Program-made: the position numbers and the translations under genes
Notes under the pieces: model-generated
Database searches by the model: none
What the model was told of the DNA's origin: nothing
What the model saw: only the letters and a program-made list of their open reading frames with translations
From: Ruditapes philippinarum
Taxonomy: Eukaryota
NCBI RefSeq assembly: GCF_026571515.1
Contig: NW_026852372.1
Location: 62,001-126,000 of the forward strand
Direction of reading: 5' to 3'
Length of the DNA stretch: 64,000 nucleotides
Part shown: positions 1-64,000 of the stretch, piece by piece
Layout: each line of letters opens with the position of its first letter
Numbering within the stretch: the first letter of the stretch is position 1

Positions 1-78
1 AATCTAATATTATAAAATAAAACAACAACAACACACAAAAATTTAACTGAAATTGGGAAGAGATGGTTTATTAGCTAC

Positions 79-201
79 CTGTCTGTATCTGAACCCCGGT
101 ATCGTCAGTTTGAACACGACTGTGTTTCCATGGTATCCGAACACAAGTTCCAGGAAACGATCTTTGGAAGTGTCACTTTCTTCACAATATTGGGCTAACA
201 T
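79..201 (-). CDS. Possible first coding exon of a gene continuing left of the window (MLAQYCEESDTSKDRFLELVFGYHGNTVVFKLTIPGFRYRQ)
   Basis: Locally GC-richer block, open for 41 codons from the ATG at 201 to a CAG|GTAGC donor after 79. Possible acceptor at 271-273. No family recognised. Confidence 0.35.
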
Positions 202-944
202 AAATGTGTATGATCTTAATTGTTGTAGTTTGTTTGTAAGTAATGTACCAATGAATCAGAAGTATATTACCTAAATATTATAACTATCTATTATGTAAAC
301 AAAATGTTATTGAATCTGAATACCACTTTTTGCAATGTTGCACTAAATATAATGATTTTTATTCTAAAAGAAGACATTACTTAGGAAATATCACACGGCG
401 AAACGTCAAAAGCAGGTTATGTCAACAAAAAGTAAAATTAAACTTTTCAAAAGAGCGAGATTTATAGGTGTAGATACAAATTATTTAGAATTTCTCAAAG
501 CTTCTTAAAATCAAATGCTTATCTCTCAAGTATAAAAGTGATTTTTATTAACTTGTATTTCTTTGTATATTTGTTTGATTGTATAAGTTTAAAAACGTAA
601 TATGTTAAATGTCTTTGCGATATACATGTAACGTAAATGGTAATGTTCATTGTCGATTTTCCAATAAACTTTAAACTTGATAAAGAATTGAAAGGAGTGC
701 ATCTTTAATTGACTTTTGATATCGCAGATAACTTTTTAATTAGCTATTTGTTATCACAAATAACCTAAATTGACTTTTTTGTAATCGCAAATTTCCCATG
801 TAACCTGTGTTATCAAGACATCTTTAATATTCATTTGAATTGTTTTATTATTATTGCCCTTGCTAACAGGGGACTTCACCTCCTCAACATTTAAAGGAGT
901 CATTTTCACTTTTTAAGATAAATTGAAAAATGAAAGCAACAAAA

Positions 945-1003
945 ACGAACGAACGAACGGACGAACGAACGGACAAACGAACTAACTAACTAACTTACTA
1001 ACT
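945..1003. repeat. Compound tetranucleotide microsatellite (ACGA)n(ACTA)n
   Basis: Directly visible. Confidence 0.85.
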
Positions 1004-2341
1004 AAAAGATTCTGGCTGTGCGACATTGAATAACTCGCAGTACCTTTAGAATTTAGACTTGTTTCAATATCGATAATTTAAATTGTCACGGCTCTCGACA
1101 CCGTTATATATTACAATATACACTTAAAGTTTCTTGAAATCATTGACATAAAAGTACATGTACGTATTGGTTATATATTGAGCCATAGTTAGGTAGGTAT
1201 AAATCAAGATCTGTGATTGGCCAAATTGAATACAGGAAGACAAAATAATTATATATGTCATATAAGTTTTGTCCGACAAAAATATGACTTCAGTCGTAAC
1301 TCTGTGACCCTTTCCGCCAATCTCCGTTTAAGGATTTATGGATATTCGATTATGTGTTCTGAATGGTAACATTTTAGCCTTTTTTCATTCGGCATTTTCC
1401 GAAACATTCCTTACGAAATCGTTATGTAATCCGAATCTTTACTCCATTCATTTTGGGAAAAAACAACAGCAACAAAACGACAGATTCAATGTGAAATAGC
1501 TGTTGCAGTTAAAATACATTTGTCCACCGTGTTTATTCTAAAAGTACATAAACACAATAAAGGAAGGAACAATTTATCAATCCCTGTTTTACATTGAAAG
1601 AATAAAACTTGTTTTGCTTTCAATTATAGAAGCATTCGATATATTTTTAACTTCATTATTTTACAAATTATAAACATAATTACCGTACTGCAATAAGGAG
1701 AGGAATATACAATTTTAAAAAGCGATAAAATCATTATGCCCGGTAACAACCTTGTCAAATATGCACAATGATCTGGACGACCCTCGGCTAATCTTTTAAT
1801 TAATATTATCGGTATATTCAAGGGCAAATATCTTGAAATTAACAAAACCGTTAATACTATGTTGCCAATTGACCTTGTACATGTGTTTCTTCTTAAAAAA
1901 AGTTTTTTTTATAAGCTGAAATAGATTAACTTTAGGAATGTATTTGGTAGCGCAGAAGGAATTCAGTCACCGACAGTCAATTGTCGACGCGTACACATAA
2001 CAATGGTGGCCATGAAGAAAAAAAGAAGAAAAAAAAATTTCTTACACATTAAGTCGATCATCACATGAACAATAAGTCGGTCAACATAAAATGATTTTTA
2101 TAATAACTCGAAGATGCAGTTGACCCCTACGTGAAGATTTATTTGGTAGACACATGAACATTTGATTGCAATGTTGACCTTGAGTTGGTCCCCACATATA
2201 CATTGAGTTTACTTAAGAATGGGGTAGATCGTCACAAGAGCATTTATTTGCATTGAAAATCGAGTTGATCACTTCACAATTATCGAGTTGAATTGAGTTG
2301 AGCGTCTAGAGTTCATTCCGAACACGACGGCATTGTTGAAA

Positions 2342-2475
2342 ATGATGATGATAACGGTGACGATGATAACGGTGACGATGATAACGATGACGATGATAAC
2401 GATGACGATGATAACGATGACGATGATAACGGTGACGATGATAACGGTAACGATGATAACGGTGACGATGATAAA
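2342..2475. repeat. 15-bp tandem repeat (GATGATAACG[G/A]TGAC)n
   Basis: About 9 units; explains the low-complexity ORFs at 2269-2581. Confidence 0.92.
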
Positions 2476-2953
2476 GGTTACAACAACGACAATGAATATA
2501 CTGATGGTGATTGATCGAATTGGTGATTCAAGTAATATTTCACAAGCGCACATTTTAAATAGGTCAATAATAGCTTTTTGATGATTTGAAAAAGACCTTT
2601 ATTTGAAAATTCACCACGCAGGTTGTATAGATGTTTGGATAGTAGCTTAGCAAAAATGTAAACATAGAACAATTAAGATATCGACTGTCAATAGTTAATA
2701 AGATGGGGCGATATAAATGTGCAAACATGGCATTCTTTTGTAAGTTTGAACTTTAAAAAATCAATACATTTCTCAAATTTTCAAATTTATGTTAACATTG
2801 GGTTAGTATAGTGAACTGATAAAAGACGGTTTGATGATCAAAATTTAATCCTCTTATGATAAACTTCGAGATCTAGAGATTAAAGATACATTTATAATAT
2901 TGATAATATTTTTATGTAACGTTCATTCTACAAGAAGAAGAAAAGACATAACA

Positions 2954-3088
2954 NNNNNNNNNNNNNNNNNNNNNNNNNNNNNNNNNNNNNNNNNNNNNNN
3001 NNNNNNNNNNNNNNNNNNNNNNNNNNNNNNNNNNNNNNNNNNNNNNNNNNNNNNNNNNNNNNNNNNNNNNNNNNNNNNNNNNNNNNNN
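2954..3088. other. Assembly gap (N run)
   Basis: Run of n. Confidence 1.
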
Positions 3089-3374
3089 GGGAGAAGATGG
3101 TAAAATAGTTCGAAGTTAGTACGAGTTAGGAGTATTTAGTTGTAGTCTTGGTATTTCACCTTCAAGTCGGTAGGTAAAGGACTATGACAATGAAAGGGGG
3201 CATTGTTAAAATGTTCGAGGTTGAAAAATGGATCTATCAATAGAATTAATTTATGTATCTTTTCAAAAAAAAATCTATATTCCTTTCAGATATTATGAAA
3301 CCTGCACACAAGCAAAATAATTGGGATGGTCTTGATGTTAGCGTTTTTCCGGGTTCGAACTTTTAAACTATTAT

Positions 3375-3980
3375 AAAATCAAAGCACAGAAGGCGCTGAA
3401 TTTGTTTGGGTGTCAGAAAGATGAAGGCCGTGAGATTATAAACCAATTTGTTTTTGTATAGTGCCACCAATGCTTTATAATAGAAAATTGGATATAAGAC
3501 TAATTGCAACACTGATATTCAATTTCATGTTGTTTTTTTACTTAAACAATTAAAAATATGAGTTGCCTTAAATTGGATTTAAACTCCAGACTTCTCGATT
3601 GCTAAGCGAGCATGCAAACCCATCGGCCACGGTGAAGTTATATGTTAACGGCCTGAAGAAAACCATATAATTCTAAATAAAGGTTTGTAACTCTTATTAT
3701 TTCGACGCTAAACCTGTTGTTTAAAACGGATGTAAATAATCATGGAGCTTACTATAAGCATGTATACTATCAAAAATAAAACAATATTAGAAATCTTCGA
3801 CCATTCGGGAACTTTTTTGCTTGAAAATTAATGCGCCTGTCATTTGACAATCTTATGCAGTGATCTCCCCTGAATTTTCCGCGTTAGTGTACATATAAAG
3901 GGAAGTAACCGCTTTCTGCATTTGCAATTAACAGCATCAGGGTCTGAAATTTCGATACCATTATTTGTTTGGTCTGACGA
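3375..3980 (+). repeat. Interspersed repeat (probable non-autonomous DNA element), copy 1
   Basis: Clear similarity to 41173-41603. This copy has ~190 extra bases (~3530-3715) that include a tRNA-like fragment on the minus strand. Confidence 0.8.
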
Positions 3981-4304
3981 CCCAAACAAATAAAAACTTT
4001 AGGAAATCAAGCTTTGCTATACTCCCCAATACTGCAAAAAGGAATATCATGTTTAAGTCAGGCTGTCTCCTAATAAAGAAACAACAAAAGTATCCCCCTT
4101 TAATGAGCACATTTGTGCCGCATAAGTCACATACCAAATATGTTTTCACGTGTATCATTCAATGTTGAAATGCACAGCAAATAGAAATGATACCCAGACC
4201 GATTTTGTCACAGTCACGCAAAAAGTGGATACAGGGAAATGAATTTGGCATATTTGCCATCAGTTTTGAAATCGAAACGCATATATGCAATAAGAATTTA
4301 AATT

Positions 4305-4522
4305 ATTGTGATGATTACAACGACCACGACGACGACGACGATGATGATGATGATTACCATGCTGCTGCTGATAGAATACGGATAAAAGTTACCATGATTT
4401 GAAGAAAAAATATGTTGTTTATATGTTGATAGTGATGCTGAGCAGAAGTACATTGATTGCGATGATGATGATAATAATAGTGATAATAATAGTGATAATA
4501 ATGGCAATAATGGCAATGATGA
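4305..4522. repeat. Trinucleotide microsatellite cluster (GAC/GAT/AAT)
   Basis: Directly visible; explains the poly-D and poly-I ORFs. Confidence 0.8.
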
Positions 4523-4621
4523 TCGTCACATTGCTCATTTTTAAATGACGATAATCATGTCGAATAATAAAATTGATTATTATTCTTCTTTCACGCGTCA
4601 AAATATACTGTTAGTTTTTTT

Positions 4622-4787
4622 NNNNNNNNNNNNNNNNNNNNNNNNNNNNNNNNNNNNNNNNNNNNNNNNNNNNNNNNNNNNNNNNNNNNNNNNNNNNNNN
4701 NNNNNNNNNNNNNNNNNNNNNNNNNNNNNNNNNNNNNNNNNNNNNNNNNNNNNNNNNNNNNNNNNNNNNNNNNNNNNNNNNNNNNNN
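4622..4787. other. Assembly gap (N run)
   Basis: Run of n. Confidence 1.
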
Positions 4788-4939
4788 ACAACACATTGTA
4801 CAGACATACTATATTCGATGCATCTTCAGTTGTAACCTTTATAGACTGGAATACCAAGTAAAGGGCAAAGGGAAATTTTCAACACGTTTACGCACTGCAC
4901 AATGGACGGGCCTCATTATTTCAAGTCCATTCCAAGGGA

Positions 4940-4981
4940 AACAACTACGAAAAACAATTCAGGTAAACAACGAAGGTAAGA
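4940..4981 (+). other. Candidate 3' end of a non-coding first exon of SUGCT (two tandem donor sites)
   Basis: CAG|GTAAAC at 4963 and AAG|GTAAGA at 4976. The ATG-containing exon has a good acceptor (ttcctag, ending 5641), which implies an upstream UTR exon. Confidence 0.35.
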
Positions 4982-5648
4982 CCTTTTAAATTTTACTTCT
5001 CCGTGTAAAATGTTATTTTTAATGCAATTCATGTGAATAGGACAGTATGCATGCTTGGTCAAAATAAGCTTCGGTAGCTTTCAAGTACGTAATTTTAATG
5101 TGCTTTTATTTATCTTTTGAAATAACGGTCTACGTTGCGCAGATATTCTAAATAATGACATTCAAGATAGATAAACCGCGGTTACTTACCTTAGACGCCG
5201 ATATTAACCAGTTTTGGTCATTTCACAATGCGACTGTTAGTCAGGTCTTTAAGTTATCTTTTCAAAAGTGCACGCACCTTTTTATTCCTTTAAATTGATT
5301 AAACTTATTACTCTTGGAAAGAATTCAGTCAATTAACAGACAAGACGCCAGACGCCTACTTATATTATACATTGTATATGCATTTTAGAAATTATCTAAA
5401 TGCCATAGTGAAAACTTCATTATTTTATTGATCATAGGTGATTTAGATTATCAACCTAAATTACTAGTATTTTACTTGTATATACAAATATGCATGACTG
5501 TAATATTGACCCGTATGTTATAAAAAAAATACATACCATTTCTAAATAAAAAAGTATACTGCAACTATTGAAAATCAAATGTTAATGAGAAGTATATGTA
5601 TAATTTATGTTTAACATGGTTTTTATCTTTTGTATTCCTAGTCACGTA

Positions 5649-8600
5649 ATGATGACGGCATGTTGGGCTTGTCTTTCAGTCAGGGGTCACTTACTGAATA
5701 AAGCAGGTGAACTCTTTCTTGTATAATTAAACCGGCTCATATATACTCTTTAATAATTATACAGATTTACATGTATTAGTTTTGAGCAAATTACTAAATA
5801 GGAATAGTGTAGTATTTTTGCATGTTTTGTTAATAAAAAAACCCCGAAAATGGGGGTAATCTTGTTATTGAAGACAATATAATATTAAAGACCTCATTAA
5901 ACTACAGTACTAAGTTCACCCTTTCCTGTTAAAGCAGCATGCATGTTTGCAGATTAATGACAATTTTTTAAATCTTATCTTTCTTGGTCATTGTCGTATA
6001 TTATACAGAATATACATTATACATCAGTTCAAGATGCAGACCAGAATATGGATATTTTGTTGGAAACTACATTATAGATCTTTTATTAGCTGTGTTATGT
6101 AGGTCCCCTATGTTGCTGATATTTAATTACCCAATTTGAGTACTTCGTGACCCGGTCGATTTCCATGTGATTTTTTCATGTACGTATTATCAGTGACTTT
6201 CCTTCTTTATGTATTATCTATTATTTTTTAGTACGCTGCACCGTGATAAGGAAATATCAGGCTAGGTACAAGAATAACGCCAGTGTCGAGCTACAGAAAG
6301 GTCCATTAAACGGCACGAGAATTCTCGACTTAAGCAGGTATTATATAATAATGAGCCGTGTCATGACAAAACCAACATAACGGGTTTGCGACCAGCATGG
6401 ATCCAGACCAGCCTGCGCATCCGCGCAGTCTGATCAGGATCCATGCTGTTCGCTTACAAACCCTGTTACAAGTAGAGAAACTGATAGCGAACCCATTATG
6501 TTGGTTTTGTCATGACACGGCTCAATTATCATAATATAAATTATTTCCCTTTAAATTTCAGCAAGATGTGATGTTACTTTTCATCCATGATATGCTCGTA
6601 TTAATCCGGAATCTCTTTATTAAGAACATTAAGGATGTCATGTAGGAAAGTGATGGCTGTTTACTGTTCACAGGCATCATCCCTTTACACGCAATGACTA
6701 TTTAAAAGTTCATCTTAATTGTTACAAAGAAAGATGGGGCGCTAATGGCTGGGTGGTTAAGGTCGTTGATTCCAAACTATTTTCTAGTTATACACCGCTG
6801 TGGGTTCAAGACCCGCTCCTCTTACGTCCTTTCATCTGAGAAAGCTAACCACTATCCATACAGCTAGCCTACGGTGCGTTGATGACTTTTCTGAAATAAT
6901 GCTCGTATTGAGTTGCACATGAGATCTTCCTCCGTCAGTAAAGCTGGGAAGTGACCATATGACCATTCCATTGTCGGAGAGACTAACTACCCAATAGCAA
7001 AACGACAGTACTTACATATTTCAGTAAATTTGGACTACAAAAACATGTCGATGTCTCTCGGCAGAGAGTAAACATACATTTGTGAACTGTCATCCAAATA
7101 ACATATAATGGGCAAACTATAATGGGTGACTTATTGACATTTGTTTATTATAGGTCTTCAATTATTTTATTCTTCACTGTTCGCTTTTCAGTATTTTGAA
7201 GGTTTCCATTGAAAGGGCGTGTCTATTTAAAATTTCGAGGGTGGTGAAGGTTAATAAAAATAGAAATACCTGACTGATGAATTCAGTATTTCTTTCATTC
7301 GAATGAGCAAAATTATTCCATATATTAAGGGCGTAGTTTGTATGACATCTCGTTTGTAATTTTTGAACCTCCTAAACCGGTAAAATAAGGTTTGAAATAC
7401 ATATTTGATAAACTTTGGTGTCATTTAGTATGGCAATTTTCGGTAAGAAACTTAATATCACTACATCAATTTGATTGATATGTTTTGCAGGGTGTTGGCA
7501 GGTCCATATTGTTCAATGATTTTGGGGGATCTTGGAGCCGATGTTATAAAAGTTGAAAATCCAGGTTAGTTGTCATCTATTTATACAAATATTTGTCTGC
7601 TATTAAGTGTAGGTAATGTTCAGATAAATAGGCCGTTGAGCCGCTCTGCGTTGTTCTGCGTTTAGATGGTAAGGAGCTGTATGGTAATTGGAATCTGTTA
7701 AATCTATTGAAATTCATTATATATTTGTTTCGTTTTAGTATGCAAGTGGTACAAAATAGTGAAACTTACAGTATACCAGATAAATATATATCTGAAAGGC
7801 AAAACAAACTGCCTTAACCTAATAATTATTATCAGTATCTTTTAGCTGATAAACCTTAAAATCCGAGCAGTTAAGGTCACTCAGATCAAAGCTCTTGCCC
7901 ATCAGATCGCGGTTCGAGCTTTGAAACTGCCCAAGATGGCCGATGAATAAAGAGCAGATATTTTGCCATGGTGTCTTAGGTACCTGGATATCTAATTAGC
8001 TCTTACCACGCTAAATATTTTAAATGAACTTGTCAATTTTTCAATCTAGGCAAAAAAATTATATATATATAGGGAAAATATGTACCGACCGAATATTATA
8101 GTGTAGATATACTGCAGTATAGGGCATGTTCAGAGATGGATTTTTGAAATAATCATTTTGGTTTATAGATGGCGGGGATGACACGAGGTTCTGGGGTCCA
8201 CCATTTTGTGGCTCCGAAAGTGCTTACTTCCTGTCCGTGAACAGAAACAAGCGGGTAAATACATGTATTTGGGAAAAAAGTTCTAGTAAAATTAAGTATT
8301 CATTTGGTAGTTATGATAGAGATTTAGCAGAGAATTTTAGGTGCGTCACATGATGGGCGTATAAATCGGCAACGTTCTCTTTTTGTAGGCTACTTTTTAC
8401 ATGTATAAATACATCTATATGTACATGGATCATCATAAGACTGCAAAAAAGATGTCTGAGAACGAAGTTAAACAGAAATTTATTTGATTTTTTATGTACA
8501 TAGTGTGTTATCAAATTCAAAATACGTCAATGTCAAATTAACAATTCCAGGACAATGAACTACACTGATCAACTGTAGACGACAATAAAAGATATTGATA

Positions 8601-11600
8601 TTGAAAGGAATGTCATTTGACATTTAGATTATTAAAGTTTGTCTTTTGACATTTAGAAAAGTAACGTCTATGTCATTTCACAATTAGATTTTTAACGTCT
8701 TTAAGAAATCCGGTCTATTCCTCATCTCGTGATATAAAATATGCATTATGGTACATGTAATTTTTATAACCAATTTATTTGACTCTTTTATATGGAAAGT
8801 CATGCCTGTCTTATATGTTTATGATTACAAATCTTCAGTATATGGTATCAAAGTAGCCATGTACGGAACCAGATGTCTTTATGTGAAACCGAATTATCAA
8901 TATATTACTTCATTTTATAAAATATGAACATATGAAACCAGTTGATAAATGTAAAAATTAGTTAATGTGTTGATAATTCGGATTCATATAAGGAAGATAT
9001 CTGGTTCCATATATGGCTACTTTGGTACCATATATTGAAGAATTGGTATCATATAATGAGAAAATCAACTTATGTTTTGCTTACTTGATTTCATACACTG
9101 ACGGCATGGTTTCATATATTCACTTTCATTTAATTAGGTGTTTTCAATTCATATAAAGTCGAAGTGCACTTATATATAATTCACATGGTTATATCAATTT
9201 AAATAAACAAAAACAATATAAAACAGCCATGGCTTTCCATATCTTAAATAGTCTTATTGTAATTATCTGACGTTTTAACTCTTTTTTTCTTGTAAGCTCC
9301 ACTGTTGGGAGAAAAAAAAAGATCTTTTGTCACTACCCTCTCGTGGGCGTTGACGTTGATTAACCTTTCCTCTAAGGTCCATTTTCTTAGATACCGGCAT
9401 AACTATTCGTATACACGTTTTGTTGTCATAAAATTGCACACTTTTTAAAGGGCAAATGGTTCCTATAACTATTTCTTTTTTCAAAATGCCGTTTTTTAAT
9501 TTAGAATTTTGTTTTGCTCTTGTTAATCTTATTTCGTTATGGTCCTTTTCTCAGATTTTATCAGTTATTCACTATAAACTCGGTATACATGTTTACTTTT
9601 AAATATGACACAACTACAGAAGGACACATAAATATCATTTTTGCAAAGTTATTGCCCTTTTTTGCAAAGGTCAATATCTCAAAGACTTTTGAAGTTTATC
9701 TCTTCAAACTTGGGATACTTATTCAATTTTTTAAAATTTGAATGCATTTGCTAAGGGACTAGACTGGTTACCATGTAATACAGTTTTGCTCAGTTATGCC
9801 CCCTTTTTTCACTTAGAAGTTTGGGTTTCCCTTTTATGAGGTAAGTCTGCATTTCTCATTAAATATCAAAGATTAATGCATGGAGTACTTGTTCACTGTA
9901 TAGCTAAGCGGCAGAAAATCCTGAATGCGATTTTTTGGATTATATTTTGATTTTAATTTAGAATAATTACCTTGTTCTCAAAAACCGTTTAAGGTATTTA
10001 CTTCAAACTTTTTTTGAAGAGTAAGCCTTCCAAACACTTCTGCAGGATTATGGCCCTTTTACTAGCGTGCTCTGCAGAATTATGGCCCTTTTACTTGCGT
10101 GCTCTGCAGAATTATGGCCCTTTTACTAGCGTGCTCTCTGTGGTGAAAGTCACGTAAGGTAAAAACACGTGGCTAGACTGATGCCATTGCAAGTTTTAGG
10201 CCCTTTCCGGCGATTTGCATCGAAAATGGGGTTGATCTTTTATTATGTGATGTGAATTAAACATAGCAACATAATTAAAAAAAAAATTAAAAAAAAATCA
10301 TTTCATCTATATTTTCAGAGTGTCTGTGTAAATATTCGTGAAAAAGAAGGCCAGGAGCTGATTAAACAGGTAGCGGTTAGGTGACGTCATTAATACTCAA
10401 TAATTCTAGTTTTTTGTTGACCATGCAGATATGTTTGAATTGTGTTAATCAAGGGATTGTATGTCTGTTGAAGTGTATTGACTGATCACATTGATCATAT
10501 TCTAGAGTAACTGTGGATATGCATAGTTATTGAACAGATGCGAACTTCTGAATTCTTTTTCGATATTGACCGACCGCTTATACTTCAATTACCGAATCAT
10601 TATATCATTGATCATTGCAGCTGCAAAATTAATTGGAACGTTATTTAAAACCGTTTTTACATCTGGTAGATAAATGAATATTGTATCTGAAAAGAAAAGA
10701 AAAAAACCCTACAATTAATGGTCTGATACTGTACTGTTTTCAGTCGTTCTCTAAAGTTTAGATACATACGATGACTCTGTCCGACCAGAAACACACAAGT
10801 TGTTGTTTTTTTCCAGTTAGCCAAGAAAAGCGACGTTCTCCTTGAAAATTATATTCCAGGAAAACTGTCTGAATTTAACCTTGGGTATGAACACATTGCC
10901 GAAATAGCTCCCCATCTTGTTTATTGCTCCATAACAGGTGAGATTCTTTCAATTTTTACCCTCATAGATTTGTGCTAATCTTGGAATAGCCCAACAGACA
11001 GCACGGATATTAAGACTGGTTTGCTCACTCAAAAAGGATTCAATAACATACAAATATTTATCAATTCTTGCATATTGAAACTTAGATGATTGAATCGTTT
11101 GATGATTGAGCCGTAGACGATTGAATCCGTAGATGATGGAATCCGTAGATGATTTGATCCGTAAAAACCGTTGATAATTGAATTGTTTGACGATTGAATC
11201 GTTATACATGTGTGTGATTAAATTCGATTATTGAATCCGTCGATAATCAACTACAGATTCATCCGTAGATGATTGAATCCGTAGATGCTTGATTCAACTT
11301 GCCTCTTAAAGTGTCCGAATACAAATGTGAAATTTTTTTTCTGACTTAATCTCGCTTAATTATCTAAATGTCTATATCAATTATATATTTTGAACTTTTT
11401 CTGGTTTTGAAATAGAGCATTCCGTCCATTGTCAAACGTATTGTTTATTGTCGTGTCAAGTCATTGTTTTTTTTCTATTTCGTATTATGTTTACCAACTT
11501 AAATAAGTAATGTACCAATGACGGACACATCATGTGCTCAAACCTTTGATTTATTGTTACCAGGGTATGGTCAGACTGGACCGGATGCCAAACGGGCTGG

Positions 11601-13357
11601 ATATGACGTCATCGTAGCAGCCACCGGGGGATTAACTCATATTACAGGACCCGAGGTGATATGGTTTTTGTTATTTTGATAACCATTTTTTTTGGAAGCA
11701 TAAATCTAATTATTGGATTAGTTGATGACTTGATCATATTTGGTTAAATTAAAGCCCATTGTTTTACCACATAATAATTATTATAACGCCATCACGTAAT
11801 GTATGGAGCGTTATTCTGGACTCATATTTTGTTTGGTAAATGTTTTACTGGTACCAAATAAATAGCTCTTTGCGACACCCTTTATTCAGATCGATAATGG
11901 AATGAAAACTGAAGATCGTGGACATAAATTTATCCTGTTGTATCGTTTCTTGTTTGTTAGCTACAATAACAAACTTGTGATTTTTCCCCCGGAAAATGTT
12001 CCGAATCCAGTTATTAGTGATTTCCTCCCGGTGAAGTGTTTAATATCCCATGTTTATACATGTATACATTGCTTAGGCCAGTCTTGAAAATATCTTTGTT
12101 TACGCTCTCGCGACCCATGCTAGTTTTGGTAGGGTAGGGATGCAGTAAAATATTTTTATTGTTAGCAGTATATATATTTTTAAAAAAGAAGATATTTGTA
12201 TTGTCAGTGTATATACAAAGATGATTAAAACCTCCAAATTTTGAAAGTTTTATACATTTAACATGTGTATATATACATGTACAATACCAATAAAGCATAC
12301 GAAAAGTAACGAATATAAAATGCGGTTCTCATTGACAAACTCTTTTTCCATGTTAAGAAAATAATTTCTTAATGATTTTTGTGGCAGGTAGCAATAGTTT
12401 TTATTAGGCCTAGCAATATTAACATGGTAAACAGAAAAAAACAAACAAAATACCGGAAAAACAACAACAACAAAAAAAGGAAAAAGTCTAGAACTAGAAA
12501 AAAATAACAATGTAACTTTATGTCTTTATCCGTCAAACTCCGAAAAAGGCCCCATGAAGCACACTGAAGATTTTTGTTTGTGAAATAATAAAAATACCCT
12601 AAGATGTAAACATTGTTTTAGGACTTTTGTATTTTGTTTGTTTGATTGATTTACCCATGCCATCGCAGGGAGCATAATTTGCTTAAATTTTATAAAATCC
12701 ACAGGGTGGCGAACCATGTAAAGTTGGCGTGGCTATGACAGACTTATCGACGGGTTTGTACGCATACGGGTCAATTTTGGCAGCGCTTTTACATCGGTCT
12801 AAAACAGGGCGTGGCCAGCATATTGATTGTAATTTATTGTCAACTCAGGTTTGTTCTATCATTTTTTTCAAGCTATACAACAAATAATGTTATTAAATGT
12901 TCGTCTTATATCAAAATTGAGGACCTCGTGACCAACTGATCAAGGTCGCTAAATTCAAATAAGTTCGAATTTCGATGGCATTTTTTATTATTTCAAGTGA
13001 AAAATTTATAGCGGCAGTTGATTGTTCTACCCTTACTGCCTTTTAGGATAACCTTGAACTCTTCAGAATAAAACTATTCAAATTCAGCATCACGTTTAAT
13101 TTGAGATAAATGTGACCTAAATACAAGTAACTTAGTTCAAAATAAACCACTTAGACACGTTGCACATATGCTATCAAACTAAATGTATCTTTTGAATAAA
13201 CCAGATTTGACAATTTCTACCCACACACCGCCTACCCTAAGCCAATCAAAACGGAAAATTAATACCACATGATAACAAAATGGACGGCACCACGCGGCAT
13301 GCCATCAGCCATTTTTAGCTCGACTTTTCTATGAAAAGGGGAGCTATCCTACTCGCC

Positions 13358-13388
<31 letters not shown>

Positions 13389-16300
13389 TAGCGTCGGCGT
13401 TGGCGTCACACCTTGGTTAAGTTTTTCGTACCACCCCACTTTATTTCAGAAGTATTACAAGTATGGCTTTGAAACTTACCATACTTGTTCACCATCATAA
13501 CCTCCATCTACAGACAAGAGTACATAACTCTGTCAAGGTTTTTGACAGAATTATGGCCCTTTTTTGACTTAGAAAGTGTATTGAGCTTGGTTAAGTTTTT
13601 TGTACCACCTCACTTTATTTCAAAACCATTGGAGGTATTGCTTTGAAACTGACCATACTTGTTTACCATCACGACCTTCATCAACAGACAAGAGGACATA
13701 ACTCTGTCAAGGTTTTTGACAGAATTATGCCCCTTTTTGACTTAGAAAATACATTGAATATGGGTAAAATCCACTTATTGCCTTAACCCTTTGAGATATT
13801 GCTTTGAAACTTTTAATGCTATTTCACATCATTACCCCCATCTGTACGCAAGAGAAGGTAACTCTGTCAAGGATTTGTTTTAAAAATTAAGGCCTTTTAT
13901 CGACTTAGAATCTTGGTTAAGTTTTTAGTACCAGTCCACTTTTTGACTGAACTGTTTGAGATATTAATTTGAAAGTTGGAATACTTGTTTACAATCATGA
14001 TTCCCAAACATGTCCAGGAGAAGGTAATTCTGTCAAAGATTTTATTTGAATTATGGCCCTTAACTGTCAATGTTTTGTATTATAGGCAAGCACTAAAAAA
14101 CTTAAAAAATCTAAAAAAATTCATTCCTATCCACTTGTTCACTTTACCATAAATTATGTCATATAAACATTGCTGTAATATTCAAGGGTATCAAACAACT
14201 AGTTCACTTTAAAAATACAGAGATTCTTGTATTGCCTTTTACTGCAAAAACTTTTTTTATTGGCAAGCAATAAAAAAGTCGAGCGCGCTGTCTTACGGAC
14301 AGCTCTTGTTTGTCGGGTTGCCTATATATAGAACTGAAATACTAACTTGATGCACGAAGTTCGAAACCATTGTGTAGGTTTCTTCGGGGTAAACAATATA
14401 TGGAATGTTTCTCTTAAAATAAGAAACATTAGCTCTATTGTTCATGAAGGAAATATTTTTTTCGAATATCTGCCTGAACGCCGATTCTTAGCATTTTCGA
14501 TATGCTAATACTTTTTATGGTATACCATTCCTCTTAACCTTAAAATCGTTTACCATAACAACTCTAAATAATGTCACTGACTTTAGAACTTCCCATTTCT
14601 ATATCTAGGCGTTCCATTGTAAAAAAGCGGAAACTTTGTAGCCAATAATTAAAAGTGTCGTCAGACTGGAACTGTAGCTGGCCTGGCTTTATACTGGTTG
14701 CATAGGCAATCTATTATCACAAGGCTTTAAGTCATTCTCTGCGACCATAGGACATTGCATTTTGACATAACACTATAGCACGTGGTCGTAAAATAGAGAC
14801 GATTTAGATTTAATGAATGGGAAGATTAGGATAAAATTTGCATTTAAATATTTTTAATTTGTATGCAAGTGTCCAATCCTTTCTACGCTAAATATCTGTA
14901 ACGGTCTCGGTCATCTTTCAATCTATACAAAATCAATAATTATTTTTAAGAAAAATATAATCAAAATAAGTAAGGACAAAATCGTCAATATTACACCTTA
15001 AGATCTTGGCCTGCATTGGTAGAAGACCTGGTTTCAACTGCAGTCGGCATGATTTTAAGTTAAAGAATATTCTTTTATTGTTATTTATTATATACGTGTT
15101 TAAACAGGTAGCATCTCTAGTCAATATTGCCAGCAATTATTTAAATGCGGATATGGAAGCTCATAGACGAGGAACGTCACATCCGAGTATAGTTCCTTAT
15201 CAGGTATCACATCGGTATTTCTCAATTTCTTTTATTTTTATTATTATTTTTTTTGACAAGCGTGCACCTCATCTCTTTACAATAAATATAAATATTCCCA
15301 ATATTTACCCTGATGAGTATAATTGATATATAATTGACTTAATCTAACCTGATTTAAGATCTTTCTAATAATATCAGTATAGGTAGCTAAGCGCGACACA
15401 ATTCTCATATTGTCACATAACTTTGCACAGACACATTTTTATATTGTCAGGTAACTTAGCGCAGATAATTTTCTGATATTGTCACGTAACAAAGCGCGGA
15501 CGCAATTTTAAAATTGCTAAGTATTTAAGCGCACACAAATTGCTCATATTGCCTCGTAGCTTAGCGCAGACACATTTCTTATAATGTAATTCATTGCCAT
15601 ATAAACATGATAGATTCTTTCATAAACTAAAGAAACACTTTGTTTCCAACATAACAATATACTTATATCAGTTGCTAATTTGACTGTGTTCTAATACAGT
15701 GTTTTAGGCATTTGAGACCTTAATTTATTTAATGCCTGGTTATACATGTATTTCTGTTTTAGGCGTTTGAGACAGTAGATGGGTATGTCATGGCGGGAGC
15801 TGGTAATGATAAACAGTTTGAAATTCTTTGTAAGGTAAAAACATGTGCGAAGTTTGAGCCGCGTCACGACAAAACCAACATAGTGGGTTTGCGACCAGCA
15901 TGGATCCAGACCAGCCTGCGCATCCGCGCAGTCTGATCAGGATCCATGCTGTTCGCTGTCAGTTTCTCCACTTGTAATAGAGTTGGTAAGCGAACAGCAT
16001 GGATCCTGATCAGACTGCGCGGATGCGCAGGCTGGTCTGGATCCATGCTGGTCGCAAACCCACTATGTTGGTTTTGTCGTGACGCGGCTCATATGTAATT
16101 CTTTTCAACTCCGTAAATTATTTGATGGAGAACACTAAATGTATAGTTATATATCAATGTCGGACGCCATTTATCATGTAATTTTGATTTATTTTTTTTA
16201 TTTAGAGAAATCGGCAGTTTGTAAATATTCTGAATTTTCTACATAATTATGTGTTTGTTCGGGATTCTTTCAGTAATTAATTGTTTTGAATATTTTATTA

Positions 16301-19300
16301 AAAGTTTAAAGGGAAAAATGATTTTTGTACACAATGAAAAATGATAAACATTTCAATGCAAATGAAAATGTTCAGCTTACTTATTATGATTCATATATGT
16401 TTTATCTTAAAAACTTACGAAAGAAAATAACGATTGTTTAGCGTATAGGTTTACCCGATGTTTGTGACAAACAAGATTATGCAACAAACAGACGGAGAGT
16501 ACATAACAGGAAGTCGCTGATAGACATATTAAGCAAGAGGTAAACAATTTGAAAAAACACAGAACAACCATATAATAAACAAAAACAACAAAACAAAACT
16601 TCGAAAGAAAACAAGAACAACACATGTAGCAGAAACAACAAAAGCAATTATTATTAGCGTCTTAGTAAAAAAAAAAATTTTGTACACAATTCTGTAAGAT
16701 TTATGACTAGTGTAAACTGTATCGCAGAGAACTTTTCTTTTTATAAATGATTTATGTTATAATGTGCAGGTCACTAAGGCTAAAATAGATCCCTGTTAAA
16801 GTTCCTAGATCATGACTGATTCCGTATATTAGATATTTGGTTAAAATCATCGAGGTCAAATGAGCCGCGTCATGACAACACCAACATAATGCATTTACGC
16901 AGGATCCACGCTGTTCGCTATCAGTTTATCTACTTGTAATAGGGTTTGTAAGCGAACAGCATGGACCCTGATCAGACTGCGCAGGCTGGTCTGGATCCAT
17001 GCTGGTCGCAAACACATTATGTTGGTTTTGTCATGGCGTAGCTCAAATGTTCTTCATACATGTAGAACCTTACTTGTATTTATTGACTGGAGCTAAATGT
17101 TAAACTATTTCCACTATCTCTGTAGTTTAGCAATATTTTAGTGGTGTTAGACCGGTAATTGATATCATGATATTATTGTACGTTTTAGATTCAAATTAAA
17201 GACAACTTCTGATTGGTTGTGTGTATTGAGGGATTCTGGGATACCTTACGGACCAATCAACAATATGCAGCAAGTTTTCTCCGATCCTCAGGTTTGTCAA
17301 TTATTTCATTTTGGATATAATCTATTCTCTTATTTTTGATATTTTCTAGAAACTTATTTTATAGTTTCACCAGATTTACAATAAAGAGTCAACTTTGGCC
17401 ATTTTAGGCGTTTTTTTACGGTTTTCCGGTTTCTGTTTCTCTATATTTTATTGTTCTTAACTTGCCAGATATTGCTGAATTTGTGTACAGGACTTGCCCA
17501 GCTTTAAGTTTGCTATTTCAAAGGGGTTTCAATGGCTATTCTTACTCTAGGCAAGTGACTTTCACTGTTTGTTCATAAAAACTGACTCTAGGCAAGTGAC
17601 TTTCACTGGTAGTTTAAAAAACTGACTCCAGGCAAGTGACTTTCACTGTTTGTTCATAAAAACTGACTCTAGGCAAGTGACTTTCACTGTTTGTTCATAA
17701 AAACTGACTCTAGGCAAGTGACTTTCACTCTTTGTTCATAAAAACTGACTCTAGGCAAGTGACTTTCACTGGTAGTTTAAAAAAACTGAACTCTAGGCAA
17801 GTGACTTTCACTGTTTGTTCATAAAAACTGACTCTAGGCAAGTCAGTTTCACTGATAGTTTAAACAACTGACTCTAGGCAAGTGACTTTCACTGTTTGTT
17901 CATAAAAAACTGACTCTAGGCAAGTCACTTTCACTGGTAGTTTAAAAAACTGAATCTAGGCAAGTGACTTTCACTGTTTGTTCATAAAAACTGACTCTAG
18001 GCAAGTGACTTTCACTGTTTGTTCATAAAAACTGACTCTAGGCAAGTTACTTTAAACTGTTTGTTCATAAAAACTGACTCTAGGCAAGTGACTTTCACTG
18101 TTTGTTCATAAAAACTGACTCTAGGCAAGTGACTTTCACTGTTTGTTCATAAAAACTGACTCTAGGCAAGTGACTTTCACTATTTATTCATAAAAACTGA
18201 CTCTAGGCAAGTGACTTTCACTGTTTGTTTATAAAAACTGACTCTAGGCAGTGACTTTCACTGTTTGTTCATAAAAACTGACTCTAGGCAAGTGACTTTC
18301 ACTGTTTGTTCATAAAAAAACTAACTAGAGGCAAGTCAGTTTCACTGGAGTCGATAAAAACAAGCTAGTATTCACAAGTGATCAAAACTGTAAAACTGTA
18401 TCTAAAATGCATTTTTGTTACAGATCGGAATTGTTTGATTAATGCTTAATATTACTTTTCGATACTTCCATAATGGCTGGGTAACTGATCAGTCTGCGAC
18501 AGTAAATCAAAGAAACATGTATTATAATTACTTTGGGATACACATTTGCTTTCTTCTATAGTAGTGTTTTGGGATTTTTTATTGTTTCCGTCGTCCAAAT
18601 CGTCTATTAGCGTCCAAATCGTTCTATTACAGTATTTTGAATGATGCTCCACTGAGAACCTTCCCTCTGAAATGTGGGTCTGTTTTTGACTCAGGCATGG
18701 TTCTTAATGGACTGTGTTCTTTAAACGCAAGTTTTCCTTGTTGACATTTGTCTCCATATTTTTCAGTATTGAAACCTAATATAGAATGTTTGTGAACTAG
18801 TGACCAAATCTAGTACATGTACTAGTAAAATAGAAGAGTGTCTCCCTTTTGTTTAAATACCAGAAGTCTCTAACTACATAAACGTAAATTATGATTTTTT
18901 TAAACAGGTGCTACATAACTGCATGATTCAGAAGATGGATCATCCTACAGCCGGGGATATACGTGTAGCAGGTAATACATATATAATATGTGTATATTTT
19001 GTGAGGATATTAACAGTATCTCGTTTAACAAGTCAATAGTGGTCTTTGTCCTGAAAAAAAAAACAAATATATTAATATTTCAATTCTTATTTTGATATCT
19101 AACCTTTACCTTGCAGATTTTTTTTATATTGACTTGTCCACCATCCATTGTTGGAACTGTCCATTATTAATAATTTGAATATCAAGGTGAAAATTTGATT
19201 GGTCACCTAACAGTATAGAGCCTGATCAGACTACGGTAGAACTGACTGACCTGGTTCTATACTGGTGGCAAAAAATTATCCGTTATGGGTTCATAATATC

Positions 19301-22136
19301 TATTTTTTAACTTGCTGTTCTCGAAAAATAGATTTTGTGATGCGCTTGAGACGTGTTACGGGATCAAATAAGTAAATAAAAAAGTTATTGAAAAACATTA
19401 AAAAGCTTTAAGATAAGGAAGATGTAAATTATTATTATAAACACGTTCGATAACGTAAAACAAGATAGTGGAACGCACAAAAGATTGTGGGTATAGACCG
19501 GAAAATGTTCTATTTTAAAGCTTCTTACCCCTCCGTATCATGACAATTTTAAGATTGTGACGTGTTCAAAATATAGGCATGTAGATTGAAAGTCAGCTTT
19601 GATGTCTGTAGCTCATATCCCAAAGTAAATAGGGGAAATCAGGAAAATATCTGATCAATATTTGCTGTTTAGAAAAGTGAAAAGGGGGATCGCGTCAATG
19701 GGAAAGATAAATAAGATGTATACTAACTACTACATAATTTGTTTGATTGACATATCTAGAGCAGATTTGTGTATTATCAACCATGCATGTACACATGTGT
19801 GGTGGTTGCGAGACACATTGTTATTCAGTCAGTCCAATCAGGATGGCAGTTTTCAAAACTAGCACCATGTTCCCTAGGTTTGTTATTTTTAAACGATAAA
19901 GGATGACTGCCAATGTCAAATGTTATAATTTGACCAAAATGAAAATAAAATAAAAAAATCTTTGGCGGCATTAGTAAAGACAGTTGCTTGGCCAAGCCGG
20001 ATATTTTGTCCGACAATGTTGTCATATTGCAGCCTTCTACACAATGCTTCTGATTGTACACTGTCATGAATAGCCTTCTGCATTTTAAAGGCAAATAATT
20101 AAGTATGCTGAAAAAACAATCATGAACTATTAGTGATATAATCAGTTGATAACTGCCGAACATTTTATGTCGTTTCGACAGGGGCCGACAACTCGCCCAA
20201 CGTTATAAAAAGGAGATCACATACACAAAGCAATATATTTGCATCTAGATAAGCAGATATGTAGATACTCAATATAAAAGCGGGCATAACATTCATAAAA
20301 ATCACAAAAATAAACCTCCCATTTCAATTTAATAGCTGAATTTTAAGAACAAACTAATTATAATACATTGTCTTAAAGTAGTGTTCTGTCTATAGTAAAA
20401 ATTCCTTGACACTGACAAAAATTGCGACGACTATTTCCGGAAAAGATACAGGATGTAATTGTGGACGTCATGAAGTTTGATTGGCATATTAATAATTACA
20501 GCAACAATTTGAATTATGAAAAAGTAATAAGTGGTCGGAGAATGATCACGAACAAAAATCAACTTTATACGAGAAAAACCTTTGAAGCTGTAATTTGACT
20601 AATTTCTTTTTCTTGTACAGGCTGATAATTCATTTATTGGCAACTGTAAGAGATAATTCCAAAGACTGAATTGTTATACAAAATGTTATGTATTGATGGA
20701 ATTTATAAAGTCATGGGACAGTAAATATTAATGTTGGCAATGTTATATAATGTGCAAGTGTTATAAAAGCTTACTGCGGCGTTTTAATATTGACTCAATA
20801 TTATTACTTGAACAATTTTAGAAAAAAATACATAAAGACATGTTACATATGGATTGTCTAAATTTTAGATTTACGGATCTAGATTGATAAATATCCACAT
20901 CATAATATATTAAAGTTTTGGGAACAGAAAAATGATTTTGTTTCAGACGCTTATGATAATGACTTTTTTTCACTCACAAAATATACAACATATCTCATAA
21001 TATAGATATAATTAGCAAAATGTTCAGTTATTGAAATGTGTATCTAAGTGATAATTAACGTGACGTTATTTGTGGAAAACTGTCGAATCACCAATACTAC
21101 ATTAAACCGCATTTGGCCGGTCAGATTTTCCTCTTTTTTATGCCACCACAGCAGAAAAACTAAAATTAAGACAGCCCATGTAATTTTGTGAGATGTCTTT
21201 ATGTAACTTTTCTAAAACTGTTATATAGACTTAAAAAATCTAATTTTGAAAAACTACTTGTCCAATTTCAACCAAACTTGGCAGGATTTATTCTTTGGCA
21301 AAGGGCTTCTAATGTTGTTCAAAGAATTTGATTCCATACAAAAATATGGTTGCCATGGCAACCAAAAGGAATAATAATAAATTTAAAAAAATCTCAAAAA
21401 AAATCTCTTGTAAAGACTCACACGGCCTAGAACATAGATATTTTGCATAAAAGATTGTTTGGTAGACATCTACCAAGATTGTTAAAATTATAGCCTTTGG
21501 GTCACTACAAGGCTTGGAGCTTTGATATTTGGTATATAATATCATCTATAAGTCCTCTACAAAAGCTGTCTAAATTTGCCCCTGTTGTTAAAATTTTCTC
21601 TGCCCCTGCATAGTATAGATGTAAAATTGAACTTTGAAAATTGGAACAAATATATTCGCGTTAATATTCAATGGGTCTTTCCATATATATCCGAAACCAT
21701 TAGAGTACAAATATCCTTTACAACAGAAAACCAGTTTGACTTCCCGCAGCAACTATCACATAATAGCCATAAATACATTTTCGATACGATACATTTGTTT
21801 GTATGTATGATTTTAAACCAGAATCTTATTATTTTCACATTTTGCGCATACATCAATGGTCCAGACGTGCATAAAATGTTATTACATGCAAACAGAAATA
21901 TACAAAGTAAAGTAAAAGAAATGTTCTGTTTTTGACTTTGAATAATATCATATAACAACATTTTATTTTTTATTTATCATTTGATAGGTCCGGCTGTGAA
22001 ATTTGGGGCTACAGATACTGTATTGAATCACGTTCCACCATTACTTGGAGAGCATACACGAGAGGTGTTGATGGAGTTGTTAGAGATGACGGATACTGAT
22101 ATAGACTGTCTTATAAAACAAGGGATAGTGAAATGA
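5649..22136 (+). CDS. SUGCT: Succinate--hydroxymethylglutarate CoA-transferase (CaiB/BaiF family III CoA-transferase), 14 coding exons, 437 aa
   Basis: Exons: 5649-5706, 6232-6337, 7491-7564, 8169-8254, 10319-10369, 10817-10937, 11564-11655, 12705-12848, 15108-15203, 15763-15834, 16442-16539, 17189-17291, 18908-18971, 21988-22136. All are GT-AG with matching phases, 1314 nt in total. The translation carries family motifs [97 protein letters not shown] (catalytic Asp region), [17 protein letters not shown] and PPLLGEHT. The basic N-terminus lacks acidic residues and resembles a mitochondrial transit peptide. Confidence 0.95.
6353..6523. mobile_element. Palindromic MITE family A, copy 1 (right arm internally deleted)
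   Basis: GAGCCGTGTCATGACAAAACCAACATAA...TTATGTTGGTTTTGTCATGACACGGCTC; homologous to the copies at 15856, 16862 and 29354. Confidence 0.88.
6736..6995 (+). mobile_element. Degenerate tRNA-derived SINE
   Basis: A-box-like TGGCTGGGTGGTTAAGG and B-box-like GGTTCAAGACC, followed by a SINE-like body ending ...aagctgggaagtgaccatatgacc. A shorter related head lies at ~12922-12970. Confidence 0.65.
10039..10136. repeat. 32-bp tandem triplication at the end of a decayed Helentron-type element (~9500-10140)
   Basis: TCTGCAGAATTATGGCCCTTTTACTAGCGTGC x3; the core gaattatggccctt also occurs in the internal repeats of 13312-14310. Confidence 0.8.
11082..11295. repeat. Degenerate ~16-bp tandem repeat (TAGATGATTGAATCCG)
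   Basis: Multiple imperfect units in SUGCT intron 6. Confidence 0.7.
13200..14430 (+). repeat. Older interspersed repeat split by the Helentron-type insertion
   Basis: 13200-13311 joined to 14310-14430 aligns by eye with the uninterrupted copy at ~31288-31490. Confidence 0.7.
13312..14310 (+). mobile_element. Helentron-associated non-autonomous element (HINE/DINE-like architecture) with internal satellite-like repeats
   Basis: Starts TTTTTAGCTCGACT, followed by a (GGCGTC)n microsatellite at ~13360-13408 and 3-4 diverged ~175-bp internal repeats. Ends with the subterminal inverted AGTCGAGC, a short hairpin GCTGTC-ttacg-GACAGC and a T-rich tail. Confidence 0.82.
15375..15585. repeat. Degenerate ~35-bp tandem repeat
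   Basis: Recurrent (taac/tagc)ttagcgcagacacattt..tatattgtca units in SUGCT intron 9. Confidence 0.65.
15856..16090. mobile_element. Palindromic MITE family A, copy 2 (full length, 235 bp)
   Basis: Perfect ~102-bp inverted arms (15856-15957 and 15989-16090) around a ~31-nt spacer; GAG...CTC termini. Confidence 0.92.
16862..17044. mobile_element. Palindromic MITE family A, copy 3 (deletions in both arms)
   Basis: Same termini, flanked on both sides by AAAT (candidate 4-bp TSD). Confidence 0.88.
17544..18360. repeat. 41-bp minisatellite (~20 units) in SUGCT intron 12
   Basis: Consensus ACTCTAGGCAAGTGACTTTCACTGTTTGTTCATAAAAACTG, with an interspersed variant ...CACTGGTAGTTTAAAAAACTG. Confidence 0.96.
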
Positions 22137-22570
22137 CTCTAAAATGTGTTCGAAGAGTACAAGTATTAATACGTATACGGATCATATATACAGTATCAAC
22201 ATGTGTTTTATGCGCCCTAAAGAATGGTTTATAAGATTTCACACGTTGAGTTTGCAGTGCGCATTACTTAAAGGTCAGTGTTGAAAAGCTACCATCGTTC
22301 AAGCTTCATAAGTCCTGATTCCATTGAATATATCGTTATAATGGAGTCAGATCTTTACAATTCTCGGGCTTCTTATTTTCAGTATATTCGAAGATCACCA
22401 GTCTACGGATTCATGATTAGCGAATATATTTCTATAGCAGATCTTAATATAAACTTTTCGATACTACAACATTGCAAAGGTCATGTGGTCATTATTTTGT
22501 TATATTTATGCGACAAACATTCCCAAAATCCAAGCTGAAAGATTTGTTTTGTTCAAAGCTCTGCAGAATT

Positions 22571-22576
22571 AATAAA
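22571..22576 (+). terminator. Candidate polyadenylation signal (AATAAA) of SUGCT
   Basis: First AATAAA I found after the stop codon at 22134-22136. Confidence 0.45.
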
Positions 22577-23421
22577 ATTAAAACAATTTGAGTTGACTTT
22601 TGAACCTACTGGCTGATTGTTAATTATGTTCATTGTGAATTTTAGAACTGAAAGAGTTTATACATGTAGCTGGCATAATTAGATAATAAAAATGTCTGAA
22701 TACTGAGTCGTTAAAAAATCTCCAAACCATTCTTGCAGAAAAATCTGCTAATTCTTTCCAACTTACTTGACCTTCTGAAAGAGGATACGATACGATATTC
22801 AATAACTTATAAAACAAGACTTACGAAGAATTTTTTTTATAAATATGCTTTCTTTTTTTATTGAAAGTAATTTAAAGATAGTGTCCAATATTACTATGGC
22901 GTTATAATAAACACTTGATCCCCTCCAAGTGATGGATGGGACTTTACTAAATGCGAGATGGAGGAAGACCTCGGGGGACCCCTCCTTGCGACTTTGTGTA
23001 CGATATTATATGAGCAGCAGTTCAGGAAAAGAAACGGAACTAACTGAAAACTATATACGGTGGTGATATCAAGTTTCCTGCATTTTTCTTGTAAACGATA
23101 AACAAGAAATAAGTTTGAAATAAAAAAGTACCATGACAGTCCTCGGAAGATCTGACAATCATTTATAAAAATAAAGAAAATATGTTTAACTATCGGACAG
23201 AGCATACGTCACAGAAAATGGTATATGATTTGTTATTATAAAGGGAAAAAAACAACGATTTATTCTGCCACAACACTTTATTTTCATAAAAAAGAAGCAA
23301 AAACAACAAAGAAAAATACATTGTAATCAAAATAAATTAACATATTACATGTACAAATGATGACAGTATTGATAAAAGTAGGTCATGTGAGTATATTACC
23401 GTCTATTTTTTACTTAAAGAG

Positions 23422-23752
23422 GCACATTTGTCGATCAAAGTTAAGGCATAATTGTCGATCAAAGTTAAAACACAATTGTCGATCAAAGTTAAGGCATAAT
23501 TGGCGATCAAAGTTAAAACACAATTGTCGATCAAAGTTAAGGCATAATTGGCGATCAGAGTTAAAGCACAATTGTCGATCAAATTTAAGGCATAATTGTC
23601 GATCAAAGTTATGGCATAATTGGCGATCAAAGTTAAAGCACAATTGTAAATCAAAGTTATCAAAGGTAAAGCACAATTGGTGATCAAAGTAAAGCACTAT
23701 TGTCGATCAATGTTAAAGCACAATTGTCGTTTAAAGTTAAGGCATAATTGCA
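23422..23752. repeat. 24-bp minisatellite with alternating variants (48-bp dimer)
   Basis: AATTGTCGATCAAAGTTAAGGCAT alternates with AATTG(T/G)CGATCAAAGTTAAA(A/G)CAC; ~13 units. Confidence 0.93.
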
Positions 23753-25212
23753 ATTGATGCAAAGACAACTTTTTGTGACTGAAAAAAGCACATAAACACT
23801 GAAAAAAAAAAAAGTTTTAACAACTGAAAATTCGTCATGAGTTTTCTATACAACGTTTTAGAAGTTAAAATAGCAGACAATGAAAAGTGTACGTTGCACC
23901 GGCTTCTTCAGCGCTTATATAATGACTGCGATGAATGTTACTACAAGACAACAAAAACATAACAACAATGGCATGAATTTAACATGCGGACAGACCTCTG
24001 TAAATGATTTAGTCGTCTTAAATAATTTCAAAGAAAATATGATTCATTTCGAAAAGGCGTGTAATTTGACATCCAAAAACTTTTTATACATGTAAATAGT
24101 CATCCACGATATACTTAATTGACAATTAATGGACCTAGACATAGCATGTTTAGATAATGAAAGATCGACGACGAGCAAAATGTTTGTGACAAATATTGTT
24201 ACGCCATGAGCAGCGCTTGTTTATGAAAGAACAATAACTTTAAAATTTGAAGCAATAATGTACTAGTCGCGGAAAAGAAAAAAAAAAGTGTACATGTTAC
24301 AGAGTATCTTTTTATTATCTTTGTGCTGTATATTAACTAAATAAAAATGTTTCTATGAGACTAAACAAAGATAATTATCATGTACTTGCTCATTTTACTA
24401 AAGTTTGTTACTTTCATTACAGATACAAATGACTGCTCAAAAACAAATTACTTCCAAAATGAAATAGTGTTTTTGTAGGCAATATATATACAACGTATGA
24501 CATGATATAATACAAGAATACAAACAGATGACCACATATATATCATGCAACGACTTTTTAAAAATGTACAGAACACTAATAAGACAAGTTCCTTGGAATA
24601 ATCAAAACTTTAAATGAGGTAGTGAATGAACAATGGGCATCTTATATAAGCTTGCGCTCAAATATTTGACAATGCTTTACAACAGAGCTGACATTTTACG
24701 TCGCCAGCAGGCGCGCCCGACACTTTCGATGTCATTTCTCTCATCTGATAATAACAATCTTTTGAATAATTGTATATCTTAAATTAACCACAAGTGTTTA
24801 AAATTTGCAACAAGTGTCTCTATAAGATCGAAAGCAGATCTCAACCAACTTGATTCTGTTGATGAGTGACTGAGGGCTTTGATTAAAGAAAACATACAAC
24901 AACGAGAGAACGAGCGACAAAAGTTGTTTGGGAAAGTGTAACGTGCACATGTTGACGCATACTTTAGCTCCACCAATCAAAAGAGATCTTAGTAATACAT
25001 TCAAAAATGCAGTATAATTATAAAACAGTTTTCCTTGCCGCCTCGCTGACAAGATCATTTCCACTGACACTTTAATAATAATTTCACCGGCTTTCATGTA
25101 GATACTATGAATAATTTAATCAGTTTTAAGCACTAGTATAGTGTTAATACGTTTTGCAATGTAAAATAAATCATTTTCATTTTCCTTTATTTCTCTTCCT
25201 TCGATTCGCACT

Positions 25213-28200
25213 TCACGATACTGAAAAATGAAACAAAGTTGTTACATATTATTTTGTAATAAATGATGTTGGAACATAACGATTAACAACACAATGGCCT
25301 GTAAGTCTGACAGGAAGTTGTAAACTGATAATGGCTCTGATGAAGTATTAATGTTTTCAATTCTTCAAGCTTACAATGGACTTGTCCGAATTCGAAGAAT
25401 TCAAAGTTTTGTTTAAACAACTAGTCGGACTACTACACTAAAGTTGTACAATTATTATACATTCTCAATTCGACATTCACTCTAGACTTTCCGCTTTGTA
25501 TCCCCATAATCGCAGCCGTATAAGACCAGATAAGCAAGAGAGCTGGGTAAATGATGATATAACATTTATTAACTCTTGGGCTGGATTGATTCCCCTAATT
25601 TTATTGTGGTAGAACTTGGTCAGATGGATGTGTTTTTTTACTCATATTCAGCAGTTAAGGCACCAAATCTATTTACTGGTACATTTTAATTTAGTTTCGG
25701 TCAATACTTACTGTCAAGCCGTGTTGTTGTGGTCGAGCTTATTTCTAGTACAGGGGAGAAATTCGGGTCATCAGGCTCACTGTTATCTTCATTGTAGACA
25801 GCCTCCTCTTGAGTGCACTCGTACTCTAAAACAGTATATTTTATACCTCCTAATTTCTTCAAAATTTTTACATATTACATCTATTACATCTATAAATATA
25901 TTGTTATTACTTTGAAGTTTTTTCTACAACAACAATATCCAACTGATTAAAATAAGTCTCGGAATAGCTAACAACATAGTTTTTAAATTAAATGTGCACA
26001 AATAACCAAACGCTAGTAAGTTTATGCAGCTATGCAAACAATGTTTCCTTACCAGTTACAGTTGTACACACTGTAGGGTCTATGACTGTTTTAGCATCAA
26101 GAATATTTTCTTCCATGTCCCTTACATGTACTTCAAATCCGCCATTTCTCCTTCCCCTGGTCACAATTCGTTTTACGGCTTCAGTCACGTGCAGAGATAC
26201 CCAGCGCGCGCTATCCCAGGTGACCATCTTAGCATCAATTAAACGCATGTTGCTGTGGCGCACTAGAATATAAAAGATGTACAAAAGTATTATAAAATTG
26301 TTCCAGTCAGTAATCGTACTTTTTTTTATATCATTGTAAATAACCAACTCTCAATCCATCATTAGAAAGAAAGTTTGTGACGTTTGTACCTCATACTGAT
26401 CTAGGATCATTATGTTGTTATAAATATTGTTCTCAACTAGCTCTTTTTTGCATATTAAGTACAAGCAAATCTTCCATTACAGCTTGGAGACCACCATTTT
26501 ATACGCTTTTTGTGCTGGTATCTCTGACATGCCAGCTTACTATACAGTGTTTTTCTGTACAATGTACTACACCTGACATTTTTTTACAAAATAATATTTA
26601 CTTACACCTGACATGCTATAGTACAAGTGAAACAAAACTCACATCTGACATGCGATATTTAAGGTTTTCTGAACTAGTGAAACAAAACGCACATCTGACA
26701 TGCGACAATTAAGGTTTTCTGAACAAGTTGAACATAATCTTCACCTGACATGTAATATTTTACATTTAAATATTAGTTACATCTGACATGTGATATTTCC
26801 TGTTTTCTGTTTAAGTTAAAGACATGCGATATGATAGGTGTTCTAGTAAATCTGCACTTACCCTGATATCTAGCATTGATCTTAAAAAACTACTTGACTT
26901 ATATCTGGAATGGAATTTTAATGTTTTTTTCTTTCAGTACTGATAAAGATAAACTTACATCTAGCGTGAGATCGGATAGGTTTTCTGTACTGGTAAATCT
27001 TTATATGCAGTCTAGATGTACTGTGATCACTGTCGTATGCACAGGGGCAATCTGTAAATTAAAAAAAAGATATTTATGATCATCTCTTAGTTTAAACACA
27101 ATCGTAAAACAGCGGTCTTCCCCGTATATTGTGTCGCATAATAACGGAGGAGATCAAACTGAGTTGAAACAGCGGTATGATTTTTTTACTGCGGAACCTC
27201 CACTATAAATTTACTTCCGGAGAACCAACAAACACATACAAACAAAAACATAGCAAAAACAATCGTTCGAGGAGTGTTCAAATATGAATGCATTCAGGCA
27301 CGTAAAATTCTAAATTGTTTTATTTTGTTTCCTCTAAGTATTCACCCCACACAAAGGTTCAGCATCCGGATCAAACCTTTGAAGGAATTTTCATAATCTT
27401 ATTTTTTTCTAGGTATAATAGGAAGACATTGGAATATTGCAGAACCAGTGTGTGTTCGATAAACAAATATTCGACCTGAAACGTATTTTCGTAGCTTTGA
27501 CACTGACAAAACTTATTTCGAAAGTGTTTGGGACCCTGAGTTGTAAGAGAAAATACATTGCCTTATTTATACTGATGGTCCTTTTTGCAACGCATGGTCT
27601 TTTGCCAGACTTCGTTGCCCGAATCTTCTTTTGGTGTTTCAGTTTTGGCTCATAAAAATGAACCTATGTTTCGTCATCACTTACCAGTGACGACATTTGC
27701 AAAATATCGTGCATTGTTATTTAGATACTGTTTAAGCAACATTTTTTTCTGCTTATCTGTAAGCAAATAGGGTATCCATCTAGCACAGATCTTTCTCATT
27801 TTCAAATCAAGTTGCTCTTTATGAGATGTACGCGATACTTGCTATTTTCCTAGTGATGTATCTTGCCTTGGTATGAACTATTTCTTTCATTTTAGCAACC
27901 ATCTTGACAGACGTTTCGGTTTAGACCGACGGGCATTGGGTGCATTTTCAGTGGAATTAACGCACATTTGAATTTATTAAACCAAAGAGACATTTCATTT
28001 CGTCCATATACAGCATAGATGTCATCACAATTGTATTTACAACCATTGTTAAGGAGACAACGATTTCTGATATAAGACCGTATTCAGCGGCATACTCTGA
28101 TCTTCTACCAACCAGTTTGTGTATTACAGTATACGAAAAATAAGTAAACGGATTTTAATGAATGTGTTATCAATTTAAAGCTAACATGTATATCATCCCG

Positions 28201-31200
28201 ATATTCTTAACTTCCTTGTGTTTTTCACAATATTGAACAATATAACGTTCTAGATGCATTCATATTTGAACACTCCTCGTTCATATATATACCTTGAACA
28301 TATAACATTTTTAAAGATTCTTTAACTTACCTTCTCTTCGTTTTAAATGGAGTCTGACAACAGCTGATGTTATATCTAGATTTGGATCAGGATTACTGGG
28401 TATTGCAAAAAAGTATCGAATGTTTCTTGAACTGGTGTCAAACCAAATCGATCGATTCATGTAATCTGGTAGATCGATCATTGGTAAATCACCTGAAAGT
28501 AGTTTAATTACCTCTAAATTCTGAAACTCAATTTGCGTGGTGTTGTAGGGTTAGTTAAACTGATCGTCGGGTTAGTTAAACTGATCGTCAAAAAGTTAAA
28601 ATTTGATGTTATGGTATTTGTCTTCAAAATAATCGCTATGATATTGTACATGTCTATCCTTTAAATGTCATGCTAATTAACAACTTGATAGATATCAGAC
28701 AACAGTCTAGACGTTATTTGTCCAAGTTTTAATTTCCTGTTATTTATTGGAAACATAGGCATCCAAAAGTTCAACTGTACTAATAAATTACAAACGAAAG
28801 ACCGAACGCACGCACGAACGTACGAACAAACACATACAAACACGCAAATATGATTTTTATTCTCATCACATGTATATCTTAAAGTTCAATTAAGATATTT
28901 ACATGACTGGCATATCAACAGATCAACTGCTATGAGCTGAATATGATCATCGCCTGCCATCGGTTCCAAATGATAAAAACTAAATGACCCCAAAATAGCC
29001 ATATGAAAGTATCATTTACTCACATGCCGGAAAGTAGCAGTGCTTCTGCCTGGTTACGTAAACAGGCGTTTGCATACCAAGAAGCAAGCGTCTCTTCGTT
29101 TCAGGGTCTATATCCGGTGGGCTTGTCCATCCTAGCGAGTCTAGCACGTGCTGTCGGAGGAAATACATGCGCGCAGCCCTTGACCTGAAATAACAAAAAA
29201 AATCTAATCGTTTATTCTTGAACTGTAGCACTTTTAGTACTTTGATGGTTTTTGATAAAGTTTTGTTTACCTCGATGTTGTTCGATTCCACAATTTAAGA
29301 AGTCTTAGGCTCCGAAAATAGTCCATATGCGGATGATTTAACGTAGTACAAATGAGCCGCGCCATGACAAAACCAACATAATGGGTTTGCGACCAGCATG
29401 GATCCAGACCAGTCTGCGCATCCGCGCAGTTTCATCAGGGTCCATGCTGTTCGCTTACAAACCCTATAACAAGTAGAGAAACTGATAGCGAACAGCATGG
29501 ATCATGATCAGACTGCGCGGATGCGCAGGCTGGTCTGGATCCATGCTGGTCGCAAACCCATTTTGTTGGTTTTGTCATGGCGCGGTTCAAATGCTGTTCC
29601 ATTTATGATAAATGCAAACAGTTGTTTTTTCTAGTATACATTATATCATTACAAGAGGGTCATAATGGTCTTAGATTTCTCATAAACTGAAGACTGGATC
29701 TTATATGATAACGGGTATTCCATTATCATGGATGCTTGTACTCAATGACGGGACCGGATTTGACCATAGGACTCACTCTGGTACTTTCTCACTCAGAAGC
29801 GCATAAATAGATTTATAGTTATTTATTTTTAGATCTACCCGAAATTATATATAACTTATCTTCTGATTCAATTATCAATAAACAGTATTTATGTATTCAG
29901 CAGAAATGTATATGTTTGTTTACAATCATATATCTGATGTTCACATATACATTACCTCGTGGTCGAACTCTGAGTAGTGGTACATGTCTGTACCTTATTA
30001 CTTTAATCGCTCTTTTCCCTCTGTTTATTCTTCAAAGTTCTTACACGGATTTATATTACATAATATGTATTTATATATTTGTAATATAAATCCGTGGTTC
30101 TAAATAGCAAATAACTGTGGCCAAAACGAAACTAAAATGTTGCCACAGACTAAAATGCTACTTCAACTAGATCAAAACAAACAACAAACATACATGTAGA
30201 ATAAAACATACTATACTATTGCTCAAAGTTCTGAAATTTAGATTCAATCAATCCAACTTATGAATAAAATTACGCCTTGTTGTTTGATCATGCAAAAGAG
30301 AGTTTTTGTGAATTCGGTCATTTAGTACAAATGTTACACGTGTACTTGAACTATTCGTGACTATGATAACTATAACCATGTGACGAAATTATTCTTATCA
30401 TCAGACATCTCACCAGGAGCTATTACCGCAACCGCAACCCATTTCCGCCCCCACAGTGCTCTACTTAGAAAAAATTCTATGATTTTTTTCTAACATTTTT
30501 GTTCTGTAAAAAATAAGTATCACACTTTGATATGTAAATTTCATTCTTTACGGTTAATTAAAGTCTTTTAATCGCCTCAATTGATTTAATTATTTATTTT
30601 CATATTTGTTATTAAACTGTCTTTACAGTAAAAAGTAAACATTCTGCCACTTTTTATGTAGACCTTTTTTCTTTCTAATTAGGGTAATCTACACACTCAA
30701 TAAAACTCTAGTGCCAATAGATTTTGAAAAGAGGTGATATGGCGACATAATGTAAAATAATATAACGATCAAAATATTTGTGGACTTATTTAGTAAAATA
30801 CAAAAAAAATGTTTTTATTCTTCAAAACAATCCTTTTTTTCAGTTGAAAATATCAAGCTTTCTTTCAAGCTAAATTGAAATTAGCGCAGTAGCATTAGGC
30901 GCCACTGACCTTACACATACCACACCCACTTCATGCCAGAATACAAGCAGAAAACATTGATACTTTATCGTACTATTCTAATCAAGTTAATTTTGGTCAT
31001 GCTTCATATTTAAATGTGTGGATAATTTCACAAATTATCTGTATTTCAGACAATATCTATAATTAAGGCAATATGCACGTGAATCTTTAGACTAGGCATA
31101 TACAAGTTTAAACGTAAAAAAAAAGGATAAAAGATATCAGAAGTTTGTTTACATTACCTTTTAAGCAGTAAAACCTGACGATTTTATTAAGTACTTAACG

Positions 31201-34200
31201 TTGTTGTTCTTATCTGATTTCATTCAATTTGTCATTTCATTTCAACTTAACGTAAATGTAGTAAATAATGAACCAGATTAGCGAACAAGATTTGACCATC
31301 TCTACCCGTACACCGTCTGCCCTAAGCCAATAAACGGAGAATTTATTACCAAGTGGAAAAAAGGCGTCTACGGGGCAAGTCATCTGCCATGTTTATGTCG
31401 GGTTACCTATATATAAAATTGTAATACTGTCTTCATTTACGAAGCTCGAAACCAGTATGGAGGTTAACAATATTCGGAATATTTCTCTTAAGCAAGTCTA
31501 TTTCACACACATACACACAAAATATGTTTCGAATGGCGATTCCTGGCATGTTTTGCTGGAAACATTTCGAATACATTCATGCTCCGTTTCTTTTTATTCT
31601 GAGTATATGTATAAATCAGTTTGACCCTCACCTGATGAAGCAAAATAACAGCAACGGCAAGTCATGCCCTGATATTCGTAACAGAGCCTACTGTGTGCTT
31701 TTAACACTGTTGTTATGATTACGGACTTCTCTTTGATCTTAATTGACTCAATCGACCTTGATGGGGTTACTTCAACACTGAGTACAAGCGCCAATATTGT
31801 ATAAAGATTATCAGATACTCGGATTATCTCCGCCGTAGTAAACAACTTTGGATATAAGACCGTATCAAATAACGAAGAACGCATATTGACTGGCATTGGC
31901 ATACCTGTTTAGACTAACTTACTGCCAGATAATATCAAATCAGCCAGGGGCAAGAAATTTAAGGTTAATCCGCGAAAAAGTAAGAATTGTGTGAAAAGAT
32001 GTAATCCGATAAACTGAAAACAGACGCTCGTTTTTTTCCCGCTGAAATAAGTCAGTTTCTGTAGGAGAACAATAACTAATTATCATCGAAAAACGGGGTT
32101 ATAGGTTGGATCACTTGTAAATATAGAAATATCGCAATGCTCCGAATAGAATAAATCAAGGTTTGTTTTCGTATTCTCATTTTCATTTAGCAAGGGAAAT
32201 GTTTTCTAACAATAACAACATCAGCAACAGTAGCCGGTTTCGTATCCGCCGCCACTTCCACCACAACCAACAACAAAAAAACAACAACAAGCAAAAAGGT
32301 GAGGGAAAATAACGTTTTATATGAAAAAATTATAACACGATATCAAATTTTATTGGCTCTCCTATATTAATTTGTTATTCATTATCTAATGCTGTGTGGA
32401 CCTTGCACAAGTGTAACGTATTTCTAACAGGCAGCTCGTAGCATAACCTTATATCCCCACTGGTTAATTAAACTGTATTTATAATGACCATCCCATATAA
32501 TCTGTTGATCTGAAAGACACAAAGCCTCAAATGACCTGCTTAAGGTCAATCGGCTATGACCTCAGAACTGAGGTCATAAGGAGTTAAGGGGCAGATGAAC
32601 ATTACATCTTTCGGAATTCAATTAATCATTTACCCGTACATTGGCGCCCACTTCTGTATGACCTGAAGAGCGGAAGGTCAATTTTACAATATCTAAACTT
32701 GAATAGTGGATTACCACATAGTTTAAATATCAAATATGTGACCTCACCCTGTTAGGGTCATATTATAAAAAGCCAAAATGTTTGTGGTTTTTCCTGAATG
32801 TCCACTAACAACTAAGGTCTGAGTCATCTTTATCTGCGGTTTTACCTTAAGTCAGATACTGATGTAGGTTATTTTGCAATGTTATGACAATGGATCATTC
32901 AATGCTTTATTCTGTGAGAGGTTTATCTTGAATTCAATGTTATTGTAACACAGTTTATCATTTCTGTATTATTTAAATTAAAAACAGTGAAATACGACAA
33001 CCGTAATACATGTATTTAGTTGAACTGTTTTTGTTATGTAAAGAAACCTAACCATCCCCGCACTCCCACACTAGACGCGCTATTAGTACTTTACAATGCG
33101 TCTTTAATATTAAATTGAACCAAGAAGAACTAGATACGGTATTGATTATCTCGATGTCGGAACCTCATGGGTGAAACATCAGAAGTAAAGTGATTTTTTG
33201 ATATGATCTAATTTAAATTTTTTCATCTTTTAAACATTATTTTTACCCTGAATCGCGCAACGTCACGCGGTTTTTATTATGACTTCATCAAGTTACGTTG
33301 CAACGTTTTGCTACGTTTTCTTCATGAGGTATGAAATGTTCAAGGTCTATAGATTTTTAAACTAACCATATATAATTTCACTTAATGTAAACTGTATGTG
33401 TGTATTGCCAATGTGAAATGTAATACTTGAAAGATCATAACCATAAATGCCCACGTTATGCAGTAACACCTTCATTTTAAAGAGTTTCTTTTTCTTAATA
33501 AAACATAGACAAAGACCATTTTGGTTTCAAATGGTTATTCATATAGAATTGAAATGGAAGATAAATAAGAAATCCAGTTGCCGTTTAAATCCCTTAAACG
33601 TTGAAAAGTTTGTTCCTGTTTAAATTACATAAATTCGACAGGCAATAACCGTAGTGACGTATGTTGGTGTGAAACACTTATCAATATAATATTTCTTTTT
33701 CTGGCCAAAACGTCATCTTTCGCATGATGTACTTTAAAATACTCTTCAGAGGCAACGACCGCTGCGAAAAAGAAAAATATCGGTTGTTTTTCTCAATTTT
33801 CTTTAACCTTAAGTCTGGGGTCATAGACGCATACCTGCACGGGCGCATTGTTGGTGCATATTTTACTTCAAGTTCGTCCGTGCATTGACCTTAGAAGGGT
33901 TGAAGGTTGTTGACCACAATCAACAGAAAAATAAATGAATGTAATAGTAACAGAAATTCGCATAAAAAGTAATAGTTTTAAAATTCAAATTGCGCCTTCC
34001 TTATTTTAAAACAAGTTAGTTGAGTTACTACAACATGCCTTTCCTCATTTGCACACTGTACAAAAAGGAATAAAACAAGTGTAGTAATTATTTTGGTAAA
34101 TTATATGTCAGATCAAGACACAAAGAACATCTACCCGTACATCATAATGTATTATCATTTTCCTTCTGCGTCGATTTAGAAAAATACAACTTTCTTTCTT

Positions 34201-35508
34201 TCTTTAGAAAATATCAAATATCTGATTAAGATATTTAAAAAAAAAGACATGTAATACAAATAATTTTAATAGCAATATTTTGTAATAAATCATAATTTAG
34301 TATCAGAAATGAAAATGTGTGTATATATATATATTACTGATAATACAAAATTTTCAGTCTCGCTGTATTTAATGTATGCTGTATATTTGTGTAATGACGA
34401 GGAACTGTTATGTTCAAGTCATATTGTATTATAAAATCTATTCTATTATGAAGAAAATATAAATGGGACCTTCATTAATAGAAGAAAATTTAATTAAACA
34501 AATTAAACATTAAAATAAAAAAAAAAAATCATACATTTGCAATAACATTTTGTTTAAATTGTATGAAATTAAGCGTTTTTTCATAGTTAAAAAAAATTCA
34601 CTGTAAAATCAAAATAAATAAATAAATAAATAAATAAATAAAAATAAATAAAAGTGATAAATGGAGTGTAAATAATGAAAATATTATAATATTTATAAAA
34701 AGATATATTGAATTGATTAGTGCAGTGATATTATTTCATGTTAAAGTTTCCCTTTTTATGAAAAAATTGCAACAATCGCAGTGAGATAAAACCTTTTAAA
34801 AGGAATATGAATTTTTAAGTTTCGTTTTACTCAAGATTTTCAATAAATTCTTTCGACCTGTCGAAAAGGACGTATTTTCTTGTAGTTTGATTTATTAGAT
34901 TAAATGTATTGATTTGATTTTTTTCTATAATTATACATTAATTTCTTTATAATATCCTTAAAATGTAAATATGATTATTCTAAACATTTGCTCATCGTCA
35001 ACATATAAAAAACTAACTTTTGCAAATGATTTTATTATTATAATCTACGTTTTGAATGTACTGTTCTACATTTGAAACAAATATTACTGTTAAACATAAC
35101 CATGTATTAATTAGTATAAATTATGTCTTATAGGCCCACTGGGTCGGGTACCAATATTTTGAATGTAAATATTATGTTTGTAATTATATGATGTACATGA
35201 CACTATAACTATGTTGTTTAAGAAAAGAAGAAGATGAAGAAGAAGAAGAAAAATGAATCCAAAATAAATCATAATTATGTTATAGATAATTACCTTTGAA
35301 GTCTTTCATCACGATTAGTGTCAACCTCGTCTGAATCTGAATTATCTTCCACGGACTCCGTCGGACTGTGCACTAAAGTTGTTTCTGTCGATGTAGAATT
35401 AGCGGTTGTCTGGACTGGCCTTGTCGCAGACGACAACGTTTGATTGTCTTGACAAAAAATAAACTCACAGAATAAAGCAAAAACTATGATATAGTCATAA
35501 AACTGCAT
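25213..35508 (-). CDS. Secreted TGF-beta-propeptide-like protein with no mature cystine-knot domain, 7 coding exons, 320 aa
   Basis: Exons (minus): 35508-35294, 29184-29024, 28492-28331, 27051-26959, 26262-26053, 25825-25712, 25220-25213. All are GT-AG, intron phases 2,1,1,1,1,1, 963 nt in total. Signal peptide MQFYDYIIVFALFCEFIFC, then a Ser/Thr/acidic linker. Prodomain-type motifs follow in order: RMYFLRQHVLDSLGWTSPP (alpha1/latency lasso-like), RYFFAI, ITSAVVRLHL, IKIYQY, RLIDAKMV, WVSLHVTEAVK, NGGFEVHV, PVLEIS. The protein ends TTTTRLDIS*. The last exon is the least certain. Confidence 0.82.
26505..26830. repeat. Degenerate ~40-50-bp tandem repeat with a CA(C/T)CTGACATG core
   Basis: The core recurs at ~26521, 26571, 26606, 26641, 26691, 26742 and 26779. 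Confidence 0.6.
27268..28279 (-). mobile_element. Decayed, internally deleted mariner-type (Tc1/mariner) DNA transposon in intron 3 of the TGF-beta-prodomain-like gene
   Basis: Perfect 26-bp TIRs CGAGGAGTGTTCAAATATGAATGCAT at 27268-27293 and 28254-28279. The minus strand encodes LKMRKICARWIPYLLTDKQK (WVPHEL-type linker) near 27745-27805 and FANVVTG (first catalytic Asp region) near 27680-27705, broken by stops and frameshifts. Confidence 0.9.
29354..29588. mobile_element. Palindromic MITE family A, copy 4 (full length)
   Basis: Long inverted arms, AAAT on both flanks. GAG...CTC termini with a 4-bp TSD are compatible with a Sola-type parent (inference). Confidence 0.9.
31288..31490 (+). repeat. 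Uninterrupted copy of the repeat that is split at 13311
   Basis: Shared blocks gatttgac..tctaccc..acaccg..ccctaagccaat..gccat|tgtcgggtt.cctatatata..cgaag.tcgaaacca. Confidence 0.7.
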
Positions 35509-37672
35509 TTTGTTTTGTCGTCTGTAAACTTAACTTCACGTCTGCTGAAGTGAATAATTATGTTGATCGTAGTAAAAGTTATCTAAAAAAAATATGGAAT
35601 GTACAACTAAAATCACCGAGATCTATCGTATTGACAGCTTTTAAATTGTAATAGCTTTCACGTAATTTTTTTTTCATCAAAAGTTAATATTCTCAAATGT
35701 GTCTATAAGTATGCCGTATATATTCTACGTATAGACATTACAGTCACTAACACTATTTAACATCTGAAGAATGAAGCGAATTAGAAGTTACTAGTTCCTG
35801 CGTCAATTGCCGTCTGACTCGCTTTGGATGATGAAACCGTATTTATGAGGTGCGTAAAATGGAAATTTACTCGTCTCGCAGGTGGTCAGAAAAAACTTAG
35901 ACAATACCTCAGAAAAGGCGGGGAAATATCGTCTGCTCATATTACCAGTTAGTAGGTATAAGTTGTTTATTGGTTAGCAGGCTGCAAAACTTAATGAAAT
36001 ATCTACAGTTATTTACTTTTTATAATTTGTCGGGTTTTTGAAAAGTTTTACGGATGCATTTCATAAGTATGTATAGACCTATTTTTGATAAATTACTCAT
36101 CATTAAAAAAAATAGAATAAGAGTAATGTAGTGACAGTCCACATTACAGGTCGTTGAGCGACCATGGTGTTGAATATTGAAAGGTAATTTGACTTGTAAA
36201 TGTTTTTTTCTTTATTCTTTCACATACATGCATATGTTTAAGACATATAATTTGTTGATTTCTGTCGGGCAGCGTCATGGAGCCTATAACATTTTTAAAG
36301 ACGCCGCAGTATTTATGTTGAAATATTTTGAGTTATGCTAAACGTTCTATTTATTGACGATACTTGATATTCTTCTGCAGTAAAGTATAGATCGACTTCA
36401 GTTTATAGCGAACTCGAAGAGCTTGCCCAAAGGGCCTGCTCGCAAAGCGAGCTTTACGGTAACGCGAGTACCTGCTAGAAAGTGATGGTTCCGAAGTAAA
36501 CACATCGAAACTGTTCGAATTACAAGATTAAAAAAACCCGAGGTATTCTGATTGAAAACGGAAGCGTAAACTGGTGTCCTGGTCACTTATGGGAATCATA
36601 ATTGGACAGGGAACCAAAATGAACGGAAGCAGTGTAAAAAATACTGTATGACAATTTGAAAACGGAAAATGTAAAATAAAAATGAACGATTATTTTATAC
36701 TATTTCACAGTAAAAGTAAATCGAGCTCGCTTTGAGGCTTTGCCTTTTTCATATTATATTGTTGACAATTTCAAGTTTATGAAATTAAAATTGTGCCCGA
36801 TAACTGTGAGCTATTTTACTTTTATCACGCGCTATTTGGCATTTTATTTTCAAGCGCCAACAACTTTGCATCTTTATTTTTTTTATATCCACGTGTCATT
36901 AAGTATTTTTATTTTCATCCGCCACCTTGTTGATCAATAAAATCTCATAAAATAGACACAATAAATTTATGGTTATATTTGAGGCATACGTATACTTAAA
37001 CATTTTCCCAAAACAGGAGAAAAACCTGTGGAAAAGGAGCGTCATTGCTAATATTAAAACGTGTACGTGACATTTGGTGTTTTAACCGGAATTGTTTGAA
37101 TGACCCCCGCCCTAAAAAAAACCCAACTAATTATAACATTGTATGCGACATGCTTGTCATACGTCATGAATCTCTTTTATTAGTTTCATTTAGAGTTTCT
37201 GTTTCAAATTTAGATTTGATAGACTCTTTTTATTACCTTTATCAACGGAGAACATCGTTTGATAAATCACAAAAAGCATCTACTACACATATCATAAGAT
37301 TGATACAGATCCGGCGGCATTAGGATGTTCATTATACAAATTACTAGTATACCATCCGCACAAATCCGAAAAGGGATAATTTCTTTATTTAAGGCAAAAC
37401 TCATAGTAAAAAATTCATATAATTATAGCATATGTAAAATACATTGTGAACTTATTGATCTTATAGTGAACTTATTTTTACGTTACATGCCACTATTCTT
37501 CTTTTTACAATATAAAACGGATTTGTCTGAATTCATATTACCTTCCTCCATCTTGAATGTATCACGAAAAATCTGCACCGTTTCACGTACCCGACAGTGT
37601 AGGGGTAAGCCAAAGGCGTGATTTCTTTTCTTAGGGGAATATGAAAATACTTTGGCCAGATATGTGTTATAA

Positions 37673-37952
37673 AGGTGGTGGTGGTGTTGGTAGTTTTCAC
37701 TCCGGATCATGAAAGTAAGCCACATTGATTTCACCAGAGCACAGTCCAACCAACGCATCGTTCCTTGACAGGCTGTCAAGCAGTTTACCAGTACTAGTTC
37801 CCGTCACTTTCGCAAGGAATGGAAAGCGCTGTACATGCCAGAGCAGAGGTACAGTGCGAATGACCGTAGAAAGAATTTCATGATCAATTACAACGATTTG
37901 GGAATCGAACGCGGATCGCCCGATTCACAGTCAAACGCTCTACTTGACTGCT
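37673..37952 (-). mobile_element. tRNA-derived SINE, family 2, inverted copy
   Basis: The reverse complement matches 46374-46692, including the gtgaaaactaccaacaccaccacc tail and catgaaat..tttctacggtcattcgcactgtac. Confidence 0.78.
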
Positions 37953-38187
37953 TATGTATTATGAAAATTTATATTAATGCTGTCCGATTGAGACAAAGGT
38001 TATCCGGTACTGCAAAATCGATGTATCTTGTAAACATTTATGCCAGGTGATAATTGATTAAACATGGTAGATTTAATAAAAGCAAGATGTTTGTCTTTAC
38101 ATTAAAATTTTGTAATGTTCTAATATAGAGTCCTTTTTGAAACGTTGAACTACAGATATCCGTCATACAATAAACGACTTTATCACA

Positions 38188-38530
38188 CACCCGTGCCGAT
38201 GTTGCGACTCCGTAAATATGGTATTGCACGGCCGTGCATATATCTTGACGTGACGTCATTACAAACATAGCGTAAAGACGCGCTAAATGTTAGTGTTATA
38301 CTATAGGCGCGTCAATGAAATTTGACTATAATTTCACCCTAAACGGTCTTTATTTTTGGTATGTGATAAATAGAATATTAAATTCGTGTAAATTCATTAC
38401 TCGTCTGAATTTATTGCACTCGTTAAATAAAATAAAATTATGCTCGCCAGAGGCTCGCATAATATAATTTTATTCAACTCGTGCAATAATTTCAGTATTG
38501 AACTTACACTCATTCAATATCCTCTATTTA
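38188..38530 (+). repeat. Interspersed repeat shared with 57130-57450
   Basis: acccgtgccg...atggtattgcacggccgtgcatatatct.gacgtgacgtcatt...aacttacactcattca.tatcctct occurs in both copies. Confidence 0.8.
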
Positions 38531-39310
38531 ATGTTCGCTTCGTGACGTTTATAAAATCTACACGGCTTCTGCCTATTTATGACGAATTCTATTTCCTCAT
38601 GGAGGCTTCCTGTATTTTAATATTGTTATAAAGATTTTTGATAAGAAATAGTTTGTCATGTATATGGTCTTTGTATAAAAATATTTAATATTTATATTCG
38701 TTTGAAATTATGATTGAAACATTTTGTCTGACAATCAGAATAAATTTAAAATGCTCATTGTCAACAGGCGATTCATTTTGTACTTCCGGTTAGTAAACAC
38801 ATAATAATTTGTACTTTTGCTTTTATAATTATCTAGAAATTTACTAAAAGTCAGTTTTATAAAGTCAACTTTTACACGATACAATAAAATAAACGAAGTC
38901 ACCAAATCTTTGATTTTACTTGCTTTTTGTTAAGAATTTTAAATTTTGTAGTGTAGGTTAGTCCAAAAAAGTGTATCCGTTCTGTTTGCACGGAGGTTCT
39001 TGATCTAAATCTGTTTCTTTTTTACCATGTTTATAGTTTTCTTTACAATTTTCAGTTTTTATCATATAACGACGATTTTTTTTAAATTAAACTAATTAAC
39101 CAAGTTTCGAGTTTTGACATATTTGATGCCTTTAAAAATATGTCTTGCGGAAATCATTTTTTTCCGGTGGAGTTCAGCTATTCGCGTTAAGAATTAGGTT
39201 AATTATTCTACGGCTCTACGTTTCGGTAATAGGTATTGATCCGGCTAGGTGTGTCAATTAAACCATTATTAATATATCATCGGTCAGATAAAAACCCTCT
39301 GTTTTGTTAA

Positions 39311-39650
39311 AGCTGCAATCTTCCAGATGAGCCTTTTCTTTCTCTCTATTTTTAAAGCAAATAATTTTTGAGCAAAATGAACTAAGATTTTAAGAAAAAT
39401 AAAAATACATTGAATTAACAATTCAAGTAATGATTTACATGTTATATGCTTTGAATGACTGATCTTGCAATATTTATCGCCATAATTTTACTACGTTACT
39501 AACGCATTTAAGGCTTTTTTTTTTGCATATCTGTACCTTTATTTTGTAGTTTTCATGGATAAAAAACTATCTAACATTTACTTGACAAAGCATAACTTTG
39601 AACTATAATTTTTTTCCTGAAAATTAGCATGAATGTGGAGAAGTGCTGCT
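39311..39650. mobile_element. Degenerate MITE with TTAA flanks (Kolobok-like)
   Basis: ttaa|AGCTGCAATCTTCC ... GGAGAAGTGCTGCT|ttaa imperfect inverted termini. Confidence 0.5.
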
Positions 39651-41172
39651 TTAACGGTTACGGACTCAAGCTTAAATCGACACGCTACAAGATGAGTAAA
39701 ACGACCTCTTATATATTATACTATCAATGCAGAAACGGGGAGATATTCGACTTTGAGGTTGTTATGCAAATTATGACAGAATTCATTACATTTTATCAGG
39801 AATGTTGATTCACGTGGATCAGAAGTGCTAAGGACTGCTTAATTAAAATCACTTAAATTGCAGCTCATAAGAATAATTTCCAAATGTTCATAAAGGGAAC
39901 ACTGCTGAGCTTCAAAAGTTTGAAAATATATTTGAAATTATTACTTGAGATCAGTTGGGGCAATTAAAATAGAAAATTATGCAAATGATAGTGAGAATAT
40001 ACTTTCGGAACTTATCTAAAAGCTTTTTGTACGATTCTATGAGTCTGTTTGTACGAGTTCAAAAATGTTAAGAATTTGCCTGCCATAACTACTATTGCCA
40101 AAATCAAACAGCGCAATGACACGAATGTGCAGACGGCCATTAATAAAAAAAATGTCATTTTGGATGACATTTTTTTCGCTGCGCCATTTGTCTTTTAGTT
40201 CTTGTTTATCATAAAATGATGCAGGGTACTCTTACATGCATGTTTATCTCCAGGTTATGCAATAGTATTTGTAAACAAGAATAAATAAAAGTAAAGTAAA
40301 TGTAGAATTCAAAAAGATTTTATGCTTGAATATGCTAGCACCCAATAGCCTTCAGCTTTTTTAAGCAGATTAACGCCGTCTAGACGCAGGTGAGAAACTG
40401 AGAATTGTTGAGCGGCAACAAGTGCGTGAAACATTTCGTAGTAAACAGATTGATGTTGCTGGTGAGCGACATTAATGGTTTCCCCACCTACAAACAAGTC
40501 GTCTGATTCATGAACCACGTAATTATGCCGTGTTAAACGTGGGTAAAAACATCAAAATATTAAGCACCCCTAGACAATAATTCAGTAGTAACTTGTATCA
40601 ATAACAACGTGCTTACTACAAGGTGGCGCTTTGCCAGCACGCGCTCAGATTCTACGTTGGTGGTTGGCTGCAGACGATTGTAAGAATGATAGCGTGATTG
40701 ATGAATGGAAAACTGAATTGTTTGGAAAGGCGGGAAATAAAACTGCAGCAGACGGCAATAGATTTTACTTCTGTTCATCAAGGTTTTCATGACTATAGCG
40801 CCAGAATTTAAATGTTTATCAGGAATGTAAGTCTAGACCGCAAATTTTAGGGAAACTATTATATTGAAAGTTAATGCCTTAAATAGCATGACGCTTGTGA
40901 ACAAGAATTGTTGTGGCTTTATCTTTATCTTTTATCCGTAGAACAAACGTTAACAATACATGTACATACGCTTATACTCCATTGGTTAAATTGATTTTAA
41001 AATGTGATTCTGAGTTTTTTTTTCTTTTGTGTAAGTCAAGACAAAAACATGGGTGCTGGGAGCGACACGAGGCTAAGTGGTTAAAGGGTCATTATACCCA
41101 AGAAATGTTTTATATTTATACCTGTACTGTTATAGTTTCCTAAAGGTTACTTATTAGACAATCATCCAAATA

Positions 41173-41603
41173 AAAATCAAAGCACAGAAGGCGCTGGATT
41201 TGTTTGTGTCTCAGAATGTCAGAAAGATTATAAACCAATTTGTTTTTGTACAGTGCCACCAAATGCTTTCCAGCGTTTTAATAGTATTAGATTGGTTATA
41301 AGACTAATTGCAACACTGATATTCAATCCAATGTTTATTTTAAAACAGATGTAAATAATCATGGAGCTTACTAAAATAATGTATATCTATAAAGAATAAA
41401 ACAATATTAGAAATCTTCGACCATTAGGGAATTATTTTGCTTGAAAATTAATGCGCCTGTCATTTGACCATCTTTACGCAGTGATCTCCCCTGAAATTTT
41501 AGGCGTTAGTGTACATATAAAGGGAAGCGGACTACTTTCGGCATTTGCAATTAATAGCATTAGAGTCTGAAATTTCGCTACCATTATTTGTTTGGTCTGA
41601 CGA
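41173..41603 (+). repeat. Interspersed repeat, copy 2 (internally shorter)
   Basis: aaaatcaaagcacagaaggcgctg...ttatttgtttggtctgacga, shared with 3375-3980. Confidence 0.8.
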
Positions 41604-44274
41604 ATACTAATCTAAGAATTGTGCTCTGGTAAATTCATCTTGACTTACTGCGGTGGTCCAGAGTGAAAACTATCAAAACCACCACGGACAGTTGAGTACA
41701 GTGGAATGAAGTATATAAGAGGAAGATGGAGTACAGTTAGTTGTGCAGATGAGTGCGGTGCTGTTCTCACTTCATCTAAGATTAAAACACTATTTACAGA
41801 TATGTCTTAAAAATACAATACTTCCCCTGTACATTTTATTTTGATATTTATGTAGGAAACAGTTACTGTTAGAAAAAGTTAAAACCTTCCCGTTTGATGA
41901 TTCAAGATGCACATTACTTTATTTAATTTAGACTTCGTGTGTCTTTTTACACGGAAATACATTGTAAAAATATATAAAAAGGAAAGAAAACCAACATAAA
42001 ACTAAACTGGTCCTGCAACTGTATTAAATAGAAATAAATTTTCATAATGATACAAATATGTATAAATGTATGCTAATTTTCAGCAAATCGCACTTTCTCG
42101 GTCCTCTTAAAACTTCCAAATCGACGTCATTCGGCGTGTTTCGTCAAATTCCGGTAAATTAAATTTATAAAGGGACGTCGTTGTACAAAAAATGAACTTG
42201 CAATTACGTATAAATAAAAAGTGCTTGGAGCTGAATAAAAACTTCATGTTTGCTGACTTGCCTATATTTTACAGTTTTAAAAACCTTTTCTAAATTCTAC
42301 TGAGTGTTTATAACTGTTTTCGAATTTTCATTATTTACCATACACCTTGTATTAATTGAGCAATAGAAGATACCTTCCATTAGTGGGAAATAGGTCCGAT
42401 TGTAATTATTTCAAATATCTTCTCGACTTTACATAATGACCCTACCCTCTCTGACAATGACAATGTGGGTACAACTGATGATATGTATGCATTAAAGTCA
42501 GGGTATCGCATTGAATCATGACCAGCGATTGGCTGAAAAAGTTCAGGGACAACCGTATGATTCAATTTATACATGAGGTAATTGGATAAAAATGGGGTAT
42601 TTTTAAGTATAAAAACTAATTTAAAAAGTGACACTACATTGTTTTCTGAAGAAAATGAAATATTTCATGAGTCTCTGTGATAATGTTGACTTGGATATTT
42701 GCATTTATAAAAAGTGTATGTCAGTCCTGTGATCAGCAGAAAATTTCAATAAAATGTGGGGGGGGGGGGGGTGTAATCCTCTTTGAAGTCATTTTGCACA
42801 AAAAAATGGGTTGGCTACCCCTATATAACAGGAACATTTTCATGTGTCAGGCGTTTCATTCTTCTAGCTAAATCACCTCTTTAGCATGAAAACGTGATTA
42901 AGGACCATTTCTTATAATGTGAGTCTATGGGAATATCAATGTGAGTGTCTGACATTTCAAATATGTTTATGTTTACTTTCAGATATTAGGCCAAAATATT
43001 TCGCAAGCTTGTTCAGTGTAGCGCTAAGAAGGCACATTTTAACCGATGGGATTATTTATAAGAGAGTCTATGATAATCCATCAAGAGATTATCCGCTTTC
43101 AGATACATCTGTCAGTTAACATTACTTGTCCGACATAAATGTGGCTGTCTGCCAGACCGACATACAAACAAGAGAATATCAACTTGGAACCAGTAACTTA
43201 ACTATATGTTATTATAGTGGCCTGTCGCTTCTGATTTACCGTGACGCTTTCTTTATTATCTAACATCGTAGTGTTAGCTAACTGAATCTCGTCCACTGTA
43301 CTCCACTATACGTTCTAATGTTCTAAAGTAAATAAAGACCTATTTTTTAGTTGTAAAACGCCATCCTAGTTTAGCGTCAACGGATTGCATTTCTTGTGAA
43401 AGTTGTTTTTATTTGGGGGAAGCTGAACCGTACATCATATTGATTGTAGTCTTGTAGGACTATTTGGCTTTTATTTATGTAAACGTTTCAATACTGCCTC
43501 TTTAAAAATACATTTTCAGCATAAGATACCTGAGTTTTACGACTTTAAGCACTCAAAATGACAGTAAAGAATTACTTGTGGATGTCTTTGGATATCAAAC
43601 ATGCGATGCCGTATTCTGTAAATACACGCATGCGCAGAAATATCAAGTCATTTTACAACAAGAAGTATTTCTAAAAAAAGATACTCGGCCGAAGTAAAAC
43701 TGGTTAATTTGTATGTTTTCCATTCAAAGTCATACTGTATATAAATGTAGCTTAGCCTGGATAACAATAACACTGTTTTATGTATGTATTTCTAAACAAG
43801 CCTGTTGTGTTTTGGTAAGTGGACTCAATTTCTGAAGTGGGTAAGGCGATATCTTTATAAATACTTGATTATTATGCAAACATATATAAGAATTATGAAC
43901 AGTACACCATTTTCACTCACCAATAATAATAATATAATATAATAGAGACTTATTGACTTTCATAAACTTAGGGTACCTGTTCTGATATTATTTTCATTAT
44001 TTTAACTTGGAATTTTGTAAATTAAACTCATTAAGTTCTTATGTAAAATAAACTGTTCACTAGAAATTGTAATGAGACATGAAAGCAAGAAGTATAGTTA
44101 ATAGAACTTAAATATCTGAGCAATTTAACTTGAAAGTATAAGACCTGTCCTGCACATTTTATATTAGAACGGCCAATGAGATTCCCAGATGTCATTTGTA
44201 ATTTTAAATGACCAATGAAGACTCTTCTAATATTCTGTTCTTCCCTGTAAAATTTACAGGCAGTCAAACTGAAA

Positions 44275-44625
44275 ACAGACTGTAACGTATACCGTATTTA
44301 TTTCTTGATACAACCAGTATCGTATACTGCAATAATTTCTTTACAAGTAACGTATACTGTTTAAAATTGTTACTACACCCAGAAACGTTTACCGTATAAA
44401 TTTCTTGCTCAAACCAGTTTCAGAATATTGTGCTTATTTGCCGTACCAAGTAACAAACACCCCGTATAAGTTCATGCGACAACCAGTATCACATGAAGTT
44501 TTAACGTCTTGCTTTAAATATACGCATACCGTATTACTTTCTAGCCATAAAAAGTTTCTAACAACAAACAGTAGCGTATACCGTATTAATTTGTTGCTAC
44601 AACAAGTTACCCATTCCGTATTCTT
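44275..44625. repeat. Degenerate ~40-bp tandem repeat (caaccagtaacgtataccgta core)
   Basis: Several imperfect units are visible. Confidence 0.55.
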
Positions 44626-46373
44626 TTTGGCTGCTACAAGAAATTTTTTGCTTGGTGCTACCTTTTGATTATGCTTGTCTATTTCTTTTTACTACTTTAG
44701 AGGACTTATTAACAGCAATCATAATGGTAAAAATGATAATCAAAGTGATAATGAATGCTAATTTTTCACAAAATATAAAACCAATAGAAACAGATGTGTA
44801 GTCATTTTTACTTTTGGTACGTTCACAATACACAATACACGAAAATACTCCTTTTCCAGAAATTTAATTTTTAATGAATGCATGCTCTCAGGAGGGTTTC
44901 TTAGACTGTATTATATAACATTTATAGTATAATGCATTTAATGTATTTATAACTGTTGTCTTAGTGCTTGCTTACAGGCATTGTCTTTTTTTATATCATC
45001 TGTTTCAAAATCAGTTATTACTTCTTTACTCTTTAGTTTTTATAACAACATTTATTTTCAAATATTTCAAACATAGATACAACCAGAAGAAAATCATGTA
45101 TGAATAAAGATATAAATTTAGAGGTAAACAATGGTAAAGACTTTATAACTTTATTTAATTCGAAAGAGGGTTTGAACTTATACTTCTTTACTCTTTGCAA
45201 GTTCATGACACTCCCTTGCTTCTAATAAAGACAGTAACTGTTTTCACTTTGTGAATTATTTAAAGTTTAGAATTCTGAGAGGACACAGATAAAAAGTCAT
45301 ATCCTAACAACGAATATCACTATCGGTCGTCATGGTTGTATATATATGCGCCGTCAACAGGTATTCGCGGTAAAACTCAAAGTTTCAACTTTGTCTAATT
45401 TTCACAGAATGTCATTTTTGAATGGACATAAACAAAGAAGTGTCCAAAATACATCAAGTTACATCCTTTAATAGTAAGAACAAAGGGACACATTTACAAA
45501 TATGTTTTACGATATGGTTGTTGAAAGAACATAATTTATCGTTAGTTGTTTTTTCCTGCTAAAATGTTGCTGAACCTGAAAAAAAATGTGTTAGAATATA
45601 AAGATAATGTATAATAAAAAATTTTCTGTTCAAAATAAAACTTAACAGCATTAGACAACTCATGGTATAGTTTCAAATCTAATTTTCGAAAATTCATGCG
45701 GCTTCAAAGTTGGTTGCAGACGACATATGCAGGCAGTAGCGGAAAGAATTCTCTTAAATGATAATATGTAAACAACATTTCCAGTAATTCATAAAATCTG
45801 AAGTGAGAACTTTTGGAATGTAGACAGTCGGATAATAGATATACTAATCGTCTGCTTGTTTTATAAACTGTCGGTAGGGGTGCATCTCGGATCAAAGAAT
45901 TGCGTAACGAGCTGGTGGTTCTCACAGCGTGTTAATTGACTGGAGACGGATATTTATCTATTATAATGTCTATAACACTTAGGGTGTAATGTTAAAACAC
46001 TATTAAACGATATATTTCGCGTTTAATGTTTTACAAGATGATATATTTTTGACAGCATTTCAAGTGCAACACACACAAAGAACGATTTACCACACATAAC
46101 GTCTGACATACTGTAGGGCTTATAGCTTGTACTTTGTGAAGTACGCAAGCATATTGTCATGTCTGAGAATACAGGTATATAATGGGTACACGTAACATCA
46201 TTGTTATCAGCGCTATATGTCTGATTAAAACATGCAAAAACCACATTGTCTAGACCACAGTAAATGTTATTTTGATAAGCGTAGCAGAAATCATGCAATG
46301 AACTAATTGGACGCCAGAGGTCGGTAACGGCAGACATAAAAAAGCCGACTCAACCTGCACAACCGCAGAGTTA

Positions 46374-46692
46374 GCCATCCGGTTAGCTTAATAGGAAGAG
46401 CGTTGGACTGTTAATCGGGCGACCTGGGTTCCATTCCCGGACGGCGCAGGTCACATTCTTTGCGATTGATTAAAAAAAAATTCTTCATGAAATCGTTTCT
46501 ACGGTCATTCGCACTGTACATCTGTTCTGGTATGAACCGAAGTTTCAGTTCCTTGCGAAAGTGAAGGCAACTAGTACTGGTAAACTGTTTGACAGCCTGC
46601 CCATGAACGATGCGGTGGCTGAACTGTGTTCTGATGAATTCAATGTGGCTTACTGCCGTGATCCGGGGTGAAAACTACCAACACCACCACCA
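46374..46692 (+). mobile_element. tRNA-derived SINE, family 2
   Basis: tRNA-like head (tagcttaatagg..gactGTTaatc..ggttccattccc), body, and (CAC)n tail. Homologous to the minus-strand copy at 37673-37952 and a 3' fragment at ~41618-41685. Confidence 0.78.
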
Positions 46693-49600
46693 CAACCACA
46701 GAGCTTTGTCAGACACTATGCTGTCGACTGCTTAATTCTTGACCTTTAAACTAACAAGGGACACTTCTGAATTCAGAGCAGGTTTAGGGCTGTGACTAAA
46801 GGCAATCATTAGAATAATACTCACATGTTCTTTGTGAAAGTCGCTTTTGCTGTGCAAAATACATGACTTTTCGGTGCGCATGAACCGCCTTATATTATTC
46901 AAATATTGCGAGACAATTAAATTCAAAAGAAAACACACCTTTTAAAATAAATTAGAAATGTATATCAAAAGTTCCTAAGACCGTAATAAAATTGCTTTCA
47001 ACACAGTGCAGAGAGTGCAATTTTGATTTTGAAAATCGAACGAACTCAGAACAGATTGCATTATAGCCGACATTATTTTTAATTGAATATCGATCTTATA
47101 ACTGAACTTTGATATCATTTTCAGAGCTGATCCTGAATTGAACACAATCACAAATATTCGCTCACTTCCGACACCCTAGAGTTAACATTGAATTTAACGC
47201 GTACGCTATACTTATATTTATTTTCTAACAAATCACACGATCTTTCTCCGCTTTTTGAAATTTTAAGAGCTCATTTTGTTTTTTGAATGCCTAAGTGCTA
47301 CTTAAGAACTTCTAGTGGCTTACTTTAATTACAACGCTTACATGATATTTACCTGTTTGTAATTTTAAGACCGGACTTAAATTCAACAATTTCACAAATA
47401 CATGCATTCGCCTGTCTGTCTATTCGCTCACGAATTTTACCGTTTTGAATTTCCAAGAAATTTACCTTAAACGCTTAAGCAATATTTGACTGAGCTTGTT
47501 TTGTACGCATGCGTCGAAATTCTAAGACCTTACATTGAATTAAACGCTTACACGATGTCTTAAGGTTCTAACTTTCTTTTCATTTGTAAGTTACTAAAAT
47601 ATTAATGCCTACGCGTTATTTGCCAATTACAAAGAGCTAATTTTTAATAATATTGCCGTATTGAATTTCTTACTTTGTTCTGAATGCTTCAGCATTATAC
47701 TTGCTTTTTTCTGCTCCCCGGAGAGCTTTGTCTGCATAATTTGCGTTAATTACTAGATAATATGTATCATATTGTGAATGAACCCTTACACCGTGCTTTA
47801 TGTGATAAAACCGTTGTTTAATATCCACAATGATGAACCAACAAAATCATCTTCAAAAGTATATATTTGCTTAGGTAAACTACATATACAAAATCGAGCT
47901 AAATTATGTAATATTTTAGCGATATCAGCGATAAATTTCATTATCTTTTTTATGTTCAGAACTTGAAAATGATAGAAATATATTATAAATAACTATTACA
48001 GAAATAGATATAGTATATTTAAATTTGTCTGTTCACATCTGAAATGATAGATAAACTTAAGAATCTTAGTATTTTTGTATTAAAATAATGCAATATTTTA
48101 GAACCTTATTTGTTTTATCAAGATAATTCATGATAATGTACATGTATATTCATTTTTTGTGTAAGATATAAGATGTCTCCTTTTTAATAAAATCACTAAA
48201 CTTTTGAAGTAATGAAAATGGTTGTTTGTATGTAGCGAAAGGTTATTGAGCATAAATTAAATCAGAGCTTGAAAGTAAATAATACATGATTGCACATGTT
48301 TAATTTTTTACTACTGACTCTTTTTTGTATTTTCTGATCGTAAGATCAGTAAATACATAGCTAACATCCACGGTCTAACACAAAATTTCCTAACATACCT
48401 AACAACGCAAAGTAGTTCTCACTCAAAACTGCTTAAAAACCAGCAATTTAAAAGAAAGAATAATTTTAAATGTAGGCATTTAACGAATGACAGTGCATTA
48501 AAAGTTTAGATTAGTCAATAGAAATATGAGGTTACAATCACAAATTTCGCGGATGAATATCTTTTTAACCCAATGAAAAATGTTCGGCTATTCCCGTAAA
48601 GCTTCGGATTATCATGAATATCATTTTAATCAATGAAAATGCTATTTTTAGCTATGCCGATTACCGAATACTCCAGAGCGTAGTACACAAATAAATCTGA
48701 CTGTCGAGTAGTGGAATATATACATGTCAGACTGTTTTGGCGAGAAGATTTTCGATAAATTATTTTCATCAGTGTTAAACAACACGTTTATCGTGAACAA
48801 AATACCTCGAAATTAATAAGGATTACAAACACGAAATGGAAATTCTCAATTTAGAATTACATAATGTATTCGTTTTTATTCAAGGTTAATATGTATAGTG
48901 CAGAGGTAAGCGGTCTCGTTGAGGGTGTGAGAGGCCTATGGTTCAAATCCTAGTCGAGGCAATTCTATTTTTTTTTCATGCAAAATTCCATATGTTATAG
49001 AAGAAAATCAAAACGCTGTCGCTGCGTAAGATGAAATATAGTATATAAAAATAAACTTATACAGGAAAGTACATACAGATAGTCAGTATGATTTAGATTG
49101 CAAAGATCAGAAAATACCATAGAGCTGCAGCCCTTTGATTTAATAATGTATGTTAAATTTAAATATACAGCTGTTATGTTAATATAGTGTATCAAGCCAA
49201 GTAACTCTAGTTATCGCAGTTTTTAACATTAATAGTTCTTGAAGAGTAGTCGCCCTTACCACCTCATTTCCTGACACTGTGTCAGTAGTACAACATTTGG
49301 TCAATGTTTTTGTGTCGTGTTTGTGTCGTGAAGAGAATCTGCTTTCTGCAGTTTTAATTTAATTGAAAAAAAAACATCAAAAAAGCACAAAAAAATCACA
49401 ACAACAACAGAGTCCCTCTAAAAAAAACGCCAACACTAAATGTTCATTTAGTCACTTCATGTAATAAAGATTATTTGGCAATTTTCACGTAGATGCACTT
49501 CATCTAATAAAGATTATTAGGCAATTTTCACGTAGATGTCTATCATGAATTACTTCAGGTACAAGCTGACACTGTGTTGTGAGTATACCACCGAATTTCT

Positions 49601-50610
49601 GTTCACTCAGTGGATAGCTTCTTTTTACAAAGAAGTAAAATGTCCATGGCGGAAATTTGTTAATTGCGAGGAAGGCATTATCTTAACCGTTACCATTAAT
49701 TTCTACATACCTTAAATTTATTTGTCCAGTTTTCAATCTCTATAAAATTAGTCATCATTTGTATTTGAGGGAAGATTTCAGTCATTTAAGACAAAAATTA
49801 TGCAGACCATGATCAGACTGAACATATCTGCGGCTAATCTTGATAATAAACAATTGCCGCCACAAGTCTTAAGGTAAAGGCAGCACACCACACTAATTGA
49901 AGTCACAGCTTCGAATGGCCAGGGAGGATTTCATGGATATAGTGACTATTGTGAATTTAAATGACTGGTTGTCTTTAAAGTGTATTTTTAGCATGAAATT
50001 TGGTTTTGTGACATGTAATATGATCATTGGCAAATTCGAAAACATGGTTAGAAATCACATGCTGTTAATTATAGATGTCAAGGCCGCCATTGTTTGTAAA
50101 CATTGCTTTTATACAGCATGCTCGGTGAAAACAAGTAATTTTACAGGGGAGTACAAACATTCAGCAATAGCAAAAAATCTACAAGGCCAAGCACCTATTT
50201 CTTTGTGATATTTTGCATGTATAGGGAGTTGCTAAGGCAGTGACAGAGTTTCTGTCGCCCGTATATTTGCAGGTATTTTTTGCCAGAGGGACGAAATATG
50301 TTGTTTTGGGTCTTGGACCACTGTAGATTTTTGGCTTTTACGGAATGAATTGAATTTTTTTCACTGCCTGACTGTTGAACATGGGATGATTTCATTATAG
50401 ATTTGCAATGCTATTACATATATGTTCTTAACAAAATGTGTTTTCTTTTTCCAGTTTGTGTAGTTTGGGATCAGATTTATCAGACATATTGCTTGTAGGA
50501 CATTGACAGCAGAAACTTGAAATTTAGTGTGGAGTGCTACCAAAAGTTATCAGACTACTATCATCATAGGTGGAATTAGAAAGATGTATAGCGAATTTGA
50601 GAATTTACAG

Positions 50611-50741
50611 NNNNNNNNNNNNNNNNNNNNNNNNNNNNNNNNNNNNNNNNNNNNNNNNNNNNNNNNNNNNNNNNNNNNNNNNNNNNNNNNNNNNNNNNNN
50701 NNNNNNNNNNNNNNNNNNNNNNNNNNNNNNNNNNNNNNNNN
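50611..50741. other. Assembly gap (N run)
   Basis: Run of n. Confidence 1.
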
Positions 50742-52798
50742 ACACAATAATTTAATATGTATTTTTCGAAGAGACATAGCTTTCAGAAAAGCAAAAACCA
50801 ATGTCAAAGTGTAAAAGTGTATTTTGAGTTTTTCCCAAACATCGGTTAATATGGCTAACGTAAAACCTATTTATATTTAAAGTAAGAAAGGCTCCTTAAA
50901 GGTTAACAATACTCGTGTACAATGGGGGCAATTTTTTGAATAGTTAAAAAATCATATTTCAAAGTAACTCACTAACAATGTAATATAAAACGTTCAATAA
51001 GAGAAAAAGAACTACAAAGTATAATACAATCTTTATTCTAGTCACACGTATAGTCCTGATTAATATAATCATCATGCACCTTTAGTTTAATTTTTAACCC
51101 TTAACACGCTTAATATCTAAAATGGACCTGTCTATCTTTCATTCCGGATAATACCATCTATATTTTTAGGGGTAATTCTCAAAAAAAGTACTACCCGAAT
51201 GACGACCAGTGCAGACCATGATCAAACGGCACAGACATGCCCCGCTGATCTTGGTATGACCTGTAGGTCGCATAGGTAGAATCTGTTACCGACATCAGTT
51301 TAAAGTTTTAACTGCCATCTACATATGAATTCTATTAAATTCCGTTCATTTGTATCAAATAAGCTCCTGTGGCAAGGATGAACAGAACATCCTAATCTAC
51401 TGTACCCTTTGTAATTTACGGAAATTGACGAAGATTGTCGGAAAGTTACGAGCTATTTCTATAACATATTCGTATTATGTCGAAGATTCGAATCTGTGCA
51501 ACTTAATGGTATGGTGAATTATTTTTTTTAAAACAATGCACAGTTTTCTTGTGGCAGAAATGTTCACTGTGTCGTATCACCACATAATAATTAAATAAAT
51601 GTTTTGTCTCCTATTCGCCCTTCCGCCGCAGTTTGGCTGAAAGAAAGGCCGCGGAAAACGTTTACCTTTTCATGTTTTTGAATACCCTTTCCAAACTTTC
51701 GCCCCGTTCAGCACAAAAAGCAACAACAATAAAAACCACAACAAAAAAGTGCACATGTGGGCAAAGCTTAGCTACCATATTAGAAGAACAATTCTATGCA
51801 TATTCCAGACATACGAGATCAGGATCGTAGATCAGGAGTACATATCCATATCGTAATTATATAAGGATGAAATATGACACAAATATACTATAATATTATC
51901 CACGTCATTCTTATAATTATACTTATATATTTATATGTCTATATTTTACTTGTTAATTAGTTCAGAAACTGATAACCCCCATCCCTGTCTGTTTCTAGTC
52001 TGATACTTTATATCATTTAATACTGTTTCTGATTGTTGGTGTTGTTTTTTTATTGTTGTTATTTTGTGTTGTATTTTTTTTTGCAATGAAATGTAGCAGA
52101 GACAATGGTCTGATATGTAGTGATCACATGGTTCACAAGTACTTTAATGGTGTAACAGTAAAGCCATATTACATTATCTGTAACTAAATATGTCTTTTTT
52201 ATATAAAGTGGTATCGCATGCGCGAAATAAGTTCTCATTTACATGATATCGTTTTGAAAACGAGAGATTATTTGATGATGAGTATGCTTTTTTGCCGTAT
52301 AGTGCAAGCACATTTATAGTGTGCAATTCACCTTTAACCTGATGAACCCAAAAGTGATAAGCCTTTCCCACAAGTATAGAGCCATACTCCATACTAAAGC
52401 CAGGTTCCATACTTGATACAGGCTCTACACTGTTTGTAGCCATTTTTGTTGTTGTTGTTTTTTATCCTTAAACGCCTTTATCTTTAAATTGACTACACTA
52501 TTCTTTGACCTTGTAACCCCATAAATCCATTAAAGAAATTCAGCACAGTAAGGGTTAAATTAAATACCAGTTTCTCCGAATTAATCTCAATCGATAGTGA
52601 GAAAATTACCAGAAACGATTTAAATGAAAATTTGGCTTTGTAAATTATACATGAATAAATGTATAAAATGTTGACCACGGTGTCCGCACTCATATGTCCA
52701 GAAACATTTATTTATATTTTCTTCAATTTGTTCCTGATACTACTATTAAAATACAGAACAGAACAGGTTAATACAGTAGATATGATAAAGTCTCTTTA

Positions 52799-53993
52799 TT
52801 AAAGTCCATTTTCTAGAGCCTCTTTCACATAATCACGTTGGGTGCTATCGTTACATGTCACAAACTGAACCCACGACTCAACAAGATCTTTGACTGGTAT
52901 TTTTCCATCCACAGGGTGGTAGCTCTCAAAATACGTTTTCTCGAGTGTAATATCGTCATGATGAAACGCTTTCAGACCATTGATGAATTCCTCACACGTG
53001 ATCATATTTTCGTGAAGTAAATCAAAACTACCAAACAAAGTTTTGTAACAAGTTTCCATCTTTTTTATAAATGCATCCTTATCAACCCTGTAGGATTGAA
53101 CGTGAGCCTCAACAAATTCCTTCTCGGTGATTGGACCGTCTTTGCCTTGAAATACAGCAGCATCCCAGAATGCCTCCAGATCTTTTATCACTTTTTTCTT
53201 CTCCTCTGCGTTTTCTATATGATTCAGCTTGGCAAACAGTTGTCTGTAAAATATAAAGAAAAATAAATCGGGGTCAAAGACAGAAATGGCCGGGTTGCAT
53301 TTATATACCAAATATCATCAGACTGTGATGTAATGAAAATTTTCTCCCATTCACCATTAATGTTGAAAATTTGTCAAAATTTAATTAAGTCGGTAAACAG
53401 GAAGTGGATAAGCGACAGACCTGAAATCTAATACATGTACCACTGTATGGGACTAAGTGTTAATTCTGTACACCAAATATCAATGTGATAGAAAACTGTT
53501 ACGAAATTTTCCTACCATTCACCATTAATGTTGAAAATTTAACTAAGTCAGTAAACAGGACATTGGATGAGCGACAGACCTGAAATCTAATCCCACGGTA
53601 TGGGACCATGTGTTAATGCTGTATAACAAATATCATGAGGCTGTGATAAGTAGTTGCTGAGAAAACTGTTACGAAATTTTCTTACCATTCATTATTAATG
53701 TTGAAAATTTAACTAAGTCGGTAAACAGGACGTTGGATGAGCGACAGACCTGAAATCTAATCCCACGGTATGGGACCATGACATGTGTTAATGCTGTATC
53801 CAAATACCAGAAATCAGCCACCACAGAGTATAAAAACCCGGTGGATGAAAAACCCTTGTGCAACAATTTATTCGCGGAGTACAAATAAAATAAAATGACC
53901 ATGCCTATCTAGGCCTGAAAAATGCTACTAAGGGCTAAAAAAAAATTGATGTGTTTCTGGTGGCGAGGCGAAAAAGAGTAGGGTCGGTAGGTC

Positions 53994-54028
<35 letters not shown>

Positions 54029-56767
54029 TCAATCAACGATTGTAGATATGTCAGATACGGATTATATGTACTTTAAATCATATTCTACAGCATATAAAAG
54101 TACTTAAAATGTTAGACTACCAAACCTAGTCTTCAATATTTTATTTTGAAATAAATTTTACCAATGGCATGACTCGACTTTCGTTTTCATTTTTTTTATT
54201 CTTACCGAACAACTGGCTTCAATTTTAATATTATCACTCTTAACATGACCATGCACGTCCGAAATATGTTTTGAGCTGTTTTGCTGTGGTCTATTAATTT
54301 GATTTCCTGTTTTGCCAAACTATGATCGTGTTTTTAAAGAAAATCGCCAGCAGTGACACTTCGGCTGCTTGTTGTGCCGCCATATTAGCCGGTGCGCGTT
54401 AATACGTAATTGGAACCCGAATCGTCTGTGCCTCACATCGTCGACTCGCAATACTAAAACCCGTCTTCGGTACGGTCGGTACGGGCGCCATTTTTTTTTT
54501 TGTACATCGTTAAAAAAATTTGGGTCGGCGCTAAAAAATAGGGTCGGTCGGGCCACCGGAAACACAACATTTTTTTTTAGGCCTAAACAGTAAGCGAGTT
54601 TTTTTTAAAAGAAAGATGCAGATGATGTATAAAGTTTTTATAAAACTGTAAGTAGGCCTATAATCACTTGATATGTTTCCTTTATATTCGTCCCTTTAAT
54701 AACTTAACTTCCGGTTAAACAATAAGTCGTCAAATTTGATTTTAAAGATTCAGCGTGTTTTTTTTGGTCAAAATACAAGGATAAACTAAACAAAGCCACC
54801 GCCGTGCGGGGGCAACGCTCGACGTTTTTACTTTTTTTAAAAGCAAACACTTAAATGGTTTAAACAAATCTTTAAAAAAGAAAGTTTTTTTTTTTTAGAT
54901 TTTAATAGGTCTGTTTAGTCACACTTCTTGTTTTTTCTAATTATGAATCCTTTCCATAAAAAATAACAAAGTTAAGAAAATATCAGCATAATTTAATCAT
55001 TTGACGGTCTACGTCATTTAGAGGTCAATGTCTTAACTTAATTATTCAACAGGTTTGTTTTGTTTTAAGTGTTATTTTGGCTATATATTAATCAAATCCG
55101 TACATAAAATTTATGATATTTAATAACAAAATATTACGACAAATTAACGGTCAATGTCATTTAAAGCTCAAGGGTAAAGTCAGTTTAACCTTTTAGAAGG
55201 ACTTGTCGAAAAGGTTGTTTTGTTAAGTATGAACATAATTCATTCATTAATAATAACCAAGTTACTGCCATTTGAAGCAATAATCAGTGAAAATAATAAT
55301 ACATGAGACAAGGTCACTTAGTCAAATGGGTTGAAAATCCCAAAAGCCAGGTCAAAAGACCTGGATATTCATCTTATTATCATAAAATAATTGTATAATA
55401 TCCCATTTAAAACTAGTTCTAGCGTGCTCAAATTTGGAAACGGAAGTAGGAAGAGCTTTAAACATTCAATCATTAAAAATTTACGAAGTAAAGACAAGCG
55501 AGGTTTAAAGCACGCGTAAAATGGCTGCGAATGTGGTCAGCTGTGTACTGCAATGACTGCATACATTTAGAAGAGCCAGATAAAATGCTAGCTTGACGAA
55601 TCTCTGCTTAGATCTGCATAGTTATTGAAATTAAAGTGACAGCGTTACTACATGAGAATTTCATTAGGTCCGTACTAGTATAACTCGTTTTATACTGTGA
55701 CAGGATGGGTACGCTTAAGTCAATGTCAAGAATCAGATGTATGTATGTATGTAGTATAAGTTTAATCCATATGTTAGGTAAGGCACACAAAGCAGCTTTC
55801 GCTGTCGAGCACTAATCCCGGATATGTCACCAATCATGCCCTAAAAGGTTTAATTTTGAAGCACAAAGCGGTGCATATTTTTCCCCTATGCAATTTCCAC
55901 GGAGAATTAATTTTGAGCCATAAGTAGGTCACTGTACGGCGGTCAATGAGAACCTAAATGTACAGTAACATATGACAATAATGAAAGGAGATAGCCCTTA
56001 AAAGGGCTGTTGGTTCCAAGCAAAGGGCATTCACAAAGTATACTAAAAGCATCAGACACGTTACCAAATCTAACCAAAATAAAAAGGCACACAATCATGT
56101 GACCTCGCTTTTCTACATAGAAAGCGGCTATCAGCCAGAAGTATGTCCGCACAACACTATCCAAATCGTCTCGAAAGAAGAAATACAAAGCTTCAAAAGA
56201 AATATACGCATACATTTAAGTTTTTTTTCCAAAGCGAACTTGTTTCCTAGTTATACTAAAAGTAAACAATAGGATAGATTGAAAAATTCAGATGTTTTAT
56301 AACAATGCAATGCCATGTTTAGCTCAAGACGTTTTGTCCAAATTTAAAACTGTTTCCCTTGAGGTTTTAGCAAAAATCTCAGTAAACTACAGACAGTTGC
56401 AAAGTCTATTATTTGTATAAGGAAATAAGAAATCATTGTCTTTCTATCTAAAGAAAATGTAAAAAAAATGTTTTGCAAGAAAGAAAGAAATTTAATGTAA
56501 CATTCCGCAGTAAATCATTCGGCTTATTCAAAATCCGTCAAGACTCGGCTGCTTTGCATTTGAGATAATTTTACTATCCAGCAATTAAATATTGACTATG
56601 TTCTAGAGCTAATGAAGGTATTAAAATGAAATGTAAGACGAAAAAGAAGAAAAAAATATAATATACTCTTCTTCTCGTGCGTCCTCTTTGTAAACTTTGC
56701 CGTTGCCCCTTGAGTCAAACATTCCGAACCAGAGCTTCCACTTGTAAATCAAGTAATCATTTGCCAT
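52799..56767 (-). CDS. Sarcoplasmic calcium-binding protein (SCP/calexcitin-type EF-hand)-like, 2 coding exons, 181 aa
   Basis: Exons 56767-56667 (MANDYLIYKWKLWFGMFDSRGNGKVYKEDAREEE) and 53243-52799 (QLFAKLNH...GKDGPITEKEF...FDLLHENMITCEEF...DGKIPVKDLVESWVQFVT...ENGL*), joined by a phase-2 GT-AG intron. Size and helix-loop-helix spacing fit invertebrate SCPs. An acceptor at 56787-56789 implies an upstream UTR exon. Confidence 0.88.
53335..53810. repeat. Three tandem ~170-bp units in the SCP intron
   Basis: aaatttt..ccattcaccattaatgttgaaaattt..aagtcggtaaacagga..gcgacagacctgaaatctaat at ~53336, ~53504 and ~53674. Confidence 0.85.
53932..54583. mobile_element. MITE with ~33-bp imperfect TIRs and TAA TSD (PIF/Harbinger- or Zator-like) in the SCP intron
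   Basis: taa|GGGCTAAAAAAAAATTGATGTGTTTCTGGTGGC ... GCCACCGGAAACACAACATTTTTTTTTAGGCC|taa; internal GGGTCGGTCGG motifs. Confidence 0.75.
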
Positions 56768-57129
56768 TTTACAAACAACAGTAGACCTGAAATGTATAAA
56801 AAGTGAGTAAAATGGTACAATCATCATGATTTACTGCATCACCGATGGCGTTCCGACGTGATATTTTTTGTACGGAACTTGTAAGGTGGGTTCTAGCGAT
56901 GATAGTATGGGGCGTGTATAGCGCTATCCAACGGTCATTTTAAATGTGCGTTCAAACAATGTTATTAAATGTACGGTACGTGTACCGTGCGTTACAGATG
57001 ATGATTTTAGATGTACAGTACGTGTTCCGTGCGTTCGAACGATGATATTAAATATACGGTACGTGTAACGTGCGTTCCGATGATGCTTTTTAATGAACAG
57101 TACGTGTACCGTGCGTTCCGATGATGTCA

Positions 57130-57450
57130 CATACCCGTGCCGCTTTTACGAATCCATAAAAATGGTATTGCACGGCCGTGCATATATCTGACGTGACGTC
57201 ATTTTCGTTTAATAAACATAGCGTCAAGACGCGCTAAATATTAGCGTTATATTATAGGTGCGTCAATGAAAAAACTGGTTCTTTTTTACTTCAAACGGTC
57301 TTTGGTTTCGGTATATTAAATTCGTGTTCGTTTAATGCTACATTTATTGAACTCGTTCAATAAAATAATATAATGCTCGCCAGATGATATAATTTTATTC
57401 AACTCGTTCAATAAATTCATTATTAAACTTACACTCATTCATTATCCTCT
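57130..57450 (+). repeat. Interspersed repeat lying between the degenerate and main parts of the 41-bp array
   Basis: Homologous to 38188-38530. Confidence 0.8.
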
Positions 57451-57596
57451 TGCATGTCAGACAGGATTATCTACCTTTTACACTGGTGCTAGAAAACACT
57501 GTCTTACACCACCATGCAGAACCTCGTTACCGCCGTAAACAGTCACCGTCGAGCTAGATATTCCGGTCTGTACCGGCAGCCAGTGTAAGATTCATA

Positions 57597-60500
57597 TAGT
57601 ACAGTACGTGTACCGTGCTCCGATGATTTTATTAAATGTACGGTACGTATGTCCTGAGTTCTGATGATGTTATTAAATGTGCGTAACGTGTACTCTGGGT
57701 TCTGATGATGTTATTAAATGTACGCTACGTGTACCCTGGGTTCTGATGATGTTATTAAATGTACGCTACATGTACCCTGGGTTCTGATGATGTTATTAAA
57801 TGTACGCTACGTGTACCCTGGGTTCTGATGATGTTATTAAATGTACGCTACGTGTACCCTGGGTTCTGATGGTGTTATTAAATGTACGCTACATGTACCC
57901 TGGGTTCTGATGATGTTATTAAATGTACGCTACATGTACCCTGAGTTCTGATGATGTTATTAAATGTACGCTACATGTACCCTTGGTTCTGATGATGTTA
58001 TTAAATGTGCGTAACGTGTACTCTGGTTCTGATGATTTTATTAAATGTACGCTACGTGTACCCTGGGTTCTCATGGTGTTATTAAATGTACGCTACGTGT
58101 ACCCTGGGTTCTGATGGTGTTATTTAATGTACGCTACATGTACCCTGAGTTCTGATGATGTTATTAAATGTACGCTACGTGTACCGTGGGTTCTGATGAT
58201 GTTATTAGATGTACGGTACGTATGTCCTGAGTTCTGATGATGTTATTAAATGTACGCTACGTGTACCGTGGGTTCTGATGATGTTATTAAATGTACGCTA
58301 CGTGTACCGTGGGTTCTGATGATGTTATAAAATGTACGCTACGTGTACCCTGGGTTCTCATAGTGTTATTAAATGTACGCTACATGTACCCTGGGTTCTG
58401 ATGATGTTATTAAATGTACGCTACATGTACCCTGAGTTCTGATGATGTTATTAAATGTACGCTACATGTACCCTGGGTTCTGATGATGTTATAAAATGTA
58501 CGCTACGTGTACCCTGGGTTCTGATGATGTTATTAAATGTACGCTACGTGTACTCTGGGTTCTGATGATGTTATTAGATGTACGGTACGTATGTCCTGAG
58601 TTTCTGATGATGTTATTAAATGTACGCTACGTGTACCCGGGTTCTGATGATGTTATTAAATGTACGCTACATGTACCCTGGGTTCTGATGATGTTATTAA
58701 ATGTACGCTACGTGTACCGTGGGTTCTGATGATGTTATTAGATGTACGGTACGTATGTCCTGAGTTCTGATGATGTTTTATTAAATGTACGCTAACGTGT
58801 ACGCCGTGGTATCTAGCGTTCTGTTCATGATGATTTATAAAATGTACGCCTACGTGTACCCTGGTTCTCATGGTGTTATTAGATGTACGCTACATGTACC
58901 CTGGGTTCTGATGATGTTATTAAATGTACGCTACATGTACCCCTGAGTTCTGATGATGTTTTAAATGTACGCTACATGTACCCTGGGTTCTGATGATGTT
59001 ATTAAATGTACGCTACGTGTACCGTGGGTTCTGATGATGTTATTAGATGTACGGTACGTATGTCCTGAGTTCTGATGATGTTATTAAATGTAACGCTACG
59101 TGTACCCTGGGTTCTGATGATTGTTATAAAATGTACGCTACGTGTACCCTGGGTTCTGATGGTGTTATTAAATGTACGCTACATGTACCCTGGGTTCTGA
59201 TGATGTTATTAAATGTACGCTACATGTACCCTGAGTTCTGATGATGTTATTAAATGTACGCTACATGTACCCTGGGTTCTGATGAATGTTTATAAAATGT
59301 ACGCTACGTGTACCCTGGGTTCTGATGATGTTATTAAATGTACGCTACGTGTACCCTGGGTTCTGATGATGTTATTAAATGTACGCTACGTGTACCCTGG
59401 GTTCTGATGGTGTTATTAAATGTACGCTACATGTACCCTGGGTTCTGATGATGTTATTAAATGTACGCTACATGTACCCTGAGTTCTGATGATGTTTTAA
59501 ATGTACGCTACATGTACCCTGGGTTCTGATGATGTTGATTAAATGTACGCTACGTGTACCCTGGGTTCTGATGATGTTATTAGATGTACGGTACGTATGT
59601 CCTGAGTTCTGATGAATGTTATTAAATGTACCTACTACGTGTACCGTGGGTTCTGATGATGTTTTAAAAAATGTACCTTACGTGTACCCTGGGTTCTCAT
59701 GGTGTTATTAAATGTACGCTACGTGTACCCTGGGTTCTGATGGTGTATTTTAATGTACGCTACATGTACCCTGAGTTCTGATGATGTTATTAAATGTACG
59801 CTAACGTGTACCGTGGGTTCTGATGATGTTTATTAGATGTACGGTACGTATGTCCTGAGTTCTGATGATGTTATTAAATGTACGCTACGTGTACCGTGGG
59901 TTCTTCATGGTGTTTATTAAATGTACGCTACGTGTACCCTGGGTTCTGATGATGTTATAAAATGTACGCTACGTGTACCCTGGGTTCTCATGGTGGTTAT
60001 TAAATGTACGCTACGTGTACCCTGGGTTCTGATGGTGTTATTAATGTACGCTACGTGTACCCTGGGTTCTGATGATGTTATTAAATGTACGCTACGTGTA
60101 CCCTGGGTTCTGATGATGTTATTAGATGTACGGTACGTATGTCCTGAGTTCTGATGATGTTATTTAAATGTACGCTACGTGTACCGTGGGTTCTGATGAT
60201 GTTATAAAATGTACGCTACGTGTACCCTGGGTTCTCATGGGTGTTATCAAATGTACGCTACGTGTACCCTGGGTTCTGATGGTGTTATTAAATGTACGCT
60301 ACGTGTACCCTTGGTTCTGATGATGTTATTAAATGTACGCTACGTGTACCTGGGTTCTGATGATGTTATTAGATGTACGGTACGTATGTCCTGAGTTCTG
60401 ATGATGTTATTAAATGTACGCTACGTGTACCGTGGGTTCTGATGATGTTATAAAATGTACGCTACGTGTACCCTGGGTTCTGATGATGTTAATAAATGTA

Positions 60501-61200
60501 CGCTACGTGTACTCTGGGATCTGATGATGTTATTAAATGTACGCTACGTGTACTCTGGGTTCTCATGGTGTTTTAAATGTACGCTACGTGTACCCTGGGT
60601 TCTGATGATGTTATTAAATGTACGCTACGTGTACCCTTGGTTCTGATGATGTTATCAAATGTACGCTACGTGTACCCTCCTATGGTTCTGATGATGTTAT
60701 TAAATGTACGCTACGTGTACCCTTGGTTCTGATGATGTTATTAAATGTACGCTACGTGAACCCTGGGTTCTGATGATGTTATAAAATGTACGCCACGTGT
60801 ACTCTGGGTTCTCATGGTGTTATTAAAATGTACGCTACGTGTACCCTGGGTTCTGATGATGTTATTGAAATGTACGCTACGTGTATCTGGGTTCTCATAG
60901 TGTTATTAAATGTACGCTACGTGTACCCTGGGTTCTGATGGTGTTATTAAATGTACGCTACGAGTACCCTGGGTTCTGATGATGTTATAAAATGTACGCC
61001 ACGTGTACCTTGGGTTCTGATTATGTTATTAAATGTACGCTACGTGTATGATGGTATTAAATGTGCACTACGTGTACCCTGGGTTCTGATGATGTTATTA
61101 AATGTTCGCTTCGTGCACCCTGGGTTCTGATGATGTTATTAAATGTACGGTTACTACGTTACGCATATTTTTCGTTTAGACGATTGTTAAATGTGTGGGT
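57597..61200. repeat. 41-bp minisatellite/satellite array, ~3.5 kb, roughly 85 units
   Basis: Consensus TTCTGATGATGTTATTAAATGTACGCTACGTGTACCCTGGG; degenerate at both ends; more diverged units at ~56940-57126. Confidence 0.97.
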
Positions 61201-64000
61201 TCCGATGATGTTACTAATGCATGAAATGTGTACCGTACGTTTCGACGATCAATATGAATTAAACGGCTAGATGCTACTTTAGTTAAATAGACTAGATAAA
61301 TATGTCACTGGTTTTGTACTTAATAATTGCCAGTACATTAGATCTGTCAGGTCCGATGGTCAGGCTACGTGTTATACAGGGGTCGACACGGTATTAATAG
61401 CGGTGCGAAATAATCCCCGTTATTCGATAGCGCAGGTGAATTCATCGCGATATCGAGGCAGCGCCTTTGCGCGGACGGTGAGCGAAACGTAAAGTGGATT
61501 TGAGCATTGTATTTTTGCAAATATTTGTCTATCCACTCTTTGTAATTTGTGAAGAATTAAGCAGTGTGGTGCATGCTGGATAGAAATTATAATTGTGCAT
61601 GATTGTCAAAATAAAATTACTAAATTTTATAGAATTGAGGAAGTTATTGAGGTTTTGTGCTGCAATTCAAGCCGTCACATGATATGCACATGCAAATACG
61701 AATAATTGTATAGTCGTTTTAAAACGAGATATTCGATTAGTTTAAGTCCCAACATGTTTATTTTGAAAAAACAAAGACGATATACAAAATAGTAAGTTTT
61801 TCATCTATATCTATCTGAAAATATATAAGGTATTTTCCAGTTTTCTCTTCCATTACTGTACGCCTAATATTTTGGTCGATAAACCAACTATACGCACAAA
61901 TGTTGGTATGTTTTTTATGTAGCAACTTCCTCATTACAGTACATTCATAATTCAAATTTTGATGAAATATTCAGGTTTTGATTTTGTATGTTAATCATAA
62001 TGACAACCACAGTGTCAATTAAACAACAGTGTGCAATTAATGTATTATAGCTATGCATATAGTTAATTTAAATATTCTTTTCTCACAAAGGTTAATCATT
62101 AAAATGAGTAAGTAATGCACAGAAATTTGCAAATTCTCATCAGTAATCAAAAGTCACGATATTATACGTTTTGTTTCTTCCATATTTTTTTTGGCAATGG
62201 AACTTGAAAATTTTAAAAAAAAAGATACGGTTTGAATTTCCTCTAATGGATTGGATGTTATATATTATATACTGAGCACATCATTGTACTTCAGATTTTG
62301 ATGTTTGTCATTAGCCTTTCGCTTTAATATATAAGCTATAACTATTCATAACCGTGTAACAAAACAGATTTGTGTATTTGCTTATGAAAAGATTCATACT
62401 TTAGTGCATTTAAACATATCTGGCCAGTAGTTTTTAACTCTTTAAAAACTAGGCTTTTCTCTGCAACATTTAATGTATAGCATTCTCCCTCACGATTTTG
62501 TAAATATCCATTTCCACAGGGAGTAACTCTTATTGTTAAATGCAGTGTACCAAGAGATTTATACTGTGACATGGGCCAACAACAACTGTTTATCAGTATA
62601 TAAATTCATGACAAGTATTTTAATTAATGTAAATAGAAAATATTATAAGAGAATTACAGTATCCTCGTTCGGCGAAATAAAAATAAATAGACCAAACGCG
62701 TTTGTGGAGTAACCAGTAAAATATACATCCTCAAAGATACTGTTTCCCTCGGCTAACATTGGGTCTAACAGTGTTTCTCCTTGTGGATGATATTGTTAAC
62801 TGTAACCACAACCCATGTATTTCATTTAATACTACTATTCATAAGCGTGCGATCAAATCTAATATTGAATTAACCAAAAGCTTTGTTTTTCATTTGCAGC
62901 ATGTGGTCAGCATCACACACACACACACCTATATGGCAGTAACTTTTGTTTGTTTAATCAATTTGTTTTAATTGCCTGCGAATTTACATACGTGTAATTG
63001 CCCGATGTGAGGCATCTAGCTAGCTTTCTAATACGAAAGCACTGAAGCTGTGGTGTCCATGACTTGACTGAATTTGAAAAATTGTAGTATTTGTGTTTTT
63101 TTCACCGACAGGTCACAATTCATGTGCACTACAAAATTAGCCTGTTAAAAAAACCTAACATTTTTTTTTAGAAAAGGTAATGTTACACCCTAAGTTTTAA
63201 CCAACACCTGGTTCTCAGTTATACATAAAATCTGTAAGGAAAGAGAGATTTAGAATTTCCCGGAAGCGGGCAAATATATGGATAGATTATCTTTTACTAC
63301 AAATCATAGGAAAACATGTACAGCAGATGGATATGATAAAAATCTCGAACCTTTAACAGCGTACAGTTATTCTAATCACACCAACATTCAGCGTACACTT
63401 AAATATTTTTAACCAGTAAGCTCGTCTATGTATATGGATCACAGAGGTACTTCTAATGCAATCAAGTAATGATTACTCTTATAGAACAGAGAAAAGAAAT
63501 TAACTATATTAACTAACTGCATTATAGCGTTTATTCACCGATCTTAAATTAGTTTGCCGAGTCATTTCCTTCAGAATAACTTTTTTAGTTAGAATTGAAG
63601 CCTCTGTATATTTTGTACAGAAAAATGTCTCTGACGTGTTTACGACGGGTCAACTGACCGCCATTTAGGGCGTATCGCTGAAATCACCTCGCTTAAAGGC
63701 GTATCGAATGCTAATATGCGTTGACCCTCACTGATATATAACGCAGCTTTAATTAAAATATTAATTGCAGATTACATCATTTCTAGGGGGGGGGGGGGGG
63801 AGGGGCGAGGAATGCGACTAAATAAAAGATACACAAAAACGCATAAAAATACTAAAATGAATATATTTATCTTAATTTCCTTGTTCAAATGTAAATGTTG
63901 ATATCTTAACCTAATCAGGTCAGCATTTCGCGTATGAACACCGTGAGTTTGGAGTTTATATAAACAACAATAGATAAACAGTGACATAAGAAGGGAAAGA

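What the first reader, a model, noticed from the sequence alone, without database searches (positions are those of the whole stretch)
25213..35508. Intact secreted 'prodomain-only' TGF-beta-like gene with no ligand domain
Seen: seven phase-consistent exons give a 320-aa ORF with a signal peptide and the ordered prodomain-type motifs (FLRQHVLDSLGWTSPP, ITSAVVRLHL, IKIYQY, LIDAKMV, WVSLHVTEAVK, NGGFEVHV, PVLEIS). The ORF ends where the furin site and cystine knot normally begin. I found no WIIAP-like, CxGxC or terminal CxC sequence in the gap-free ~3 kb before the convergent SUGCT 3' end. Established: TGF-beta, myostatin and activin prodomains bind their ligands and can inhibit them in trans. 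Inference: this may be a dedicated secreted antagonist or chaperone of TGF-beta-family ligands, or a prodomain with its own function. Clean splice sites and no internal stops argue against a pseudogene. Extra cysteines (HCYFPAC, DCPC, TVC, YEC) could form disulfides or dimers. Whether it is truly undescribed needs a search.
Basis: partly seen in the sequence, partly recalled or inferred. Interest (0 to 1): 0.82.

Follow-up and report, generated by a model that had tools for sequence, protein, structure and literature searches.

The report
Clam TGF-beta prodomain gene without ligand
This Manila clam gene encodes a secreted protein that is only the "wrapper" half of a TGF-beta-type growth-factor precursor; clams and their relatives have kept this half under strong selection although the growth-factor half is gone, so it may act as a natural regulator of other growth factors.

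Summary
Seven exons on the minus strand (35508 to 25213) have canonical splice sites and consistent phases. Their six larger translations match, residue for residue, a database protein of 320 aa: Ruditapes philippinarum "uncharacterized protein LOC132758427" (P0030).

- **Prodomain:** P0030 hits Pfam TGFb_propeptide at 39.7 bits. Its AlphaFold2 model matches solved pro-activin, pro-TGF-beta, pro-myostatin and BMP9/10 prodomains (Z 10-12).
- **No ligand:** I found no growth-factor (cystine-knot) domain on contig bases 1-126000, about 87 kb downstream of the gene. Nothing elsewhere in the genome matched the ligand parts of the nearest relatives.
- **Not an artefact or pseudogene:** The gene is single-copy. 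Mercenaria, Mactra and Sinanodonta models and four unspliced, transcript-like contigs stop at the same point. dN/dS on exons 4-5 is below about 0.06.
- **Ancestry:** Relatives in Solemya, Gigantopelta and Patella keep a furin site and a divergent cystine knot. A tree places the ligand-less proteins in one clade (99/96), which is consistent with a single old loss.
- **Mechanism (inferred):** The protein grips growth factors made by other genes. A complex prediction with the clam's myostatin-like ligand passed (0.72 against a best control of 0.20), but this may reflect family likeness only.

I found no paper describing the gene. RNA reads and the relatives' genomic loci could not be obtained.

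The parts
35294..35508 (-). Exon 1. It holds the start codon, a hydrophobic signal-peptide-like N-terminus (residues 1-20) and a Ser/Thr/acidic low-complexity linker with NQT and NST sequons.
   Evidence: ATG at 35508 and GT donor at 35293-35292. The translation equals P0030 1-71. AF2 predicts a helix at 3-18, then pLDDT below 50 for 18-62.
29024..29184 (-). Exon 2. It holds the alpha1 helix, the lasso-like WTSPPDIDP stretch, the alpha2 helix and the CYFPAC loop.
   Evidence: Translation equals P0030 73-125. Helices are predicted at 61-89 and 99-108. L86, L89, G90, W91, P95, I97 and C121 are invariant in all 14 family members. The profile aligns this stretch with the alpha1 helix of TGF-beta2/3 proproteins. 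It forms the predicted interface with a growth factor.
28331..28492 (-). Exon 3. It holds the start of the arm domain (IWFDTSS..., ITSAVVRLHLKRRE).
   Evidence: Translation equals P0030 127-179. It lies inside the PF00688 match 138-260.
26959..27051 (-). Exon 4. It holds the CPC motif and the strand RLHIKIYQY.
   Evidence: Translation equals P0030 181-210. The same exon, with the same borders, is in metagenome contig L018 with 29 of 30 residues identical while nearly every synonymous site differs.
26053..26262 (-). Exon 5. It is the core of the arm domain (LIDAKMV, WVSLHVTEAVK, RGRRNGGFEVHV, first Cys of the C-x7-C loop).
   Evidence: PF00688 scores 27.2 bits (E 3.7e-6) on this exon alone. It is 74-88% identical to exon-sized fragments from other bivalves. 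dN 0.126 and dS 2.2 against L018.
25712..25825 (-). Exon 6. It holds the second Cys of the loop, an acidic stretch and the last prodomain strand PVLEISSTTTTRLD. It ends at a GTAAGT donor.
   Evidence: Translation equals P0030 282-318. A strand is predicted at 306-316. Without splicing the frame would end four codons later (SKY, then a stop).
25213..25220 (-). Coding part of exon 7. It completes the split codon (Ile), then reads Ser and TGA. The acceptor CAG ends at 25221. AATAAA lies at 25191-25186.
   Evidence: The same ...RLDIS end is in P0030, in Mercenaria P0001 and in transcript-like contig protein P0031. Other orthologues carry on for 8-25 more residues from the same junction, with no furin motif or cystine knot. 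The poly(A) signal was located.
25192..25203 (-). An in-frame RRKR three codons after the stop. It may be a relic of the lost furin site or a chance match.
   Evidence: Frame read. RX[KR]R occurs 0.00055 times per codon in the six-frame window, so about 0.004 are expected in this 11-codon stretch. Ligand-bearing relatives have their furin sites at the aligned place. Conservation in other species could not be tested.

Best explanation
This is a real, single-copy, selectively maintained gene: Ruditapes philippinarum LOC132758427. Its product is a secreted glycoprotein made only of a TGF-beta-superfamily prodomain: signal peptide, disordered linker, alpha1 helix, lasso, alpha2 helix, and a beta-sandwich arm domain with three Cys pairs. 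It descends from a divergent molluscan TGF-beta-like proprotein that still has a furin site and a compact cystine knot in gastropods and in the protobranch Solemya. The exon for the furin site and growth factor was lost before the freshwater mussels (Unionida) and the clams (Imparidentia) split. A short terminal exon now ends the protein just after the last prodomain strand. All of that is shown, except secretion, glycosylation and Cys pairing, which are read from the sequence, and the timing of the loss, which depends on the Sinanodonta gene model. The mechanism is inferred: having no growth factor of its own, the protein uses its conserved alpha1-lasso-alpha2 straitjacket to grip the growth-factor dimer of another family member, most plausibly a myostatin- or activin-like one. 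It would do so either in the secretory pathway or outside the cell, holding the ligand latent, chaperoning it or localising it, as free myostatin propeptide and TGF-beta LAP are known to do in trans.
For: - **Gene model:** it has canonical splice sites and equals P0030 exactly.
- **Family:** PF00688 scores 39.7 bits, E 5.8e-10. The top 39 Foldseek PDB hits are all pro-TGF-beta, myostatin, activin or BMP9/10 prodomains. The arm domain aligns at Z 10-12, rmsd 3-4 A, over 125-150 residues. The family profile's best PDB sequence hits are the TGF-beta2 proprotein (E 8.6e-7) and GDF8.
- **No ligand:**. The gene is single-copy.
- **Same truncated form elsewhere:** Mercenaria, Mactra and Sinanodonta models and four Logan contigs of 1.5-2.8 kb carry the whole uninterrupted ORF. 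The collection's gene caller does not splice, because genomic fragments such as P0002 read into introns. These four contigs are therefore mRNA-like.
- **Purifying selection:** against L018, dN is 0.105 with synonymous sites saturated (pS 0.79).
- **Relatives with a ligand:** P0011 scores 31.9 bits on PF00019, P0014 23.8 and P0015 16.5. Their best match in this genome is this gene. The tree puts the ligand-less proteins in one clade at 99/96, with Solemya as sister.
- **Mechanism:** within residues 70-111, the predicted contact residues are more conserved (0.79) than their neighbours (0.64). L89, W91, P95 and I97 are invariant even against the ligand-bearing relatives. The complex prediction of P0030 61-320 with the myostatin-like growth factor of C6353 scored ipSAE 0.72, against a best control of 0.20. 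The mark was reached by 51 of 78 solved complexes and 2 of 108 mismatched pairs. The runs agree in at least 51% of contacts, and the partner's pLDDT is at least 68. The interface is residues 74-109 against the ligand fingers.
Against:
- The complex pass may come from the model's memory of solved pro-myostatin and pro-TGF-beta complexes, and it does not say which ligand binds.
- The conserved face of an amphipathic alpha1 helix could pack on the protein's own arm domain or on a non-ligand partner.
- The Sinanodonta model is an automatic annotation that I could not check on its DNA.
They lie beyond the whole SUGCT-like gene, and as written neither is long enough to hold a ligand domain.
- Secretion is read from the sequence only.
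Confidence: 0.5

Rival explanations
1. The orphan prodomain is real and conserved but works without any TGF-beta-family ligand. It might be an extracellular-matrix or cell-surface-binding protein, or a signal in its own right, having taken over a side function of prodomains such as matrix targeting or receptor or integrin binding.
For: The arm domain is the most conserved part (0.75-0.80 majority fraction, against 0.67 for residues 61-100). Clade-specific features appeared after the ligand was lost: the CPC motif, an RGRR inside the arm, and acidic C-terminal tails in several species. From established knowledge, BMP prodomains bind fibrillin and LAP binds integrins.
Against: No RGD or other known adhesion motif is visible. 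The residues that grip the growth factor in solved pro-complexes remain invariant, and the predicted complex uses exactly that segment.
Confidence: 0.3
2. The missing ligand is an annotation or assembly artefact. A ligand exon would lie in an unread gap, beyond the contig end or on another contig, or would be used only in a rarer isoform.
For: Exon 6 ends at a strong GTAAGT donor, and the terminal exon codes for only two residues. The contig stops 87 kb downstream. Two N runs were not read. I could obtain no reads.
Against: At least seven other species stop at the same junction. They include chromosome-scale assemblies (contigs of 37-90 Mb) and four intron-less contigs whose ORFs end in a stop codon. 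Nothing in the 1.4-Gb genome matches the ligand parts of P0011 or P0014. No ligand-like ORF lies on C859:1-126000 on either strand.
Confidence: 0.06
3. It is a decaying remnant (a unitary pseudogene) of a TGF-beta gene that lost its ligand exon.
For: It has lost the part normally regarded as the functional one. An RRKR motif sits just past the stop.
Against: The ORFs are intact in at least eight species, with a tree that follows the species tree. dN/dS is below about 0.06 with synonymous sites saturated. Exon 5 stays 74-88% identical across many bivalve fragments. Transcript-like contigs exist.
Confidence: 0.02

Closest known systems
Latent-type TGF-beta-superfamily proproteins (pro-TGF-beta1/2/3, pro-myostatin/GDF8, pro-activin A)
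   Same: The layout is the same: signal peptide, alpha1 helix, lasso and alpha2 helix ahead of a beta-sandwich arm domain. PF00688 matches. These are the best sequence-profile hits in the PDB and the best structural hits at Z 10-12. The alpha1 segment aligns with [20 protein letters not shown] of TGF-beta2.
   Different: There is no furin site after the arm domain and no growth-factor domain. The protein ends five residues after the last prodomain strand. The CxC motif sits in a different loop from the bowtie CxC of TGF-beta1. There is no RGD.
Molluscan relatives with a ligand: Solemya velum KAL5007438.1 (P0011), Gigantopelta aegis XP_041366981.1 (P0014), Patella XP_050419086.1 and KAK6165827.1 (P0019, P0015)
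   Same: They belong to the same subfamily. They share the LRQxxLxxLGWxxPPxI motif, the C-x4-C loop, IYQY..RP.R, the C-x7-C loop and the P.LE strand. Each is the other's best match in the clam genome. The tree follows the species tree.
   Different: They are 411-427 aa long and continue with a furin site (RRRKR, VRRR or RHRHRR) and a compact, divergent cystine knot (PF00019 at 31.9, 23.8 and 16.5 bits). The clam protein has neither.
Free prodomains acting in trans (myostatin propeptide, TGF-beta LAP); from established knowledge, not tested here
   Same: This is the proposed mode of action: a prodomain without a covalently linked ligand binds a mature growth factor and keeps it latent.
   Different: Those are cleavage products of a full precursor that carries its own ligand. 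Here the gene encodes the prodomain alone, so any partner must come from another gene.

Membership tests
TGFb_propeptide domain family (Pfam PF00688) | The sequence matches the profile above the curated cut-off of 25.8 bits. | tested here: met
   Exon 5 alone scores 27.2 bits, E 3.7e-6. P0030, which is identical to the spliced model, scores 39.7 bits, E 5.8e-10, over residues 138-260.
TGFb_propeptide domain family (Pfam PF00688) | The protein has the prodomain arm fold (a beta sandwich). | tested here: met
   The AF2 model has mean pLDDT 72.6. The top 39 Foldseek hits are all prodomains. VIA-align gives Z 10.1-11.9 and rmsd 2.4-4.3 A over 113-150 residues against 5hly, 6sf2, 7poi, 5vqp, 8fxs, 6p7j and 5ntu.
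Canonical TGF-beta-superfamily proprotein (ligand precursor) | The protein has a C-terminal cystine-knot growth-factor domain (PF00019). | tested here: not met
   P0030 has no PF00019 hit. None lies on contig C859 in the genome scan. Local unfiltered HMM and phmmer searches of every frame of C859:1-126000 found nothing.
Canonical TGF-beta-superfamily proprotein (ligand precursor) | A furin-type RX[KR]R site lies between the prodomain and the ligand. | tested here: not met
   The only RX[KR]R in P0030 is RGRR at 246-249, inside the arm domain. The ligand-bearing relatives have their sites right after the P.LE strand.
Canonical TGF-beta-superfamily proprotein (ligand precursor) | The protein has an N-terminal signal peptide. 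| tested here: inconclusive
   A hydrophobic N-terminus (residues 3-18, helical in the model) is followed by CQD, and orthologues have the same layout. No signal-peptide predictor was available.
Latency-type prodomains (TGF-beta, GDF8/11, activin) | An alpha1 helix, lasso and alpha2 helix straitjacket wraps the growth factor. | tested here: inconclusive
   Helices are predicted at 61-89 and 99-108. The profile aligns with the TGF-beta2/3 alpha1 helix, but at only 2-3 bits for that segment. The predicted complex places residues 74-109 on the ligand fingers, at ipSAE 0.72 against a best control of 0.20. Binding was not measured.

The most novel reading that the evidence does not exclude
Heteroconch bivalves carry a dedicated, genetically separate latency protein. 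It would be an orphan prodomain that has regulated growth factors made by other genes (myostatin- or activin-like) in trans ever since its own ligand was lost, before the Unionida and Imparidentia diverged. That would make it a new class of endogenous extracellular TGF-beta-family antagonist or chaperone, alongside follistatin, noggin and the DAN family, and a candidate growth-trait gene in farmed clams.
Probability: 0.35. Interest if true: 0.78.

Novelty: new variant of a known kind. Interest (0 to 1): 0.6.

Why it matters
TGF-beta-family prodomains are normally thought of as accessories of the growth factor made on the same chain. This gene kept the accessory and lost the growth factor, yet it stayed under strong purifying selection across several bivalve families and apparently two orders. 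That shows a prodomain can carry a selectable function of its own. If it binds other ligands, it is a natural counterpart of the engineered propeptide inhibitors of myostatin and TGF-beta. It would then be a tractable system for asking how prodomain-ligand specificity evolves, and a plausible growth or muscle-trait locus in aquaculture species. Databases currently call the family "uncharacterized", or mislabel it "BMP2" in Mactra antiquata and "BMP2-like" in Mya arenaria.

Tried and rejected
- **Relatives' DNA:** I could not examine the genomic loci of Mercenaria, Solemya, Patella, Gigantopelta or Sinanodonta. Intron positions, synteny with SUGCT and the 3' UTR of the orthologues therefore remain untested.
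- **Hidden ligand exon:** the ORF at 24798-25097 on the minus strand has a CVNMC motif and a C-terminal CC that looked faintly knot-like. It scored nothing against the paralogue HMM or the divergent ligand tails, so I rejected it.
- **Recent duplicate of another clam TGF-beta gene:** rejected. The best in-genome paralogue match to exon 5 is only 15 bits, and the gene is single-copy.
- **Ligand encoded on another contig:** the ligand-only PF00019 hits (C2753, C12388, C15257) lie in the middle of large contigs. Two of them sit in long open frames that extend upstream of the ligand. None resembles the P0011 or P0014 ligand.
- **Second word search:** a profile search with alignment A1 added only fragments and no pteriomorph member. 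Only 8000 candidates were scored, so absence from oysters, mussels and scallops is not shown.
- **Literature:** five searches found nothing on the gene or on ligand-less prodomain genes. One PF00688 mention turned out to be ordinary myostatin in a mussel shell proteome.
- **Earlier findings:** a search by words returned nothing.
Full report
**Observation.** The region holds a minus-strand gene. The exons are E1 35508-35294, E2 29184-29024, E3 28492-28331, E4 27051-26959, E5 26262-26053 and E6 25825-25712. Each is flanked by AG and GT, and the incoming phases are 0, 2, 1, 1, 1, 1. E6 ends at a consensus GTAAGT donor in phase 1. It adds only Ile, Ser and TGA (25220-25213). If the last intron were retained, the frame would end four codons later, so the product lacks a ligand either way.

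**Handling of the spliced model.** Whole-protein steps used P0030, a protein the database itself returned. Its residues 1-71, 73-125, 127-179, 181-210, 212-280 and 282-318 are identical to the six exon translations, and it ends in RLDIS. The N runs of the window (2954-3088, 4622-4787, 50611-50741) were left unread.

**Identity of the genome and the gene.**
- The window is C859:62001-126000 of a 1.41-Gb assembly.
- A HMMER search of 1.84 billion representative proteins with exon 5 gave 18 hits.
- The follow-up word search with the Mercenaria orthologue returned P0030, [quoted passage not shown]. It is 320 aa long and sits on a contig of 146,959 bp, exactly the length of C859.
- The gene is therefore already modelled in RefSeq, but unnamed.
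- It is single-copy: P0030 matches only C859 in the genome.

**It is a TGF-beta-type prodomain.**
- Exon 5 alone passes Pfam's cut-off for TGFb_propeptide (27.2 bits, E 3.7e-6). P0030 scores 39.7 bits (E 5.8e-10) over residues 138-260.
- I built an AlphaFold2 model from a 14-sequence family alignment (A1). Its mean pLDDT is 72.6. It has a signal-peptide-like helix, a disordered linker (18-62), helices at 61-89 and 99-108, and then a beta-rich domain.
- The top 39 Foldseek hits in the PDB are all pro-TGF-beta1/2, pro-myostatin, pro-activin A, BMP9/10 prodomains or free LAP.
- VIA-align gives Z 10.1-11.9 at rmsd 2.4-4.3 A over 113-150 residues for the arm domain. Unrelated jelly-roll folds come next, at Z 9 and below.
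- By sequence profile, the nearest solved proteins are the TGF-beta2 proprotein (E 8.6e-7), TGF-beta3 and GDF8. The alpha1 segment lines up with [20 protein letters not shown] of TGF-beta2.

**There is no ligand domain.**
- The genome-wide PF00019 scan found 15 exon-level hits on other contigs and none on C859.
- I fetched C859:1-62000 and joined it to the window. I then searched every stop-to-stop frame of 20 aa or more on both strands, with filters off, using an HMM of eight ligand domains from this genome. Nothing exceeded 10 bits.
- After I found that the nearest relatives carry a very divergent knot, I repeated the search with their C-terminal parts. It was again blank.
- P0011 and P0014, searched against the whole genome, hit this gene's exons 5 and 2 as their best matches. 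Nothing hit their ligand parts.
- The downstream neighbour is a convergent CoA-transferase III (SUGCT-like) gene, with exons from about window 7483 onward. That leaves only about 3 kb of intergenic DNA.

**It is neither an artefact nor a pseudogene.**
- The same architecture recurs in Mercenaria mercenaria (XP_045169627.2, 319 aa, ending RLDIS), Mactra antiquata (324 aa, mis-named BMP2) and Sinanodonta woodiana (337 aa). Partial models exist for Mya arenaria and Dreissena polymorpha.
- Four Logan contigs of only 1.5-2.8 kb carry complete ORFs of 308-337 aa. This collection's gene calls on genomic fragments read straight into introns, as P0002 and P0004 show. Full-length uninterrupted ORFs on such short contigs must therefore come from spliced RNA. 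This is indirect evidence of expression in four species, and it shows that the mature message ends without a ligand.
- All these proteins share the junction ...[DE]|[ILVG][STL]. They then stop at once or after 8-25 mostly acidic residues, and none has a furin motif or a knot.
- A metagenome contig from another bivalve (L018) carries exons 4 and 5 with the same borders. Over 99 codons dN is 0.105 while synonymous sites are saturated (pS 0.79). For exon 5 alone dN/dS is 0.057.

**Where it came from.**
- The next relatives are 411-427 aa proteins of Solemya velum, Gigantopelta aegis and two Patella species.
- They share the subfamily's signature motifs: LRQxxLxxLGWxxPPxI, a C-x4-C loop, IYQY..RP.R, a C-x7-C loop and the P.LE strand.
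- They continue with RRRKR, VRRR or RHRHRR and a short cystine knot, scoring 31.9, 23.8 and 16.5 bits on PF00019.
- A maximum-likelihood tree of the prodomain parts follows the species tree: gastropods, then Solemya, then Sinanodonta, then the clams. The eight ligand-less rows fall on one side of a branch with 99/96 support.
- The simplest reading is one loss of the furin-plus-ligand exon, after the protobranchs branched off and before Unionida and Imparidentia split. This timing depends on the Sinanodonta model, which I could not check on DNA. Within Imparidentia the evidence is firm.
- No pteriomorph member turned up, but the searches do not prove absence.

**How it probably works.**
- What is shown is a conserved, apparently secreted protein. 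It has three conserved Cys pairs: C121/C126, C181/C183 and C276/C284. It has four N-glycosylation sequons and a complete prodomain fold.
- What is inferred is the partner. In solved pro-complexes the only known role of the alpha1 helix, lasso and alpha2 helix is to wrap a growth factor.
- In this family that segment has stayed constrained after the ligand was lost. L86, L89, G90, W91, P95 and I97 are invariant across all 14 sequences, including the ligand-bearing ones.
- I ran one complex prediction, P0030 61-320 with the mature part of the clam's myostatin-like gene on C6353.
  - It scored ipSAE 0.72, against a best control of 0.20.
  - The mark was reached by 51 of 78 solved complexes and 2 of 108 mismatched pairs.
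  - The runs agree in at least 51% of contacts, and the partner's pLDDT is at least 68.
  - The interface is residues 74-109 against the ligand fingers.
- Within residues 70-111, those predicted contact positions are more conserved among the ligand-less proteins than their neighbours (0.79 against 0.64).
- This supports competence to bind a family ligand, but it has limits. Such a pass can come from the model's memory of solved pro-myostatin complexes. It does not identify the true partner. An amphipathic helix also keeps one face conserved for many reasons.
- I put the reality of the ligand-less gene at about 0.9, and the trans-binding mechanism at about 0.45-0.5 given that.

**Open detail.** Three codons after the stop, in the same frame, the 3' exon reads RRKR (25203-25192). 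At the window's background rate, about 0.004 such motifs are expected in that 11-codon stretch. The relatives' furin sites align just there. A non-coding relic should not survive since so old a loss, and the longer tails of other orthologues have no such motif. Chance, A/G-rich composition or a venerid-specific history are all possible. It needs the Mercenaria 3' UTR, which I could not fetch.

**Limits.**
- No signal-peptide predictor was available.
- Literature searches found no description of this gene or of ligand-less prodomain genes. The library does not cover subscription journals.

**Verdict.** It is a new variant of a known kind: a TGF-beta-family gene reduced to its prodomain and conserved as such. 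It is annotated but, as far as I could find, undescribed.

Noticed in passing
window 7483-22000, + strand: A CoA-transferase family III (SUGCT-like) gene converges on the prodomain gene. PF02515 exon hits lie at 7483-7566, 10805-10939, 11560-11652 and 12699-12851. Several further copies or haplotigs of the family sit on small contigs (C13683, C9335, C13706, C5653).
   Followed up: partly
window 57622-61149: A 41-bp satellite of about 85 copies at 85% match. It explains the raised GC content and the strong GC and AT skew at 58-62 kb. A related short array lies at 56946-57126.
   Followed up: partly
window 17544-18347: A different 41-bp tandem array of about 20 copies at 90% match, inside the span of the SUGCT-like gene.
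   Followed up: no
window 23420-23750: A 24/48-bp tandem array in the short intergenic gap between the two convergent genes. It produces the long repetitive ORFs on both strands seen.
   Followed up: no
window 29353-29589: An inverted-repeat element with 103-nt arms (93% complementary, 31-nt spacer) inside intron 1 of the prodomain gene. It is probably a foldback or MITE-like repeat.
   Followed up: no
window 25192-25203, minus strand: An in-frame RRKR three codons after the stop codon, at the position where ligand-bearing relatives have their furin site. About 0.004 are expected by chance. Whether it is a relic or chance remains unresolved.
   Followed up: partly
G000 contigs C9752, C15579, C2753, C11855, C3669, C6353, C7521, C12388, C11150, C15257: These contigs hold the clam's ordinary TGF-beta-family complement: at least ten loci with PF00019 ligand exons. 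They include a BMP2/4-like gene (C9752) and a myostatin-like gene (C6353) with the CCRYPL motif.
   Followed up: partly
database records P0032 and P0037: Orthologues of this ligand-less protein are named "Bone morphogenetic protein 2" in Mactra antiquata and "BMP2-like protein" in Mya arenaria. These names are misleading, because the full-length Mactra protein has no growth-factor domain (P0037 is only a 160-aa fragment) and the family is not close to BMP2.
   Followed up: partly
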